Virus record (IMG/VR): IMGVR_UViG_3300005613_000018
Location: 1 to 64,000 of that record
Direction: 5' to 3' (one strand)
DNA from: a virus
Length of the DNA: 64,000 nt
The position numbers and the translations under genes are program-made. Below the pieces are notes generated by a model. That model worked only from the letters and a program-made list of their open reading frames with translations. It did no database searches and was not told where the DNA came from. How positions within the stretch are numbered: the first letter of the stretch is position 1; each line of letters opens with the position of its first letter. This document shows positions 1 through 64,000 of the stretch, piece by piece.

Positions 1-895
1 GATTCGTGAACCAGTTGCTGGTTCTCTCATGTATGGAAATAACATCATCTCTGGTGCTGTTGTTCCTTCTTCAAATGCTATCGGACTTCACTTCTACCCT
101 ATCTGGGAAGCAGCAAGTCTTGATGAATGGCTCTACAACGGTGGTCCTTACCAACTCGTTGTCTTCCACTTCCTCATCGGCGTCTTCTGCTACATGGGTC
201 GTGAGTGGGAACTTTCCTACCGCCTGGGCATGAGACCTTGGATCTGTGTTGCATACTCTGCACCTGTTGCAGCAGCATCTGCTGTATTCCTTGTCTATCC
301 TTTCGGTCAAGGTTCGTTCTCTGACGGTATGCCTCTTGGAATCTCTGGTACATTCAACTACATGCTTGTCTTCCAGGCAGAACACAACATCCTGATGCAC
401 CCCTTCCACATGTTGGGAGTCGCAGGTGTTTTCGGTGGTTCACTGTTCTCAGCGATGCATGGTTCACTTGTTACATCTTCACTCGTAAGAGAAACAACTG
501 AAACTGAGTCCCAGAACTATGGTTACAAGTTCGGTCAAGAAGAAGAGACCTATAACATCGTTGCTGCACATGGATACTTTGGTCGTCTGATCTTCCAATA
601 CGCATCGTTCAACAACTCACGTTCACTTCACTTCTTCCTGGCAGCATGGCCTGTCATTGGAATCTGGTTCACTGCACTTGGTGTTAGCACCATGGCATTC
701 AACCTCAACGGTTTCAACTTCAACCAGTCCATCATCGATGGTCAAGGTCGTGTCCTGAACACCTGGGCAGATGTCCTCAACCGTGCTGGTCTTGGAATGG
801 AAGTTATGCATGAGCGTAACGCACACAACTTCCCACTCGATCTGGCAGCAGCTGAGTCTACTCCTGTGGCACTCACCGCTCCTAGCATCGGTTGA
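1..895 (+). CDS. psbA: Photosystem II D1 protein (5'-truncated by window edge)
   Basis: Open frame reading ...[36 protein letters not shown]...[13 protein letters not shown]; unmistakable D1. Confidence 0.99.
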
Positions 896-915
896 TACGA
901 TATACAACCTAACCT

Positions 916-942
916 TAGGGTCCTTCGGGACCCTATTTTTTT
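916..942 (+). terminator. Intrinsic terminator after psbA
   Basis: TAGGGTCC-TTCG-GGACCCTA followed by T-run. Confidence 0.9.
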
Positions 943-1048
943 CTCCTCAAATGTAAAGTTATGATAACTTCGGAGACACCTTACAAATTTGCCGAGATCA
1001 TTCGTGATACTTGGCCACAACTGTTTTACTTAAGAAAGGAAAATAACA

Positions 1049-1153
1049 ATGGTAGCAAGCACTATGACTCCTCCAAGAAGGGGGTGGTTCGATGTCCTGG
1101 ATGACTGGCTTAAACGCGACCGCTTTGTCTTTGTGGGTTGGACTGCACTCTAA
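1049..1153 (+). pseudogene. psbD: psbD remnant (34 codons; D2 N-terminus joined to AL-stop)
   Basis: Translates [34 protein letters not shown], with AAGGA upstream; usual position after psbA. Confidence 0.88.
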
Positions 1154-1226
1154 CCTTTAATAAGGATTTCTCTTATTAAAGGAAACCCACTAAACCTTTA
1201 ATAAGACCACTTCCACAACTGTCACA

Positions 1227-1262
1227 GCACTCCTTTACAGGGGTGCTTTTTTATTGTATAAT
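1227..1262 (+). promoter_or_regulatory. sigma70-type promoter overlapping a stem-loop (copy 1)
   Basis: TTTACA-N17-TATAAT within GCACTCCT-ttac-AGGGGTGC-T6; near-identical copy at 2249. Confidence 0.75.
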
Positions 1263-1285
1263 ATTCTTATAGTCAATCAGGAACC

Positions 1286-1738
1286 ATGACCTACGAAGCA
1301 GAAGTTCAATTCAAGTTTGATGCCACTTACACTCACGATTATAATCGCGGGTTTGCATCTCACCTTGGTGATGATGACTTCCTACCTGAAGAGCATTTCC
1401 TGATCACTGCTCCTGCTGCTGACCTCAACTGTAAGCAGTATTTCAAACTGTTTGAGAAGTTCATGCTTTGTGTAGGAATGGATCCCGTATCCATTCGTTC
1501 TGGTGCTATGTCACTGGTCTTCAATGATATGGTACGAGAGGAAGATCAACGTAAGGTCTGTAAAGAGTATGAACTGACTATGGATGAAGACCTGGAGAAG
1601 AAATACCAAGAGTATAAAGAGCGTGATGCAGAATTGGCACGATTGAGTAAGAAAGAACCCAAGATCAAAGGTGATTATACCAAAGATGAATTCGGGCACA
1701 TTTCTGATGCATTTGATAGTGCTGATGGAGTAGCATAG
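1286..1738 (+). CDS. Hypothetical phage protein
   Basis: 150-aa ORF with AGGA RBS after promoter. Confidence 0.75.
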   Translation: MTYEAEVQFKFDATYTHDYNRGFASHLGDDDFLPEEHFLITAPAADLNCKQYFKLFEKFMLCVGMDPVSIRSGAMSLVFNDMVREEDQRKVCKEYELTMDEDLEKKYQEYKERDAELARLSKKEPKIKGDYTKDEFGHISDAFDSADGVA

Positions 1739-1892
1739 TGAGAGATAAAATCATTTTTATCCTCCCATTCTTTCAAGTTATCATTGCACTGGTAACTCTT
1801 TCTAAGATACCAGAACCTCCTCCACAGTATTTCTGTGAGCAAGGTAAAGACACTTATGGTAACGCATATCCAATTATTATTTGTAACCCACA

Positions 1893-2240
1893 ATGAGCAT
1901 CCCCAATTTCAAATCTAATCACGACTGGGAAGCATTTACTCAGATCTTTGATCGTCAGTGGCATTGTAAGCTAGCACTGCTCAATCGTGTCAAGAATGAT
2001 TTGTTCCCTGAATATAAATCATGGGATCAACTTCAACCACAAACACTGGAAGTCATCAATGACATGGTACAATCTATGTTGTATGATGTAGATCGTCAGT
2101 TCAAAGAGACACACCAGGACTACAAGACTGATGATGATGAGATCTTTATTCCTCATCGTTCTTTCAAAGAGAATGTAACAGAAGCACTCAATGAAGCACT
2201 TGACAAACGTGGTGCTACTGATATTGTTTTAGATGACTGA
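1893..2240 (+). CDS. Hypothetical phage protein
   Basis: 115-aa co-oriented ORF. Confidence 0.7.
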   Translation: MSIPNFKSNHDWEAFTQIFDRQWHCKLALLNRVKNDLFPEYKSWDQLQPQTLEVINDMVQSMLYDVDRQFKETHQDYKTDDDEIFIPHRSFKENVTEALNEALDKRGATDIVLDD

Positions 2241-2248
2241 CCACAGAG

Positions 2249-2284
2249 GCACTCCTTTACGGGGGTGCTTTTTTATTGTATAAT
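2249..2284 (+). promoter_or_regulatory. sigma70-type promoter overlapping a stem-loop (copy 2)
   Basis: 35/36 identical to 1227-1262. Confidence 0.75.
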
Positions 2285-2306
2285 GACCCTGTAACTATCC
2301 AACTTT

Positions 2307-3197
2307 ATGAAACTCTGGATGCTTGGTAATCGTCTCACTACTGAGATGTATGAACGTAACAGATTTGTAGAAGAAGCAGATAAATATGGTATTGATTTCT
2401 CAGTAGTTTTTGCTGATGAAATCGACTTGATCGTTTCCCGTGATGACCGCAAATCCATTCGATATCGTAATGATATTGTCAGTCTCCCTGACTGTTTACT
2501 TGCTCGTACTGGGTCTGGTACTGGGTATTTTAATCTCAGTGTTCTCAGACAGTTTGAAAGACTGAATGTATTGACATTGCCCAACTCTGCTTCTATTGAG
2601 GCATCAAAGGATAAGATGTATGCTAACCAGATTATGGCACAAGCAGGACTTCCTATCCCAAAGACGATGCTGACAAGATTTCCTTGTAAATCGGAAACAG
2701 TTGAGAAACAAGTAGGATTTCCTTGTGTCCTAAAAGTGGTCACAGGATCTCATGGTGCTGGTGTTTTCCTTTGTGAAGATGCCAAACAGTTTGAGGATTT
2801 GTCAGAACTTATTTCTTCCCTTGAAGCAAAATCTTCTATGATTGTTCAGGAGTATGTGAAAGAATCAGAAGGAAGAGACCTTCGGGTCATTGTTATTGGA
2901 GGTAGAGTTGTTGGGGCAATGCAACGCAAGTCTACTGATGGTTCATTTAAAGCCAATATTTCCCGTGGAGGCAAAGGGGAAACATACGATGTTGATGACG
3001 AATTGGAAATGCTATCAATTCAAGTTGCAAAAGTTCTCGATCTTGATATTGCTGGTGTTGATTTATTATTTCACAGTGACGGATACCGAATCTGTGAAGC
3101 AAACTCAGCCCCAGGATTCCAAGGATTTGAAGAAGCACTAGGGATTAATGTTCCCCAGAAAGTTTTTGACTATGTTAAACTCAGATGTGGAGGGTGA
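2307..3197 (+). CDS. rimK: RimK-family ATP-grasp alpha-L-glutamate ligase
   Basis: Motifs P-x-V-x-K..GSHGAGV, IVQEYV, DLRVIVIG, FKANISRGG, AGVDLL, CEANSAPG. Confidence 0.88.
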   Translation: MKLWMLGNRLTTEMYERNRFVEEADKYGIDFSVVFADEIDLIVSRDDRKSIRYRNDIVSLPDCLLARTGSGTGYFNLSVLRQFERLNVLTLPNSASIEASKDKMYANQIMAQAGLPIPKTMLTRFPCKSETVEKQVGFPCVLKVVTGSHGAGVFLCEDAKQFEDLSELISSLEAKSSMIVQEYVKESEGRDLRVIVIGGRVVGAMQRKSTDGSFKANISRGGKGETYDVDDELEMLSIQVAKVLDLDIAGVDLLFHSDGYRICEANSAPGFQGFEEALGINVPQKVFDYVKLRCGG

Positions 3198-3417
3198 ATG
3201 CTTACAATTATTAATCATGTAACTGCATTTTGGACTGTGGTCGTGATGAATTGTATTCAACCAGTCAATTGGCAATACTGTTATCGTATTGATCAATGGT
3301 TATTGCTAGAATTGAGTCAGGGAATTCAGATATATTTTGACAAGAGAATGGATTTCCTGTATAAATCAGAGAGGGACTATCTAGATAAATTAATTAAGTA
3401 AATGTTTAGAAGATGTA

Positions 3418-3549
3418 ATGTCAGATAGAACACATCCTGTTTGCAATAAATGTGGTGGTAAAGGTTGCAATTACTGTCACGAAGGTTGGGAATGTGAAGG
3501 TCATAACTGCAAAAAGTGTAAAATATTTGGACCCATTAAAGGAGAATGA
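3418..3549 (+). CDS. Small Cys-rich (CxxCxGxG) putative Zn-finger protein
   Basis: MSDRTHPVCNKCGGKGCNYCHEGWECEGHNCKKCKIF..., read manually. Confidence 0.5.
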   Translation: MSDRTHPVCNKCGGKGCNYCHEGWECEGHNCKKCKIFGPIKGE

Positions 3550-3997
3550 CATATGCATATGTTTGATACCGATATTCAACTCTTAATGAAAGAGATAAAT
3601 GATCTTAAAGAAAGAGTTGAATTTTTAGAAAAAGAAAATATTTCACAGACTAATGAATTATATGAACTGATGAATGAGATAGATTCTAAAAGGTGGAGGC
3701 ATCCAGAATCATGTATTAATTCACTAGATCCATGATTGAATTTTATATTCCATTTATACTTACTTTTGGTGTTTGCTTTTTTGGTATTTTTCTTTTCATC
3801 CTATCAGTATTATCAGAATAATGGTATCATACCTGTGGATGAAGGATTAATATTCCTAAATATTATTTAAACAGAATTTAAACAAATTCACATTCAATAA
3901 TGTCAGACCCATACAGTATTAAACCCCTGCTTTTAGAAGTGGGGGGTGTTTTTATATCTCTTTTAGTCCTTTCAATTCCATTAATAATAATCCTATT

Positions 3998-4240
3998 ATG
4001 AATTTATCTTTTACTGTTTATTCTAAAATTGGTTGCCCCTTTTGCACAAAGATTATGAAATTGTTAGAAATGTCCGAAATCTACTATACTGAGTATAAAC
4101 TTGGAAGGGACTTTACAAAGGAAGAATTTTATTCTAAATTTGGAACTGGTTCAACTTTCCCTAGAGTTATGGTTGGAGATCAACTGATAGGTGGTTGTTC
4201 CGAATCTGTCAAATACCTCAGAGAAAATAATTTGGTGTAA
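3998..4240 (+). CDS. nrdC: Glutaredoxin
   Basis: CPFC active site, TFPRV and IGGC motifs. Confidence 0.9.
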   Translation: MNLSFTVYSKIGCPFCTKIMKLLEMSEIYYTEYKLGRDFTKEEFYSKFGTGSTFPRVMVGDQLIGGCSESVKYLRENNLV

Positions 4241-4596
4241 TGGACTACTACTGGGAACTCATTGATATTGTAGAAAAAACAGTTGACTATGCATTTGAAT
4301 GTAAATATAGACTTAACATGTATGAGTATCTCAAACGTGAAAAATTTACCAAAAATGATGTTGAAAAATTTATGAATAGTGATACTGTAAAAAGTATCAA
4401 TCTAATTATTCTTGACCTTGAACAATATCTTGAAGGTGGTAGTGATATTCATCATCAACAATTAAGAGAAGCTTATGGTCATTATGGTAAACCAGAAGCA
4501 AGAAAGATAAAAAATTATCTCAAAGAGTTATTACAAGATTGTTGGAAATATGGGAAAGAAAAAAGAACAAGAAAAAGAAGAAAACCATCTAAATAA
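4240..4596 (+). CDS. Conserved cyanophage hypothetical protein
   Basis: 118 aa, LEQYLEGG...LREAYGH..KPEARKIKNYL. Confidence 0.75.
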   Translation: MDYYWELIDIVEKTVDYAFECKYRLNMYEYLKREKFTKNDVEKFMNSDTVKSINLIILDLEQYLEGGSDIHHQQLREAYGHYGKPEARKIKNYLKELLQDCWKYGKEKRTRKRRKPSK

Positions 4597-4772
4597 TCAT
4601 GAAGATGATTCCCTGAAAATTAATCGGGGAGTTGAATTACTTCTTAGAAATAGAAGGAGGGAACCAACAAAAACTTTTCAGACGAAGTTTAGAAAAATGG
4701 TTTCTCTTTTTCATAAAGAATTCCATTTTTTCTTAGATATACAATTTGATATAAGAAAAAAGGAGGACTAAA

Positions 4773-4997
4773 ATGTTAGCAGTCACACTCACTCTTTCAA
4801 CAATTATTTCGATTTTATTTTTATTAGTAGGATCAGTAATTGGATATCTTCTCAAAGAATATGTGATTGAAAGAAATTCAACATTTATTCCGACTCATCC
4901 AGAAATGTTTGATGAAAATGGTAACATTATACCTGACGAAGTAATGGCAGTCAGATTTGAAAACACTTTAGATGATTTTGAAGAAACGGACGATTGA
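4773..4997 (+). CDS. Small membrane protein
   Basis: N-terminal TM helix followed by HPEMFDENG; GGAGG RBS. Confidence 0.75.
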   Translation: MLAVTLTLSTIISILFLLVGSVIGYLLKEYVIERNSTFIPTHPEMFDENGNIIPDEVMAVRFENTLDDFEETDD

Positions 4998-5043
4998 CAG
5001 ATCAATCTAAATATTATACACTGAATAAGTTGAGACAAAAATT

Positions 5044-5535
5044 ATGGTTACATCAACTACAACAAGAAAAAAATCTTCTACAACAATTAAAGAACTTCCA
5101 CCAAATCCATTCATTTCAGAAATTCTAAGTCTCGTTAGTAAACAGAGATCTAATGATAAGAAAGTGGAAGTTCTTAAGAAGTATAGAACTGATGCTCTCA
5201 CCGCTGTTCTAATTTGGAATTTTGATGAGAGTGTCATTTCTATGCTTCCTGAAGGTGAGGTTCCTTTTGAAAGGAATGAAGTCCCTGTTGGAACTGATCA
5301 CACTTCTCTTCGTAAAGAGTGGAAAAATCTTTATCATTTTGTCAAAGGTGGTAATGATAGCCTTTCTAAAACTCGTAGAGAATCTATGTTCATTCAGATT
5401 CTTGAAGGCCTTCATCCAGACGAAGCTGATATTCTTTGTCTTGTAAAAGACGGTAATTTGGATACCAAGTATAAAATTAGTAAAGCTGTGGTAGAGAAAG
5501 CTTTTCCTGATATTAAATGGGGAGATAGATCTTGA
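5044..5535 (+). CDS. Conserved T4-like phage hypothetical protein
   Basis: LPEGEVPF, RRESMFIQILEGLHPDEA. Confidence 0.8.
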   Translation: MVTSTTTRKKSSTTIKELPPNPFISEILSLVSKQRSNDKKVEVLKKYRTDALTAVLIWNFDESVISMLPEGEVPFERNEVPVGTDHTSLRKEWKNLYHFVKGGNDSLSKTRRESMFIQILEGLHPDEADILCLVKDGNLDTKYKISKAVVEKAFPDIKWGDRS

Positions 5536-5780
5536 GTAAAGTTAAAATTATTCGTGAAGATTGTGACAAATCTTTTTCTGAAAATAAAAGCCTTCCGAAT
5601 AATGCTTACCTCGTAACATATATTCTTAATGATGGTGTGAAGTATGATTTGGTGCAGTCCATCAAAGTAGTAGATATTTTTGATCATTATTATGACAAAT
5701 ATAGAACAGATCTGAAAGACATTAAACAGTCTGCAGGTACAGCAAATCCTAAACTTTGGAATGGTGAATTGAATGACTAA
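5532..5780 (+). CDS. Hypothetical protein
   Basis: 82-aa ORF overlapping upstream stop. Confidence 0.65.
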   Translation: MSKVKIIREDCDKSFSENKSLPNNAYLVTYILNDGVKYDLVQSIKVVDIFDHYYDKYRTDLKDIKQSAGTANPKLWNGELND

Positions 5781-5959
5781 AGGTTTTGATATTAATTTTG
5801 AAGGTCTTGACATGAATCCTGATCAGGTTCAAAGTCTTCTCAAAAAATATAAGAAGATCAAAAAGTATCAGAAATCAAGTTTGTTTGCTGTCAAAACTAT
5901 GGATGGGACAGAAGATTATGTGTCTCAGATGATCAAAGAGGGAGAAGAGTACGGGCCCC

Positions 5960-5988
5960 TTGACTAAATAGATACAGTGGTCTATAAT
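5960..5988 (+). promoter_or_regulatory. sigma70-type promoter
   Basis: TTGACT-N17-TATAAT directly before riboswitch. Confidence 0.8.
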
Positions 5989-5996
5989 AGACCTGT

Positions 5997-6044
5997 CGTT
6001 CATTCTCTATTTCCGAATAGAGAACGCAAGTAAGTCGCGGAACG
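5997..6044 (+). ncRNA. Glutamine riboswitch-like aptamer 1 (glnA/Downstream-peptide class)
   Basis: P1 CGTTC/GAACG, P2 TTCTCTATT/AATAGAGAA, CGCAAGTAAG core; DUF4278-like gene downstream. Confidence 0.72.
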
Positions 6045-6061
6045 GAGCGTTAGCAATTAGA

Positions 6062-6634
6062 ATGATTTATTACACTTACTACTCTTACGAACCCTTTGGG
6101 AGAGGCTACATTGGTAGCAGAGGATGTGAGTGTAATCCAGTGGAGGATAATTATTTTGGTTCCTATGGAGACAAAACATTTAATCCTTCCTCTAAAATCA
6201 TTCTTACCGAACATGCTACGAGAGAGGAAGCAGTTGAAGCAGAAGTAAAACTCCATGAGTTTTATCAAGTTGATACTAATCCTCACTTTGCTAATAGGGC
6301 AAAGCAAACATCTTCTTCATTTTCTTTCTGTTCTCAGGGAGAACGAATTGGTAGAGGCAATCCCTGTTTTGGTAAAGTTCGTGTTACTGACGGTAAAAAT
6401 GAACGAGTAGTTTATGAGAATGACATTCCTTCTGGGTGGTGGAAAGGTAGAAGTCGTAATCCAAAAGAATACGCTACTACTAAATCCATAACATATACCA
6501 GAGGTAAAATGTATGATGACTTTCTAAAAGATGTAAGTAAAGATGAATCTATTTTATCTTTACCTATTAGAAAACTTGCAGAAATTTATCAAACATCTCA
6601 TACTTCTATTCGTCGCTGGAAAAAATCAATCTAA
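6062..6634 (+). mobile_element. Free-standing GIY-YIG (Seg-like) homing endonuclease gene
   Basis: N-terminal YYTY-x8-GYIG, EEAVEAE, FAN; C-terminal HTH-like segment. Confidence 0.75.
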
Positions 6635-6635
6635 T

Positions 6636-6841
6636 CGTTCATCCTATGTTTGAGTTAGCACTATTAGCAAATCTAAATCGTAATCCTGAGATGACTTGTT
6701 TACAAGTCAGAGAAATTGCAGAAACCGTAGTGGAATCTGAAATGAAGGATCGTGATAAAGAAATGTTTCTGACAAGATTATTTGGCAGATACATGACCTT
6801 AAAGTGCATCAAAGAATAGGACGCACACGACTGAAGGAACG
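6636..6841 (+). ncRNA. Glutamine riboswitch-like aptamer 2 with ORF in the P2 loop
   Basis: CGTTCA-TCCTAT...ATAGGA-CGCACACGACTGAAGGAACG. Confidence 0.6.
6646..6819 (+). CDS. 57-aa hypothetical protein nested in aptamer 2
   Basis: Uninterrupted MFELALLANLNRNPEMTCLQVREI...LKCIKE*. Confidence 0.6.
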   Translation: MFELALLANLNRNPEMTCLQVREIAETVVESEMKDRDKEMFLTRLFGRYMTLKCIKE

Positions 6842-6899
6842 GAAAACGGATCCAGCGAAAGCTGAGAAGGTTAACTTTCCATTCTTTTAGGAGTCAATC

Positions 6900-7067
6900 A
6901 TGAACACACTTAATCTCATTCGTAAGCAGATTCAAAAAGCATCTGCTCTTCATGACGCACAAATCTTCCACACTTCATATCGTGGTGTAGAATTTAAAGT
7001 TGACAATCATGATTCAAAAGAAACTCATGGTAAATTTACTTATCGTGGTCATACTTATGAAAAATGA
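6900..7067 (+). CDS. DUF4278-like small protein
   Basis: AGGAG RBS; SYRGVEF and TYRGHTY repeats; downstream of glutamine aptamers. Confidence 0.75.
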   Translation: MNTLNLIRKQIQKASALHDAQIFHTSYRGVEFKVDNHDSKETHGKFTYRGHTYEK

Positions 7068-7153
7068 AATTTAAATTAAGAGTATTGTTTTAGAGGGAAG
7101 AGTTGACACTCTTCCCTTTTTTGTTTAAAATAAGTCATGAATAATTTCTTCTT

Positions 7154-7315
7154 ATGGAAAAAGACAAAATTAAACTTATTGTAAGAAATTTAAGACTTTT
7201 AGTCGATGCATTAGAGTCAGAAGTCTATTCTGATATCAAATCTTATACAAATGATTTGGAAGAATCACTTCCACCCTTACCTGATTATGATGAGGTGTTT
7301 GAAGATGACGAATGA
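7154..7315 (+). CDS. Small acidic conserved cyanophage protein
   Basis: MEKDKIKLIVRNLRLLVDALESEVYSD...DYDEVFEDDE, after TTGACA-N17-TAAAAT. Confidence 0.65.
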   Translation: MEKDKIKLIVRNLRLLVDALESEVYSDIKSYTNDLEESLPPLPDYDEVFEDDE

Positions 7316-7630
7316 TTGGAGATTCACTGAAGAAAAACTCAAATTGAGAAGTAGGTGTATTGAAATTCTTCTACAAAAATTTGGTGGGGTAAATATAGAT
7401 AAAGCTCCCTATAATACAAAAGAAATTTATGAGTGTGCCCATGATTGGGTATCACAAGGGAACAAAAATTCTAATGGTATTGTGGCTTATTTCAACGCTT
7501 ATTACAACCATGAAAACAAAACAAGCGATCAAGTACATACTTAAACATCCAGAACTTTTCACAGAAGGAGAACTCTCCTATGTTAAAAGGGTCAAAGAAG
7601 AACGTAAATTAAGGAAATTGAAAAGAAAAC

Positions 7631-8263
7631 ATGAATCAAGCGAATCTAATATCAGTGACACCTGAAGCAGAAAAACACATTGCTTACTGTGCTAGGGTTT
7701 CAAATCCTCTCAATCAAGACAATGAAAATTTTGCTGGTCTTCTGAAATATTGTATTAAACATAAACACTGGAGTATTTTTGAACAAGCGTTCATGACTCT
7801 TGAAATTTCAACAACAAGGGGAATTGCAGCTCAAGTTTTACGTCATAGAAGTTTTACTTTTCAAGAGTTCTCTCAAAGGTATGCTGACACAAAACTTTTG
7901 ACTGATATTGAACTTCCAGAACTTCGTCGTCAAGATACAAAGAATCGTCAAAATTCTATTGATGATCTTGACCCCGAAGTTGTGGAAAAATTGAATCGTC
8001 AGATGATAACGTTGTTTAGTTCTGCTTCTAGTCTTTATAATCAAATGTTAGAATCTGGTGTTGCAAAAGAATGTGCTCGATTTGTACTTCCTCTCGCAAC
8101 ACCAACTCGAATGTATATGACAGGATCTTTGAGAAGCTGGATTCATTATATTGATCTGAGAGCTGCTAATGGAACTCAGAAAGAACATATGGATATTGCA
8201 AATTCTTGTAAGAAAATTTTCAAAGAACAATTTCCTATAATTTCAGAAGCTTTGGAATGGTAA
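7631..8263 (+). CDS. thyX: Flavin-dependent thymidylate synthase
   Basis: HWSIFE and RHRSFTFQEFSQRY signature. Confidence 0.95.
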   Translation: MNQANLISVTPEAEKHIAYCARVSNPLNQDNENFAGLLKYCIKHKHWSIFEQAFMTLEISTTRGIAAQVLRHRSFTFQEFSQRYADTKLLTDIELPELRRQDTKNRQNSIDDLDPEVVEKLNRQMITLFSSASSLYNQMLESGVAKECARFVLPLATPTRMYMTGSLRSWIHYIDLRAANGTQKEHMDIANSCKKIFKEQFPIISEALEW

Positions 8264-8289
8264 TAAATATTAACACATTATGAGGTGAT

Positions 8290-8544
8290 GTGATGGCAAC
8301 ATACCCTGTAAAAAATAAGGAAACAGGAGAGACCAAAGAAGTAGTTATGAGTATTCATGACTGGGATCAATGGTGTGGAGACAATCCCGATTGGGAAAGA
8401 TATTACACTCCAGATAATGCTCCTAAATTGGGACTTGAAATGGGAGAACCATTCAGTAAAATTTACACCAAACATCCAGGTTGGAAAGATGTTATTGGAA
8501 AGGCAAAAAAACAACCTGGATCAAATCTAAAACATTACGACTAA
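8290..8544 (+). CDS. Conserved hypothetical protein
   Basis: MATYPVKNKETGE; usual position between thyX and phoH. Confidence 0.7.
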   Translation: MMATYPVKNKETGETKEVVMSIHDWDQWCGDNPDWERYYTPDNAPKLGLEMGEPFSKIYTKHPGWKDVIGKAKKQPGSNLKHYD

Positions 8545-8550
8545 TCGAGT

Positions 8551-9315
8551 ATGCCAGCAAAGAAAAAATCGGGAATTGGAAGCACCAATCCAGTGCCATT
8601 CGGTATGAGTAATAGAGTTATGAAAAGGAAAAAACCAATCAATCTTGATTATATCAAGAAGATTGAACCATTGACTGACAATCAAGAAACTTTCTTTGAA
8701 AAATACAAACAAGATCAAAATCTGGTTGCTTACGGTTGTGCTGGTACAGGTAAGACCTTTATCACCCTCTACAACGCACTTCTAGATGTTTTAGACCCAA
8801 AGACACCTTACGAGAAGATTTACATCGTCAGGTCTCTTGTGGCTACCAGAGAGATTGGTTTCCTTCCTGGAGATCATGAAGACAAATCTTCTCTTTATCA
8901 GATTCCATATAAGAACATGGTGAAATACATGTTCGAAATGCCCGATGATTCTGCCTTTGAGATGCTTTATTCAAATCTTAAAGCTCAAGGTACAATTTCT
9001 TTTTGGTCTACCTCTTTTATTCGTGGTACGACTCTTGACAATTGTATTATCATCGTTGATGAATTTCAAAATCTCAACTTTCACGAACTCGATTCTATTA
9101 TCACTCGTGTTGGTGAAGGTTCTAAAATTATGTTCTGTGGTGACGCTACTCAATCAGACCTTGTGAAAGTATCTGAAAGAAGTGGTATCATGGATTTCAT
9201 TCGTATTCTTAGAAATATGCCTTCATTTGATATGGTTGAATTTGAAGCAGAGGACATTTGTAGAAGTGGTCTCGTTAAAGAATACATTATTTCAAAACTT
9301 GAACTAGGTATGTGA
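8551..9315 (+). CDS. phoH: PhoH-family ATPase
   Basis: GCAGTGKT, IGFLPG, RGTT, DEFQN, GDATQSD. Confidence 0.95.
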   Translation: MPAKKKSGIGSTNPVPFGMSNRVMKRKKPINLDYIKKIEPLTDNQETFFEKYKQDQNLVAYGCAGTGKTFITLYNALLDVLDPKTPYEKIYIVRSLVATREIGFLPGDHEDKSSLYQIPYKNMVKYMFEMPDDSAFEMLYSNLKAQGTISFWSTSFIRGTTLDNCIIIVDEFQNLNFHELDSIITRVGEGSKIMFCGDATQSDLVKVSERSGIMDFIRILRNMPSFDMVEFEAEDICRSGLVKEYIISKLELGM

Positions 9316-9986
9316 TGTTTAAACACATTGAAATTGATTATCCTAATCTCGAAAGAGAAACTATCGACGGTGTTAGATATTATGATACTCCTGATGGTCA
9401 AAAGTTAGTATCTATTACTTCTATAATTAGTCACTACAATCGAGAAACTTTTCGTAAGTGGAGAGAAAGAATTGGTAATGATGAAGCTAATAAGATAACA
9501 AAAGCTGCTACCAGTCGTGGTACAGATATGCATACTTGTGTTGAATATTATCTCAAAAATATTGAACACCCTAAAGTCCAACCTCTTTCGGAGTTCTTAT
9601 TTAAACAATCAAAACCCGATTTAGATAAGATTGATAACATTCACGCTCTTGAACAGTCTTTATTCAGTAAACAGTTAGGTGTTGCTGGTACTGTTGATTG
9701 TATTGCTGAATATAATGGTGAACTTGCTATTATTGATTTCAAGACCAGTAAGAAACCAAAACCAAAGAAATGGATTGAACACTATTTTGTACAATGTGCG
9801 GCATATTCTTGTATGTTGTATGAAATGTGTGGTATAATTGTTAAAAAGTTTGTCATCATCATGTCATGTGAGGATGGGGAATGTGTTGTTTATGAAGAGT
9901 ATGACAAAAGAAAGTACATCAACCTTCTCTCAGAATATATTAGAGAGTTTGTTGAATTCAAGTTACAATCCTATGAAAGAAAATAA
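9312..9986 (+). CDS. PD-(D/E)xK exonuclease
   Basis: SITSII, RGTDMH, AGTVDC, IIDFKTS, Q-x-x-AY. Confidence 0.88.
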   Translation: MMFKHIEIDYPNLERETIDGVRYYDTPDGQKLVSITSIISHYNRETFRKWRERIGNDEANKITKAATSRGTDMHTCVEYYLKNIEHPKVQPLSEFLFKQSKPDLDKIDNIHALEQSLFSKQLGVAGTVDCIAEYNGELAIIDFKTSKKPKPKKWIEHYFVQCAAYSCMLYEMCGIIVKKFVIIMSCEDGECVVYEEYDKRKYINLLSEYIREFVEFKLQSYERK

Positions 9987-10239
9987 AGAAGACATCAATG
10001 ATTTGATCGAGTCTAAATTTTATTGTTCTAGGAAATTTTCTGAAGAAATTGAGAAAATTGTAAAGGAGAATAAAGATATGAAATACATTGACGCTATTGT
10101 CTTTTTTTGTGAAGAGAATAATGTTGATGTTGAATCAATTCCAAAATTAATATCAAAGCCACTTAAGGAAAGACTTAAGTGTGAAGCGATCGATTTGAAT
10201 CTATTGAAAAAAACTTCTCGAGCTAAACTTCCATTATGA
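9973..10239 (+). CDS. gp33: Late transcription co-activator gp33
   Basis: YIDAIVFFCEEN..ISKPLKERLKCEA; synteny with gp59/gp32. Confidence 0.85.
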   Translation: MKENKEDINDLIESKFYCSRKFSEEIEKIVKENKDMKYIDAIVFFCEENNVDVESIPKLISKPLKERLKCEAIDLNLLKKTSRAKLPL

Positions 10240-10844
10240 TACCAAAGGTGACACCTTTCGAAACCTACAAGTCTTATCTTGGACTTAAGAATCATTTTAC
10301 TAAACCAAAGTATGATTACCACAAATACTGTGGTAAGAGTCGTGCATCTCTTCAGAGTTTCTACAAAAGAAGGGATCGTTTTTTCTTTGAGAAGTTAAGC
10401 AGACAAAAGAATGATGAAGAAGTAATTGAATTTTTTGTTTCTAATTTCATTTCTTGTACTGATCCCAACTCTTTGTGGATTGGTGAGATTATGAATAATG
10501 GAGAAAAAAATTATTCTGATTGGAAAAAAAGAACTCAATCACTTACTTATATCTTCAAGAATGAATCTGAAAGTCTTTTTAGTGAACACAAAGTAGATGA
10601 AATTTTTGACTGTTCAAAAGGACATCCTTTAATTTTAAAAAAATACTTGAATGATGATATTTCTATCGAATTGATGGTAATTTATGATAGAATATTTTCT
10701 TATGTGAAAGATTTCGATAAAAAACTTGTAGACCCAGTGTGGGAATCCGTAAGTTCTAAAATTAAGAAATATTCTTCCTTCCTACATATAGATGTATTTA
10801 AATACAAGAAAATCTTAAAACAAATTGTAGTATCGGAGAGATAA
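10236..10844 (+). CDS. gp59: Helicase loader gp59
   Basis: YLGLKNHF..YDY..Y, FYKRRDRFFFEKL. Confidence 0.9.
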   Translation: MIPKVTPFETYKSYLGLKNHFTKPKYDYHKYCGKSRASLQSFYKRRDRFFFEKLSRQKNDEEVIEFFVSNFISCTDPNSLWIGEIMNNGEKNYSDWKKRTQSLTYIFKNESESLFSEHKVDEIFDCSKGHPLILKKYLNDDISIELMVIYDRIFSYVKDFDKKLVDPVWESVSSKIKKYSSFLHIDVFKYKKILKQIVVSER

Positions 10845-11176
10845 TGAGTTTCTTTAAATCAAAATTAGTTCGAGAAGAAATTCAAGAAATTTCTAATCTT
10901 CAGGATCAGATCTATTCACATGTTTTTAGTTTTTCTGAGATGTCAAAGGATGAAAAACTTGGACATGTTGATTTGTTAGAGGAGTTGTTGAAGAAACAAC
11001 AAATTCTTTATACTAGATTGAGTCTTTCGGATGATCCTGAAGCAAAAACTATGAAAGAAAATATTCTCAATTCTGCAAAGTCTTTGGGATTTAATGAAGA
11101 TATTGATCTAAATTATCTCTTCAGAAATATGGAGAGTGTCATTGAGTCTATGAGAGATACCATTAAGAGGTCTTGA
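10844..11176 (+). CDS. DUF1825-like protein
   Basis: MSFFKSKLVREE...RLSLSDDPEA. Confidence 0.7.
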   Translation: MSFFKSKLVREEIQEISNLQDQIYSHVFSFSEMSKDEKLGHVDLLEELLKKQQILYTRLSLSDDPEAKTMKENILNSAKSLGFNEDIDLNYLFRNMESVIESMRDTIKRS

Positions 11177-11203
11177 CACCTCTCCCAATCCGATCTATAT
11201 TAT

Positions 11204-11237
11204 TGGGGTTCCCAGTTACCCCACCAAAAACTGGGAA
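11204..11237 (+). promoter_or_regulatory. Predicted H-type pseudoknot in gp32 leader
   Basis: TGGGG/CCCCA crossing TTCCCAGTT/AACTGGGAA. Confidence 0.6.
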
Positions 11238-11270
11238 ATAGGCCAAATACACTTAATACGAGGTATACAA

Positions 11271-12209
11271 ATGGGTTTTTCAGACCTTAAAAAACAATCT
11301 TCTCTTGGTTCTCTTACTGCTAAACTGGTAAAAGAAGTTGAGAAACAAAACAACAATAGTGGTGGAGGAGTTGATGATCGACTCTGGAAACCTGAAATGG
11401 ATAAGAGTGGTAATGGTTACGCTGTAATCCGTTTTCTTCCTGCACCTGATGGGGAAGACCTTCCTTGGGTAAAACTGTTCTCTCACGCGTTTCAAGGACC
11501 TGGTGGATGGTATATCGAGAACTCACTGACTACAAACGGTGGAAAAGATCCTGTCAGTGAATTGAATCGTGAACTGTGGAATAGTGGTAACGAATCAGAT
11601 AAGGAGACTGTTCGTAAACAGAAACGTAAACTGTCCTATTACGCAAATATCTATGTTGTAAAGGATCCTGCCAATCCTCAAAATGAAGGTGGTGTATTCC
11701 TCTATAAGTTTGGTAAGAAGATCTTTGATAAGATCATGGGTGCTATGCAACCTGAATTTGAAGATGAAACACCTATCAATCCCTTTGATTTCTGGGAAGG
11801 TGCTAACTTCAAAATCAAACTGAAGAAAGTTGCTGGTTATTGGAACTATGATTCTTCCGAGTTTGATCGTCCTGGTCCTCTTTTGGATGATGATGACGCA
11901 ATGGAAGCAATCTGGAAGAAAGAATATTCTCTGACTGATCTTATTTCTGATGATAAGTTCAAGTCTTATGATGAATTGAAAAAGCGTCTTGATTATGTTC
12001 TCGGAACTAAATCTACTCGTTCAACTCCTGTTCAGGAAGAGACTGAGTATGATAACTATCAAGAATCTGAACGAAAGAAAGTCACTGAGGATGAAGTGAT
12101 GTCTAAACTCGAAGAGTCTTATAAGGCATCAAAGACTGTGGAACCAAGTAGTTCTTCTGATGATGACGATGATCCTATGAGTTACTTCGCTCGTCTCGCA
12201 GACTCCTGA
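11271..12209 (+). CDS. gp32: Single-stranded DNA-binding protein gp32
   Basis: GNGYAVIRFLP, WYIENSLTT, YWNYDSSEF, acidic C-tail. Confidence 0.96.
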   Translation: MGFSDLKKQSSLGSLTAKLVKEVEKQNNNSGGGVDDRLWKPEMDKSGNGYAVIRFLPAPDGEDLPWVKLFSHAFQGPGGWYIENSLTTNGGKDPVSELNRELWNSGNESDKETVRKQKRKLSYYANIYVVKDPANPQNEGGVFLYKFGKKIFDKIMGAMQPEFEDETPINPFDFWEGANFKIKLKKVAGYWNYDSSEFDRPGPLLDDDDAMEAIWKKEYSLTDLISDDKFKSYDELKKRLDYVLGTKSTRSTPVQEETEYDNYQESERKKVTEDEVMSKLEESYKASKTVEPSSSSDDDDDPMSYFARLADS

Positions 12210-12257
12210 GAGAAAATCAACTTTTAATTCCAAAAAAGTCGGGAAAAAAATCCTGGC

Positions 12258-12300
12258 AAAAAAGAGTCCTATTACTTTTTATAGGACTCTTTTCTTTTTA
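12258..12300. terminator. Bidirectional terminator between convergent gp32 and gp53
   Basis: AAAAGAGTCCTAT...ATAGGACTCTTTT. Confidence 0.8.
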
Positions 12301-12966
12301 ATAAAGTCTAATATTATCTCCTCTTACAACTTTACTGGAGACATATTGAGAACTTCCTGATTCATATGGTAAGAGATTATTCATATCATCAAGAACAAGA
12401 TTAATATATTGATCTTTTAGAACATAGATATTTCTTCTTTTATTCTGAAGTCTTTCTTCATAAATGTAATTTGTAACTTCATTAGTAATTTGAGTAGCTG
12501 TTCTTTCGGTATTTGTTCCCGGATCATAAAAGGTTATAGAATAATTTTGAGGAACTTCTAAACCTTTTGGAAGAATAACTCTTCCTTGTGAATTCTTCAC
12601 TTCTTTTGATTCATAATGATGAGAAGAGTATATTCTTTCTTCATCTCCATATTTTGAGATGAGATAATTATAGAAAGATTGTTGTGTCAGTGGCCATTCG
12701 GTTTCAAGATTAACAATATTGTTTGACATCATAATTAACCAGTCAAAGTTAGAGTCATTATATACCTTGAAGGCTACATTATCTGGTCTTTCATCTCCAA
12801 TAATTGTATATTTTGTAAAATAAGAAGCATCATTAAAGATATCTGGTCTTACTTGAAGTCTCTTGAAGAGATTTTTGACTCTGACATAATCTCCAATACG
12901 TTTAGCTCCCTGAAGACGGCTAACGTAATCGAAATCTGGAACATATCTGAAAAAAGGTTTAGCCAT
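12298..12966 (-). CDS. gp53: Baseplate wedge protein gp53
   Basis: ERPDNVA..VY....DWLI...NNI....EWP. Confidence 0.9.
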   Translation of the reverse strand: MAKPFFRYVPDFDYVSRLQGAKRIGDYVRVKNLFKRLQVRPDIFNDASYFTKYTIIGDERPDNVAFKVYNDSNFDWLIMMSNNIVNLETEWPLTQQSFYNYLISKYGDEERIYSSHHYESKEVKNSQGRVILPKGLEVPQNYSITFYDPGTNTERTATQITNEVTNYIYEERLQNKRRNIYVLKDQYINLVLDDMNNLLPYESGSSQYVSSKVVRGDNIRLY

Positions 12967-12968
12967 TT

Positions 12969-14462
12969 TTAGTACCCCATACCGGATGTTTGATCTTCTT
13001 CATAAATTGGTTCGATTTCACCGAAACTTAGTGATAAATTATACGCTGTCATAGAAGGAACATCTTTATAAGTCATATAAGAACCATCAGGTGTGTAGTC
13101 AACACTGAGGTTTGTCAATGCACATGGTTTAAATTTATGCATGAATGGATGTTGCCCACTTCCTTGATAAACATATTCTAATTTAAATATATCTGGGAAT
13201 TTTAAGAAAAGTTTCCCTTTAGTTTTCTTTGGTGCTGAAGCTCTTTTAAGTGTTAAGATAATGTCACGAATTACTTGAGCTTCTGCTGGTTCTCTAGGAG
13301 TAAGTTTAAAGTTAAAATTAAATTGTCTAAGTCGAGGGCCATTAAATAACAACTCAAGATTGGGGTTAATCACCTGTCCGGTAGATCTCCCTTGTACATT
13401 AGCTCCAACTATTTTTCCAGCAAAATAAGCTTTTACAAAACCTTCTAGATTTTGTTCATTCAAATATCCCGAAACATCTTGTCCGGCTCTTTTAAAGGTA
13501 TCAATCAAAGTTTGTTTCAACTGTTCATAACTTTGAGATTGTCCCAAGCCACCCATTGCACCCATAATAACATCAGAGGTTGCTCTTTGTAATTCATTTA
13601 ATCTATCTTCACCCCAATCAATAGAAGTTGTTTCACTTAAAGCTGGTTGCATTGGTAAGAAGATAGTTCCTTGACTTTGTGAATTTCGATACCTTCCTTG
13701 CCCACCTCCTGCACTAAGAGAAGGTATGTATTGAATAATGTCAATCTTTATATAATCTAAGCCAACAGGATCATTTAATGGATAACTTAAACGACCTCCA
13801 CCACCACTACTTGCAGGAGCTCCCCCAGCCCCACCTTGATCAAAAAAGTTTTGATTTAAATCAAACTCTGAACCATCTCCAAAAAAAGTACTATCTGGAA
13901 CAGTAAAAGGAGATCCTATATCTCCACTTTGATCGAAAAAGTTTTGATTCAAATCAAACGGAGAACCATTTTCTAATGTTTGGAAAAGTCCTCCTATATT
14001 AGGATCTGCAACTGATGTTCCTCCACTATTAATGACTTGCCCTGTGGTTGGATTTGTTACTCCAGGAATACCACTATTAAAGTGAGATTGTCTTATATTT
14101 TCTGCATCACCATCATAATTAGCATCACTGTTAAGAATTTGAGACCTTACTTCATTACCAAGAGCAGTTCCAGAATTACCAAGTCCAATACCTGTAGCAC
14201 CAGGAGTATTTCCAAAGAGAAATTGTTGTGAAAATTCGAGTTCTGTTAATTGATTTGTTGCACCTGGTCTTGAATTATAAGCATTTATAAATTCAGTTTC
14301 ATTTGGAAATTCCCAATTTAATTCAGGATTATTTGATCCAGCAGAAGTTGCCCATACTGTTCCTGATGTTGGATCTCTCCAAGTTGTATTTCCTGTGGCT
14401 GGATCAGTTCCAATTTCGACTCTCAGACCATTCCATATAGTTATTTGTTTTACTTCTGCCAT
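12969..14462 (-). CDS. gp48: Baseplate tail-tube cap gp48 with long N-terminal extension
   Basis: NPNLELLFNGPRLRQFNFNFKL, KFKPCALTNLSVDYTPDG, FGEIEP. Confidence 0.85.
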   Translation of the reverse strand: MAEVKQITIWNGLRVEIGTDPATGNTTWRDPTSGTVWATSAGSNNPELNWEFPNETEFINAYNSRPGATNQLTELEFSQQFLFGNTPGATGIGLGNSGTALGNEVRSQILNSDANYDGDAENIRQSHFNSGIPGVTNPTTGQVINSGGTSVADPNIGGLFQTLENGSPFDLNQNFFDQSGDIGSPFTVPDSTFFGDGSEFDLNQNFFDQGGAGGAPASSGGGGRLSYPLNDPVGLDYIKIDIIQYIPSLSAGGGQGRYRNSQSQGTIFLPMQPALSETTSIDWGEDRLNELQRATSDVIMGAMGGLGQSQSYEQLKQTLIDTFKRAGQDVSGYLNEQNLEGFVKAYFAGKIVGANVQGRSTGQVINPNLELLFNGPRLRQFNFNFKLTPREPAEAQVIRDIILTLKRASAPKKTKGKLFLKFPDIFKLEYVYQGSGQHPFMHKFKPCALTNLSVDYTPDGSYMTYKDVPSMTAYNLSLSFGEIEPIYEEDQTSGMGY

Positions 14463-14487
14463 TTGATATGCATAAAACTGGTCTAGT

Positions 14488-14871
14488 TTAGTTATTTATC
14501 TTGAATTTTTGATATGGGATTGATCTCAAATCTTCCAATTCCATAGGATAAACTACATGAAGATTTCCAATGACTTCTGTCCATCTATAATTTCTATAGT
14601 CTCCCCAGTGATAATTTATTCCTCTAAATCCCCATCTGAAAAGACCAATACAAGCAATTAATGGATGTTCATCATATTCTATTCTTGGAGTGATGGGTTT
14701 ATATATGAATGTATAATATCTACCAACATCAGGGACAACAACAGTATCTGTCAGAGTTTCTATGATCGTAAGCATCATATCATCAGGGTCTGTTGTTCCT
14801 GATAATATGTCTATTAATTTCTCTGTTCTATCTGTTTCGTTTCTTAGATACTCTTCTTGTTCTTTGTCCAT
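14488..14871 (-). CDS. Possible gp2-like DNA end protector
   Basis: GRYYTFIY, YDEHPLI, GFRGINYH; adjacent to gp4. Confidence 0.5.
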   Translation of the reverse strand: MDKEQEEYLRNETDRTEKLIDILSGTTDPDDMMLTIIETLTDTVVVPDVGRYYTFIYKPITPRIEYDEHPLIACIGLFRWGFRGINYHWGDYRNYRWTEVIGNLHVVYPMELEDLRSIPYQKFKINN

Positions 14872-15325
14872 AAGGTTTGATACCTAAATCGTTTTCTGTA
14901 AGAACTTTGAACTCTAAAGAGTTATCTTCTGCAAACTCTCGAGCATATTTCCACTTAGCTTGATTTACAGCGTATGTTTTCACTTCATTAATATAAGTTT
15001 TGGTCACTCTAGAAGGTTTTTTTGGTTCTAGAGTTTGTCTCAGAGGTTTAATTTCAACAATATATTTCTTTATTTCACCATTTGAATGTTTAATCTTAAC
15101 AAAACCATCAGGATAGTATCTATGAACTCTATTGTCTACTGGTGAAACATAGGGAATTGAAAATTCCTCACTAGCATATTCTAAAACATTATCATTTCTA
15201 TCACACCATTGAAGAAAATGTAACTCCCAAGAACTTCTATAAACAATATTATTAGGATCTCCTAGATATTTGTTTGGATTTTGTGGGTGAAATTTTCCTT
15301 GATGCCACTTACTATCTTTCGGCAT
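14828..15325 (-). CDS. gp4: Head completion nuclease gp4
   Basis: YRSSWE, HRYYPD, VEIKP, NQAKW; late promoter TATAAATA at 15354-15361 (-). Confidence 0.93.
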   Translation of the reverse strand: MPKDSKWHQGKFHPQNPNKYLGDPNNIVYRSSWELHFLQWCDRNDNVLEYASEEFSIPYVSPVDNRVHRYYPDGFVKIKHSNGEIKKYIVEIKPLRQTLEPKKPSRVTKTYINEVKTYAVNQAKWKYAREFAEDNSLEFKVLTENDLGIKPYGQRTRRVSKKRNR

Positions 15326-15362
15326 TTCATATACATAGTAATATCAATAAGAGTATTTATAG

Positions 15363-16001
15363 ATGGCAGGACCAAGGCCAAATAAATTTTCAGCTTCTCA
15401 GATAAAAAGTAGATTATTACATAATGCTCAGACATCTGTTTATCAGGTAAAACTGAAACCACCTCTTTCTGTTATTGATTTTTTGAACAGTAGGGGATTT
15501 AATTATTTTGGTCAAGGTGAAGATGTTGAATTGAGATGTGAATCAGCATCTTTACCTGGAAGTTCATTTTCAACTCATTCACAAGAAAATGACTATCATG
15601 GTGTGAGTGAGAAAATGGCATATAGAAGGTTATATGATTCGACCACTGATTTTACCTTCTATGTTGGTAGAGATTATGGTGTTATTGAAATGTTTGATGG
15701 TTGGATGGATTATATTTCTAATGTTAATCCATTGGATGAATTTAGAGGTGAGTTTGCTCATCATAGAATGAATTATCCTCTTGGTGGAACTGGATATCAG
15801 AGTAATGTTTTTATTAGTAAGTTTGAGAAAGATTTAGATCGACCAGGATACAATAGTAGAAGATACTTAGAATATGAATTTGTAAGAGCATTTCCACTGA
15901 ATATGATTGCAACTCCAGTTTCATATGCACCAAGTGACACACTAAGATGTACAGTTTCTATGTCATATATTCGTTATGTAAAACAAAGAAAAAATGGCTA
16001 A
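15363..16001 (+). CDS. Tail-tube-fold baseplate protein (gp54/gp19-like)
   Basis: CESASLPG, FDGWMDYI, AFPLN; location. Confidence 0.6.
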   Translation: MAGPRPNKFSASQIKSRLLHNAQTSVYQVKLKPPLSVIDFLNSRGFNYFGQGEDVELRCESASLPGSSFSTHSQENDYHGVSEKMAYRRLYDSTTDFTFYVGRDYGVIEMFDGWMDYISNVNPLDEFRGEFAHHRMNYPLGGTGYQSNVFISKFEKDLDRPGYNSRRYLEYEFVRAFPLNMIATPVSYAPSDTLRCTVSMSYIRYVKQRKNG

Positions 16002-16045
16002 TAAGTTGAAATAAATAAAACAACTGAACTTGTTATCAAGACATC

Positions 16046-16765
16046 ATGCCATTACCAAAAATTGCTGCACCAACATATGAGTTGGAATTGCCTTCTACAA
16101 AAGATACGATTAAATATAGACCATTTTTAGTTAAGGAAGAAAAACTCCTGGTTCTTGCATTGGAAAGTGAGGATACAAAAGAAATTACGACAGCAATTAA
16201 ATCTGTTATTAAGAATTGTATTCAGACAAGAGGAATTAAAGTAGAAACACTTCCTACATTTGATATTGAATATTTGTTCTTGAATATTCGTGGTAAATCA
16301 GTAGGAGAAGAGGTTGAGGTTAATATCATTGCACCAGATGATGGTGTGACACAAATTCCCGTAACTATTGCTCTCAATGATATTAAAGTTGTAGAACACG
16401 AAGATCATAACAAACAAATCAAACTTGATGATAATTTAATGATGGAGATGAAGTATCCTTCTCTCGATCAATTTATCAAGAATAATTTTGATTTTGACCA
16501 AAGAAATAATATTGACCAATCATTTGAATTGATTTCTACTTGTATTGATAAGATTTATAGTGAAGATGAGGTTTGGTCTACTTCTGATGTTTCAAAGAAA
16601 GAAGTTATTGAATTCTTAGAACAGATGAATTCTCTTCAGTTCAAACAGATTGAGAAGTTTTTTGAGACGATGCCTAAACTTTCACATACTTTGAATGTTG
16701 TGAATCCAAAAACAAAAGTGAAGAGTAGTGTCGTTCTGGAGGGATTATCCAGTTTTTTCGCATAG
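16046..16765 (+). CDS. gp26: Baseplate hub subunit gp26
   Basis: MPLPKI..PTYEL, YRPFLVKEEK, FDIEYLFLNIRGKSVGE. Confidence 0.93.
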   Translation: MPLPKIAAPTYELELPSTKDTIKYRPFLVKEEKLLVLALESEDTKEITTAIKSVIKNCIQTRGIKVETLPTFDIEYLFLNIRGKSVGEEVEVNIIAPDDGVTQIPVTIALNDIKVVEHEDHNKQIKLDDNLMMEMKYPSLDQFIKNNFDFDQRNNIDQSFELISTCIDKIYSEDEVWSTSDVSKKEVIEFLEQMNSLQFKQIEKFFETMPKLSHTLNVVNPKTKVKSSVVLEGLSSFFA

Positions 16766-16767
16766 GA

Positions 16768-16950
16768 TTGATCCATATGGATCTTGAGAACTACTTCAGA
16801 TTAAATTTTGCTCTGATGCAGTACCATAAATATTCATTGACTGAGATTGAAAATATGATGCCATGGGAACGTGACATCTATGTTATATTACTTCAACAGC
16901 ATCTTGAGGAAGAAGAACTGAAACAAAAACAACGAAATGGCACGACGTAA
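16768..16950 (+). CDS. gp51: Baseplate hub assembly catalyst gp51
   Basis: NFALMQYHKYSLTEIENMMPWERDIY. Confidence 0.9.
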   Translation: MIHMDLENYFRLNFALMQYHKYSLTEIENMMPWERDIYVILLQQHLEEEELKQKQRNGTT

Positions 16951-19468
16951 TTTACGAAAAGCTTACGAGTTCAAACTTGGTAAAGAACGTGCCAGTAAAT
17001 TGTCTGATGAGCAAATAAATTTGCTCTCAAAGTATTACAACTCTTTAAGTGAATCTGAACAGAGTTCGATTGATAATGCCATTTCACAAGGAAGAACTAA
17101 TGATCTCTCCGAAATGGCTGATGCATTTATTGCGGAGAGTGAGGAAAGTGTTGTAACCGAATCTCCGGAAGAAACCATTCCAGAAGGTCTTGATGATCTT
17201 CTCAAGAGTATACAAGAAGTCAAAGAAAAAGTAGAAGATAAACCAGGTGCTCTTGTTGTATATGAACCAACAAGAGATGAAGAACTAGTTGATGAAGAAG
17301 TAGATGAGAGAATTTTAAATATTCTTGGTTTAGATGATACAGTAGGTATTGACTACGGAACTTATAAAACTCTTCTCAAAGAGAAGATGGTTGCTGGTAG
17401 AATGGCTGATAGTCAAATGCCAACAGAAGAAGTAGAACTTCTCACTAATGAATATAAAAGGGTTAAGTCAGAAACTGGTAGATTTAAGATTAGAAAGAAG
17501 AAAATATCTGTAGAATCTTTTACTGAAGAACCACAAAAGGCAGAAACAAAACCACAAAAGGCTCAAGTAACTCCTCTTCTTCCTGGTGTTAACTTAAAAA
17601 GGGAAGAAGAGGAAAAGGAAGAACAGAAAGAAGAAGATAAAAAACAGACAGATTCAATTGAAGATTTAAAGACATTTGTAGAAAGATCTCTTGTTCCTGC
17701 TTTATCAAAAATTGAAAAAAATCTGGAAGGAATTATTTCTACCATAGAAAAACAGGTTGAACTCGAATCCAAACAAGAGAAAAAAGAAAGAATTGCTGCT
17801 GAAAAAACTAAAAAGAGAGTAAGAGAAGAAAAATCGGAAACACCAAAAGAAAATAAGTTTGCAAAAACTCTTGACAAAATTACAAAACCTGTAAAAGGAT
17901 TCATTGAAAGAATTATAGAAATTCTTAGTTCTTTTCTTATTGGTTCTGGTCTCTTACGATTGATTGATATTCTCAAGGATCCAATGGGATATCTTGATAG
18001 AATAGTTGATTGGGCAAATGGAATTATAAAAGGTATAGAAGATCAGATTAAAAAATTAATAACTCCTTTTTACGATTCTGTTAATTTTGTAATATCACAA
18101 ATTAATAATATAGGACAAAATATAGAAGATACTTTGAATTCTGTTAGGAGGCTTTTTGGCCAACAACCTGATGACAACATTTTTACTCCCATTGATCCTG
18201 TAAAAATCCCGGATACAATTCTCCCAAGAATACCGGACCCAAATCCAAAAACTGGGCCTAATGCTAAAAATCCTCAACAATCTAGTAGCCAATCATCTCA
18301 ACCACAACCATCTAGTAGCCAACCAGCTCAACAATTGGCTGGTGGTGGTGAAGTGATTAATATTCAAAATATTTCTTATCAAGGTGGTGGAGATGTAAAT
18401 AAGGATTCTGGTATCACTATTACTGGAATGGGTCCTGATACTCAACTCATTGCGGCACAACCTGGTGAAATTGTAATGAGTAAAAAGGCAGTTGATGCCT
18501 ATGGTGCTGATACTCTTCTTTCTATGAACAAAGAGGCTGGAGGAACTAATATACCAAAGTTTGGAAAAATTAAAGGTTTCCAAGGTGGTGGACAAGTCGG
18601 TAAAGGTGGTGATGGTAAGTATTCATCACTACTCAGTTTTATATCTAAAGGTGAAGGTGGGTATAATTCGATGAATCAAGGTACTATTAATAATAGAATT
18701 GTTGGTAGTACTAATAATGCATCAACAAAAGTTGGCAAAGATTTAACTGATATGACTATTGGTGAAATTATAAAACGTCAAGATTTTTTAATGAATCCAA
18801 ATAATCCACAGGTGAGTGATTATGGACTTTTTGCTGTTGGTAGATATCAAATAATCCCACCCACAATGAAAGAGATTTTACCTAAGAGTGGATTAAGTAC
18901 GAGTGACAAATTTACTCCAAAAAATCAAGATAAACTTGGCATAACTTTAATTACTAAAAAACAACCTAGAGTAGGTGCATATTTGTCTGGTAAGAATAAT
19001 GATATATTCGGTGCAATGGATGCACTATCAAATGAGTTTGCTTCGATGCCAGATCCAAGGACTGGTAATTCTAAGTATGGTAGCGGTAATAGAGCCTTAC
19101 ATACCGTACAGGAAGTTAGATCCGCATTACTTCAAGCTAGAGGTGAGATTCAGCAATCAAAAACAGAACAAAATAAACCTATTCCTAAATCAACTCCTAC
19201 ACTACCTCCAACTCCTACACTACCTCCAACTCCTACACCGATAGAAGTTACTCCACAAACACCACCAAGTAGGAGTATTACACCACCTAGTAGTAGAAGT
19301 AGAGTAATTCCACTTCCTATTCCTTCTGCTGGTGGAGGTTCACAAAAAAGTCCAATTCTTAGTGGTTCTGGGGCCAATCAAAAACAAGCACCATCATTTA
19401 GTTCTACAGATGTAAACAATCCTGAACTTATCGTCGTTAAAGCAATATACAACATAGTAGGTAATTAA
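16937..19468 (+). CDS. Virion protein with coiled-coil and lysozyme-like domain
   Basis: GEGGYN...AVGRYQIIPPT...FTPKNQD lysozyme-like motifs. Confidence 0.65.
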   Translation: MARRNLRKAYEFKLGKERASKLSDEQINLLSKYYNSLSESEQSSIDNAISQGRTNDLSEMADAFIAESEESVVTESPEETIPEGLDDLLKSIQEVKEKVEDKPGALVVYEPTRDEELVDEEVDERILNILGLDDTVGIDYGTYKTLLKEKMVAGRMADSQMPTEEVELLTNEYKRVKSETGRFKIRKKKISVESFTEEPQKAETKPQKAQVTPLLPGVNLKREEEEKEEQKEEDKKQTDSIEDLKTFVERSLVPALSKIEKNLEGIISTIEKQVELESKQEKKERIAAEKTKKRVREEKSETPKENKFAKTLDKITKPVKGFIERIIEILSSFLIGSGLLRLIDILKDPMGYLDRIVDWANGIIKGIEDQIKKLITPFYDSVNFVISQINNIGQNIEDTLNSVRRLFGQQPDDNIFTPIDPVKIPDTILPRIPDPNPKTGPNAKNPQQSSSQSSQPQPSSSQPAQQLAGGGEVINIQNISYQGGGDVNKDSGITITGMGPDTQLIAAQPGEIVMSKKAVDAYGADTLLSMNKEAGGTNIPKFGKIKGFQGGGQVGKGGDGKYSSLLSFISKGEGGYNSMNQGTINNRIVGSTNNASTKVGKDLTDMTIGEIIKRQDFLMNPNNPQVSDYGLFAVGRYQIIPPTMKEILPKSGLSTSDKFTPKNQDKLGITLITKKQPRVGAYLSGKNNDIFGAMDALSNEFASMPDPRTGNSKYGSGNRALHTVQEVRSALLQARGEIQQSKTEQNKPIPKSTPTLPPTPTLPPTPTPIEVTPQTPPSRSITPPSSRSRVIPLPIPSAGGGSQKSPILSGSGANQKQAPSFSSTDVNNPELIVVKAIYNIVGN

Positions 19469-19470
19469 TC

Positions 19471-22422
19471 ATGGTGTTACCACTTCTTCTCAGAGCGGCT
19501 ACTTCCAGTATTGTAAAGTCAACGGCTAAAAACGCTGTAAAAGGTGCTGTAAAGAGTAAAGCAAAAGATTTTATAAGAGGAAAATCTAAGAAGAAATCTG
19601 GTGCTCTTGTAAAAGATGGTGCCTCAAAAACTGAAGTAAGACCAATATCATCTGCTCTGGTTCCTATCAAAAAGATAGATGAAAAACCAGATATTGTAGA
19701 TACTCCAACAAAAGCAAAAGTATCAAAAACTGAATCAAGAACTGATGTTATTGAGAAACAACTCAATAACATTGTAAATCTGACTTCGACACTTAATTCA
19801 CTTGTATTATCACAATATAATCAAAAGAAGAAAACAGAAGAAAAGAGAAGAAAAAAATTAGAAAAGGAAAAGAAAAGGAAAAGAGAAGAAGAACAAGAAA
19901 CAGAAAAACCAGGTAGTGGGATTGTTGGTGGAGCTGTATCAAAGGCAAAACAATTTAATATTTTTGATGCTCTCTTAAATTTCTTTCTTGGAGCTGGTCT
20001 TTTAAGATTAATATCTTTCTTAAAGGGTAATGTTGATGAAAATGGAAAACCAAAAGGATTATTTAAATCATTATCTGAAGGACTTGGAAATGTTCGAAAT
20101 TTATTTTATGGTTTTAAGTTAGCTAAAGCTGCTCTTGGTTCTTTAGTAAACACCATTGGTAGGGGATTTAAAGCAATTCCAAATTTATTTAAATCTGTTG
20201 TTGGTGTTGCAACAAAAGCTGTAAAAGGAATTGGTGGTTCTTTAGTAAAAGGTTTTAAAGGATTACTCGGTGGTAATGGAAAAATATTTACTTTTTTTAA
20301 AGGAATTGTCGATAAGGCTAAAAAACTTGCATCAGCTGCAGCAAGACTTAGTGGAATTGATACAAGAACGGATGATGTAAAAAATGCCAGAAAACGTTTG
20401 AAAGAATTGGAGAAATTGAGAAAATTAGATCCTCAAATTTCAAGAACTCTTTCAAAACCTGGAGTAAGTAGAGTTGGTGATCTTGGACGTACTTTAGGAG
20501 ATAGTAAACCTGGTTATAAATCTCCTGATAGATATCGTGCTCCTGGACAAGCTCGTGCTGGTGGATTTCAATTAGAACAAGCACGTAAGGCACGTCAGGC
20601 CCTCTCACAAACTGTTCAACCAACTGTTCCAAAAGCAGGAAATCTTGCTGGAGGTATTAGAGGAAGTTCTTTAACATCTAGAGGTCTTAAAAATGTTCCT
20701 GGTCGTCTTGCAACAAGGGTCATTGGAAGAGGTGGAAGAGAAAGTTTAAGAGGAGTATCGAGAGCTGTTAGTCCTGCTTTCAAGTTTGGCAGAAGAGTTC
20801 TGGGTAGAATACCTCTCATTGGACCATTACTCGTTGGTCTTGAAACGTATTTTGAAGATGCTAATGGTGATGGTAAACCAGATCTAAACCTTGATAAGTC
20901 ATTATTCACATCGGGTGGTGCTGCAGTTGGTGGTGGTATTGGTGCTGCTTTAGTTGGTGGTGCTACTGTTGGATTTGGAGCAATTCTTGGTGGAATTGTT
21001 GGTGAAATTATTGGCAAATATCTAGGTGAACTTCTCTATATTGGAGTTAAAGGTGGTGGCATTAACGAAGTTGGTAAAAAAATAAAGGAGGATATGATTA
21101 AGGCCTTAACTAAAGGTGCTAAGTATGCTGAAATGGTGAAGAATTGGGCTAAAAAAGGATTTGAAAGATTGTATGAAGGACTTCCAAAAATAAATTTCTT
21201 TGGAAAAGAAATATTAGAACCTAATTTGGCAAAAATTATAGTCAGTGCCGTGACGAATATTCCAAAGGCATTTTTCAGTGATGATTCTATGAAACCGGGT
21301 GAAGTTGATAAAAAGGATGACAAAAAAGATGAAGGCAAAAAACCTAAAGTAGGAACTAAGGATATTTTAGGTGGAAAACCTGTAATTTGGGCAGGTGATA
21401 ATTATGGGTGGCAATCTCCTGAGAGTTATAAGAAATTATATCCTTCCGGAACACCATCAACATCTGAAACTAATTTTGATAATGCACAAGGAAGATCACC
21501 TCAACCACAAACACCAATGTCACTCAGAGGTAGAACTGATAATCCATATGAAATGGTTGTTACCTCAGATTTTGGTAAGATGAGAGGGCTAGCGATATCA
21601 CCAGGAAAACACATGGGTGTTGATATTGCTGGACCTCAAGGTGTCCCATTACAAGCATTTACTGACGGTGAAATAACTGCAACTTCACCGCCAGGTGCCG
21701 GATATGGAAACTGGGTAGCTTGGAAAGATGATCAAGGTATCGAACATTTTTATGGTCATATGGTAAGTCCAACTACATTTAAAGTAGGTGATAAAGTTAA
21801 AAAAGGAACTAAACTCGGTGAAGTGGGCAATACCGGTAACTCAAGTGGACCACACTTACATTGGGAAGCTGCTACTGTTCCTGGTGATACTGGAAGACCT
21901 AAAAGTGCGGTTCTTTCTAGATTTAATCCATTATCAAAATATAGTGAATGGGCACCATTTGGTGGTAAATCAAATCCCAGATCAGATGTTACTGACAATG
22001 CAACTGGTGTTTCTAAAGAATCAGAAACACAAACACGTAAGTCAACTTCATCAACAATTGGAACTTTGGATACTGGAGCTCTAGATAGTTTGACAAGGGC
22101 CTTAGGTGGAAATCCAGATGTTGCCCCCGAAACAGATAAAATCACTGGTGCTGGAGAATCACGAGTGACACCAACACCAGCACAAGTAACACCAGGAGGA
22201 ACATCACAAAATACTGAAGTTCTGGAACAATATACAGAATATGAAAATGGTGGAGAAGAAAATGTAGTTGTCCCAATTCCTGTTGGTGGTGGAGGTGCAC
22301 CAGTCATTATTGGCGGTGGTGGTGAACAAGTTCCTTTAATCACTCCAGGAGTGTCTCCAGAAACTATGGTAAATAATTGGTGGAGAGTACAACTCTTAGG
22401 TTTCTTATATAAACAAGGATAA
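19471..22422 (+). CDS. Tape-measure-like virion protein with M23 peptidase domain
   Basis: HMGVD, YGN, YGHM, GNTGNSSGPHLHWE. Confidence 0.75.
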   Translation: MVLPLLLRAATSSIVKSTAKNAVKGAVKSKAKDFIRGKSKKKSGALVKDGASKTEVRPISSALVPIKKIDEKPDIVDTPTKAKVSKTESRTDVIEKQLNNIVNLTSTLNSLVLSQYNQKKKTEEKRRKKLEKEKKRKREEEQETEKPGSGIVGGAVSKAKQFNIFDALLNFFLGAGLLRLISFLKGNVDENGKPKGLFKSLSEGLGNVRNLFYGFKLAKAALGSLVNTIGRGFKAIPNLFKSVVGVATKAVKGIGGSLVKGFKGLLGGNGKIFTFFKGIVDKAKKLASAAARLSGIDTRTDDVKNARKRLKELEKLRKLDPQISRTLSKPGVSRVGDLGRTLGDSKPGYKSPDRYRAPGQARAGGFQLEQARKARQALSQTVQPTVPKAGNLAGGIRGSSLTSRGLKNVPGRLATRVIGRGGRESLRGVSRAVSPAFKFGRRVLGRIPLIGPLLVGLETYFEDANGDGKPDLNLDKSLFTSGGAAVGGGIGAALVGGATVGFGAILGGIVGEIIGKYLGELLYIGVKGGGINEVGKKIKEDMIKALTKGAKYAEMVKNWAKKGFERLYEGLPKINFFGKEILEPNLAKIIVSAVTNIPKAFFSDDSMKPGEVDKKDDKKDEGKKPKVGTKDILGGKPVIWAGDNYGWQSPESYKKLYPSGTPSTSETNFDNAQGRSPQPQTPMSLRGRTDNPYEMVVTSDFGKMRGLAISPGKHMGVDIAGPQGVPLQAFTDGEITATSPPGAGYGNWVAWKDDQGIEHFYGHMVSPTTFKVGDKVKKGTKLGEVGNTGNSSGPHLHWEAATVPGDTGRPKSAVLSRFNPLSKYSEWAPFGGKSNPRSDVTDNATGVSKESETQTRKSTSSTIGTLDTGALDSLTRALGGNPDVAPETDKITGAGESRVTPTPAQVTPGGTSQNTEVLEQYTEYENGGEENVVVPIPVGGGGAPVIIGGGGEQVPLITPGVSPETMVNNWWRVQLLGFLYKQG

Positions 22423-23840
22423 TGACAAACGGTAGACCAGTAACAGCGGCTGATCCAGGTGATATCAGAAGGTTTGAAATTTTTTCAAACGTTGGTGAAG
22501 GATCTGTAGATGTAAGTTCTGGAGTTGCTGAATTCAATTACTATGAAAGTATTCTTTCAAATAACTACACAGCAAATGCAGTTATAATGGATACTGGATT
22601 TCAGGGTGAGAATGAAGCTAGTAGTAAAGAACTTAAAAGAACGATATCAGAATCTGGTGTCATCGATGCTCTTCCGATGAGAGGTGGTGAAAGATGTCTT
22701 ATTGAAGTAGTAGATGCACGAGGGAATGTTCTTGACTTTGATCCTGGTGAAATTTATATTAACAGAGTAAGAGATAACGCTGTTGATAGTCAAAAAGAAC
22801 TTTTTCAACTTGACTTTTTTTCGAGAGATGCTGTTTCTAATCATCTCACAAGAGTGATAAAACGATATGAAGGAAAAATCAATCTTCATGTTGAAGATAT
22901 CTTGAAAAATGTTCTAGGAACACCAATGCCTCTCAATATTGATGAGACAATAGGAACTGGTCATAATACTGATTATAATTTTATAGGTAATGATAGAAAA
23001 CCATTTTACACTTGTACTTGGTTAGCACAAAAATCTGTTCCACCTTTAACCAATACAGGTGGTGGTGATGGTGAGGGGACAAATGATGCACCAAAAATTG
23101 GTAGTGGTAATAAACCAGCTGGATATTTATTTTATCAAACTCATGATGAGTACTGCTTTAAGTCAATTGATTTGTTATTTGACCAAACTCCAGTGAAAAA
23201 ATATATCTATCATGATGTTGAAAAAATTCCAGAGGGATATGATGACAACATTATGCAAGTGACAGTTGATGATGATGTTGATATTCATAATAACTTATCA
23301 CTTGGAATGTATCATAACAGATCAATTTTCTTTGATTTCTGGGCAATGAACTACATTGTAAGAGAATACAATATTGACTATCAACAAGATGGTATCAATC
23401 CGGCTGGATCTAAATTTGTTGGATTGATTGTTGATGAGAAACTTAGACAATCACCGTCTAGATTAATGTCTCATGTGTTAGATGTTGGAACTCATCCAGA
23501 TAAAGTTGGTGACGAACAACTTGATTATTGGAAACAAGATCCATATAAACCAAACTATGATGCTGCTAATAGAATGGTTCAGGGAATTATGAGATATAAT
23601 GAACTATTTACGGTTAAGGTTGACATCACAATACCTGGTGATTTTAGTTTAAGGGCTGGACAATTAGTTGAATGTGATTTCCCAAAACTGTCTCAAACCA
23701 CAGAAGAGGAAGAGACGAGAGGTATATATATGATATGCAGTGTGTGTCATAGATGTACACCAAGAGACACTTTCACAACTCTAACTCTGGTTAGGGATGC
23801 ATTTGATAAGAAAACTGGACTCAACCGTAGAATTTCATGA
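22422..23840 (+). CDS. Baseplate hub protein (gp27-like)
   Basis: YLFYQT..., IPGDFSLRAGQ, GIYMI; directly upstream of gp5. Confidence 0.55.
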   Translation: MTNGRPVTAADPGDIRRFEIFSNVGEGSVDVSSGVAEFNYYESILSNNYTANAVIMDTGFQGENEASSKELKRTISESGVIDALPMRGGERCLIEVVDARGNVLDFDPGEIYINRVRDNAVDSQKELFQLDFFSRDAVSNHLTRVIKRYEGKINLHVEDILKNVLGTPMPLNIDETIGTGHNTDYNFIGNDRKPFYTCTWLAQKSVPPLTNTGGGDGEGTNDAPKIGSGNKPAGYLFYQTHDEYCFKSIDLLFDQTPVKKYIYHDVEKIPEGYDDNIMQVTVDDDVDIHNNLSLGMYHNRSIFFDFWAMNYIVREYNIDYQQDGINPAGSKFVGLIVDEKLRQSPSRLMSHVLDVGTHPDKVGDEQLDYWKQDPYKPNYDAANRMVQGIMRYNELFTVKVDITIPGDFSLRAGQLVECDFPKLSQTTEEEETRGIYMICSVCHRCTPRDTFTTLTLVRDAFDKKTGLNRRIS

Positions 23841-26557
23841 TAGAACAAGGATTATTTAAAAGACACTTTGTCGGTAGAGATGGTTTCTATTGGTGGATAG
23901 GACAGATTGCTCCAGAAGAAACTTGGAAAAATAACCTACCAGGAATTCCTAGTCCAAGTAATGAGGCTCAGAGAGGATTTGCTGAAAGATATCGTGTCCG
24001 TATTATGGGACATCATACTGCAAATCCAGGAGACCTTCCCGATGAAGTTCTTCCATGGGCCCATGTGATGTATCCACCTACTGCTGGAAGTGGTAACAGA
24101 GATTCTTCTCAATCAGCTAACTTAGCACAAGGTGATTTTGTATTTGGATTTTTCCTAGATGGTGAAGATGCTCAACAACCCATTATTATGGGTTGTTTGG
24201 GGAATAATGATTACCAAGCGGTAATGAAAAATATTCCACCAGCTCGTTTTATTCCATTTAGTGGTTATGTAGTAGATGAAACTAGATCAACTAGTGGTGT
24301 GAAAAAAATACTTGATCCAGGTCTTGTTGCTCAAAACGAATATAGTGCTAAAAATTCGGGTTCTGTTATTAATCCTTTTGGACACGAATCTGCAAATTCC
24401 ACTACAACCATCAGTTCATTGGCTGATGATGCTGCTCGTAGAATTGGTGAATTGTCAACTACATTACCACAAACAGAAGAATGTGAGAAACTTCCTTTAG
24501 GTAAAATTCAAAAAGAAATTCAAAGAATAATTCAATTAATTGAAAACGCTCAGAAAAGTATCTCTGATTATAGATATATCTTAACAGGACTTCAGGGGCA
24601 AGCAGAAGCAAAGATTAAGTATTATATTGATGAAGCTTCTAGAATTATATCTGGTGCTTTAAAGTGGGTATTTGCTCAAATAGAAAAATTTGTCTTAAAA
24701 AATGTAAATGATACTCTGAAAAACTTTTATTATTTTTTATTTCCCGATCAACGACCAGGACTTAAATTTACTGTTGAAACTATTAATGATTTAATCGCTT
24801 GTGCTTTTAAGAAATTGATTGCATCTTTATTTGATATGGTTTCTAAATTTATTGCAAGCTCTATTTCAAAGGCAGTGAATATTGGAACCTCTTTTGTTGG
24901 AGGATTTTTAGGTCAAATACTCGGACAAATAGGTGGTATCTTAAAAGGTGTCATTAATTCAGCTTTGGGCCCTTTTACTTCTCTCGTTGGTCAAGTTGCA
25001 AACTTGTCTGGAAGTGTACTTGGAATCATCACTGATGTTTTAAATTTTCTTTTATGTGAAGAAAGACCCAAGTGTGCAACTATTGGTGAATGGAGTCCTT
25101 GGTTGGGTGGTAATAAATTACCAAAATTTAATCTTGATTCTATTATCAATCAAGCAAACTCAATAGCCGAAACTTTTAATGATGTTGTAGATGGAGTACA
25201 AGTTACCATTGAGAATTTTGAATTTAATATTGATTTTGAATCGGTTTTTAATACTTCTGTTGAAATTGCTACAAATCAGGCAAATGATATTATTAACAAT
25301 GCACCAAACAATGTTGTTAATCTTGTAAACTATCCCGCAACTCAGACAGTTTCCAGAGCATTTGCAGGGGGAACTCCATCACAAACAACTTCAAATTTAG
25401 TAACTACATCTGAAGTCTCTCCCAATGAAACATCTACCACTGATGAAAATCCTTCATCATTACGACCAATAGCTACAGTTATTCCAACTGTTCAACCTGG
25501 TACAAATCCGACAGGTGCTCGAGCAGCTGGTCCTCCGATTGCCGTATTTATTGATAGTGAGGGTGAAGGTGCTTCTGGAAATTTGATTATTTCACCTTCG
25601 GGAGAAATTATAGGTTATGATGTAATTAGTACTGGTGTAAATTATACTCCATTTACACTTGGATATGTAGAAGATGATTGCGGAAAAGGAAGAGGTGGGG
25701 CATTGACACCAATTTTAGGGCCAGTCAAAGTCAAAAAAGACCCAGATAATGATTATTGGGTGGATGAAAATGGTTTTTCAATCTTAGATAGTGAAGGTCT
25801 TCCCATTACAATTCTTGATTATGATGGAAATATGATTACTGATCAGGGTGAAACGAGAGGAGTCATAGGTATCTTGATAGAAGAATCGGGAACAGATTAT
25901 CTTACACAACCTGATGGTAGTTTTGGTGGAGATGGTAGAACTTGGTCAAATCCCGAAGATACTATTTTAGAAAGAGTAGATAAAACTTTAGAAGTCATTC
26001 CTCCTGGAAGAGTTGTAGATCTCGTTCCGGATGATATAATTACTCTCCCCCCAAAAACTTTGGAAGTAACTGAACCACTTGAAGATTCTGAAGAATCTGG
26101 TGAAGAAGAGATTAGAGGAGGTGCACCATATCTCATGAAAAAATCGGGTAGAATTACAACACCTTCCGTTACTTATGAGAAAGGTGAAAGTCCATATCCA
26201 ATTAGTTCAAATGGATCATATCCTGTAGTTCTTTACCTTTGTAGAGTATTTGTCAAACAATCCGGAATATCTTATAATGAAGGTGATGAAATTGTGATAG
26301 AACCAAATCATGGAGCAAAAGCTGTTCCTGTTCTTGGTGAATCTGGTCAAGTATTATCCGTAAAGGTTACAGAATCTGGAGAAGGATTTACCGAAAGACC
26401 TACAATTTACATCCGTTCTGAAACTGGATTTAATGCAGTTCTCATTCCAAAATTCTGTATAGATAGAATAGGTCAAGACCAACTCAAAGAACCATCTGAA
26501 GTTGAAAGACTTCAAGGAAAGCTTATTTCCGTAATAGATTGTGTAGGTAAGGTTTAA
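23837..26557 (+). CDS. gp5: Baseplate hub spike gp5 (OB-fold N-terminus)
   Basis: WWIGQI, RYRVRIMGHH, LPWA, VFGFFLDGEDAQQPIIMG. Confidence 0.85.
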   Translation: MIEQGLFKRHFVGRDGFYWWIGQIAPEETWKNNLPGIPSPSNEAQRGFAERYRVRIMGHHTANPGDLPDEVLPWAHVMYPPTAGSGNRDSSQSANLAQGDFVFGFFLDGEDAQQPIIMGCLGNNDYQAVMKNIPPARFIPFSGYVVDETRSTSGVKKILDPGLVAQNEYSAKNSGSVINPFGHESANSTTTISSLADDAARRIGELSTTLPQTEECEKLPLGKIQKEIQRIIQLIENAQKSISDYRYILTGLQGQAEAKIKYYIDEASRIISGALKWVFAQIEKFVLKNVNDTLKNFYYFLFPDQRPGLKFTVETINDLIACAFKKLIASLFDMVSKFIASSISKAVNIGTSFVGGFLGQILGQIGGILKGVINSALGPFTSLVGQVANLSGSVLGIITDVLNFLLCEERPKCATIGEWSPWLGGNKLPKFNLDSIINQANSIAETFNDVVDGVQVTIENFEFNIDFESVFNTSVEIATNQANDIINNAPNNVVNLVNYPATQTVSRAFAGGTPSQTTSNLVTTSEVSPNETSTTDENPSSLRPIATVIPTVQPGTNPTGARAAGPPIAVFIDSEGEGASGNLIISPSGEIIGYDVISTGVNYTPFTLGYVEDDCGKGRGGALTPILGPVKVKKDPDNDYWVDENGFSILDSEGLPITILDYDGNMITDQGETRGVIGILIEESGTDYLTQPDGSFGGDGRTWSNPEDTILERVDKTLEVIPPGRVVDLVPDDIITLPPKTLEVTEPLEDSEESGEEEIRGGAPYLMKKSGRITTPSVTYEKGESPYPISSNGSYPVVLYLCRVFVKQSGISYNEGDEIVIEPNHGAKAVPVLGESGQVLSVKVTESGEGFTERPTIYIRSETGFNAVLIPKFCIDRIGQDQLKEPSEVERLQGKLISVIDCVGKV

Positions 26558-27237
26558 TGCAAAAGAATTATCATCAAATAAGGTATGGAACTAAAGATGG
26601 TGAAATACAATTTGGCCATCTACATGATGATAATAATTTATCATCATGCATGTTAAGAAATGGGCATAGTGATAATCATTACATTTCTCTCGATGTGACA
26701 GGGCCAGAACATCGTAAAAATTCTACGATGTGTATGTCTCCTGGTTCTTTTCAGGTAAGAGCCGGTCTTAATCCTCTTATAGATGGCTACACTCTCGAAG
26801 AAGGAGCCGAGTCCATTGGACTAGCAGCTGCTGGATTGGGTGATGATAGTAGACCAGGTGTTCCAGCAATACTTTTAGATGCAGAGAGTGGTGATGTTGT
26901 CATCAGAGCTCCAAATGGTAGAATTAGAATTGAAGCCATCGATGTTCATGTCAAGGCTAGTGGATCAAATAATGAAAGAGGAGTTCTCACTTTAGAGGGA
27001 AATGAAAAGATTGTAGCCATAAGTCAACATATTGAACTTGATTCAAAAGTTTCTGCAAGAATTTTCTCAGAAAAAACTGTAGATATAATTGGAAATGGTA
27101 TATTAGACATTTATGGTGGATTAGTTGATATTGCTGACGGAGCAACTAAAATTAAGGGATCAAAAGGTGGTTCCACAAATGAAGTTAAAAACGGTGCATC
27201 AGCAATAGGAGCAGTAGCAGGAGCAATAGGATTGTAA
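26557..27237 (+). CDS. Putative spike beta-helix protein
   Basis: beta-rich repeats following gp5. Confidence 0.5.
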   Translation: MQKNYHQIRYGTKDGEIQFGHLHDDNNLSSCMLRNGHSDNHYISLDVTGPEHRKNSTMCMSPGSFQVRAGLNPLIDGYTLEEGAESIGLAAAGLGDDSRPGVPAILLDAESGDVVIRAPNGRIRIEAIDVHVKASGSNNERGVLTLEGNEKIVAISQHIELDSKVSARIFSEKTVDIIGNGILDIYGGLVDIADGATKIKGSKGGSTNEVKNGASAIGAVAGAIGL

Positions 27238-27240
27238 TTT

Positions 27241-28005
27241 ATGACTAAACTATCAGATGTATATGTGGGGAAAAGGCTTTTTACGGGAAAAAGTCTTATT
27301 CCTCAAATTAACTTAGGTGTAGGACCAACCGAAGCGAGAGGTTCTGCATACTTTGAAGGACCTACGGTCACTGGTCTTTTTCCAAGTGCATGGCCATACG
27401 CAGCAAGTATGGTTGGTCCTAATGTAAATTTAGATGCACCATTTACATATACACCAGGAGGATTGTATAATCCATATTCTCAAATGGTGTTAGGTAATTC
27501 AGGTGTATTGGGAAATCTCGATATTGGTTTAAATATTACCGCAAGGGGTTTAATCGTTGGACTAGATGTTGTTTCTATTGCTGGTGGAAGAAGATTATCT
27601 ACCTGTAAGACATTTGACATTTCTCACCCATCAAAAAAAGAATATAGATTGAGACATAGTTGTCCAGAAGGTCCACAAAATGATGTCTATGTTCGTGGTA
27701 AATTAAAGAATAAAAAAGAAATTACTCTTCCTGAATATTGGAAAGATCTCGTAGACATTCAATCCATCAGTGTCACTATCACTCCAATTGGTGCACCACA
27801 AGATATCTTTGTCAAGAGAATTGACAAAGATAAAGTTTATTTACAAACTAATAGTGGTATTCCAATTAATTGTTATTATCATATATTTGGTGAGAGAAAG
27901 GATGTCACTAAATTAATCCCAGAATATAAAGGAGAAACTCCAGCAGATTATCCAGGTAATAATGATGAATACTCAATTGCCGGATACCATTATGATGTCA
28001 AGTAG
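27241..28005 (+). CDS. Virion/baseplate-associated protein
   Basis: KTFDISHP...LRHSCPEGP...LPEYW...GERKD. Confidence 0.6.
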   Translation: MTKLSDVYVGKRLFTGKSLIPQINLGVGPTEARGSAYFEGPTVTGLFPSAWPYAASMVGPNVNLDAPFTYTPGGLYNPYSQMVLGNSGVLGNLDIGLNITARGLIVGLDVVSIAGGRRLSTCKTFDISHPSKKEYRLRHSCPEGPQNDVYVRGKLKNKKEITLPEYWKDLVDIQSISVTITPIGAPQDIFVKRIDKDKVYLQTNSGIPINCYYHIFGERKDVTKLIPEYKGETPADYPGNNDEYSIAGYHYDVK

Positions 28006-28013
28006 AGGAAATT

Positions 28014-28733
28014 ATGTCAGTTAATGAAAATCAAAAAAATAAATTAGAAAAAAACACTACTAGAATTCCTTCATCAGAAGATTTGGGGAATAATAGTCAA
28101 CTTTCTGATGATTATATTGATGAGATTGATGTCCAACTTAAAGGATTTGGACCTGTAAAAATCGAAGAAACTTGTCCAAGTGATACCCAGAATTGGGGTG
28201 ATTCTTCTACGATTTACTCTTACATTTTTAAGGGTCAATTGAGTCAAGAAGATCATGCAAAATCTGGAAACCCTTGTGATCCATGGATTCACACAACTGC
28301 AAAAATTGATAGTTTGAGAATTCTTAACGATATTCAAGGTCCTGATGGAACTGGTGCATTTAATGTAAACTCTACTAATGTTACTTTCAGTGGTGATATT
28401 ACAGTTATTGGTAATATTAATGGAGATATTGTTGGAAATGTAACTGGAAATTCTGGAACTTCCACTTCTTTAGAAACTGCTAGAACAATCGGTGGAGTTT
28501 CTTTTGACGGAAGTGCCAATATCAATTTGCCAGGTGTTAATACATCTGGAAATCAAAATACTTCTGGAACGGCAGGAGGATTGACTGCTAGTGCGGATAT
28601 TTCAACAGACACAACAGATGATCCAACTAATAATAAAGAGATTGTCTTCAATTATGTAAATGACACTACACTCAAAATTAAAATGAGAGGTGCTGATGGA
28701 ACTGTAAGATCTGTTAACCTGACTCTGGCTTGA
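28014..28733 (+). CDS. Putative tail/spike protein
   Basis: TARTIGGVSFDGSANINLPG fibre-type repeat. Confidence 0.55.
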   Translation: MSVNENQKNKLEKNTTRIPSSEDLGNNSQLSDDYIDEIDVQLKGFGPVKIEETCPSDTQNWGDSSTIYSYIFKGQLSQEDHAKSGNPCDPWIHTTAKIDSLRILNDIQGPDGTGAFNVNSTNVTFSGDITVIGNINGDIVGNVTGNSGTSTSLETARTIGGVSFDGSANINLPGVNTSGNQNTSGTAGGLTASADISTDTTDDPTNNKEIVFNYVNDTTLKIKMRGADGTVRSVNLTLA

Positions 28734-28781
28734 CAAGGGTCTTGGTCTCCTCTATACTAAAAAAGTCGTCAAATTCACTCA

Positions 28782-28997
28782 ATGTCATTTCAAGAAAATC
28801 AAGAAGACGAGTATCTGACTCGTGTTGTAATCGATACCTGTTCTAGAAAATTTTATCTCTATTCGAATGAAGGTGACGACCGAGTTGTAGATTGTGATAA
28901 TGTTGATGAGTTCATGAATGTTCTAGAACTCGTTCGAAGAGTTGTTGATGAGGATATTATCGCTTACAGTGGACCACTAGTATCAAATCAAAAATGA
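28782..28997 (+). CDS. Hypothetical protein
   Basis: After TTGACA-N17-TATACT promoter at 28730. Confidence 0.7.
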   Translation: MSFQENQEDEYLTRVVIDTCSRKFYLYSNEGDDRVVDCDNVDEFMNVLELVRRVVDEDIIAYSGPLVSNQK

Positions 28998-29105
28998 GAA
29001 AAGAAACTCGTCAGTCAATGGAAATGTTATTTTCATCTAAATGGAATATTCCTAAAGCAGCTAAAAACTGTGGATTGACAAATAAAGAGATGAAGATTAC
29101 ATTCA

Positions 29106-29426
29106 ATGAATACTGTCGTCTCAATCAACCAACGTATGAAACTGAATAATCTAAAAATCTATTGTCAAAATCAAGAGGATCAATCTGAAGTTTTTGATTT
29201 CATTTTTTACGAATATCAAAATGATGTTTCCATTGCAACTTGGGAGCCAGATGGTGATGATGAAAATCCTGGATCATGGGGAATTTTTGTTGATGATTTT
29301 CCTTTAGAACTATGGGACAAATTAGTAAATTATCTTGACAGTGATGATTCTTGGACTATTGATGAATCGGTAGAGATGGTTTTGGAATGTGAAGAACCCA
29401 AGATTTATAAAGAATATGGGTTCTGA
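29106..29426 (+). CDS. Acidic hypothetical protein (likely start 29136)
   Basis: ORF track. Confidence 0.6.
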   Translation: MNTVVSINQRMKLNNLKIYCQNQEDQSEVFDFIFYEYQNDVSIATWEPDGDDENPGSWGIFVDDFPLELWDKLVNYLDSDDSWTIDESVEMVLECEEPKIYKEYGF

Positions 29427-29428
29427 AT

Positions 29429-29513
29429 GGGAGTGTGGTGGAATCGGTAGACACACCAGACTTAAAATCTGTTGACCATTAAGGTCGTGGGGGTTCAAAT
29501 CCCCCCACTCCTA
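29429..29513 (+). tRNA. trnL: tRNA-Leu(TAA)
   Basis: Acceptor GGGAGTG/CACTCCT, D-loop GGTAG, anticodon loop CTTAAAA, long variable arm, GTTCAAATC; no encoded CCA. Confidence 0.95.
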
Positions 29514-29757
29514 CTTACTTAAACTTAAGAGGTAAAAATGAAAATAAATCTCTGGTACTCAAAATATTCAAAAGAATGGAGATGGACACTCACTAGTGAG
29601 GAAGATATTCATCTTCAAGAAAGTGGTGGTCAACGTCATTTGGAAGATGCTATGTCCGATGTAGCAAAAACAGTTAAATATGTGCTTGACAATCAACCAC
29701 CAGAGTGATAAGATGTAAATACCGTGTGAAGGAAGTACACCACTATCTGTACATCTT

Positions 29758-29784
29758 AACCTCCTCTCTTGAGGAGGTTTTTTT
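29758..29784 (+). terminator. Intrinsic terminator
   Basis: AACCTCCTC-TCTT-GAGGAGGTTTTTT. Confidence 0.85.
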
Positions 29785-29824
29785 GTGGATAAATAATCCA
29801 TAATAGATTTATAGTGCGAGTAAA

Positions 29825-32800
29825 ATGCCTCTCAGTCGCTTAGATAATTTCCTGAAAAACGTTCGTGGTAACATTCTCTATGTTGACCCAAACAGTTTAG
29901 ATTCTACTGATGTTGTTGAAAATCAAGGCAACTCAATGGCACGTCCATTTAAGACGTTGCAAAGAGCACTCATTGAAGCTTCGAGATTTTCATACCAAAA
30001 AGGGTTAGACAATGATAGATTTGAAAAAACTACTATCATGTTGGCTCCAGGTAATCATTATATTGACAATAGACCTGGTTTGATTCCTGATGGACCTAAT
30101 AATTTTAAGACTAGAGCGGGAACAACAACTGATGACTTAGCTCCATTTACATCATCTTCTGTATTTGATATTTTTGACGCTAACAATATTCTTTATAAGT
30201 TAAACAGTATCTACGGTGGTATAGTTGTACCAAGAGGTGTTTCGATTGTTGGACAGGACTTAAGAAAGTGTAAGATTCGTCCTTTATATGTTCCAAGTCC
30301 AACTAATGATGATATCGAAAGATCTGCTATTTTTAGAGTAACTGGTGCAACTTATTTTAATTCTTTTTCAATATTTGATGCCGATCCAACCAAGAATGTT
30401 TACACTGATTATACTACATCACAATTAGCTCCTAATTTTTCACACCATAAGTTAACAGCATTTGAATATGCTGATGGTGCTAATGATGTATCTATCGATG
30501 ACGCTTTTATCACAAATTACAACACTGATAGAAGTGATTTGACAATGTATTATGAGAAGGTTGGTCTTGTTTATGGACCAGGTTCTGGTAGAGAAATTGA
30601 ACCTGATTATCCATCTTCTGGTGTAGATATTCAAACAAAAACTGATGAGTTTCGTATTGTTGGACCAACAGGTGGTTCAATCGGAATTACCAGTATCAGA
30701 GCTGGTGATGGTTCTACATCGACTAATACAATTACAGTTAATCTTCAAGAAGGTTTAGATGGTCTTAATGTTGACACCAGAGTCATTATTGATGGTGTCA
30801 CAAGTTCCGGTTATAATGGTTCTTTCCTTGTTACGGAAGTTTTATCAGTTGATAGTGATGGTGATCCGACTTCATTTACATATGAAGCACCAAATCCACC
30901 AACAAACGCATTACCTTCACCATCTGGTTCTACAGTATCACTTTCCACTAATACCGTATCTTCTGCTTCTCCATATATCTTCAATATCTCAATGAGATCT
31001 GTTCTTGGTCTCTGTGGAATGCATGCAGATGGTTCAAAGGTGACCGGATTTAAGTCCATGTCTGTTGCTCAATTTACTGGGGTAAGTCTTCAGACAGACA
31101 ATAATGCTTTTGTAAAATATAATTCTACTTCTGGTTCTTATGATGATAGTACAACAGTAGATAATCTACAGAATGATTCTGGTGCAAGATACAAACCATC
31201 ATATTCCAATTTCCATATCAAAGCATCAAATAAAGCTTTTATTCAGTTAGTTTCTATATTTGCTATTGGTTTCTCCGAACAATTTGTTGTTGAATCTGGT
31301 GGTGACTTCTCGGTAACAAACTCCAACTCAAACTTTGGACAAAGTGCACTTCGAGGTGAAGGATTTAGAGATCAGGCTTTCACTCAAGATGATGTTGGAT
31401 ACATTACAAATATTATTCCACCACAACAAAACATTGCTGAAAATACAACTTTAGAATATAATTCTATTGATGTATCAAAAACTGTAAGTGTTGGTGATAC
31501 TACTAGATTATATCTTTATAATGAAACTAATTTTGATTCACCACCACCATCAGTAATTCAGGGATACAGAATCGGTGCAAAAGTTGATGATAAAATCAAT
31601 CTTCTTATCCCAAGTGGTGGTTCTCTGAATAATTATTATGCAAAAATCATAATGCCAGATACCCAATCTGGTATTAGTTCCGTAACTTCCACTAAGATTT
31701 CTACTGTTGGTAGAAACGTATCGACAGGTAATAGTATTAGTGCAAATACCCTAACATTTACTGAAAATCATAATTTCTTGAACGGTGAAACCGTTAGAAT
31801 TTTTAGTGACAATACAAGAATTCCCGATGGATTGGAAAATAATAGAGTATATTTTGCAATTACTGATGGAGTTGATCCTGATCAGATAAAGTTTGCTCAG
31901 ACATTTACAGACGCTATTAATGGAAATCAAATTAATATTAACAATTTTGGTGGAATTTTAACTGTCGAAAGTAGAGTGAGTGATAAGAAAAGTGGAGATC
32001 TTGGTCATCCTCTTCAATTTGATACTACAAATAATCAGTGGTACTTAAATGTATCAAATTCACCTACAGATAATACTCTATTCTCTATCATTGATAGTCT
32101 TGGAGTAAGTGGGTTAGGTGATGCCACATCAAGAACTTACATTGAAAGAACACCTGACAAAAGAGGTTCTGAAGATAGAATTTATAAGTATCGTTATGTT
32201 ATTCCATCTCAGTCTGGAATTACTTCGGCTAGACCACCTCAAGATGGATTTATCTTAGAGAAGTCAAATGATGTGACTGGTGCTACTGACACCGAAGTTG
32301 AACTTCAGTTCAACCCCAATGTTGTTACTATGAATAATTTGTCTGAAATGAGAAACTTTAGTTTCTTATCTGGGGCTGAAGCTTCTTCTGGAAGTATAGA
32401 GTTCCAAACTGAACTCCCACACAAACTTTCCATTGGAAATAAAGTTACAATTAATAATGTAACAAGTACAAACTTTCCTACAGGAACTAATGATTCTGGT
32501 TTCAATGGTGAATATACTATCACTGGTATCAGTAGTGCAAAGTCATTTACAGTTTCTACAGATAAAACTGGAATAGGATCATTTACCAATAACACTTCAC
32601 AAAGAACTACATCTCTTCCAACATTTAAGATATCAAACCTTCAAGATAATTTTTATATTTACAGATCTCAACAGGTTAGTGAGTATATCAAAGGAGAACA
32701 AGATGGTGTCTATTATCTGACGTTGTTGAATTCTTCCAACAAACCATCAGTATCACCATTTAACGACGACTTTTATAATTTCACTCAACCAGTCTCAAAT

Positions 32801-35674
32801 CTTTATCCACAATATGATAGAGATAACCCAAATTCTGATCCTGAACCTTCTATTTCATATGCACTTCCAGATAGACTTGGAGAAGTAGTTATTAATGATC
32901 CAAAAGATAGTATTACTAGTGAAACTGTTCAAAAATATTATTTTGACACTAAAGTTGGTACTGCAATCACTGATTTTGCAGTCAATACAACCGGAACTGG
33001 TGGAACGATATTTACTTCCATTGATCATGGAATGAATCGTATTACTAAAGTTAGTATCGCTTCTAGTGGAAGTAATTATGGTAATGGAACTGGTTTATCA
33101 GAAAACTTATATAACGCAAAACTCACAGGATCTTCTACAGGTGTAAATGCTACCGCAAGAGTTACAGTTGATTCTTCTGGTGGACTTACAGATGTTGAAA
33201 TTATGGATGGTGGTACATCTTATGTTGTTGGTGACACTCTTTCGGTTGTAGGTATTGCAACTACAACAGGTTTTACTGCAGGAACTGTTACTGTTGATAA
33301 TATCTACAATAATGTTGGTGATGCACTAGTGGTTCAAGGTATCACATCTACTTCATATTCACAATACAACCAGGTTTACAAAATTACTGGTATTAGTACA
33401 AGTAGAGAAATACAAGTCAATACATCCAGTACAATAACAACAGGAATATCTGGTTCTGGAATTGGAAATACTGTCACAAGTGAATCACTATCCTATTTGG
33501 TTGGCCCAACTTTAGATATTGTCGATCTTACATATGATAGTAGTACTGGAATTTCTACTGTAAGAACATCCCAAAGACATGGACTTAGGTCTAATAATAA
33601 AATTAAGATTTCTGGAAGAAGTAGTGAAATTTTAAACGATGAATTCTTAGTTTTAAGTGTTGACAATGATTTCCCACTGACCAGATTCCAAATTAACGTT
33701 GGTGTTACAACAACTACTGTTTTAACTGGAACTGGAGGAATTGTTTTCCCTCTTGGACTTTCAGCTCAGGGTGGATCTCTCGGACTGTATGATGAAAACT
33801 TTGGTGGTAGAGTTATCAATACTTACGCTGGAATTACAACAGCACTTTCTGTTCAGGTTACTTCTACAACATCTGATCAAATTTCTATTGAAAATCTAGA
33901 TGATTTTGACTTTAAGATTGGTGATTATTTGAGAATTGATGACGAGATTATGAGAATCAAGTCAACTGTTACAACTAATCCTGTAAGTGTTTTCAGAGGT
34001 ATTTTTGGAACTATTCCAGCAACACATGATAGATTTAGTACGGTCAGAAAAATAAATATTGAACCAATTGAATTCCGTAGACCATCAATCATTCGTGCTT
34101 CTGGACATACATTTGAATATCTCGGTTTTGGCCCTGGCAACTATTCCACAGCATTACCACAGAAACAGGATAGAGAATTAACATTAAAAGAAGAACTCAA
34201 CGCACAATCACTTCAAACTAATGGAGGTATTACTAACTTTACTGGAATGAATGATGATGGTGACTTCTTTATTGGTAATAAGAAGACATCTTCTGTTACG
34301 GGTACTGAAGAAGTTTATGATACTCCAATTCAAACTGTTACTGGTGAAGATGTAAGTTCTATCGGTGTTCAAGAAGGTTCTTCCTTTAATGTTGGTAATT
34401 TCTCATCACTTGCTATTTCTAATAGTATTAAGATTGAAGGTGGAAGAAATAAGACACTTCTTTCAGAATTTGATGGGCCAGTTGTGTTCACTGAAAAAGT
34501 GACTTCTACTTCAGAAAGGGGTATTGAAGCTAACTCTATTTTCTTACAAGGTGATACAACAGTTTCGAGAAATGTTACCGTAGGTATTTCAACACCTACA
34601 AGTGCAGGTAATCCTGGAGATGTTGTTTTTAACGCTAACCCAACAAGAGGAAATGAAGTTGGTTGGGTTTATACTCTAGAAAATGACTGGTATCCATTTG
34701 GTAATATCAATGTCAATACTGAAACAAATTCAGTAACCTTTGACAGTGTTGGAATTGCTACAACATCATCCGGTGATTGTACTCTTAAAGTTGGTTCTGG
34801 AACTTCATTGTTCTGTGTCGATTCTACTGGTGTTGGTATTGGAACTACCGCTAATGGTTATAAGTTACATGTAGATGGAACTATAAAAGGTTCATTTGTT
34901 GGTGATGGTTCCGGAATTCTCAATCTTCCAACAGATTCTCTTTGGACTTTAGATTCTGGTAACATTTATCCAAACGAAAATCGCCCAGTTGGTGTTGGAA
35001 CAACAGTACCAACAGGACTTTATTCTCTTGAACTTGGAACAACTGGAACTGATAAAACAGATCTTTATGTGAGAAACAAATCTAGATTTATCGGTGAGGT
35101 TGATTTTGACGATAAAGTTACCATTGATGGAAAACTAACTTCTAGTAGTTTTGATCTTGATGATACGAGTGGAGATATTAGAACTGGAATTATTACAACA
35201 ACAACTCTCAAAGTTGGAACTTCTGATCTTTCAGCAGGATCATCTGGTGTTGGAATTGGAACAGCTTCTGTAAGATCCGCAAAACTTGATATTGAAGGAG
35301 CTACAAGATTTAAAACATATTATGAAATCCCAAGAACAGTTTCTTCATCGAGTGGTGTTTTTACAGTTGATCTCTCATTAGCTCAAACATTCTTAGTCAC
35401 AACAACTGAAAATATTACTCAGTTTAGATTAATCAATGTTCCATCCTCATCATCAACAGCCTTTACTATTAAAATTACTCAGGGATCAACTGGCAGAACA
35501 GTTGATATAGATAACTTTAGAAATGCTTCATCATCTCCAATCCCACTTTATTGGCCAGGTGGAGTTGCACCAACTGTCACGATTATAGGTGGAGCAACTG
35601 ACATTTATTCGTTTATGACATTTGATGGTGGTAATTCTCTTTACGGTGTTGTCGGAGGTCAGAACTTCTCATGA
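29825..35674 (+). CDS. Large virion structural/tail fibre protein (1949 aa)
   Basis: MPLSRLDNFLKN..ILYVDP..RPFKTLQRAL N-terminus; VGIGT repeats; late promoter-like ATAAATA at ~29789. Confidence 0.8.
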   Translation: MPLSRLDNFLKNVRGNILYVDPNSLDSTDVVENQGNSMARPFKTLQRALIEASRFSYQKGLDNDRFEKTTIMLAPGNHYIDNRPGLIPDGPNNFKTRAGTTTDDLAPFTSSSVFDIFDANNILYKLNSIYGGIVVPRGVSIVGQDLRKCKIRPLYVPSPTNDDIERSAIFRVTGATYFNSFSIFDADPTKNVYTDYTTSQLAPNFSHHKLTAFEYADGANDVSIDDAFITNYNTDRSDLTMYYEKVGLVYGPGSGREIEPDYPSSGVDIQTKTDEFRIVGPTGGSIGITSIRAGDGSTSTNTITVNLQEGLDGLNVDTRVIIDGVTSSGYNGSFLVTEVLSVDSDGDPTSFTYEAPNPPTNALPSPSGSTVSLSTNTVSSASPYIFNISMRSVLGLCGMHADGSKVTGFKSMSVAQFTGVSLQTDNNAFVKYNSTSGSYDDSTTVDNLQNDSGARYKPSYSNFHIKASNKAFIQLVSIFAIGFSEQFVVESGGDFSVTNSNSNFGQSALRGEGFRDQAFTQDDVGYITNIIPPQQNIAENTTLEYNSIDVSKTVSVGDTTRLYLYNETNFDSPPPSVIQGYRIGAKVDDKINLLIPSGGSLNNYYAKIIMPDTQSGISSVTSTKISTVGRNVSTGNSISANTLTFTENHNFLNGETVRIFSDNTRIPDGLENNRVYFAITDGVDPDQIKFAQTFTDAINGNQININNFGGILTVESRVSDKKSGDLGHPLQFDTTNNQWYLNVSNSPTDNTLFSIIDSLGVSGLGDATSRTYIERTPDKRGSEDRIYKYRYVIPSQSGITSARPPQDGFILEKSNDVTGATDTEVELQFNPNVVTMNNLSEMRNFSFLSGAEASSGSIEFQTELPHKLSIGNKVTINNVTSTNFPTGTNDSGFNGEYTITGISSAKSFTVSTDKTGIGSFTNNTSQRTTSLPTFKISNLQDNFYIYRSQQVSEYIKGEQDGVYYLTLLNSSNKPSVSPFNDDFYNFTQPVSNLYPQYDRDNPNSDPEPSISYALPDRLGEVVINDPKDSITSETVQKYYFDTKVGTAITDFAVNTTGTGGTIFTSIDHGMNRITKVSIASSGSNYGNGTGLSENLYNAKLTGSSTGVNATARVTVDSSGGLTDVEIMDGGTSYVVGDTLSVVGIATTTGFTAGTVTVDNIYNNVGDALVVQGITSTSYSQYNQVYKITGISTSREIQVNTSSTITTGISGSGIGNTVTSESLSYLVGPTLDIVDLTYDSSTGISTVRTSQRHGLRSNNKIKISGRSSEILNDEFLVLSVDNDFPLTRFQINVGVTTTTVLTGTGGIVFPLGLSAQGGSLGLYDENFGGRVINTYAGITTALSVQVTSTTSDQISIENLDDFDFKIGDYLRIDDEIMRIKSTVTTNPVSVFRGIFGTIPATHDRFSTVRKINIEPIEFRRPSIIRASGHTFEYLGFGPGNYSTALPQKQDRELTLKEELNAQSLQTNGGITNFTGMNDDGDFFIGNKKTSSVTGTEEVYDTPIQTVTGEDVSSIGVQEGSSFNVGNFSSLAISNSIKIEGGRNKTLLSEFDGPVVFTEKVTSTSERGIEANSIFLQGDTTVSRNVTVGISTPTSAGNPGDVVFNANPTRGNEVGWVYTLENDWYPFGNINVNTETNSVTFDSVGIATTSSGDCTLKVGSGTSLFCVDSTGVGIGTTANGYKLHVDGTIKGSFVGDGSGILNLPTDSLWTLDSGNIYPNENRPVGVGTTVPTGLYSLELGTTGTDKTDLYVRNKSRFIGEVDFDDKVTIDGKLTSSSFDLDDTSGDIRTGIITTTTLKVGTSDLSAGSSGVGIGTASVRSAKLDIEGATRFKTYYEIPRTVSSSSGVFTVDLSLAQTFLVTTTENITQFRLINVPSSSSTAFTIKITQGSTGRTVDIDNFRNASSSPIPLYWPGGVAPTVTIIGGATDIYSFMTFDGGNSLYGVVGGQNFS

Positions 35675-37323
35675 GTCCTATTTCAATAAACATTTTCAGA
35701 AAAATTAAAACTCAACTAGAGTTAGATCCACCGGAATTATCATTTTCATCACAACCAACATCACAGTCAAATGATCCTGGTGAAAGTGTAACGTTTACAG
35801 GAACTGCAATAGCTGATGGTGATGGAACAATTTCATATCAATGGTATGAAAATGGAACCGCATTAAGTGATGGTGGAAGAATATCAGGTTCTTCCACTAA
35901 TTCATTAACAATCACTAACTTACAAAGCCCTAGTGATAGTGATAGATCATTTTTTCTTAGAGCAACTTATACACCTGGAGCAACTTCAGGTAATGCTACA
36001 AATAGTCCTATAGATTCAAATACAGTTTCACTAACTGTTTGGCCATCACTTTCTATCACAACACAACCAACAGATCAAACAACGACTGTAGATACGACCG
36101 TTACATTTTCAGCGGCTGCTTCAATTTCCGACAGTTCTTATGGCCCCATCAATTATCTTTGGACAAGAGATGGAACTACGATTCAAACTAGTACTAGTAA
36201 TAGTGTTACCATCACTCCAACAACAGATGGTACATTTGATATTCAAGTAACTGCCTATGTTGACACTGACGATGGTAGAAAACAAGTAGTATCCAATACT
36301 GCAACATTAACTGCTTTAGCTATTAAAAGAAACATATTAGTTATTGAGGCTATAAAATCAGGTACTGGAGGAGATACCATAAGAACTGAAGTTGATTTTG
36401 ACCCAGAGGGAACTGAATACACTATTGACGGAAGTACACAGGGTTTTCCGTATGGTATTATTCAATTTTATGCAAAAGAAAAAGATCTTACTGTAGATTT
36501 AACTATGAGAGGTGCTGCTGGAGTTGTAACTGGAGATCCTGTAAATCGACGAAGGACAGCAGGAAGAGGTGGTGTTTCTACAATTAGATTTACTATGGAA
36601 AAAGATGTAGAATATACACTTCTAGGAATAAGTCCAGCTTCGGCATTATTTCTTTATAGAGGATCAGTTTTACTTGCAGTTGTCGGTCAAGGTGGCAATA
36701 AAAGTGATTTTGAAAGTGAAATAGCTGGAGATGGTGGTGGAGTGAATGTAGCAGGGGGAGAGGGAAAATCTGGTTTTTATCCCGGTACATCTACAACGAA
36801 TGAAAGAGCATCTGGTGGTTCCTTAATTCCAATTGGAGAACTTACACTAAATGGTATCTGGAGTCCTATTCCCGATCAGCCAACATTGCAACCTGGTGAT
36901 AGTTATCCGGAGAGAGAACTTGGAATACCAGGTCGAACAATCTCATGTACCAAAGGAACCTATTGGTTGAATCAAGGAATATCACCTTGTTCAAATAATA
37001 GTTCATCAAAAATTAAATATAGAAGCACCAGTGGTCGTGAAGAACCAAAAAGTTCTCCATTAATAAGAGGATTTAAACCAGGTTATACGATTACTAGTAC
37101 TGCTGGTGATCCAATAGTTATTCGGAATGGTAGAACCTTCATATCAAGAGGTTCTGCTGGTGGAAACGGAGCTACAGGAGGATCGGGGTCAATAAAAGGA
37201 GTTGGTGGTGGAGGAGGAAGTGGTTACTCAAATGGTGAAGTTGAAATTATACAAACACGACGAGGTGGAAATAATTCTTTAAAATCTTCAGTGACTTTTA
37301 CAATATTAGAAGAAAATAAATAA
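35671..37323 (+). CDS. Ig-like domain tail protein with Gly-rich C-terminus
   Basis: Two QP..Q/YQW/LTI Ig-type repeats, GGGGGSGY. Confidence 0.7.
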   Translation: MSPISINIFRKIKTQLELDPPELSFSSQPTSQSNDPGESVTFTGTAIADGDGTISYQWYENGTALSDGGRISGSSTNSLTITNLQSPSDSDRSFFLRATYTPGATSGNATNSPIDSNTVSLTVWPSLSITTQPTDQTTTVDTTVTFSAAASISDSSYGPINYLWTRDGTTIQTSTSNSVTITPTTDGTFDIQVTAYVDTDDGRKQVVSNTATLTALAIKRNILVIEAIKSGTGGDTIRTEVDFDPEGTEYTIDGSTQGFPYGIIQFYAKEKDLTVDLTMRGAAGVVTGDPVNRRRTAGRGGVSTIRFTMEKDVEYTLLGISPASALFLYRGSVLLAVVGQGGNKSDFESEIAGDGGGVNVAGGEGKSGFYPGTSTTNERASGGSLIPIGELTLNGIWSPIPDQPTLQPGDSYPERELGIPGRTISCTKGTYWLNQGISPCSNNSSSKIKYRSTSGREEPKSSPLIRGFKPGYTITSTAGDPIVIRNGRTFISRGSAGGNGATGGSGSIKGVGGGGGSGYSNGEVEIIQTRRGGNNSLKSSVTFTILEENK

Positions 37324-37376
37324 TAACTCTAAATAAGAGGGTATAACTCTAAGGTGAGGAGTGCTCCCTTTCTACT

Positions 37377-40300
37377 ATGTCGATTAATAAGAAGTTTGTT
37401 GTTAAGTACGGAATTGATGTAGCTGATGAACTTTTAATTGCATCTACAGATCTTGGAGGAGTTGGAATTGGTTCAACTCTTCCGAAAGCAAATTTAGATG
37501 TCGCTAACAATATGAGAGGTGTAGATGGTCTCTATACCGGTATTTTGACTGCCAATAATGATTTTCATGTTGGTTCTGGTGGAACTGTCTTAACTGTTGA
37601 CAGTGGAACTTCAAATGCTGGATTCGGGATAACAAATTCTGAGTATAAATTATCTGTAGTTTCATCAGGTAACACAGCTCTTTATGTTGATGGATCTTTT
37701 GAAGTTACCGAAAATGTAAAAATTGTTGGACTAACTACATTTTCCAGTGGTATAATAGTAGTAAGTGGTGTTTCTACATTAGGTGTAACAACTGTTACTG
37801 ATTTAACGTCACAACAACTTATTGTCTCTGGTGTTTCTACATTAGGTGTAACAACTCTCACCGACTTAACATCACAACAACTTATTGTAAGTGGTGTTTC
37901 TACATTTACAGGAAATATTGACGCTGATGGTGATTTAGATGTAGATGGGCATACGGAACTTGATGACTTAAATGTTTCTGGAGTATCTACATATTCTGGA
38001 TTAGTTGATATGGATGGTGGTGGAAGATCCACAACATTCAAAGTAGAAGATTTAACAGATAATCGTGTTGTGATATCTGGAACTGGTGGTGAACTTGAGG
38101 ATGACGCTAACTTTACCTTTGATGGTAATCAATTAACACTTGGTGCTAGATTAAATGTTTCTGGTGTAACCACTACTGGTGGTTTACTTGATATCAATGC
38201 TGGTGGTCAGGCAAACACATTTAAGGTTGAAGATCTCACAGATAATCGTGTAGTAATTGCTGGAACTGGTGGTGAACTTGAGGATGACGCTAACTTTACC
38301 TTTGATGGTAATCAATTAACACTTGGTGCTAGATTAAATGTTTCTGGTGTATCTACTTTTGCCTCCAATTTAGATGTTGATGGTCATACAGAACTAGATG
38401 ATGTAAACGTTTCGGGTGTTTTAACCTCATCTGCAATTAAAGTAGGCTCAGCAGTTACTATTAACTCCTCAGGTCTAGATGTTCTCGGAATTGTAACAGC
38501 GATTGGTTTTATTGGTGATGGTTCTGGATTAACTGGTGTTGCTAATACTGATGTTATCACCTCGGACTTTATTCTGACTGGAATTCTAACTGCTAGAGAT
38601 AACTTATATGTTGGTAATCCAGTTAGTCCAGGTATTGGAATTACTCTTAATAGTAATGGTAGTGCTGTTTACAGTGGATCTATTACAGCATCTTCATTTT
38701 CCGGAGATGGTTCTAATTTAACTGGTGTAACTGCTGGATATTGGGAAAAAACAGACGTTGGTATTAACACAATATCAAGTGTTGGCATTGGAATTACAAG
38801 TCCATCAAGAAATTTAGATATTAATGGTGATATTAGAGTTCGTGGAGCTTTTTATGACACTAATAATAGTGTAGGTACTGCTGGTTCTGTCATAGCTTCT
38901 ACTGGTTCAGGTTGGGAATGGGTAGTTGCTGGTTCTGGTCCTACTGGCCCTCAAGGAACCACAGGTCCAACAGGTCCAACAGGTCCTACTGGCTCAACAG
39001 GTCCAACAGGTCCTACTGGTGCTCAAGGAACCACAGGAACTGCAGGATCTACCGGTCCTCAAGGAACTACAGGAACAACAGGAAATACAGGTCCTACTGG
39101 TGCTCAAGGAACCACAGGAACTGCAGGATCTACCGGTCCTCAAGGAACCACAGGATCAACAGGTCCAACAGGTAGCACTGGCCCCACAGGTCCTCAAGGA
39201 ACCACAGGATCAACAGGTCCAACAGGTAGCACTGGCCCCACAGGTCCCACAGGTCCTACTGGTCCTCAAGGAACACAAGGTAGACAAGGAACCACAGGAT
39301 CGACAGGTCCAACAGGTAGCACTGGTCCCACAGGTCCCACAGGTCCTACTGGTCCTCAAGGAACACAAGGTAGGCAAGGTAGACAAGGGACAACAGGATC
39401 AACAGGTCCAACAGGTAGCACTGGTCCCACAGGTCCCACAGGTCCTACTGGTCCTCAAGGAACACAAGGTAGGCAAGGTAGGCAAGGAACTACAGGTCCT
39501 ACAGGTCCTACAGGATCAACAGGTGGCACTGGTCCTCAAGGAACACAAGGTAGACAAGGGACAACAGGATCAACAGGTCCTGCCGGGCCCTCCAATGTTG
39601 TTAATGTGTCAACAACAACAGACACTACTACATATCCAGTGCTTGTTGGTTCTTCTACAGCTGGTAATAAAACACCATTAATTGATAGTGGTTTTGAATT
39701 CAATACTTCAACTCCAATGTTGGAGGTGAAATCTACTAGCTCCTCTGGTGGTGTGGTTGCTGGTACTTATGGATCTGGTAGATATTCACATATGTCCGCA
39801 GGTTTGCTCAATTTCTATACAGATGCTTCCTCTTATACATTTTTACAAGGAAGATCTACTGGTGGGGCAATTCGACTCTCCCTTTCATTTGATTCCAGTA
39901 AGTCGTATATAAACAGTGCTAGTACTAACTTATTGCAATTCCAGCCATCAGGTGGCACCACACTTAACACAGGTAATTTTATTCCAACAGTTGATAATTC
40001 CTACTCACTTGGAGGTTCTGGCAACCGATGGACTGCGGTATATGCTGTAAATGGAACAATTCAAACTTCAGATCAAAGACAAAAAACAAATATCACTTCT
40101 TCCAATCTTGGTTTAGACTTTATCACTAGACTCAACCCTGTTTCATATAGATGGATTGAAGGTGGTAAAGTAGTTCAGCGTGAAGAAGATGGAGAGGTAT
40201 CTAAAGATGAAAATGGAGAAATCATCACAACTTCAGTTGCGGGTGTAAGAACTCATTATGGTTTAATCTCACAAGAAGTAAAATCAACTCTTGATGAATT

Positions 40301-40469
40301 AAATGTTAGTGACTTTGCTGGTTGGGTTCTTTCAGATACAAGTGATTCTAATTCTGAACAAGGTCTTCGTTATACTGAGTTTATTTCACCAATGATTAAG
40401 GCAATTCAAGAACAACAAACAACCATCGAATCACTTACATCAAGAATCGAAGCACTTGAAGGTTCTTAA
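37377..40469 (+). CDS. Tail fibre with collagen repeats and C-terminal S74-type intramolecular chaperone
   Basis: VSGVST repeats, (Gxy)n block, TSDQRQK..., [23 protein letters not shown]. Confidence 0.88.
38933..39590 (+). repeat. Collagen-coding tandem repeats ([12 protein letters not shown])
   Basis: 9-bp-period repeats with higher-order duplication. Confidence 0.9.
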
Positions 40470-40890
40470 ACCACTTCATAAACCGTCTACAAGAACCCTC
40501 ACAGTCTTCTGTGGGGGTTTTATAGTATCTGAGTTCTATCATTCTCTGAGAGGTCTCTATGGTCGTCTGTGAGGGTTCTAATCATTCTCTTGACAAGTAT
40601 CATTATCATGAGTAGAATACCTTTGTTAGGGATGATAAGAATGGCTTTGCGTTATTGTTAGTAACCTTTAAAGTTCTCCTGTAATGTATCCAACTGACTA
40701 TGAAACCTAAATTCATTTGTGTTCAACCAAAATCAAGTAAAGCAAAGAACAGATTTGCAAACTTGATGTATAATCTACATTCATGTAGAATTGAACAGGA
40801 AGATGGTGATAAGATTTTTCTTTCATCTATCACTGGCAAATACCACTTCTGGATGAACAAAATCAACGATGAAAACTGGACGGTAATCAA

Positions 40891-41259
40891 ATGACCATTT
40901 CATACAACAAAACTTGGGAAGTAATGAATGGTTTGGAAGAATCATTCAATCGAATCTCAACTCTAGAGTTTATGATTGAACAACTGGGAGAAGCAGTTGA
41001 TAACGAAGATCAACGATCAGTGATTAATTTGACTCGTGCTCTTCAAAGTTTCATGCCTGTTTATGTTAATCAGTATGAAAAAGCATCACAGCGAGCATGG
41101 AATAACACTGTTGGTGAAGTTCGTAAACTAGATAATCCTTATCATAGTTACGAAACTGACAAATCTACATCTAGTCTAGAAGATGTGGACATTGATTATA
41201 ATGAACTTCAAAAGTTTTTTGAAGATGACATCACCGAACAAACTTCCGAAAGAGAATGA
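40891..41259 (+). CDS. Hypothetical protein
   Basis: 122-aa ORF. Confidence 0.65.
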   Translation: MTISYNKTWEVMNGLEESFNRISTLEFMIEQLGEAVDNEDQRSVINLTRALQSFMPVYVNQYEKASQRAWNNTVGEVRKLDNPYHSYETDKSTSSLEDVDIDYNELQKFFEDDITEQTSERE

Positions 41260-42177
41260 TTAATCATCGTATTTTCGAACACATTGAGCCTCAAGATGTT
41301 GAGGCTTTTCTTCAAGATTGTTCCAGTGAAGCCAATAAACTTGGAATCAATCTCGAACATTACATTGAAGAATATGTAATTCTTGAGGAAATTAATTATG
41401 ACTAAAGTTCAAGATCTTATTATTGCACTGAATCAAATTGAAAACTTGGTATCACTTCTCGATGAAAATCCAGAGAAAACATTTATGTTCAATCAGCTGA
41501 TTCCTGTGAAGTATGAACTTCAGAAACAAATTCAAAGTCTGACAAAAAAAGAAGTTGACATTGATTAATTTTTAAGTTATAGTTTGATTGTAATTTACTT
41601 TACTGATGAAATACTTCTTTGTTGTTGACCATTTTGTTCCGTTTCCAACTTCCGAATACGGTGGAATTTGGAATGTAATTGCTGAAAATGAGGAAGAATG
41701 TTTTGACTTAATTTCTCATGAAGATGATGCATTTCATTTTGAGTATTATGGTAAATTAAGGGAAAATATTAGAAAATCCTCTAAATATTCCTTAGTTGAT
41801 GAACTAGAGTCAAAAGTTGTAACCTCATTCCTTACCTAATATGGAAAGTACAAGAGCAATATCCATCATTCAACAACTCAACACTCACATTGCAGAATTA
41901 GAGAAAAAAATTGTCTCTCAAAAAGAAGAGATTTTGGGACTTGAAAATCTTATTAAATTACTTCGAGCAGACATGCCAGACAATAGGGAATTTGATGAAT
42001 GAGTGAAAAAGAAAAACTTGCACTCGGTCTTATGATTGAGAGTGTTTTGAAACCTGATACAAAACTTCGAAGTTGTGCATTCAATCAAGGATGTTATGAT
42101 GAGTTGATGGAGTGGAGGAAGAAAATTCTAAATCTACTCTATCAATACGAAGTTCATGAAAATTCTTTTGATATTCG

Positions 42178-42459
42178 ATGAAATTTCCTTTCAAAGCTCC
42201 TCTAAACCATGAATATTGGACAGATGATTATTCTCAAACTGTCACAAGAATATGGATAAAAAATAAATCGATGGAGTTTACTTATGGTGATGAGAAACAT
42301 CCAAGTTCTGTTTGGGGGTTTTGGGATAAAAAGAAAAAAGTTTTTCTGTCACCGATTAATCATAAAAAACCTGGTAAAGTTGTAAATATTGAAAATTGCA
42401 CTCCATATTCTGCAATGCAACTTAATCTAAATCCACTGATGTCAGCTTTTAACTCATGA
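42178..42459 (+). CDS. Conserved cyanophage hypothetical protein
   Basis: VWGF..SPINHKKPGK..TPYSAMQLNLNPL. Confidence 0.7.
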   Translation: MKFPFKAPLNHEYWTDDYSQTVTRIWIKNKSMEFTYGDEKHPSSVWGFWDKKKKVFLSPINHKKPGKVVNIENCTPYSAMQLNLNPLMSAFNS

Positions 42460-42691
42460 CAAAATACGAGCCAGAAGTAAATGATTACGTTCAGTGGAGA
42501 AATCATCAAGGATGGGTTTATTTCAAGGATGAGGAACATATTACCATTGAAATTGGTGTCAAAGAAAAACCACATTGTGAATATGTAAAAAATAGTTTAC
42601 ATTGTAAAGACCATATTTTGATTGTTTGTCAAAATTGGTATTGGCATGAACTTAAATATGTAAAATCAAGAAAATCAATTTATGAGGAACA

Positions 42692-42916
42692 ATGAAATCA
42701 TCCGATATAGAGTTGTCAACAACATATAGACAATTTGCTTTTGAGAGAATTTCAAGAGAGATTGAAAGTTGTAATGATATTGTAATTCTGAAGGAAGCCC
42801 TTCGTTCTTACGTTAAATTGTTTTTCAAACAACAAGAGACAATATCAAACATTGATGATTTTGAAATAAACATCGGTGGTGATATTCCTCCAGAATTTGA
42901 TGACCCTTTAATGTGA
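42692..42916 (+). CDS. Possible NblA-like phycobilisome degradation adaptor
   Basis: LST..RQFAFERISREIESC..LKEALRSYVKLFFKQQ helix-loop-helix pattern. Confidence 0.4.
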   Translation: MKSSDIELSTTYRQFAFERISREIESCNDIVILKEALRSYVKLFFKQQETISNIDDFEINIGGDIPPEFDDPLM

Positions 42917-43620
42917 GAGAAATGAAAAAAACTTTATTTGGAATTGGTATTTTATTGGCATCTTTATCGATGCCAACAATTAGTAGTGCAAATAATCAAA
43001 ATGATTTTCAACAGAACCCACTTGAATATCCTAATGATTACTATTCTATGCATTCGTTGGGTTGTTTACTTCTCCAAGAATGTAAAGGTGGTATTACAAA
43101 AGTTACCTCACAGTCGGATCTGGAAAACTATTATGATTATACCATTAATGTTGGGGAAGAACTTAATCAGATGTTTAAGTCTTTCGACAAGTTAGGAATC
43201 GAAGTTTATATTGCACCTGAGGAATATTTCCCTGTTGGGCATCGTGGTGTTTACCATACGGTTTCAAATAATTTTTATTTGAATGAAAGATATATGTCTA
43301 AACCTCATGTTTTGATGTCTGTAATTAGACATGAAGGTTGGCATGCTGCTCAAGATTGTATGGCTGGAAGTTTAGACAATACTTTTATTGCAGTCATTAA
43401 AAATGACAATGAAATTCCTCAGTTATGGAAAGACATTGCAAAAGATACTTATCCTTTAAATGCACTTCCTTGGGAACAAGAAGCGATGTGGGCAGGTAAA
43501 GTGGAAAATATGACTGCAAATGCCCTGAAAGCATGTGAAACTGGTGCTATGTGGACGATTTATCCTCCCACACCATTAACTAAAAAGTTTTTAATCGACA
43601 AGGGTTATATTCAGGAGTAA
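42913..43620 (+). CDS. Signal-peptide-bearing HExxH zinc metallopeptidase-like protein
   Basis: MKKTLFGIGILLAS signal; RHEGWHAAQ; WEQEA. Confidence 0.7.
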   Translation: MREMKKTLFGIGILLASLSMPTISSANNQNDFQQNPLEYPNDYYSMHSLGCLLLQECKGGITKVTSQSDLENYYDYTINVGEELNQMFKSFDKLGIEVYIAPEEYFPVGHRGVYHTVSNNFYLNERYMSKPHVLMSVIRHEGWHAAQDCMAGSLDNTFIAVIKNDNEIPQLWKDIAKDTYPLNALPWEQEAMWAGKVENMTANALKACETGAMWTIYPPTPLTKKFLIDKGYIQE

Positions 43621-44276
43621 TGTGGAGAATTTGGTGTTACGCCTTAGGTAAGAAAGAGGGTAGAGATGATAAAGATGCAGATAAGATTGCATTTGTCAGA
43701 ACCATAATTATGGTTCAGTTAGTAATCACTAACATGTTCATCATTTCTGGTAACATAAAGAACTTATGGTTTGATAATTCACCTAGATGTATTATACATA
43801 GTCGAAATGTGACACTTTCTGAAGTGTCCACGACCCCTTGACTTCTAGGTCATTATCAAATATATTATCAAAGTAGTCACCAGGAGTTCAACAATGTCCT
43901 TCACTTACATTCCACAAAAGTCAAAGTATCGGGTTACTCTTGAAATTGATGCAATGGATGATTTCAACCCTCATCAAATTGATTGGGAAAAAATTCTTGA
44001 CCTTCAAGGTTCTGAAAAAGTTGAATCTTATGTGGAGGATCTGAGCACTCCTGATTTCTGGTAATTTACTATGAACACTGTCACTATTCAAAATCCTATG
44101 TTTGATGAAATTAAGGATCTTCCTGGTGAGATCTTCGACATTGACGAATCTGTTTTTGATGACATTGTAAGTGAAGTCATTACAGATGACTGGTCAAATG
44201 TGATTGAAGTTGATTTCAATCAAGATTGATAAAAACAAGAGGAGAACTAAATAGATCTAGGTTTAGTTCTCCTCCA

Positions 44277-44906
44277 ATGAAAACTTTTTCACAATTTATG
44301 ATCGAAGCAAATTATGATCCCGAAATTCAGGGTCGTAGTCAAATTCGTAAATCTGGAGAAGGTGGAAGATTATATCCATCAAAGAAAAAAACTAAACCCG
44401 AAATCCGCAGAATGAAAGCGGTTGGTGGCGGGAAAATGGAACCGGTAGGATATAAAGATAGAAAAGATATTGGTCAACAAAAACCAAAAAGTCAAACTCA
44501 ACAACAACCTCAACAAGAAAGAGGTAGTAAAGAAGTCAAACAAACATACGCAGATAAAATAAAAGCTGAAAGAAGAGCTGCAGCAAAAGCAAGAGCAGCA
44601 GCTAAGAAATCTGGTGGTGAAGTTCAGAAATCTACAACATCTTCAAGGGGAACTGAAAAACAAGCTACAAAACTCCTGAGTACAAAGAAACCTGAGAAGA
44701 AAGTATCACCTAACTATAAACCCCAAAAAGCGTCAGGATATACACGTCAGGAACGCATGAAGATTACTCGTGCTGGTGAAAGAGAACTCTCCAAAGAGTT
44801 CAAGAGACAAGAGTTAGGTAAAGTTGAGAAAGAAACTGGTAAAAAAGCAACTGGTAAGTTGAAGACTATTGCTCTCGCTCGTGCACATCAAAGAATGAGT
44901 ACATGA
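44277..44906 (+). CDS. Highly basic late protein with capsid-targeting-like N-terminus
   Basis: MKTFSQFMIEA resembles T4 internal-protein CTS; late promoter CTAAATA upstream. Confidence 0.65.
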   Translation: MKTFSQFMIEANYDPEIQGRSQIRKSGEGGRLYPSKKKTKPEIRRMKAVGGGKMEPVGYKDRKDIGQQKPKSQTQQQPQQERGSKEVKQTYADKIKAERRAAAKARAAAKKSGGEVQKSTTSSRGTEKQATKLLSTKKPEKKVSPNYKPQKASGYTRQERMKITRAGERELSKEFKRQELGKVEKETGKKATGKLKTIALARAHQRMST

Positions 44907-45643
44907 TTTTTAATGTTAAAGGTAGATGGACTGACTTTCGTGGAAGAAGTCATAATTTTACTATGCAATCGGATAGTGCAGATAGAGATTTGATTCGACA
45001 ATTAGTTGAATCAAGATACCCTGCAGAAAAAGTTTATATCAATAACGTAAGTCAGAATTAAAGTTAGTAACCTCCAAAGTTCTACTGTATTGTAACCACC
45101 ACTAAATCATGAACAATTCTTCTCAAATCCTTCGTGAACTTCAAGATCTCAAGAAAACTCACAAAGTTCAGGGATTTCGTTACACGAATGAACAACAGGA
45201 ACGTTATGATGAACTGATGGGTCTTCGTCGGGCTTTCATTCAATACTGGAATGAAAATGGTATGGTCTGGGTTGGTCCTTCTAACGCTGGGAGTAATTTT
45301 GAAGAGTGATTGAAAACCTTATCTGAATAAAATTATGAAATTTAACACTAAAAAGTGTGACGTTTTCCAAGACGGAGAACATCTGTTTGAATTCAATCAT
45401 CAAAGAATTAAATATCTTTCGAAAGATATTTTGAAAAGTTATCAAAAACAACTTGATAAACTTGCAAAAAGATACAAAAAATGTAACAGTAGTTCAAAAT
45501 TTGAAAGAGCTGAAGACATGGCATCATTGTATTATGAATGGAACGCAACCACTGATGGAAGTACCATTTACATCGTACAATCAAAAGATGATCCAAATAC
45601 TTTCACCTATGTTGAAACTGGAGATGAACTTTACGTCTGACAC

Positions 45644-45671
45644 TTGACACCTCTAGATGAGGTGTTATAAT
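45644..45671 (+). promoter_or_regulatory. sigma70 promoter with overlapping palindrome
   Basis: TTGACA-N16-TATAAT; ACACCTC-N5-GAGGTGT. Confidence 0.65.
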
Positions 45672-45767
45672 AACAATGTCGAAATAACATTACTTTTTCG
45701 ATCCGTCTCTGATCTAACATTACCTGATCAAAAGAGATAAAAACACACATTATTTTGAGGTATCCTC

Positions 45768-46973
45768 ATGTCTAACAAAAAGAATTTTCTGAAGGTTTTC
45801 CCTGTCAAGAAGTCACCAAAGGTGAAAACTATTCGTAACGTAATCTCCGATTATTGTGGAGTGATTGAAGAATCTGAAGGATTTGGATTGGTTGATCCTG
45901 CTGGAAGACCGAAGTATATTGCTCCAGAAAACTGTCAGCGCCCTGAATCCTGGAATGATGAAGATCGTAAGTATTGCTTTGAGTCTATCCTGATGGACCA
46001 ACTAGAAGGTAATCTTATCTTTATCAATTTGAAGGTTGCTATCTCTAAACTAAAAGATCTTGCTCCTGAAGATCCTGCCCTTGAAGAACTTGAAAAATAT
46101 GTACGTCAAAAATATGGATATATTGTCCTGGATGGAAATAATCGAATCTCTTTCCTGACTAATCTTATCACGAACCAGTATAAACTCCCTCGTGGATCTT
46201 TTCCCTATGTTTGTGATGGCAAAGTAAAAACTCTTACCATTGCAAGTAATACATACTTCTCTAACTTGAAAGAAGATGTTCAAGAACTGATCCTTGAACG
46301 TGAATTAGTTATCAGTGAATATACTCAGATCAATGGTCAGAGTATGAGTAATGTTTTCCTTGCTGCTAATGCAGGTTGTCCTCTTAATCATCAAGAACGT
46401 CGCAATGCTCGGTATAATTCTTGGGCATCATGGATTCGCAGTATTCGTCACAACAACAACGATCTGTGTATCAAAGCAGAAGGAATTAACCACAATAAGC
46501 GTCTGAAGGGTGATGAGTTTCTAACTCGAACAATTAATCTTGCTCTTCGTCTCAAATTTATCGAAGAGAGTGAAAATGTTCCTACCGTGACACAACACAC
46601 CATGAACCAAATGTATAGGGGAGACTTCGTAACTGATGAACAAAAAGAATCCTTTGAGGCTAACTTCAACCTCTTGGATAATTGGATGGATCGTCTCAGT
46701 AAACAAGAAAGAATCACTGATAAGATGCTTACAGCATCCACGATGCAAAATCTTTATTGGATGATGACAAATGGATTGACTGAGTATGAAGATGTTGTTA
46801 ATGTTGTTCAAATGCTCCATAAAGCAAAAACCATGTCCAAATATGTTAATGAAGATGGTAACAACTTTGCATGGGCATGTGGAGGCACCGGTTCTAAACA
46901 CAATCAGATGCGACTGAAAGTTTTCTCCGATATTTTTGATAAACTAGGGTCAAAATCAAAGATTTCCTCCTAA
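45768..46973 (+). CDS. DUF262/ParB-Srx-like protein
   Basis: QRPESW, IVLDGNNR, F...N.G.PLN motifs. Confidence 0.65.
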   Translation: MSNKKNFLKVFPVKKSPKVKTIRNVISDYCGVIEESEGFGLVDPAGRPKYIAPENCQRPESWNDEDRKYCFESILMDQLEGNLIFINLKVAISKLKDLAPEDPALEELEKYVRQKYGYIVLDGNNRISFLTNLITNQYKLPRGSFPYVCDGKVKTLTIASNTYFSNLKEDVQELILERELVISEYTQINGQSMSNVFLAANAGCPLNHQERRNARYNSWASWIRSIRHNNNDLCIKAEGINHNKRLKGDEFLTRTINLALRLKFIEESENVPTVTQHTMNQMYRGDFVTDEQKESFEANFNLLDNWMDRLSKQERITDKMLTASTMQNLYWMMTNGLTEYEDVVNVVQMLHKAKTMSKYVNEDGNNFAWACGGTGSKHNQMRLKVFSDIFDKLGSKSKISS

Positions 46974-47049
46974 TAGACACTTTCTAAACTGTCCACCACT
47001 CCTTGACGGGGGTGGTTTTTTCATGTATATTGATTTTATTGATTGATTT

Positions 47050-48234
47050 TTGATGACTGTTTCTCTTCGTCCTCACCAAAAAGAAGCTCTTGAAGCCTTG
47101 ATGAGTAATGATAAAGGACAGTGTATCTTTCCAACTGGTGGCGGTAAGACACTGGTCGGAATTATGGATGCAAAGAAACGATTTGAGTCTGATACTCCTC
47201 GGACTATTGTTGTTGTTGCTCCTCGTATTCTGTTGGCAGAACAATTGTCTTCAGAGTATCTGGAACATATTACTAATGCAAATGTTCTTCACGTTCACAG
47301 TGGAGAGACTAAACATTTCAAGACAACAAAGTCTGACCGTATCAAATTGTTTGTTGATATGTGTCACTCTGTGAGTGAACATGTGATTATCTTCACCACT
47401 TACAATTCCCTCCATCGTGTTCAGGAGTCTGGAATTGATGTAGATACGATTTACTTTGACGAGGCACATAACAGTGTCAAACGTAACTTTTTTGGGCCCA
47501 CTGAGTATTTCTCTGGTCATGCAGATCGTTGTTTCTTCTTTACAGCAACTCGTAAGACTTCCGTCACTATCAACAAACCAGGAATGAATGATCGTGATGT
47601 TTATGGTGATGTGATTTCTCGTGTTTCTGCACCTACACTTGTTGAGGGTGGTTACATTCTTCCTCCTAAAGTGAAAGTGATTGACATGGAAAAACATTCC
47701 ACTAAAGCTATCACTCCTGATATTGACAATGATAACATTTTGACCACGATTGATGATATTGGAATCAAAAAGATTCTGGTATGTGTGAAGACCTCTAAAC
47801 AACTCATCAATCTGTTTCAAACTGACTTTGCAGATGAGTTGACTCAACGGGGTTATTCTTACCTTTATATCACATCTAAGACTGGTGCAGTTATTGATGG
47901 TCAGAAAGTCAATCGTGAGGTGTTTTTCAACACTCTGAACACTTGGGGTAAAGATCCCAACAAGAAGTTTGTTGTTCTTCATCGTTCAATTCTGTCCGAA
48001 GGTATCAACGTGTCAGAACTTGAGGCTGTTATCTTCCTTCGTAACATGGATGTAATCGAAATGACCCAAACTATTGGACGTGTTATCAGAAAGGGTACTG
48101 AGTCCAAAACATTTGGATTTTGTATTGTTCCGAGTTACTCTAAAGTCGGAGTTTCCACCGAAAAGTCACTTCAAAGGTGTGTGGACATTGTGTTTGAAAA
48201 AGGTGAAATGTTGGATTCTGTGGTTCGTAAATGA
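47050..48234 (+). CDS. SF2 DEAH-box helicase
   Basis: LRPHQ, PTGGGKT, DEAH, TAT, LSEGINV, QTIGRVIR. Confidence 0.92.
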   Translation: MMTVSLRPHQKEALEALMSNDKGQCIFPTGGGKTLVGIMDAKKRFESDTPRTIVVVAPRILLAEQLSSEYLEHITNANVLHVHSGETKHFKTTKSDRIKLFVDMCHSVSEHVIIFTTYNSLHRVQESGIDVDTIYFDEAHNSVKRNFFGPTEYFSGHADRCFFFTATRKTSVTINKPGMNDRDVYGDVISRVSAPTLVEGGYILPPKVKVIDMEKHSTKAITPDIDNDNILTTIDDIGIKKILVCVKTSKQLINLFQTDFADELTQRGYSYLYITSKTGAVIDGQKVNREVFFNTLNTWGKDPNKKFVVLHRSILSEGINVSELEAVIFLRNMDVIEMTQTIGRVIRKGTESKTFGFCIVPSYSKVGVSTEKSLQRCVDIVFEKGEMLDSVVRK

Positions 48235-48900
48235 CCTTCAATAATTCTCACATTCTTGATCCTAATCCAGGAGTGATTGGGTTTGTTGTTGACAATGGAA
48301 AGTATGCAGCAATTCCTATTGTTGGGAATGACAAAAAACTTATGGTCATTTACAATGACTGTAAAAGTATGAAGGTATGTAGAAACAAACAATCTGCAAT
48401 AAACTTCATCGAGAAGGAGAGAAAACGAAAGAATAAAAGTTAGTAACCTCTAAAGTTCTTCTATAGTGTAACCACTTCTTTTTTATCATGGCTCGTTACA
48501 AAGTAAATGTTGACAACATTCCTGGACATGGTGCAGGTTCTCGGAATGTAATTGTTGAAGCCGATTGTACTCAAGAGGCAAAAAACATCGCAGAAAACAT
48601 CACTGGAGGAACAGCATATAATTGTTTCCTTCAACGTGAATCTGGTCGTGGTCTTTTTGGTCTTCTTTTTGGTTGATTCATGATTCAAAACAAATCACAA
48701 ATTATCAAAGTTGTTCGTGAAGTTTCTAAATCACACAAATTCACAAGAGAAGAAAAGTTCACGATTTTTGTAAATGTCTGTGACAACATGTTAGAATCAG
48801 GTAAGATCACACAAAAACAACATCACTCCTGGACAAATGTGTTCTGATTAAAGTTAGTAACCTCTAAAGTTCCCCTTTACTGTAACCACTGATTTCAAAT

Positions 48901-49785
48901 ATGCCACTCACTCACATCGAACATCCTGAAGATACCATCCTCACGGGTGATATGACCGCCATTAATGTTCTTTATGGTCGTGGAAATGTTTCTGTGAAGG
49001 TTGATGGAGCTCCTGCAATTGTGTGGGGAATTGATCCTAACAATGACAAGTTCTTTGTTGCAACCAAGAGTGCATTTAACAAGAAAAAGATAAAGCGTTG
49101 TTACAGTATTGAAGACATTTACACACTTTATGATGAGAAAACTCATGGTAGTTTGATTAAAGTTCTGGTTGCATGTTACAAACATCTTCCTGTAACAATC
49201 GGTGTCTTTCAGGGTGATTTTATTGGTTTCGGTGGTAGTGATACTTACACTCCAAACACTTTGACATACAATTTCCCTGAAGTTGTGTCTGAGGATATTA
49301 TCATCGCTCCTCACACTTACTATCTTGGTGATGACTTTCCTACAATGGAAGCTTATCCTATAGAGGGTGAACTTATCAGCACTGATTCTTGTAAATTCGT
49401 TCAACCAATTGTTGATAGAGTTTTTGGTAATAGTCGAGCTCCAAAGATTAACACCGACATGATTGACTTCCTAAGTGAGAAGGAATCAAAACAGGCAAAG
49501 ATGTCAATCAACGCCATCATTCGTTCTGGTCAGGAACTTGATGAAGAGACCTTAATTGACATTGTTGGTTCTCCAATGTTGGCAAATCTTTACATGTTTG
49601 TGTTAGAGATGAAGTATGATTTGATGGAAACTTTCATCATTTACGATTCTCCAGATTGTTATCTCAATGGTGAAAAGATTATGGGTGAAGGTTTCGTAAT
49701 GACTTCTGAAGATGGTAACACAATTAAACTTGTTGATCGTCCTCAGTTTGCATACGCTAACATGACTCAAGGTCGTTTCAATTAA
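48901..49785 (+). CDS. Nucleotidyltransferase/RNA-ligase-like protein (DUF6267-like)
   Basis: THIEHPED, KVDG (motif I), QGDF (III), GEGFVM (IV), IKLVDR (V). Confidence 0.6.
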   Translation: MPLTHIEHPEDTILTGDMTAINVLYGRGNVSVKVDGAPAIVWGIDPNNDKFFVATKSAFNKKKIKRCYSIEDIYTLYDEKTHGSLIKVLVACYKHLPVTIGVFQGDFIGFGGSDTYTPNTLTYNFPEVVSEDIIIAPHTYYLGDDFPTMEAYPIEGELISTDSCKFVQPIVDRVFGNSRAPKINTDMIDFLSEKESKQAKMSINAIIRSGQELDEETLIDIVGSPMLANLYMFVLEMKYDLMETFIIYDSPDCYLNGEKIMGEGFVMTSEDGNTIKLVDRPQFAYANMTQGRFN

Positions 49786-49828
49786 AGTTAGTAACCTCCA
49801 AAGTTCCACTGTATTGTAACCACGTTTT

Positions 49829-50272
49829 TTGATTATGAGCACTCGTTCACGAATTGGTATTGAACTTGCTGACAAATCTATTCTCAGCATCTATCAACAT
49901 TGGGATGGTTATCCTGAGTGGACTGGTCGCATTTTGAACACACATTACACCAATAAAGAGAAAGTTTCTGAACTGATTGATGGTGGTGATTGTTCATCTA
50001 TCTGGACAAAAGATCGTTGGACTGGTAAACAACTTGCCCCATATGTGATTGAACAGAAAGAATCAAAGGAATATGGCCCACAACATTACTCTGGACGTGG
50101 TGAGGATTGTCCTCCTCGTCTTGATAATAATGTGAAAGAGTTTCTCTCTGATGGTGAAGAATACTCTTACATTTTCCGTGATGGTGAATGGATCTGTTAC
50201 AACATGCACCAGTTTGATGAGAGAAAATCTCCTGAAGTTGTTGAGATTCCAAATGGGGCACTTGCCTGTTGA
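49829..50272 (+). CDS. Conserved phage hypothetical protein
   Basis: MSTRSRIG, YQHWDGYPEW. Confidence 0.75.
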   Translation: MIMSTRSRIGIELADKSILSIYQHWDGYPEWTGRILNTHYTNKEKVSELIDGGDCSSIWTKDRWTGKQLAPYVIEQKESKEYGPQHYSGRGEDCPPRLDNNVKEFLSDGEEYSYIFRDGEWICYNMHQFDERKSPEVVEIPNGALAC

Positions 50273-50319
50273 TAAAGTTAGTAACCTCCAAAGTTCCACT
50301 GTATTGTAACCATTGAACT

Positions 50320-50658
50320 ATGATGATCACTCAAACCAAACCCGAATTTCTGACTGAAGCACTGATTGAAGTTTTGAACAACGATCAGAAAGTCAACGCT
50401 ATCGAATCTTCACGAAATACTTATACCAACTTTGAGTATGAAGTGGGTCGAAAGTATATCAAAGTTTGGTCTTATTTGATCTCTGATGGTGAACGTCTTC
50501 GTGGCCGTTCTTGTTACATGTTCGTTGATAAGAACACTGGTGAAGTGTTCAAACCAGCGTCATACAAAGCACCAGCTAAAGGTGTGAGGTATCTTATCAC
50601 TCAACTGGCAGATAATCCTCACATTTGTGATCCTTACGGTTCTTTTCTTTATCTCTGA
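50320..50658 (+). CDS. Conserved phage hypothetical protein
   Basis: GRKYIKV, FVDKNTGEVFKPASYKAPAKGVRY. Confidence 0.75.
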   Translation: MMITQTKPEFLTEALIEVLNNDQKVNAIESSRNTYTNFEYEVGRKYIKVWSYLISDGERLRGRSCYMFVDKNTGEVFKPASYKAPAKGVRYLITQLADNPHICDPYGSFLYL

Positions 50659-50789
50659 TGTTTATGTTTCGAGCATTGTATTACTTTTTTCTGGGAACAT
50701 TCTTTATGATTATCATTCGAGTTTTCTCGAATTAAAGTTAGTTACCTCGAAAGTTCCCTTATAGTGTAGGAACCACACTCTTAAAAACA

Positions 50790-51056
50790 ATGTCTGATTA
50801 CATGGTCAAGATGGGTTCGAAACCTGAAACTTACGAAGATCATTGTCATGATACAATGAGTAAAATGTTGTCGGTAATTCGTTACCTTATGAAGGGTGAG
50901 AATGATCGTGCAAAGTATTGGTTTGAAGAGTTTGTTCTTCCTGGACTTGAAGAAGTGTATAAAGGTCAAGATCCTAAGTATGGTGTAAGTTCCTTCTCTA
51001 TGTTATATCGTGAAGGTAACTTTGACTGGGATCTAATCTGTTCCTCTCCTCTCTGA
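50790..51056 (+). CDS. Hypothetical cassette protein
   Basis: Fills interval between repeat copies 7 and 8. Confidence 0.65.
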   Translation: MSDYMVKMGSKPETYEDHCHDTMSKMLSVIRYLMKGENDRAKYWFEEFVLPGLEEVYKGQDPKYGVSSFSMLYREGNFDWDLICSSPL

Positions 51057-51091
51057 ATTAAAGTTAGTAACCTCTAAAGTTCCCCTATAGT

Positions 51092-51253
51092 ATGAACAAC
51101 AACTATCTCACTGATTACATCGAATCCAAAGGTTACACTGTAAGAGAGTGTTACCGTCCAGCTAAAAAGGAAGTTCCTGACAACATGAAAGATCGTTATT
51201 CTTCCTATGAAGAGTATCAAGAAGCACTGTACGATTTCCTCAACGGTCAATGA
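51092..51253 (+). CDS. Hypothetical cassette protein starting directly after the motif
   Basis: TATAGT-ATG AAC AAC; MNNNYLTDYIESKGYTV...DFLNGQ*. Confidence 0.55.
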   Translation: MNNNYLTDYIESKGYTVRECYRPAKKEVPDNMKDRYSSYEEYQEALYDFLNGQ

Positions 51254-51904
51254 AAACAACAACAGCAACTTATCAGATTGAAGTGACAACTGATGAAGGA
51301 TATTTGGCATTCATCAAAGTCATGCCCACACGTCCAAAAACACATAAGGGCATTCAATCACAGAACAATAAGTTATCAAAATGGGTAGAAAAAAAATATC
51401 CTAACTTTACTTCTTACGACATTTCTCTTCTCGAATTATGAATTCAATCTCAGAAAAGTTTATCGAAGATCGTCTTGTTTATCTGATTGAAAGACTGAAT
51501 AGTGCAGTGAAAGTTTGTCATGAAGCAGTCGAGATTGAAGATCAAGGTTATCCTTACGCAACAGGATATAGTCGGTCAGCAATGCAATCAGTATCAGAAG
51601 AACTTCAAAACATTGTGAAGGAGATTCAACAGAATTAAAGTTAGTAACCTCCAAAGTTCTCCTATAGTGTAACCACTACGTGACCCACTGATTCCCATGA
51701 CTGAAATGACCTACTATGTGATGTTTCAATCTGAAGAACTGGAAATTCCTGAATACATTGGGCCTTTCTATTCTGAAGAGGACGCATCAGATTACGCTGA
51801 TTACAACAATCAAGGATTAGCTAACAATGGTGTTCCTGGATGGAAATCATCTTATGGAGTTGTCTAGGAATTAAAGTTAGTTACCTCGAAAGTTCCCCTA
51901 TAGT

Positions 51905-52147
51905 ATGAACAACACTCAAATGACTCTCACAGAACGAAACGAAAGGCTTTACGAACTTCGTCAGAAACTTAACAAGGCTCGTGCAGAAGTTGCATGGATT
52001 GAACAAGAAATTTGGTTGGTAAAAGATCAATACGATCGTCAAGGTCGTGACATTTATCAAGAAATGTTTGGTGAAAAGAACACTTTATGGGATCATCTTG
52101 ATCGTATGAGTGACACTCCCATGGCTGAAGCAATTTACGGAGGTTGA
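51905..52147 (+). CDS. Hypothetical cassette protein
   Basis: Begins directly after repeat copy 10. Confidence 0.65.
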   Translation: MNNTQMTLTERNERLYELRQKLNKARAEVAWIEQEIWLVKDQYDRQGRDIYQEMFGEKNTLWDHLDRMSDTPMAEAIYGG

Positions 52148-52655
52148 ATCATGACTCTTCACGAACAACAACTCGATCAACTCAAACTCAATTACGCCGA
52201 GATGATTGTTGATGGTATGGATATGAATACTCTCATCACTTTTGCAGTTGAGAGTATTGAACAGAACATGAAAGATTGGGATGAAGAGGATGTTAAGTCT
52301 GAAATCTTAGATCTTTATGGTGAAGAAACATGGGAAAGTCTTCAGGAATAAAGTTAGTTACCTCTAAAGTTCCCTTATAGTATGAACAACATTCAAACGA
52401 CCATGAAGAACACTATCGAACCTAAGTTTCTTATCTACGGTGAATTCATTCGTCCGAATGGTCATCAGAAATATGACATCTTGGGTTACATCGCTTCAAC
52501 AAGAGAGGAGGCAATTCTCAACTGTCGTCGTAACAATCCTCACTTCCACATTATCACTGTACGGGAAGAATCCTGACTATTATTGTTAGTTACCTCGAAA
52601 GTTCTTCTATAGTGTAACCACTACGTGGCACACTACGTGACCCACTAATTTCATC

Positions 52656-53003
52656 ATGAGAAAGATCGAATCTCAAATGTGTCAGGCAATTCAGTCAAGT
52701 CAGAACTGGCAATCAGCTAACACTTGTGTCACATTTGACGAGAAAACTTCCACCTCTTCTGTTTATCTTCATGGTAATCTGATCGCTACTGTGACAGATA
52801 ATGATATGACGATTTATGATGGTGGCTATCAATCAAACACCACAAAATCACGATTAAACGCATTATGTAATGAATTTTGTATTTCTGGTGAAGGAGTTTT
52901 TCAAAAGAATTTCAATTGGTATGTAAGAAAGTTTGTCGGATGTATCAATGGAGAGAATATCTTTCAGACTGAAGAATTCACTGATGGTTACATCTTCACC
53001 TGA
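52656..53003 (+). CDS. Conserved phage hypothetical protein
   Basis: VYLHGNLIA, GGYQSNTTKSRLNAL. Confidence 0.75.
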   Translation: MRKIESQMCQAIQSSQNWQSANTCVTFDEKTSTSSVYLHGNLIATVTDNDMTIYDGGYQSNTTKSRLNALCNEFCISGEGVFQKNFNWYVRKFVGCINGENIFQTEEFTDGYIFT

Positions 53004-53074
53004 CTATTAAAGTTAGTTACCTCCAAACTTCCCCCATTACATAACCACTACGTGACCCACTACGTTCAATCATT

Positions 53075-53407
53075 ATGTTCACAACTGAAATGACCTTTGA
53101 AGTTATGAATCCTGAATTTGCTGGATGTTATCTGGCTGTGTGTGATGGTGATATTTCTACCACTAAGTTCTTTGACACTAAGAATGAAATGTTTGGTTGG
53201 ATTCTTGATATGTTAGAGAATAAAGGTTATGATGAAGTTCAAACTACTGTTATGGGTAAAAATGGTGAAGTAGAAGAAAAACTTCTCTGTAAAAAAGTGA
53301 CCTATCTTCGTGATGAAGATTGTTATAAAGGTGGAAAATATGAACCTGAGATTGGTACTGATATTCGAGCAATTTACCATTATGAAGATAAGTTCTCTTG
53401 GGTCTGA
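53075..53407 (+). CDS. Hypothetical cassette protein
   Basis: Follows repeat copy 13. Confidence 0.6.
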   Translation: MFTTEMTFEVMNPEFAGCYLAVCDGDISTTKFFDTKNEMFGWILDMLENKGYDEVQTTVMGKNGEVEEKLLCKKVTYLRDEDCYKGGKYEPEIGTDIRAIYHYEDKFSWV

Positions 53408-53528
53408 TTTATCTCTTTTAATGTAACTCAAACTATCTAAATAACATTGCTTGTGTGTAGTTACCGAGCAGACTTGGGAGGCTTTGGGCCTCCTTTGTCG
53501 TATAAATAAGTATAACTACACACACGGC

Positions 53529-54146
53529 ATGAATAACTTTTACACTTACGCTTTTTTGCGTGAGGATGGTTCTCCTTACTACATTGGCAAAGGTAGTGGA
53601 TGTAGAGCTACAAAAAAGAGATATGTGGGTGCAAAACGACCCAAAGATAAGAGCAGGATTATTATACTCAAAAACAACTTATCAGAGGAAGACGCATTTA
53701 AGCATGAAATTTATATGATCAACATATATGGTCGTAAGAACAATCATACGGGCATTCTTCATAACTTCACAGACGGAGGTGAGGGATGTAGTGGTATGAA
53801 ACACACCGAAGAGTTCAAGAGAATTAGAAGTGAAAAATATACAGGAAAAAAGAGACAACCTCACACAGAGGAGACTAAACAAAAGTTGAGGATTTCTCGC
53901 TCCAATCAAACTGACCCCCGATTAGGTACAACACACACAGAGGAGACAAAGAAGAGACTGAGTGAACTTAAATGCAAATATGTGTATGAGTTGACATCAC
54001 CTAAAGGGCGGAAATATGTTGCCAATAGTTCTAATTTATTCTGTAAAGAATACCCTGACTTAGAGTTAAATCCCGTTTGTATTCGTCGTGCCTCAACATC
54101 ATCAAACATGTATAAGGGTTGGTATATCATAAGACGAGAGAGATAG
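53529..54146 (+). mobile_element. GIY-YIG homing endonuclease with NUMOD3 repeats
   Basis: FYTY..PYYIGKG, LHNFTDGGEG, three HTEE repeats; TATAAATA at 53501. Confidence 0.85.
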
Positions 54147-54194
54147 AGTTAGTAACCTCTAAAGTTCTTCTATAGTGTAATCAGTTATGCACTC

Positions 54195-54461
54195 ATGATT
54201 GAATCTAACCTCTCCAAAATCAAACCTTGCTTAAGAACAACTGGCCAAGTAACTGGCAATTGGGGAAGACCAAAAGTTAGGACTCATGGTAACACTGACT
54301 TAGGATTTACCACTAAAGAGAACATTACTATGACAACACAAGATGATTATTTGAAGAGAATGTATCAGGCTTTTGATAGAACTGATGACCCTAAAATGAA
54401 GAAATTCATTTATAATGAGATCCGAAAGATTATGGTTCAAAGAGGATTGTGGAATGACTGA
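54195..54461 (+). CDS. Hypothetical cassette protein
   Basis: Follows repeat copy 14. Confidence 0.65.
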   Translation: MIESNLSKIKPCLRTTGQVTGNWGRPKVRTHGNTDLGFTTKENITMTTQDDYLKRMYQAFDRTDDPKMKKFIYNEIRKIMVQRGLWND

Positions 54462-54462
54462 T

Positions 54463-55284
54463 TTAAGGTAAAAGAGAGGAAGGTTTTCTTCCTCTTCTTC
54501 CACATTTTGTTCCTTGTAATCTTGCAGCTTTTTTGGCTGTTTCTGAATTAAATCCACATTTTGATGGTGTCCAATTTGATGGAACTTCATTTCTCCACAG
54601 ATACCAACCTTTACAACTATGTTTGTTATCATCTGGTGAATTTATAGAAAGGTGGATATTACCATTTGATGTCCTTTGACCTGATATAAACTCAGCACAA
54701 TCAGCCTGAGTTGGCCATTCACCACGTTCACCATTTTTATGTAATCCGTATATTTTACCTCTTCTATTCACTCTTGATTTTTTATCAACTAAGTTCTCAT
54801 TTTTCCAACTCCATCTATATCCACCAGCTTGAAATGTAGTTCCTTTAATGCACGCAGTAATTGATGATTTCATCACACCTAATTCTTTTGATGCTATTCC
54901 TCTACTATCATAATCACGAATATGTTCTCCCTCTAATGTATAACAACTGATAGGTTTAATGTTACTATTAGAGAGGTTATAAAGGTCTCTTAATACACCA
55001 CTACCACCTAATGTTGAGTTGTATCCATTGTGATAACTATCTAACTTTTCTATCCAGTATTTCTCTCTCTCACTTACAACATCTTCATTACAGGTTTCTA
55101 TTACATAGAAGGTAAAATTATCAACTCCTTCCTCACATATTGCATTACAGATGTCCATATTATTATAAGGTGATGTAGCGTTGTAGATGTGTTCTTTCCA
55201 CCTAATATGAGGGTCTTTCTTTCTCGTTAGACCGACATATTTCCTATTGGTTTCTTTATGCTGAATGACATAGATTGAAGCCAT
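54463..55284 (-). mobile_element. GIY-YIG homing endonuclease with NUMOD1/HTH-like domain
   Basis: SIY-x9-YVG, EREKYWI, GYNSTLGG; TATAAATA (-) at 55306-55313. Confidence 0.85.
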
Positions 55285-55412
55285 TGGATAATACTCAATT
55301 AGATTTATTTATATAGGGTAAGTGTTAAAAATAGACCCCTAATTGATTAAAGAAAGGTAAAGTTCTATTTTATACATTGTGGAAAAACCTGTGGAAAACT
55401 ATGTTAATGAAG

Positions 55413-55514
55413 GAGTTAATCTTCTCTTTTATCTTATAAACCTCTGAGTTAATGTTCTCTTTTATCTTATAAACCTTCGAGTTAATGTTCTGGAAACTCT
55501 TATAAACCTTCGAG
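55413..55514. repeat. Three tandem 33-bp repeats (iteron-like)
   Basis: GAGTTAATSTTCT...TCTTATAAACCTYY at 55413, 55446, 55479. Confidence 0.85.
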
Positions 55515-55910
55515 GCCTTGTGATCTAAGATGTTCTAACATAAGGAGAACGATTTGTCAACCCCCAGACTCTGAAATCCTCACAATCCCCCCTCTCAAAG
55601 TGTCATAAAGACACACAGATTTCTTATGATTCTAAGCACTAAAAAAACCAATTAAGGGTGAGTTTTTTATAACTCCTTGGCAACCCTTTGATATTCAGTT
55701 GTCTGCTATTTGTCGATCCTTGAGTGTTAACCAGTTTATGTGGAGTTTGTGTCTGACCATTGACCCCGTAGGATGGTTCAGTGTTATAAACTCAACGACC
55801 AGTTATTGAACACAGTGGAACAAATAACTCAACTATTTATAACAAACTCATTTTGAATTAAAGTTAGTAACCTCCAAAGTTCCCTTATAGTGTAGGACAT
55901 CAATCACCAA

Positions 55911-56165
55911 ATGACAACCACTTTCCAAACCAATCTTACCGACACCAGCTACAACGGTTGGACGAATTATGAGACTTGGAATGTAGCCCTTTGGATCAAC
56001 AATGACGAGGGTTTGTATCACTTGGCTCAGGAAGCAGGTAGTTATGAAGATTTCGTAGATTACCTGGAAGCATGTTCTTTCAACAAATTATCTACGAAAG
56101 ATGGTGTTAACTACCGTGATCCTAAAGTTAACACTCTCGAACTGAATGAAGACCTCTTTGATTGA
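55911..56165 (+). CDS. Conserved phage hypothetical protein
   Basis: YNGWTNYETWNVALWINNDEGLY. Confidence 0.75.
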   Translation: MTTTFQTNLTDTSYNGWTNYETWNVALWINNDEGLYHLAQEAGSYEDFVDYLEACSFNKLSTKDGVNYRDPKVNTLELNEDLFD

Positions 56166-56928
56166 CACTTACTCTCAAGACAGTTAATCACACTTTTTCT
56201 CCTTATTTCATGACTTCCTATCAACAACTCCTACAGTCCATTGATGAGATTCAGGCAAGTGGCAAGAAAGTAACAGTGAAGGTTCTTCCTTCAGCTACAC
56301 GTCGGAAACGTAAATCGATGATCTGATCACACTTACATCTTGACCTGATGATGTCATTAAACTCATCAACAGTTCCATACACTTTTCTCTTTTGATTATG
56401 TCCAAGTCCATCATGATCTCTCTGCTTCGTAAGGGTCACACTGGTAACGAAATCCTTGAGATTCTTGAAGCTATTGTCTCTGAAGATATGAGTCAGGTGA
56501 ATGAGCCTACTCTGGAGGAATTGGAGTTCTGATATACACATAAGGGGGGACAGTAGTTGACACTCTTCTCCCCTTATAGTAGAATGACAGTATAATCGAA
56601 TCGACAGGCTTATGGGGGTTTGTGTGTAACCCCGTGGATCGTGTAACGTGATATAAGTATAAGGGTTTAAGGTATAATGGCCTGTAGGGGTTCTGAGTGG
56701 GGTCTGAAAGGGTTATAATATATGACCCCCCCGAATAAAAATCGCTAACTTCCCTAACCTACAGAGGTGACAAAAACCGCGCGTTATTTTCCGCTCAATA
56801 AAAAATTCCCCCAGGATTTTTTGAACCTCTCAGACCTTTTTCATAAAAAATTTCCCCCGGCAAAATCCCCCTTTCAGAGAATATGTGAGTCATATATAAA
56901 GTGAAATTCATTCAAAAAATTTTTAGAA

Positions 56929-57561
56929 ATGATTAAGTATCGAATGTATGAAAGAGAATTGACAGGAGGTGGTGTCTGGCAAGATCATGATTGTGTTGAT
57001 AATTTTGAAGAATATAATATAAATTTGGACAAGTATGGTCTTGGTAGAACATCGAGTAATGAGACATCACCTCATAATTATATTCATGTATTTGCTACTC
57101 ATGAATATGTAAAGACATTAGAACAACATGTATTAGATTTTTTCGATATATCTGTCAACTTTCCTGTCACGTTCTTCACAAGAAAGGTTCCATTTACCTC
57201 AGATTTTAGATGTGGATTTAGTTTTGATACTTATGAGACATTTAATTCAACATATTATGATCAGGCTATAATGACACGTAACATGTTAAATGGATTATAT
57301 GAGAGTATAAACTTATCAGGGGATTTTACAAGTACTGGTGACTTTATTGATGATTCAATTCATATTGAAATCAATCCCATACAAACTCAGGAAACTTACA
57401 ACAGAATTAAACAAATAATTACTGATACATATGGAGTCAGTAATTTTGTATATCCTGACAGTGTGTTTGCCAATGGACTTCCAGTTTACTTCCATTTCAA
57501 GATAAAATATGGAACAGATGGATTAGTCATTAAATTTTATAATTTAGATAAGAATGTATAA
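56929..57561 (+). CDS. Hypothetical protein
   Basis: 210-aa ORF. Confidence 0.65.
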   Translation: MIKYRMYERELTGGGVWQDHDCVDNFEEYNINLDKYGLGRTSSNETSPHNYIHVFATHEYVKTLEQHVLDFFDISVNFPVTFFTRKVPFTSDFRCGFSFDTYETFNSTYYDQAIMTRNMLNGLYESINLSGDFTSTGDFIDDSIHIEINPIQTQETYNRIKQIITDTYGVSNFVYPDSVFANGLPVYFHFKIKYGTDGLVIKFYNLDKNV

Positions 57562-57639
57562 GTTTCTCAGAGAAATGGTTCTTGACAGGAGAGATAAATC
57601 TAAGTAGAATGAAGTGATGATTGGAGTGTTTATCAGAGG

Positions 57640-58764
57640 ATGATTTTATCACCAGATGATGCAAGATATGTTGCAAAGAAATTTAAAGAATATTATCTCA
57701 AATTTGAAAGTATTTCTGATTATCAATTAGAATGTCTGAAGTATCGAAACTTTGAGAATTCATTGTTTAGTGATAATGATTATGTCTTTGATAATTTTGA
57801 CATGAGCCCTGAAGATATGAACTTCAAGATTCATAGTATTGATACAATGGAACAGGGAAAAGAAAAGTATCATTTACTTTTCAGTAATCTTCTTGAGCTC
57901 ACTGGAAGTAATCAGATTGAGAGAAGTATTCCAGGAAGAAAGTTAAGGTGGTTAATTGAAGAAACGAATACAGGAAAGTATGTCGGAATGATCCGAATGG
58001 GTTCACCGACCACTTATTCAAAACCACGTAATGATCTATTAGGTGAAGTTGTAGATCTGAAGAACTTAAATCATAGAATGGTGATGGGATTTAATATTGT
58101 TCCGACACAACCATTTGGGTACAATTATCTCGGTGGCAAGTTGCTCTCGTTACTCTGTTGTTCACATGAGATGAAGAGACAGTTTGATGAAAAGTATCAG
58201 ACTGATCTAGCCTTCTTTGAGACCACATCTCTCTATGGAAGTAGTAAATCATCATCACAGTATGATGGGTTAAAACCTTATATCAAATACATTGGTCTCA
58301 GTGTAAGTGATTTAGTACCCTTAATTCAGGGCGAACTCTATGATGAGTTATGTGATTATTTCAAAGTTCGAAATCATAACAAACATCTTGTCCCATTGAC
58401 TGCATCATCTCGTAAGAGAAAGATGCAAACTAAATGGGTATCTGAAGTGAAAAAGAGTCTCAAGGAGTTTCCTGATGAAAAGGAAGACTTTATGAAAACA
58501 ATTGATTATGCAAAAAATCTGACAGAACGAAAGAGAACTTTTAGTTGTAATTATGGATTTATGAATTCAAAAGAAGTTATTATAGGTAAGGAAGATAAAC
58601 TGATTCCAAATCCTGAAAACTATCATAAGTTTGAATTGAATAATCTCATTGAGTATTGGCGTAAAAAGGCCACAAAACGATATGAGAAACTGAAAAAAGA
58701 AGGTCGATTGAGAACTGAAATTGAGACATGGACATCTCAAAAATCAATTGATATGATCCGTTAA
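57640..58764 (+). CDS. DUF4338 (DruA-like) protein
   Basis: PGR.L, FNIVPTQPFGYNYLGGKLL, FETTSLYG, SQYDG; TTGACA-N17-TAGAAT upstream. Confidence 0.7.
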   Translation: MILSPDDARYVAKKFKEYYLKFESISDYQLECLKYRNFENSLFSDNDYVFDNFDMSPEDMNFKIHSIDTMEQGKEKYHLLFSNLLELTGSNQIERSIPGRKLRWLIEETNTGKYVGMIRMGSPTTYSKPRNDLLGEVVDLKNLNHRMVMGFNIVPTQPFGYNYLGGKLLSLLCCSHEMKRQFDEKYQTDLAFFETTSLYGSSKSSSQYDGLKPYIKYIGLSVSDLVPLIQGELYDELCDYFKVRNHNKHLVPLTASSRKRKMQTKWVSEVKKSLKEFPDEKEDFMKTIDYAKNLTERKRTFSCNYGFMNSKEVIIGKEDKLIPNPENYHKFELNNLIEYWRKKATKRYEKLKKEGRLRTEIETWTSQKSIDMIR

Positions 58765-59016
58765 TGAAAACTATATAATCAAGAGTCTTAAGAAAATTAT
58801 ATGAAAGAATTAAGATATCATATCTATGTGAACAATAAATGTGTATCACATAATCTCGATGAAGAGAGTTTCATAGGTCTTTTTGAATATTACAATCATG
58901 TATCAAATCATGTAACGTATGAAGTTGTGGAAGTTTCACAATATCAAGAGGCAAGTTACTAGACAAAGACTAAATATCCAAGTATAATGAAATTTGAAAT
59001 GGAGTGACTCTAATTC

Positions 59017-59826
59017 ATGGCTAAAGGATTTACCGTAAAAGCATCAGCACCAAAGAAACAAGAAAAAACTGAACTTTGGGATTATGATGCAATCAAACAA
59101 CGAATGAAAGGAAAGGCAATTGTATTCTGTCTTCCTGGACGTGGTGTATCATATATGTTTTTGAAGAATTTTGTACAACTTTGTTTTGATCTTGTACAAA
59201 ATGGAATGAGTATTCAAATTAGCCAAGATTATTCTTCTATGGTTAATTTTGCTCGTTGTAAAGTTCTTGGAGCGAATGTTCTTCGAGGACCTGATCAAAT
59301 TCCTTGGGATGGTAAGCTTCATTATGATTACCAACTTTGGATTGATAGTGATATCATCTTTGATAGTAATAAGTTTTGGCAGTTATGTGATCTTGCACTT
59401 CCAGCTGAAGCAATTGATGAAGATGGTAATGAAATTGAAGGAGCTGATAATCCAATCAGTGCTGGATGGTATAGTACAGAAGATGGACGTACCACATCCG
59501 TTGCACATTGGTTGGATGAAGATGACTTCCGTAACAATGGTGGAGTCATGAATCATGAAATGGTTGATGGTATTACCAAACGTAAGAAACCCTTTATGGT
59601 AGACTATACTGGTTTCGGTTGGGTTATGATTCGTAACGGTGTCTTTGAGAATGAGAAGATGAAGTATCCTTGGTTTGCTCCCAAGATGCAAGTCTTTGAA
59701 TCTGGAGCTGTTCAAGATATGTGTGGTGAAGATGTTTCATTCTGTCTCGATGCAATTGAGGCTGGTTATGAAATCTGGTGTGATCCACGTATTCGTGTAG
59801 GACATGAAAAGACAAGGATTATCTAA
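59017..59826 (+). CDS. Glycosyltransferase-A-fold-like conserved cyanophage protein
   Basis: LWIDSD, TGFGWVMI, GEDVSFC, VGHEK. Confidence 0.7.
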   Translation: MAKGFTVKASAPKKQEKTELWDYDAIKQRMKGKAIVFCLPGRGVSYMFLKNFVQLCFDLVQNGMSIQISQDYSSMVNFARCKVLGANVLRGPDQIPWDGKLHYDYQLWIDSDIIFDSNKFWQLCDLALPAEAIDEDGNEIEGADNPISAGWYSTEDGRTTSVAHWLDEDDFRNNGGVMNHEMVDGITKRKKPFMVDYTGFGWVMIRNGVFENEKMKYPWFAPKMQVFESGAVQDMCGEDVSFCLDAIEAGYEIWCDPRIRVGHEKTRII

Positions 59827-59950
59827 TGTTCGGTAAAAGAAAAAAATCAAAAGTGAATTGGAGTTCGGGAGACAAAAGAAAAAGAAAAGGAGGATCTCGA
59901 ACCTCTTCTCAAAAATCAACTTCTAGAAAACGTCGAAAGTAAAATTAATT

Positions 59951-60097
59951 ATGGCAAAATTCAAAAAATCTCTGATGGGTTCGGCATTCATTGAACCTCA
60001 ACCAAAGAAAACTCGTCAAGGATCTGGCAAACATACAAAGTGTGCAGCATCTAGTCGAAATGGAAAACCAAAGCGTTATAGGGGTCAAGGACGATAA
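59951..60097 (+). CDS. Small basic conserved phage peptide
   Basis: PKKTRQGSGKHTK...KRYRGQGR*; terminator follows at 60107. Confidence 0.65.
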   Translation: MAKFKKSLMGSAFIEPQPKKTRQGSGKHTKCAASSRNGKPKRYRGQGR

Positions 60098-60377
60098 GTT
60101 ATATTTCAACCAGGTTTTTAACCTGGTTTTTTATTGCCAGACCTTATACATAAAGCATAGTGATTATCATTAGGAGACTTATGGAAAAAGAATTTCTTAG
60201 GGAGATTAGTAATGATGATCGAACACCAAAAAGAAAAAAATCTCAACTTGATGAAGATGGGTTTTTTTTGTCAGACGATTGTTCTAGTCCTGATCATAAG
60301 TGTACTTGTAATTCTAAACAAGTAGTCATAACTGAATTTTAGTCTAATAAATAAATCAGGTTTGTTGCAACTAGTCA

Positions 60378-60779
60378 GTGCCTCTTGAACGTGTCAGTAA
60401 AGGTTTTAAAGACATCAGTGCTACTTTTCAGATCAGTCCAATCAACTCTGATCTGATTTCACTGAAGAACGCTAACGCCATCGCAAGATCAGTTCGTAAT
60501 CTTGTATTTACACAACCCGGTGATAAACCTTTCCAACCCACAGTTGGTTCAAGAGTATCTGAATTATTATTTGAGAATTTTGATAAATTAACTGCCACTT
60601 CAATTCGAAGTGAAATTGAAAATACAATCAATGAGTATGAACCTCGGGTCAAATTGAATGAAGTCATAGTAGAACCAGACTTCGATAGTTATGAGTTTAA
60701 TGTGACTATAAAATATTTCATTGTAGGTATTGATGTACCAGTTCAACAACTCACATTCATCTTGGAACCCACTAGGTAA
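60378..60779 (+). CDS. gp25: Baseplate wedge protein gp25
   Basis: AIARSVRNLV.T.PG..PFQP..GS, YEPRV. Confidence 0.93.
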   Translation: MPLERVSKGFKDISATFQISPINSDLISLKNANAIARSVRNLVFTQPGDKPFQPTVGSRVSELLFENFDKLTATSIRSEIENTINEYEPRVKLNEVIVEPDFDSYEFNVTIKYFIVGIDVPVQQLTFILEPTR

Positions 60780-62870
60780 ATGCCTTTAGTTAATTTTAGC
60801 AATCTAGACTTTGATCAGATTAGAGACTCTATCAAGAGTTATCTTCGATCAAATTCCAATTTTACAGATTATGACTTTGAGGGATCTAATCTTTCAACGA
60901 TTATCGATACTCTTGCATATAATACTTACATAACCTCATACAACGCCAACATGGTGACGAATGAGGTGTTTATTGATAGTGCGACTTTAAGGGAAAATGT
61001 AGTTTCCCTAGCTCGTAATATAGGATATCTTCCAAGATCAAGAAAATCAGCTGTAGCAAATATATCTTTTAGTGTTGATGCATCAAATACAACAGCTGTC
61101 ACCGTCACATTAAAAGCTGGAACGGCATTTATTTCAAGTCGTGCTTTTGGTAATGAAAGTTATATATTCTCAATTCCTGATGATATTACAGTTCCTGTAG
61201 ACTCCACTGGAACTGCCAACTTCACCAACATTGATATTTACGAAGGAACATATATTAAAAACACTTACACTGTAAATTCAAGAACTCCAAATCAAAAATT
61301 CATTATACCAAATAGTGGATGTGATACTTCTCTGATTAGAGTTATTGTAAAAACTTCTCAAAGTGCTATAGATGTTGGAACTTCGGAAAAGTTTTTACAA
61401 TATGATAATCTTTATGAAATTGGGCCAAATTCACCGATTTACTTTTTAGAAGAAATTGATAGTGAAAGATATGAGTTGTTATTTGGTGATGGTATATTTG
61501 GAAAGAAACTAGAAGAACCAAATTTTGTTGAAGTCAGTTATATCGTTTCTAATGGTGAGAATGCAAACAATATATCCAATTTCACATTTTCAGGAACACT
61601 TAGAGATAATAGTGGAAACTCTATTACATCGGGAGTTTCATTAATTGCTACAAATTATCAGTCATTTGGTGGCAAGTCTATTGAAAGTGTCGAATCGATT
61701 AAAAAATACGCTCCTAGAATTTACGCTTCTCAAAATAGAGCAGTTACTTCTTCCGACTATGAAGCATTGATTCCTAAAATTTATCCAGAATCTGAATCCG
61801 TATCTGCCTTTGGTGGGGAAGAACTCACACCACCTTCATATGGGAAAGTCTTTATCAGTATTAAACCATATAATGGTGTATATCTATCTTCAACCATAAA
61901 AAGTAATATACTCTCAGAACTCAGAAAATATACTGTAGCTGGAATTATCCCAGAAATTATTGATCTGAAATACCTTTACATAGAATCAAATTCTAATGTT
62001 TATTATAATACAAATCTCGCACCATCTTCATCATATGTAAAAGACACTATTGTCCAAAACATCACAAATTACTCCAACTCGTCGGATCTTAATAAGTTTG
62101 GAGCTAGATTTAAGTACAGTAAATATCTCAACATCATTGATAATAGTAATGAATCAATTACATCTAATATTACAACTGTCAACATAAGAAGAGATATGGC
62201 AGCTTTTTTAAATCAGTTTGCTGAATATGAGATTTGTTTTGGTAATAGATTTCATATCAAAAATCATGGACATTCCTCTACTTACGATGGTAATGTTATT
62301 GGATATAATATCAAATCATCTGGATTTACCGTGAGTGGAATTTCTGGAACAGTTTATCTTGGTGATGTTCCAAACAGTGATTTGGAAACTGGAACTATTT
62401 TCTTATTTAAATTGAATTCACCTACAGAACCAGTAGTTATAAAAAAAGGTATTGGTACAATTGATTATATTAAAGGGGAAATTAAACTTAACCCTATAAA
62501 AATACTATCGACAAAAGTTAACAAAGATATTCCACTAGTTGAGATATCTGCAACTCCATATTCAAATGATGTTATTGGTTTACAAGATTTATATCTACAA
62601 CTCGATCTAAGTTCTGTTTCGGTTACTATGGTTCCAGATCAAATTGCATCTGGAGATGATATTTCGGGTACAAATTATAAAGTAAGTTCTAGTTATTCTA
62701 ATGGTAGTTTAGTTCGTGGAACACCAGTATTCACTTCTCCGACATCTACCTCTTCAACGACCTCTTTAACGTCCACTTCTTCAGTATATACTACTACCAG
62801 TACTTCAACTTCTCCTTCTACAAGTATGGTAAATAGTAGTAATAATGGTTCAACAACCTCCACTTATTAA
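60780..62870 (+). CDS. gp6: Baseplate wedge protein gp6
   Basis: LDFDQI, FTDYDFEGS, LAYNT, SQNRAVT..DY. Confidence 0.95.
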   Translation: MPLVNFSNLDFDQIRDSIKSYLRSNSNFTDYDFEGSNLSTIIDTLAYNTYITSYNANMVTNEVFIDSATLRENVVSLARNIGYLPRSRKSAVANISFSVDASNTTAVTVTLKAGTAFISSRAFGNESYIFSIPDDITVPVDSTGTANFTNIDIYEGTYIKNTYTVNSRTPNQKFIIPNSGCDTSLIRVIVKTSQSAIDVGTSEKFLQYDNLYEIGPNSPIYFLEEIDSERYELLFGDGIFGKKLEEPNFVEVSYIVSNGENANNISNFTFSGTLRDNSGNSITSGVSLIATNYQSFGGKSIESVESIKKYAPRIYASQNRAVTSSDYEALIPKIYPESESVSAFGGEELTPPSYGKVFISIKPYNGVYLSSTIKSNILSELRKYTVAGIIPEIIDLKYLYIESNSNVYYNTNLAPSSSYVKDTIVQNITNYSNSSDLNKFGARFKYSKYLNIIDNSNESITSNITTVNIRRDMAAFLNQFAEYEICFGNRFHIKNHGHSSTYDGNVIGYNIKSSGFTVSGISGTVYLGDVPNSDLETGTIFLFKLNSPTEPVVIKKGIGTIDYIKGEIKLNPIKILSTKVNKDIPLVEISATPYSNDVIGLQDLYLQLDLSSVSVTMVPDQIASGDDISGTNYKVSSSYSNGSLVRGTPVFTSPTSTSSTTSLTSTSSVYTTTSTSTSPSTSMVNSSNNGSTTSTY

Positions 62871-62882
62871 GATATATTAGAA

Positions 62883-64000
62883 ATGGCAGTAGATAGAGTA
62901 AAGTTCCAAAATATTGTCGCTAGTCAACTTCCAAGATATGTACGAGAAGATTTTCCTCTTCTCGTAGATTTTCTTGAGCAGTACTATCTCTCTCAAGAAG
63001 TTCAAAGTGGAACTCTTGATTTAATTCAAAATATTGATCAATATGTAAAAGTTGAAGAACTTACAAATCTTAAGAACTCTACAGTTCTTGGTGCCGATCT
63101 TTCCATCACAGGAACAACCATTACATGTTCTTTAGATGATAACTTTACTGAAGGATTTGTAGACACTAATGGATTGATTAAAATTGATGATGAAATAATT
63201 TTTTATGAAACTAAAACTGATACTACATTTGAAGGTTGTGTAAGAGGTTTTAGTGGAGTAACCTCTTATCAAAAATCGAATACACCAGATGAGTTAGTTT
63301 TTAGTAATTCTTCAATTACATCTCATAAATCAGGTGCTATAATTTATAATTTGAACGTTATTTTTCTACAGGAATTTCTTAAAAAACTGAAAAATCAGAT
63401 CACACCAGGATTTCAGGATAGATCTTTAGCCTCTAATTTAAATCAGAAGAATTTTATCTATAATGTTGACAGTTTTTACAAAACTAAGGGAACTGATAGA
63501 TCCTTTAAAATTCTTTTTGGTGCTTTGTATGGAGAGGATGTAGAAGTCATACACCCAAGTGAATATCTTTTTAGGCCATCAGATGCAGACTATCGAGTTA
63601 CTCAAGATTTTGTTGTGAAGGCAGTTCGAGGAAATCCACTCGAACTTAAGAACTTAACTCTATATCAAAATACTACAGGAGCTAGAGGATCTGTATCCGA
63701 TGTAGAAAAAATTAATTATAGTGAAGGAGATTACTATAAAATAAGTGTTGACTATGGATATCAAAGAGATATTGATGTTGATGGAACAATTTACAGTCAA
63801 TTTTCTCCAAATCCAGTTACAAAAATATTGAATGATGTAAGTATAAATTCTACTACTATTGATGTAGACTCGACCTCATCATTCCCAGAGGCCGGTTCTC
63901 TTGCAGTTAAGGACATTGATAATAATGATCTACTCTTATCATATAGTGGAAAAAATATTACTCAATTTTTAAATGTTACTGGTGTAAGAAATAGGATCAG
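62883..64000 (+). CDS. gp7: Baseplate wedge initiator gp7 (runs off window)
   Basis: QLPRYVREDFP..FLEQYY, FYKTKGT..SFKILF..LYGE; follows gp6. Confidence 0.8.
   Translation, partial: MAVDRVKFQNIVASQLPRYVREDFPLLVDFLEQYYLSQEVQSGTLDLIQNIDQYVKVEELTNLKNSTVLGADLSITGTTITCSLDDNFTEGFVDTNGLIKIDDEIIFYETKTDTTFEGCVRGFSGVTSYQKSNTPDELVFSNSSITSHKSGAIIYNLNVIFLQEFLKKLKNQITPGFQDRSLASNLNQKNFIYNVDSFYKTKGTDRSFKILFGALYGEDVEVIHPSEYLFRPSDADYRVTQDFVVKAVRGNPLELKNLTLYQNTTGARGSVSDVEKINYSEGDYYKISVDYGYQRDIDVDGTIYSQFSPNPVTKILNDVSINSTTIDVDSTSSFPEAGSLAVKDIDNNDLLLSYSGKNITQFLNVTGVRNRI

Follow-up and report, generated by a model that had tools for sequence, protein, structure and literature searches.

Positions 5995–6893 of IMG/VR virus record IMGVR_UViG_3300005613_000018, whose first 64,000 nucleotides make up the window analysed here, are probably the leader of a gene for a DUF4278-like protein. 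In the reading that we favour, this leader contains a single glnA-type glutamine-I aptamer with an elaborated P3 arm, in which the folding of the RNA would interplay with the translation of a complete gene nested inside it. Judged from sequence, the phage element is a form of the known glutamine-I riboswitch class that bears an open reading frame (ORF). Its architecture is apparently undescribed: no published description of an ORF nested in a glutamine riboswitch, or of DUF4278 in phages, was found in the searchable literature, where absence is not proof. The features are listed in Table 1.

Table 1. Features of the riboswitch element and its transcription unit in the window.
Feature	Position	Strand	Remarks
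Predicted sigma-70-like promoter, TTGACT / 17 nt / TATAAT	5960–5988	+	11/12 matches
s1, outer P1 5′ strand, CGUUC	5997–6001	+	Partner 6837–6841; covariation and RF01739 alignment of short-form relatives
P2 hairpin, 6003–6011:6016–6024, loop UCCG	6003–6024	+	Position and covariation in homologues
J2/3, CGCAAGUA	6025–6032	+	Rfam consensus CGGAAGUA; invariant in 129 homologues
P3 5′ strand, AGUCG	6033–6037	+	Partner 6828–6832; covariation
s2, inner hairpin 5′ strand, GAACG	6040–6044	+	Partner 6636–6640; covariation
Homing-endonuclease cassette, ORF 6062–6634	6052–6635	+	In s2:s3 hairpin loop; phrog_314, E 1.5e-8
s3, inner hairpin 3′ strand, CGUUC	6636–6640	+	Sequence and covariation
P3b 5′ strand	6642–6647	+	Includes AU of nested start codon; sequence and covariation
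Nested ORF, 57 codons (syn9 gp197 / T4-GC 430 family)	6646–6819	+	ATG 6646–6648, TAG 6817–6819; predicted small helical protein, conserved Cys C18, C54
P3b 3′ strand	6816–6821	+	Includes UAG stop; sequence and covariation
Junction strand, CGCACA	6822–6827	+	CGCAAA in most relatives; part of translated ORF in most homologues
P3 3′ strand, CGACU	6828–6832	+	Covariation
Anti-SD helix 5′ strand, CUGAAGGAA	6831–6839	+	Cannot form together with P3, loop E or P1
GAAG loop-E half and s4, GAACG (outer P1 3′ strand)	6833–6841	+	Matches Rfam consensus GAAGGAACG
Optional platform hairpin, CAGC-GAAA-GCUG	6854–6865	+	About 1/3 of loci; stem covaries, loop usually a GNRA-type tetraloop
Anti-SD helix 3′ strand, UUCUUUUAG at 6882–6890	6882–6893	+	Overlaps Shine-Dalgarno AGGAG 6889–6893
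Predicted regulated gene, 55-aa DUF4278-like protein (syn9 gp198; IF17-like)	6900–7067	+	phrog_545, E 1.9e-31
Intrinsic-terminator-like hairpin and T run, end of unit	7092–7127	+	Sequence scan

A conserved gene closed by a covarying helix

In the window, CGTTC (6636–6640) and A6641 are followed by TCCTATG (6642–6648), and ATAGGA (6816–6821) precedes GAACG (6837–6841). Six pairs can form, U6642–A6821, C6643–G6820, C6644–G6819, U6645–A6818, A6646–U6817 and U6647–A6816, with G6648 and A6815 unpaired beside them. The nested start and stop codons lie on opposite strands of this one helix, in direct contact only through A6646–U6817. The helix is present in the ViennaRNA minimum free energy structure of 6630–6900 (z = −2.76). 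A complementarity of 6 bp is by itself weak evidence for a helix that closes the ORF, but the comparative evidence is strong. This helix (P3b) is kept across 129 aligned homologues, in which its fourth pair is C–G in 93, U–A in 29 and U–G in 2, and is unpaired in 3; other pairs, too, vary on both sides. None of 500 shuffles gave a covariation as high as that observed, and sliding the register abolished the pairing.

An earlier note, made from the window alone, had described a complete 57-codon ORF that fills the loop of a riboswitch hairpin and has its start codon in the stem. This description stands: the helix covaries with compensatory changes in the 129 aligned loci, the layout is conserved and the ORF is coding (see below). 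The additional statement that the start and stop codons pair is correct for the 6-bp helix of the window, but applies only to the window subtype, about one-tenth of the loci. In most homologous loci the stop codon is UGA or UAA and is located 15 nt more 3′, within the helix by which the ribosome binding site (RBS) of the DUF4278 gene is masked.

Of the 202 unique homologous loci in cyanomyoviruses, 191 have an ORF at the same place (the long form), with insert lengths of 143 + 3n, while a short hairpin takes its place in the other 11 (the short form). The median dN/dS was ≈0.35, and the entropies of the three codon positions were 1.18, 0.78 and 1.43, position 2 being the most conserved. On these sequence data, the nested ORF is confirmed as a real coding gene under purifying selection. 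In ≈95% of loci the ATG keeps a constant offset of 10 from CGUUC. The stop codon is located in GACUGA, GACUAA or UAGGAC, and in the majority of loci it is made up, together with the five codons before it, of core aptamer and anti-SD nucleotides.

The homologous proteins have 53–65 residues with two invariant or nearly invariant cysteines, and form 590 protein clusters; the product is diverse, with three subfamilies and a divergence to <20% identity. The window protein shares both cysteines, the position and the frame with its relatives at 5–36% identity, only one sequence being above 24%. It had no PHROG match at E ≤ 0.01, whereas relatives gave matches (E = 2.9e-23 for L010 and 1.1e-41 for L014); the families matched by relatives, phrog_504 and phrog_13397, are both annotated “unknown function”. 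A Pfam search of the nested protein gave no match, Foldseek against the PDB returned nothing at E ≤ 0.001, and a search of the ESM Atlas found viral hypothetical clusters only, with scores < 0.8. The AF2 model is helical, with a pLDDT of 79.8.

The enclosing aptamer

The P2 hairpin comes directly after CGUUCA, and its homologues are variable and compensated. J2/3 differs from the Rfam consensus by one change, C for G. Both CGCAAGUA and GAAGGAACG are invariant in the 129 homologues, and the remaining RF01739 consensus nucleotides show no variation in hundreds of diverged loci. AGUA (6029–6032) and GAA (6833–6835) are the two halves of what we take to be the loop-E consensus of glnA RNA. A loop-E motif is a stated feature of this RNA (PMC6698751). 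P1 (s1:s4) is 98.3% paired, with CG in 118, UA in 7 and UG in 2 of the 129 homologues at its top pair. P3 is 99.7% paired, with changes from A–U to G–U and from G–C to G–U and one compensatory G–C variant; in locus L141, both strands differ and are still complementary. P3 opens into a three-way junction, with branch 1 formed by 6040–6044:6636–6640 and branch 2 by 6642–6647:6816–6821. This inner junction repeats the aptamer core incompletely and in degenerate form.

Nested and tandem folds

The earlier note had assigned CGTTC at 6636 and GAACG at 6837 to the P1 of an aptamer that carries the ORF in its own P2 loop. We therefore considered a true tandem pair of glutamine aptamers, with unit 1 at 5997–6044 and unit 2, with its own P1 and the ORF in its P2 loop, at 6636–6841. 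Tandem glnA RNAs are on record (PMC2864571), and each unit resembles an aptamer: scored singly against Rfam, unit 1 reached 24–29 bits and unit 2 of the short forms 32.6–34.1 bits, both below the gathering threshold of RF01739 (35 bits). The whole element of the short-form relatives L139 and L198, however, exceeded that threshold (45.9 and 45.0 bits) in one alignment from the first CGUUC to the last GAACG, in which everything between appeared as P3 insert. GAAG is missing from unit 1 and AGUA from unit 2; therefore, neither can form loop E singly, and AGUA faces GAA in the nested fold only.

The four strands also discriminate between the folds. They read CGUUC/GAACG/CGUUC/GAACG in 100 of 161 unique loci, CGUUC/CAACG/CGUUG/GAACG in 51 and CGUUU/CAACG/CGUUG/AAACG in 7, and the changes are compensatory solely for s1:s4 and s2:s3. 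At the variable s2:s3 pair, 76 of the 129 homologues have G–C, 53 have C–G and none is broken, although such cell counts overstate independence, because the switches probably go back to no more than two events in evolution, which many sequences have inherited. Independent pattern scans found CGUUG after CAACG in 78 of 79 cases and CAACG before CGUUG in 64 of 64. Over the 129 homologues, pairing in the nested fold amounts to 98.5%, and both partners have changed at 7 of its pairs, whereas the top pairs of the tandem fold are broken in 55 and 53 sequences, the latter figure being that for the P1 of the note. Since s1:s4 and s2:s3 covary in the homologues, the ORF hairpin is placed as a branch of the P3 arm of a larger glnA-type aptamer rather than as the P2 of a second one, and we regard the tandem arrangement as improbable.

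In the window itself, all four P1-type strands have consensus letters, which is compatible with the pairing proposed in the note for this phage alone. With the endonuclease inserted, P1 would have to close across ≈840 nt and the inner hairpin across ≈590 nt; the insert leaves CGUU (6048–6051) beside s2. This local CGUU could substitute for s3 in pairing with s2, freeing 6636–6640 for 6837–6841. Thermodynamic consensus folding of the short forms (RNAalifold) prefers s1:s2 together with the masking helix; this alternative pairing is feasible and may represent the OFF state.

No glutamine-riboswitch match was obtained in an Rfam gathering scan of the window or in a scan of 6500–7100 at E ≤ 10, and 5995–6048 alone scored 24.5 bits against RF01739. 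There is no match that spans the element because ≈790 nt are inserted in P3, and the null result is thus not evidence of absence. Glutamine-II (RF01704) was also considered as the class of the element and was rejected: the scores were 20.4–28.6 bits against a threshold of 33, and the features by which type I is defined, the AGUA/GAA loop-E halves and a P3, are present in the phage element.

The homing-endonuclease cassette is flanked by CGTT on both sides (6048–6051 and 6636–6639). Five other loci (L004, L005, L129, L132 and L134) have an endonuclease at the same insertion site, and L130 is a near-identical phage without the cassette.

The downstream gene and its masking helix

Transcription should start a few bases 5′ of the aptamer, as predicted from the promoter sequence; in short-form homologues, TATAAT is found ≈8 nt upstream of the first CGTTC. 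The gene downstream of the nested ORF had been taken to be of the DUF4278 type, and this was borne out: besides its phrog_545 match, 16 of 20 relatives match DUF4278 (PF14105; best E 2.5e-5), the window ORF itself falling short of the cut-off with E = 8.6e-4. The anti-SD helix is 99.5% paired. At the position of the stop codon (alignment A3) it has G–C in 61, G–U in 46 and A–U in 22 sequences, and the compensating U is present in all 19 loci with a UAA stop. Cyanobacterial glutamine riboswitches upstream of DUF4278/IF17 genes are ON switches (PMC6212724; PMC6698751).

Assembled contigs from four metatranscriptome studies carry parts or relatives of the region; such contigs are silent on transcript ends, strand and translation, and the gap over 6678–6800 is meaningless. 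A 1104-nt contig of a relative extends from the promoter through gp198, which indicates presence in the library only. In one metatranscriptome, there were contigs with very high depth over 6022–6062 and 6801–6841.

This depth could reflect a stable processed RNA, and raises the question of whether the element is still a ligand sensor at all, or whether its helices have another role, for instance in binding proteins, in stabilising or processing the RNA, or as a purely structural translational operator of the two small genes. Ligand binding by the phage copies is a prediction, J2/3 is off consensus at one position and the inner junction is degenerate. However, the invariance of all other RF01739 consensus nucleotides, and the retention of both the canonical DUF4278 association and a masking helix of the ON-switch type, make the loss of sensing very improbable.

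Proposed interplay of translation and folding

By analogy with the cyanobacterial riboswitches, glutamine would stabilise P1, loop E and P3. The stabilised aptamer would withdraw 6831–6839 from the masking helix and turn on translation of the DUF4278 gene. A ribosome initiating on, or terminating at, the nested gene would be incompatible with the ligand-competent fold, because the start codon lies in an aptamer stem and the stop codon lies in or near P3, the junction and the masking helix. The terminating ribosome would melt the masking helix as well, and translation of the nested gene should thereby open the downstream RBS whether or not glutamine is present, a case of translational coupling. 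Initiation on the nested gene should in turn be hindered when the aptamer is tightly folded around glutamine. We infer from the geometry that translation would compete with aptamer folding, and likewise the direction of the coupling.

The Shine-Dalgarno sequence of the nested gene is not conserved, with GGAG in one clade and UUC, AA or AAC linkers in the other. Within one clade, GGAG correlates with the presence of the ORF: a scripted count of linkers found it in 99 long forms and in 1 of 10 short forms. GGAG at the end of unit 1 was evaluated as the Shine-Dalgarno sequence of the nested gene and was rejected, as the ORF is retained in the CAACG/CGUUG clade with UUC, AA, AAC or AUU linkers.

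Alternatively, the ORF could be a passenger in a tolerant peripheral loop, and the riboswitch would be a normal one once that loop has been transcribed, with translation and sensing having no regulatory effect on each other. The variability of glnA RNA resides in P3, which the Rfam alignment shows as an insert; the neighbouring loop houses a mobile endonuclease gene in several phages, natural short forms occur, and the ORF product is diverse. Nevertheless, the register of the ATG in the stem is fixed in ≈95% of loci in spite of protein identities below 20%, the final codons are built from aptamer core and anti-SD nucleotides with a stop that covaries with the masking helix, and by geometry ribosomes at the start and stop positions must disturb the fold. 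A mere passenger thus seems unlikely, and an interplay of the kind described above is preferred.

It is possible, if speculative, that the interplay amounts to an integrated device. Folding with glutamine would bury the nested start codon and expose the IF17-like RBS, ribosomes finishing the nested gene would override the sensor, and the phage would set the ratio of the two small proteins by glutamine and translation capacity. Core aptamer nucleotides would double as codons, and ORF-interrupted aptamers would be the common riboswitch form of cyanomyoviruses. If so, both small proteins are perhaps aimed at host nitrogen metabolism, and ORF-interrupted aptamers would be hidden from current covariance-model censuses.

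Distribution and significance

The element occurs in at least 201 cyanophage isolate records and in >560 IMG/VR contigs. About 95% of the phage elements are in the long form, and these escape covariance models because a gene sits inside the aptamer. A scan of cellular genomes for the s2-linker-s3 signature gave 7 matches and no evidence of a cellular copy, the two matches that were examined being cyanophage DNA in bacterial assemblies or MAGs. A survey of riboswitch distribution recorded no more than two glutamine riboswitches among cyanophage genomes and concluded that phages rarely use riboswitches (PMC5473149). With ≈95% of the elements escaping the models, that census may be badly biased, and the missed long forms may explain the belief that phages seldom carry riboswitches.

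In this element, nature provides a protein gene that lies within the helices of a putative metabolite sensor and shares nucleotides with them. It offers a system for studying ribosome traffic and ligand sensing on one RNA, for which natural “ORF-less” controls exist. The interlocked, partly duplicated architecture, with an endonuclease in the neighbouring loop, illustrates the extent to which the peripheral arm of a riboswitch can expand. By analogy, the IF17-like product suggests that the element is probably part of the means by which the phage controls glutamine synthetase and the flow of nitrogen in its host, a matter relevant to marine nutrient cycling.

Comparison with known systems

The glutamine-I riboswitch (glnA RNA, RF01739) was reportedly described by Ames and Breaker in 2011. 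The phage element shares its P1 (CGUUC/GAACG), the following A, the P2 hairpin, the CG-AAGUA junction, P3 and GAAGGAACG, and its short-form relatives score above the Rfam threshold. With the glutamine-I riboswitches of cyanobacteria (gifB/DUF4278; PMC6212724), it has in common the downstream family and an SD-masking helix that competes with the aptamer 3′ strand. It differs from this class in that P3 is not a simple hairpin but a three-way-junction arm constructed from an incomplete copy of the aptamer core. Within this arm, one branch encloses a conserved gene, whose start codon, last codons and stop codon overlap structural nucleotides, whereas the other branch can house a homing-endonuclease gene, and the long forms are missed by covariance models.

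Glutamine-II (the Downstream-peptide motif, RF01704) resembles the phage element in the words CGUUCA...GGACGCA...GGAACGG and in having the GAACG strand within a longer 3′ hairpin that adjoins the start codon. Marine picocyanobacteria, which these phages infect, carry it. Tandem riboswitches, including tandem glnA RNAs (Weinberg 2010, PMC2864571), likewise have two aptamer-like units head to tail in one leader. The phage units, however, are interlocked by covariation, the outer strands being paired with each other and the inner strands with each other, and are not independent.

The mgtA/mgtL and corA/corL leaders of enterobacteria (PMC11552253) also contain an ORF in a metabolite- or ion-responsive leader, where translation chooses between exclusive structures, as we propose for the phage. 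In contrast to mgtL, a 17-codon regulatory peptide that acts via Rho termination (PMC11552253), the phage ORF encodes a conserved protein of 53–65 aa under purifying selection and is enclosed as a hairpin loop inside the aptamer itself. A leader-peptide attenuator of the mgtL type, in which translation and not the product matters and selection on the peptide is limited to a few codons, was rejected on the basis of this length, the two conserved cysteines, the dN/dS of 0.35 and the 590 clusters.

The group I introns of T4-like phages with endonuclease ORFs (reviewed in PMC3984707) provide a further parallel, since there, too, a functional RNA with a defined structure accommodates a gene in one of its peripheral loops, and translation and RNA folding must stay compatible; the endonuclease of the window occupies such a loop. 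Here, however, the host RNA is a riboswitch and not a ribozyme, and the nested gene encodes no endonuclease and is present in nearly all loci instead of only sporadically.

The element and its setting

The window comes from a fragment of a T4-like cyanomyovirus (IMG/VR record of 99.6 kb) whose nearest isolates are Synechococcus phages. When its sequence was re-read, the coordinates in the earlier note for the strands and the ORF were correct, a DUF4278-like gene (gp198) lay downstream, and the helix that it had drawn between the start- and stop-bearing sequences was present in the MFE fold as six base pairs (6642–6647 with 6816–6821). Rfam made no riboswitch call in this region, whether matches were cut at the gathering threshold or allowed up to E ≤ 10. 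A genome-wide search with the glutamine-I model (RF01739, threshold 35 bits) gave a sub-threshold match only (5995–6048, 24.5 bits), just 3′ of the promoter and just 5′ of the homing-endonuclease ORF. A terminator-like hairpin (7092–7119) follows gp198. Another promoter-like site (TTGACA 7103, TAAAAT 7126–7131) has its −35 box within this hairpin, so that two successive units overlap at 7092–7131.

Features of the element and its surroundings in the window
Feature	Position	Remark
Promoter, good	5960–5988	
Strand s1	5997–6001	
Strand s2	6040–6044	
Homing-endonuclease ORF, 190 aa	6062–6634	phrog_314
Strand s3, CGTTC	6636–6640	
TCCTATG	6642–6648	ATG at 6646
Nested ORF, 57 codons	6646–6819	
ATAGGA	6816–6821	TAG at 6817
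Strand s4, GAACG	6837–6841	
gp198-type DUF4278-like ORF, 55 aa	6900–7067	

Conservation of the layout

Homologous loci were collected by a pattern scan for the 3′ half (120 loci), by an RNA-independent scan with a gp198 protein profile (561 confirmed, 80 fetched) and by two scans with variant strands. Seven isolate phages (S-T4, Sf-FS3, Sf-CH5, RN05-S, S-CAM9, S-SM1 and syn9) share the same order: the aptamer-like 5′ half (unit 1, s1 to s2), CGTTCATCC(C/T)ATG, an ORF of ~55 codons corresponding to syn9 gp197 ('T4-GC 430'), GGGACGCAAACGACTGAAGGAACGG, a Shine-Dalgarno sequence and gp198. The ORF-in-hairpin layout of the earlier note is kept in homologues: where unit 1 adjoins the 3′ half (unit 2, s3 to s4), 191 of 202 unique loci have a long insert and 11 a loop of 2–17 nt. 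These 11 short forms are natural counterparts of the 'ORF replaced by a tetraloop' that had been proposed as an experiment.

The closing helix of the ORF covaries, which the earlier note had proposed as a check. Its pairs in a 129-sequence alignment are U-A, C-G and C-G, then a compensatory C-G 93 / U-A 29 / U-G 2, then A-U 96; rarer strands are UCUAU/GUAGA and UCCUC/GAGGA. Three loci (L192, L199 and L204) have a different, 9-bp ORF hairpin, GAUUAUGGU/ACCAUAAUC, with the AUG still inside. They also have the junction UCCGCAAA in place of GGACGCAAA and a longer ORF, and may be a diverged sub-architecture. The ORF hairpin is a solid prediction whether the strands pair as s1:s4 and s2:s3 (nested) or as s1:s2 and s3:s4 (tandem).

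One aptamer or two

The short-form relatives gave above-threshold RF01739 matches of 45.9 and 45.0 bits against 35, all as single alignments running from the first CGUUC through P2, CGCAAGUA and a P3 insert up to CGACU, and ending with GAAGGAACG. Scored alone against the same threshold, unit 2 reached 32.6–34.1 bits and unit 1 24–29 bits. The loop-E consensus of glnA RNA is AGUA/GAA. AGUA occurs without GAAG in unit 1 and GAAG without AGUA in unit 2, the two halves being brought together by the spanning fold only. Loop E is a named feature of glnA RNA (PMC6698751).

Three s1/s2/s3/s4 sets, with no intermediates between them, were found among 161 unique loci (CGUUC/GAACG/CGUUC/GAACG, 100; CGUUC/CAACG/CGUUG/GAACG, 51; CGUUU/CAACG/CGUUG/AAACG, 7), although the compensatory switches are probably two events passed down to many loci and the counts are not independent. 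Separate scans found CAACG followed by CGUUG in 78/79 cases, and CGUUG preceded by CAACG in 64/64 cases without an intervening endonuclease. Over the 129 aligned sequences, pairing in the nested fold (s1:s4, s2:s3, P3 and ORF hairpin) was 98.5% complete, with s2:s3 as G-C 76 / C-G 53 / 0 broken and s1:s4 as C-G 118 / U-A 7 / U-G 2. P3 (AGUCG:CGACU) was 99.7% paired, wobble variants included, and in locus L141 its strands are wholly different and still complementary. An independent tandem pair of aptamers was rejected, since its top pairs are broken in 55 and 53 of the 129 sequences, whereas the nested pairs are compensated.

Because the spanning alignments, the loop-E halves and the covariation agree, we read the element as a single putative glutamine-I aptamer; its P3 arm leads to a three-way junction from which the s2–linker–s3 hairpin and the ORF-bearing hairpin branch off. 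This architecture is very probably correct. The same evidence speaks against the earlier note's self-contained aptamer at 6636–6841, in which the ORF occupied the P2 loop. In this one phage, s3 and s4 may nevertheless form P1 as the note had it, since all four strands are consensus in the window itself and the endonuclease cassette leaves a local CGUU (6048–6051) that could pair with s2, freeing s3 for s4. In the single-aptamer architecture, the inner junction repeats part of the aptamer core in permuted order (CGUUC-A-hairpin-CGCAAA). Sequence and predicted structure place the element in the glutamine-I class; glutamine-II was ruled out by scores of 20–29 bits against a threshold of 33.

The nested gene

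The insert ORF is a genuine gene. Nearly all insert lengths are 143+3n, the ATG lies 10 nt 3′ of the C of CGTTC in ~95% of long forms, and the frame ends at UGA or UAA within GAC-UGA-AGG or, in the window subtype, at UAG within AUAGGAC. The 105 distinct proteins from 113 loci align as a single family with a hydrophobic N-terminus and two conserved Cys. Codon-position entropies were 1.18, 0.78 and 1.43, and the median dN/dS, a check that the earlier note had suggested, was 0.35, as for a coding ORF. The family profile matched 590 clusters at 90% identity, every one unnamed; AlphaFold predicts a small helical bundle (pLDDT 79.8), and Pfam, PHROGs, PDB folds and the ESM Atlas gave no functional lead. 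In most loci, the 3′ strands of the hairpin and of P3, together with the junction and the first GAAG bases, supply the codons for the C-terminal W-D-A-(N/H)-D and the stop; core RNA nucleotides thus double as codons.

Insertions in peripheral loops

The homing-endonuclease cassette (6052–6635) occupies precisely the loop of the s2:s3 hairpin, which covariation supports, and is flanked on both sides by CGTT (or CGT). It is also present in loci L004, L005, L129, L132 and L134, absent from the near-identical phage L130, and found in GAACG/CGUUC and CAACG/CGUUG clades alike. In other loci, this site is occupied by inserts starting AGCGTAAGCAAT or AGCGTTAGCAAT. Internally complementary inserts of ~50 nt (GGUA-UCG..AUAGC..GCCAC) occur in the P2 hairpin of loci L252, L260, L240, L261, L277, L309, L312, L168 and L311 (columns 40–100 of the homologue alignment A3); this second peripheral stem therefore tolerates expansion.

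Expression platform and proposed mechanism

CUGAAG shares nucleotides with the P3 3′ strand, with GAAG and, in most loci, with the ORF stop codon. It pairs with CUUCAG, whose last two bases begin the gp198 Shine-Dalgarno sequence AGGAG. In the window, this masking helix has nine pairs (6831–6839 with 6882–6890). Across homologues it is 99.5% paired, with G-C 61, G-U 46 and A-U 22 at the stop-codon position and a compensating U in 19/19 UAA-stop loci of one locus set, and it is mutually exclusive with P3, loop E and P1. An extra platform hairpin (GGAUC-CAGC-GAAA-GCUG-AGAAGG, 6848–6871) is optional, occurring in ~1/3 of homologous loci; its stem covaries (CAGC/GCUG, CACC/GGUG, CAUC/GAUG, CUCG/CGAG, CUGC/GCAG) and is capped in most cases by a GNRA-type tetraloop.

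The masking helix fits the way in which glutamine riboswitches of cyanobacteria have been shown to act as ON switches (PMC6212724; PMC6698751). Glutamine would stabilise the aptamer and withdraw the anti-Shine-Dalgarno strand, and gp198, an IF17-like protein and likely an inhibitor of host glutamine synthetase, would be made. The start, last codons and stop of the coding ORF overlap these paired nucleotides. A ribosome initiating at the nested AUG would cover s3 and the hairpin 5′ strand, and one terminating would cover the hairpin 3′ strand, junction, P3 and anti-Shine-Dalgarno strand; with such footprints, a given mRNA could either have its nested gene translated or adopt the ligand-competent fold, but not both at once. 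Termination should also briefly open the gp198 ribosome-binding site (translational coupling), and a tightly folded aptamer should impede initiation on the nested gene. We consider glutamine sensing by the phage element probable, and a regulatory role for the competition between translation and folding an even bet.

RNA libraries and cellular genomes

Parts of the region are present in contigs of four metatranscriptome studies, which shows presence in RNA libraries only. A relative's 1104-nt contig extends from the promoter across unit 1, the endonuclease gene and another version of the nested ORF into gp198. In an aquatic metatranscriptome (X9), contig depth over the conserved riboswitch segments was ~40,000 (6022–6062) and ~1,300 (6801–6841) versus ~30 over the endonuclease gene. 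Leader RNA that is abundant or stable and stems from many phages could account for this, as could an assembly effect. A scan of 185,579 species genomes for the s2–linker–s3 signature gave seven matches, of which the two examined are cyanophage DNA in bacterial assemblies: L418 (NZ_RMVE01000006.1, 188 kb, 'Nonlabens xiamenensis') is cyanomyovirus DNA with 98% identity to cyanophage P-TIM40 over 8 kb, and L415 (JBJBBP010000001.1, 194 kb, a 'Synechococcus sp.' MAG) is cyanomyovirus DNA matching 353 cyanophage records. Contamination or mis-binning of public assemblies seems to be the source of both.

Comparison with known systems

A survey of riboswitches counted just two of the glutamine type in cyanophages, from which it concluded that phages seldom use riboswitches (PMC5473149). 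Our results suggest that the form common in cyanophages, in which an ORF interrupts the glutamine riboswitch, escapes standard searches. No published description of such an aptamer-enclosed protein gene was found in the literature searched. The two nearest conceptual precedents are mgtL and corL, which are uORFs in Mg2+-responsive leaders (PMC11552253), and phage group I introns with endonuclease ORFs in their loops (PMC3984707, a review). What sets the phage element apart from both is that the aptamer encloses a conserved protein gene as one of its hairpin loops and has nucleotides in common with it.

Follow-up and report, generated by a model that had tools for sequence, protein, structure and literature searches.

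Fifteen copies of a signal of about 40 bases, recovered by repeat search and pattern scan, precede small accessory genes in an uncultured T4-like cyanomyovirus. The stretch analysed here, the window, is 64,000 nucleotides long and comes from a 99.6-kb genome fragment that is 47% complete. Judged from sequence, the copies are probably the phage lineage's own transcription start signals, distributed through a hyperplastic accessory-gene region. The repeat also appears to act as a seam for swaps of gene blocks between close relatives, an arrangement of a known kind.

The signal has the pattern TAAAGTTAGTWACCTNNAAAGTTC-N3-TAnnnT-AACCAC, and GTTAGTWACCTNNAAAGTT is exact in 14 copies and has a single mismatch in the remaining one. 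The searches returned exactly 15 copies, the number that the first-pass annotation had given, against 0.64 matches expected in shuffled sequence with up to three mismatches allowed; none of 100 shuffles reached 16. The only extra match in the window (26056, minus strand, three mismatches) is at chance level, and the pattern scan found no further copy in the whole 99.6-kb record, as had been claimed for the window. All copies are on the plus strand, and each sits between plus-strand ORFs and spans the gap from a stop codon to the next start (Table 1). The spacings measured within 48.4-54.2 kb also agree with the 232-1136 bp given earlier.

In all 14 scorable cases the upstream stop codon runs into the motif or adjoins it (gap -9 to +4 nt), which extends what had been described as frequent. 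In six copies (45061, 49785, 50735, 51638, 52351 and 54146) that stop codon is the TAA within TAAAGTT. A nearby start mostly without a Shine-Dalgarno (SD) sequence had also been described; this stands for 12 copies, with the next ATG 12-40 nt away behind an SD-less leader, and fails for three (ORFs 51092, 51905 and 52382), in which the annotated ATG overlaps the -10-like hexamer. The full range of distances is -2 to 40 nt. Similarly, one to three small ORFs follow the motif in 12 cassettes, whereas copies 1 and 2 head larger blocks. Two details of the motif had to be redrawn. The proposed ending TATAGT is present in just nine of the 15 copies; TAnnnT, which lies two bases downstream and keeps a fixed position in 14 of them, is the better-conserved feature. 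The proposed near-palindromic centre is lost in five copies, which carry the non-palindromic GTTAGTTAC, where even a 4+4 palindrome is broken. Spacer positions vary among the copies while GTTAGT-ACCT and AAAGTTC stay unchanged in 14-15 of the 15, and this points to selection on each copy.

Table 1. The 15 motif copies in the window; distances (bp, between core starts) are given within 48.4-54.2 kb.
Copy	Position	Strand	Core start	Distance to next copy	Genes headed	Remarks
1	40653..40693	+	40657		16-ORF block 40700-45061	TATTGTTAGTAACCTTTAAAGTT...TAATGT
2	45059..45099	+	45063		ORFs 45109, 45335; 5 ORFs in total, proteins of 401 and 394 aa among them	TAA is stop of ORF 44903-45061; breakpoint 45055-45058 vs L057, L046, L032, L029
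3	48435..48475	+	48439	414	ORFs 48488, 48680	
4	48849..48889	+	48853	934	DUF6267 gene 48901-49785	SynMITS9220M01 orthologue also behind a copy
5	49783..49823	+	49787	490	ORF 49836-50272	
6	50273..50313	+	50277	460	DUF7717 gene 50320-50658	
7	50733..50773	+	50737	326	window-specific ORF 50790-51056	synteny with L046, L052, L059 ends at 50780
8	51059..51099	+	51063	577	ORFs 51092, 51250, 51438	breakpoint 51056
9	51636..51676	+	51640	236	ORF 51697-51867	breakpoint 51628
10	51872..51912	+	51876	477	ORFs 51905, 52151	first gene (51905) behind another copy in L045, L052, L059
11	52349..52389	+	52353	232	ORF 52382-52576	breakpoint 52349
12	52581..52621	+	52585	427	Kyano_Gp96 gene 52656-53003	
13	53008..53048	+	53012	1136	ORF 53075-53407	most degenerate (AAACTT; TTACAT)
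14	54144..54184	+	54148		ORF 54195-54461	3' end of GIY-YIG homing-endonuclease insertion; 53412-54200 missing from L037 and L045
15	55859..55899	+	55863		ORFs 55911, 56162	L037 and L034 have two copies and an additional 71-aa cassette here

The copies have a promoter-like anatomy, a fixed -10-type TAnnnT with neither a -35 element nor a hairpin. As stated at first, TTGACA accompanies none of the 15; no sigma-70 -35 hexamer was found with any of them, and promoter scoring picked out none as sigma-70. TAGTAA or a similar sequence occupies the -35 position, and two upstream boxes stand where the -35 would be. One, the proximal box at about -27 to -17, reads CTNNAAAGTT here and AAAGTG in other lineages, and is common to the whole family. 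The other, a distal box with the sequence GTTAGTWAC, covers about -37 to -29 and is lineage-specific. Host RNA polymerase with its primary sigma would read the -10, and a separate, putative factor would read the upstream boxes. Transcripts would start about 7 nt downstream, within the conserved AACCAC tail, and the leaders would be SD-less and roughly 5-33 nt long. Because terminators are missing between cassettes, nested polycistronic messages would result; the only terminator-like hairpin found abutting the copies is a weak one at 52562.

Counting against the promoter reading, the three ORFs whose ATG overlaps the hexamer would need a downstream start, available in two of them, or read-through from upstream. 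Searches of the 99.6-kb record (47% complete) yielded neither a sigma factor nor an RNA polymerase gene. In favor of the promoter reading, the T4-type late-promoter word TATAAATA occurs four times in the window, twice before homing-endonuclease genes; it lies within none of the copies and forms the -10 of none, which sets them apart from T4-type late promoters. The first-pass annotation had left the choice between promoters and exchange sites open, or both. Anatomy and comparison point to a phage-specific promoter class with its own factor as the best-supported reading; cassette exchange at the motif was also found, and the integron-like mechanism fell away.

The motif family is present in more than 100 IMG/VR contigs (more than 115 loci) and in the isolates SynMITS9220M01, S-SM2 and the S-B05/S-B43 group. 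The complete 190-kb genome of SynMITS9220M01 has 12 copies, all forward and all within 36.3-50.0 kb. The proximal half, CCTCTAAAGTK-N4-TATAGTRT, is common to different lineages. The distal 9-10 bases (GTTAGTWAC here) are lineage-dependent, almost uniform inside one genome, and fall into at least eight discrete classes that differ even at orthologous copies. DUF6267, DUF7717, the homologue of ORF 51905 and Kyano_Gp96 each lie behind a copy in SynMITS9220M01 as well as in the window, and since the proteins are only 42-76% identical, the copies appear to be old and maintained.

A related explanation, possible but not favored, is that the copies are activator-dependent (delayed-early or middle) promoters, at which a phage activator would bind the distal box and replace -35 recognition. 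In T4 MotA-dependent middle promoters, a -10 hexamer is paired with a specific box near -30 that stands in for the -35. With MotA/AsiA as the model, a few host-type promoters would fire first and supply the activator. The copies share the geometry, with a specific box centred near -30 and no -35; they differ in having an unrelated box sequence and a further, proximal box. Near-consensus sigma-70 promoters that could fire first exist at 40590 (just upstream of copy 1), 41555, 45644 and 56557. The distribution of the distal box, uniform within a genome and in classes between lineages, suggests a phage-encoded partner rather than a host one, although gene conversion among copies could also produce the uniformity within a genome. 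A candidate activator was not found; T4-like cyanophage genomes are not known to carry MotA or AsiA, and no homologue of either is known in cyanomyoviruses. A strict requirement for the distal box is further argued against by the L116 contig, where resident copies adjoin a chimeric one whose distal box is foreign; blast against the other loci resolved no donor for it.

It is improbable that the motif is instead an RNA-level signal (a processing site, stabiliser or translation enhancer) carried in long read-through transcripts. Without terminators between cassettes the motif is probably transcribed from upstream, and a site just before start codons would suit processing or translation. However, a conserved secondary structure is absent, the distance to the start codon varies over the whole range given above, and the Rfam search gave no matches here. 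A TAnnnT at fixed offset together with a lineage-specific upstream box is typical of DNA recognition.

The case for cassette exchange comes from near relatives (85-99% identity), in which cassettes have been gained, lost or reordered with respect to the window. In the comparison with nine of them, 10 of 20 breakpoints fall at the motif, which makes up 8.4% of the region (binomial P = 1.4e-6). The same check showed that motif-free junctions break equally often: nine of 14 motif junctions contain a breakpoint against nine of 15 other gene junctions (Fisher P = 1). As the motif is not preferred over gene junctions generally, its role in recombination may be incidental. One clean crossover inside the repeat was found in L032. 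At the site of copy 3 (48439) this relative has two copies enclosing an additional 127-aa cassette, against a single copy in the window, and the homology switch lies inside the repeat. The same extra-cassette pattern occurs at 45063 (L057, L046 and L029) and at 55863 (L037 and L034). The order of cassettes also differs from that in L045, L052 and L059, with which common genes are 94-100% identical.

As direct repeats of 35-45 bp every 0.2-1.1 kb, the copies would support general homologous recombination, and within a genome or among co-infecting relatives this would delete, insert or reorder whole cassettes. That recombination is a side effect of the promoter-like repeats has been shown in part. 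Cassettes are exchanged by ordinary homologous recombination acting on direct repeats rather than by a site-specific system like that of integrons. Gene flux in the region has two routes, the motif repeat and homing-endonuclease insertion at motif-free junctions.

The integron-like proposal, in which the copies would be attC/attI-type sites and a dedicated recombinase would capture and excise cassettes, is very improbable and was rejected. The layout does resemble that of integrons, since co-oriented repeats delimit gene cassettes and repeat-flanked units are gained and lost. However, no integrase accompanies it: as first remarked, no tyrosine or serine recombinase domain (Phage_integrase, PF00589; Resolvase, PF00239) was found in the 99.6-kb record (47% complete), and a search for a recombinase co-occurring with the motif found no tyrosine recombinase (PF00589) in the complete SynMITS9220M01 genome with its 12 copies. 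The motif also lacks the foldable imperfect inverted repeat of such sites. Stretches of 61 nt centred on six copies had minimum free energies of 0 to -3.5 kcal/mol and, as single-stranded DNA, folded no better than shuffles (z -0.04 to +1.7), and the 4+4 palindrome is broken in the five copies mentioned. Many breakpoints lie at motif-free junctions, and every cassette has a promoter-like head of its own, whereas integron cassettes are promoterless.

Other candidates were rejected. CTAAAG and CTATAG recall T3/T7 promoters of single-subunit RNA polymerases, but the record gave no PF00940 match in a search whose controls were uninformative, and T4-like phages are not known to encode such an enzyme. 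Readings of the boxes as NtcA (GTA-N8-TAC) or sigma-28-type (TAAAGTTT-N11-GCCGATAA) sites misfit by eye in spacing and second half-sites. The record has no locus for a small RNA whose GTGGTTAC loops would be complementary to the tail of the motif; the two plus-strand occurrences are intragenic.

The closest analogue of the motif cassettes, by comparison of their organization, is found in the PeSL (promoter-early stem-loop) cassettes of the T4-type phages RB49/phi1, T4/PST and KVP40/nt-1 (Arbiol et al. 2010, PMC2839356; Comeau et al. 2014, PMC4122927). PeSLs consist of a strong sigma-70-like early promoter (TTGACA-like, N17, TATAAT-like) and an adjacent terminator stem-loop (PMC2839356; PMC4122927). 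Both are short, conserved, co-oriented promoter or promoter-like repeats crowded in a hyperplastic region, the promoter status of the present ones being read from sequence. In both, the repeats head small ORFan genes that vary among close relatives, with indels and shuffling accounted for by recombination between copies. The motif copies differ in having no adjoining stem-loop terminator, in carrying two specific upstream boxes in place of a sigma-70-type -35, and in belonging to a phage of a cyanobacterium. A study of the cyanophage S-PM2 did not see a comparable density of PeSLs in that phage.

A second precedent is nearer in host. Doron et al. 2016 reportedly described a "novel regulatory element" of early genes in the T4-like cyanophages Syn9 and P-TIM40, and such elements are said to be abundant among T4-like cyanophages. 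The likeness lies in a non-canonical repeated regulatory motif that reportedly precedes small genes. The region is also syntenic, Syn9 gp55-gp93 including the helicase corresponding to 40.6-56 kb of the window. The sequence comparison was made on the Syn9 and P-TIM40 genomes themselves. The motif family is absent from Syn9 by k-mer, repeat, pattern and PWM scans, the best PWM score lying below shuffled maxima, and from P-TIM40 by pattern scan; pattern matches are at control level in both. Syn9 has about five copies of RRGTGKCMC-N30-TATTCTATAAGAGT, which resemble two "class B" elements of the window and not the 15 copies, with a GTGT-N3/4-TATA core alone in common. Literature searches on the words of the motif, or on any account of a cyanophage early motif, turned up nothing usable. 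With PeSL cassettes as precedent, and the element attributed to Doron et al. likewise, the kind of element is not new, and the earlier view of an undescribed system is abandoned.

T4-like cyanophages are among the most abundant viruses of the ocean, and how their transcription starts without MotA/AsiA is only partly understood. Tentatively, the distal box may be the recognition code of a phage-encoded factor, virion-borne or made immediately after infection, that replaces -35 recognition and has co-diverged with its promoters into at least eight specificity classes. If so, the factor would be the functional counterpart of T4 MotA/AsiA in cyanomyoviruses, the divergence of classes would parallel the co-divergence of RNA polymerase and promoter in the T7 group, and the common proximal half would still permit cassette recombination across classes. 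The cassette maps give a base-resolution view of accessory-gene reshuffling in uncultured cyanophages, with both routes visible, recombination at repeated promoter-like heads and homing-endonuclease insertion. The combination of a common half and a lineage-specific half offers a testable handle on the putative factor, because box-swap reporters are possible in the cultivable carriers SynMITS9220M01 and S-SM2.

A repeat finder and a pattern scan agree on 15 copies of the element in the window, all on the + strand, against 0.64 matches in shuffled sequence with three mismatches permitted. Its window consensus is TAAAGTTAGTWACCTNNAAAGTTC-N3-TAnnnT-AACCAC. At every copy the element fills the gap separating two + strand ORFs. 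The stop codon of the preceding ORF lies between 9 nt within the motif and 4 nt ahead of it, and in 6 copies it is the TAA of TAAAGTT. The first-pass annotation had described 15 co-oriented, intergenic copies with none elsewhere in the window, and no additional copy was found across the entire 99.6-kb record either. That description is accurate apart from four corrections. Only 12 of the 15 cassettes consist of one to three small ORFs. The TATAGT said to end the motif usually is present in 9 of 15 copies, and TAnnnT, two bases downstream, fits better (14 of 15). The core, called near-palindromic, reads GTTAGTTAC and is non-palindromic in 5 copies. Finally, the next start does follow shortly in 12 copies, with 12-40 nt from TAnnnT to the ATG, but in 3 the annotated ATG overlaps this -10-like hexamer. 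The array of promoter-like cassette heads is real and well delimited.

Coordinates of the repeat element and of neighbouring features in the window
Feature	Position	Strand	Remark
Element core starts	40657, 45063, 48439, 48853, 49787, 50277, 50737, 51063	+	repeat finder, pattern scan
Element core starts, continued	51640, 51876, 52353, 52585, 53012, 54148, 55863	+	repeat finder, pattern scan
Second promoter-like class, two copies	43811-43866 and 46976-47031
Leaders holding the CACTACGTGRCMCA unit	51674-51696, 52617-52653, 53046-53068		behind copies 9, 12 and 13
HNH endonuclease	in L032 (a relative)		non-motif junction event
GIY-YIG/NUMOD3 homing-endonuclease gene	53440-54146 (event at 53451-54146)		non-motif junction event
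Second GIY-YIG homing-endonuclease gene	54463-55284	-	non-motif junction event
DUF262/GmrSD_N-like gene, own perfect promoter	45644-46973		non-motif junction event
210-aa gene, no known function	56929-57561		non-motif junction event

The record is an IMG/VR fragment (estimated completeness 47%) of a T4-like cyanomyovirus that is only a distant relative of cultured Synechococcus phages. The array sits in a small-gene region flanked on one side by large fibre-like genes and on the other by the following conserved gene block, a region whose counterparts are gp55-gp93 in Syn9 and 36-50 kb in SynMITS9220M01. Its recognisable proteins are a helicase, DUF6267, DUF7717, Kyano_Gp96 and PHROG families without known function. 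The 1030-aa fibre-like ORF at 37377-40469 contains a long stretch of repeats with a 9-nt period (38927-39460), which is taken as a variable part of the gene because its alignment to near relatives is poor and repetitive. About 550 bp at 55320-55860 lack a long ORF and contain three 33-bp tandem repeats (55413-55511). The 14-nt unit CACTACGTGRCMCA occurs singly or as a double tandem in three leaders.

The anatomy of the element fits a promoter whose -35 role would have passed to two specific boxes. TAnnnT, found as TAGTRT, TATTGT, TAATGT or TACTGT, is a minimal -10 signature, and its distance from the upstream boxes is constant in 14 of 15 copies. No TTGACA-like hexamer was found seventeen bases upstream of it at the copies or in any distal-box class of the wider family, as the first-pass annotation had noted for the window. 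Transcription would start about 7 nt past TAnnnT, at the C-A step within the conserved AACCAC or AGCAC tail, and the leaders would then be short and lack a Shine-Dalgarno sequence. The 15 copies contain no T4-type late-promoter words, no folding of the motif was found, and no terminator-like hairpins were found between cassettes. The NN and N3-4 spacer positions vary freely between window copies while GTTAGT-ACCT and AAAGTTC are invariant; selection therefore appears to act on these boxes in each copy.

The motif belongs to a family with the consensus ACCTCTAAAGTGTCCCTATAGTRTRAGCAC. The exact 19-base core is present in 42 IMG/VR loci, with a maximum of 11 copies per locus, and a scan with the downstream half alone (CTCTAAAGT-N5-TATAGT) recovered at least 115 loci. 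Tabulation of the multi-copy loci showed one shared layout, which begins with a 9-10-base distal box and continues with CCTCTAAAGTG, a variable stretch of four bases, TATAGT and RTRAsCAC. The distal box forms discrete classes, GTTAGTWAC in the window's clade and others, GTTACTCAC in a class that includes SynMITS9220M01, and in addition ATAGCTCAC, AACTTGGATC, AACTGAAGC, CACTGAGGC, AACAGGGAGC and GCTGGCC. Nearly always a contig has one class, the sole exception being a chimeric copy in the locus L116 (3592-3650), in which a AACTGAAGC distal box precedes a proximal half and tail of the resident class. Three resident-class copies accompany it, and the chimera is possibly a trace of between-lineage exchange in which the crossover fell within the half that the classes share. 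The isolate SynMITS9220M01 has 12 copies, all forward, inside 14 kb of its 190-kb genome, and the family is also found in S-SM2 and the S-B05/S-B43/RN05-S/RB11-B group. It is absent from Syn9 and P-TIM40: in Syn9 the top PWM score falls short of the maxima obtained from shuffles, and in both genomes pattern matches equal those of a reversed-pattern control. The family is widespread yet lineage-restricted among T4-like cyanophages, with one half of the signal common to its members and the other half private to each lineage.

Four protein families, DUF6267, DUF7717, the 51905 family and Kyano_Gp96, each follow a copy in both the window and SynMITS9220M01 despite only 42-76% identity, which means that the copies are old and orthologous. 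All window copies nevertheless have GTTAGTWAC and AAAGTT, whereas all SynMITS9220M01 copies have GTTACTCAC and AAAGTG. Within a genome, then, every copy has acquired the same substitutions, whether by spread from copy to copy or by selection. This uniformity may reflect gene conversion among the copies or co-evolution with a lineage-specific factor; we lean tentatively towards the factor, because the free spacer variation argues against wholesale homogenisation.

The window also has two copies of another promoter-like class, made up of a dyad GACACTTTCTGAAGTGTC, 6 nt, and TTGACK-17-TATATT. The second copy has the dyad variant AAACTGTC and overlaps a strong terminator-like hairpin (46995-47016). 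In place of the 15-copy motif, Syn9 has about five copies of RRGTGKCMC-N30-TATTCTATAAGAGT, which resemble this dyad-plus-promoter element, and the dyad half-site AAGTGTCCAC precedes about five Syn9 genes (46304, 47262, 48572, 51014, 53010). The words AAGTGTCC and GTGT-N3/4-TATA are common to the 15-copy motif and the dyad class. The two also substitute for one another in front of the helicase gene, which follows the dyad element in the window and the repeated 15-copy-type motif in SynMITS9220M01. The two classes probably serve the same infection stage. Doron et al. 2016 reportedly described a 'novel regulatory element' in T4-like cyanophages, having studied Syn9 and P-TIM40. Both phages lack the 15-copy motif.

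Exchange of cassettes was followed in nine IMG/VR loci with 85-99% identity to the window across shared genes. These showed 20 internal synteny breakpoints in 44.9-57.6 kb, 10 of them within the motif span, which makes up 8.4% of the region (binomial P = 1.4e-6). Junctions without a motif were affected as often as those with one (9 of 15 vs 9 of 14 with a motif; Fisher P = 1). The motif is a seam, not a preferred seam. In L032 a 127-aa gene flanked by two copies stands at the site of the window's single copy 48439; L032 sequence upstream of its first copy and downstream of its second matches the window, and the switch, of the kind sought by comparing relatives, falls inside the repeat. At the site of copy 45063, L057, L046 and L029 have an extra 1.5-kb cassette between two copies, with an endonuclease-like and a methyltransferase-like ORF. 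L037 and L034 have a 71-aa cassette added at copy 55863. In L045, L052 and L059 the cassettes stand in a different order: the copy that precedes 50790 in the window is there followed by the 51905 gene, and then by the 51092 and 51697 cassettes.

Events at junctions without a motif involve self-mobile genes for the most part. The T4-type late promoter word TATAAATA (53501-53508) precedes the GIY-YIG/NUMOD3 gene and lies inside a long hairpin that pairs the start-codon region (-35.8 kcal/mol, z -4.5); a GC hairpin within it, with a T-run behind, resembles a terminator. T4 I-TevI is known to have this layout, in which read-through early mRNA stays translationally silent and activity comes from the late transcript. 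This gene and motif copy 54148 are missing from L037 and L045. The second GIY-YIG gene also lies behind TATAAATA (55313-55306), and relatives have a diverged GIY-YIG gene at its site (L037:1343-2119). The DUF262/GmrSD_N-like ORF (401 aa, weak match) has a terminator and a perfect sigma-70 promoter of its own, TTGACA-16-TATAAT extended by a TG (unit 45644-47016). It is missing in all four near relatives covering its site and resembles a recently inserted nuclease-like gene.

An integron-like exchange site, suggested by the first-pass annotation, was rejected: as in the window, no tyrosine or serine recombinase domain was found in the 99.6-kb, 47% complete record, no tyrosine recombinase was found in the complete SynMITS9220M01 genome, the element has no foldable inverted repeat, and every cassette comes with a head of its own. 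Part of the gene flux comes from homologous recombination at the repeats. The element resembles the PeSLs, the promoter-early stem-loop cassettes of T4-type phages (Arbiol et al. 2010; Comeau et al. 2014), in genomic location and in mediating shuffling. It does not strictly count as one, since it lacks both defining features, the sigma-70 promoter and the stem-loop. Promoter-bearing repeats as such are already known, and the array belongs to this known kind, of which it is a differing variant.
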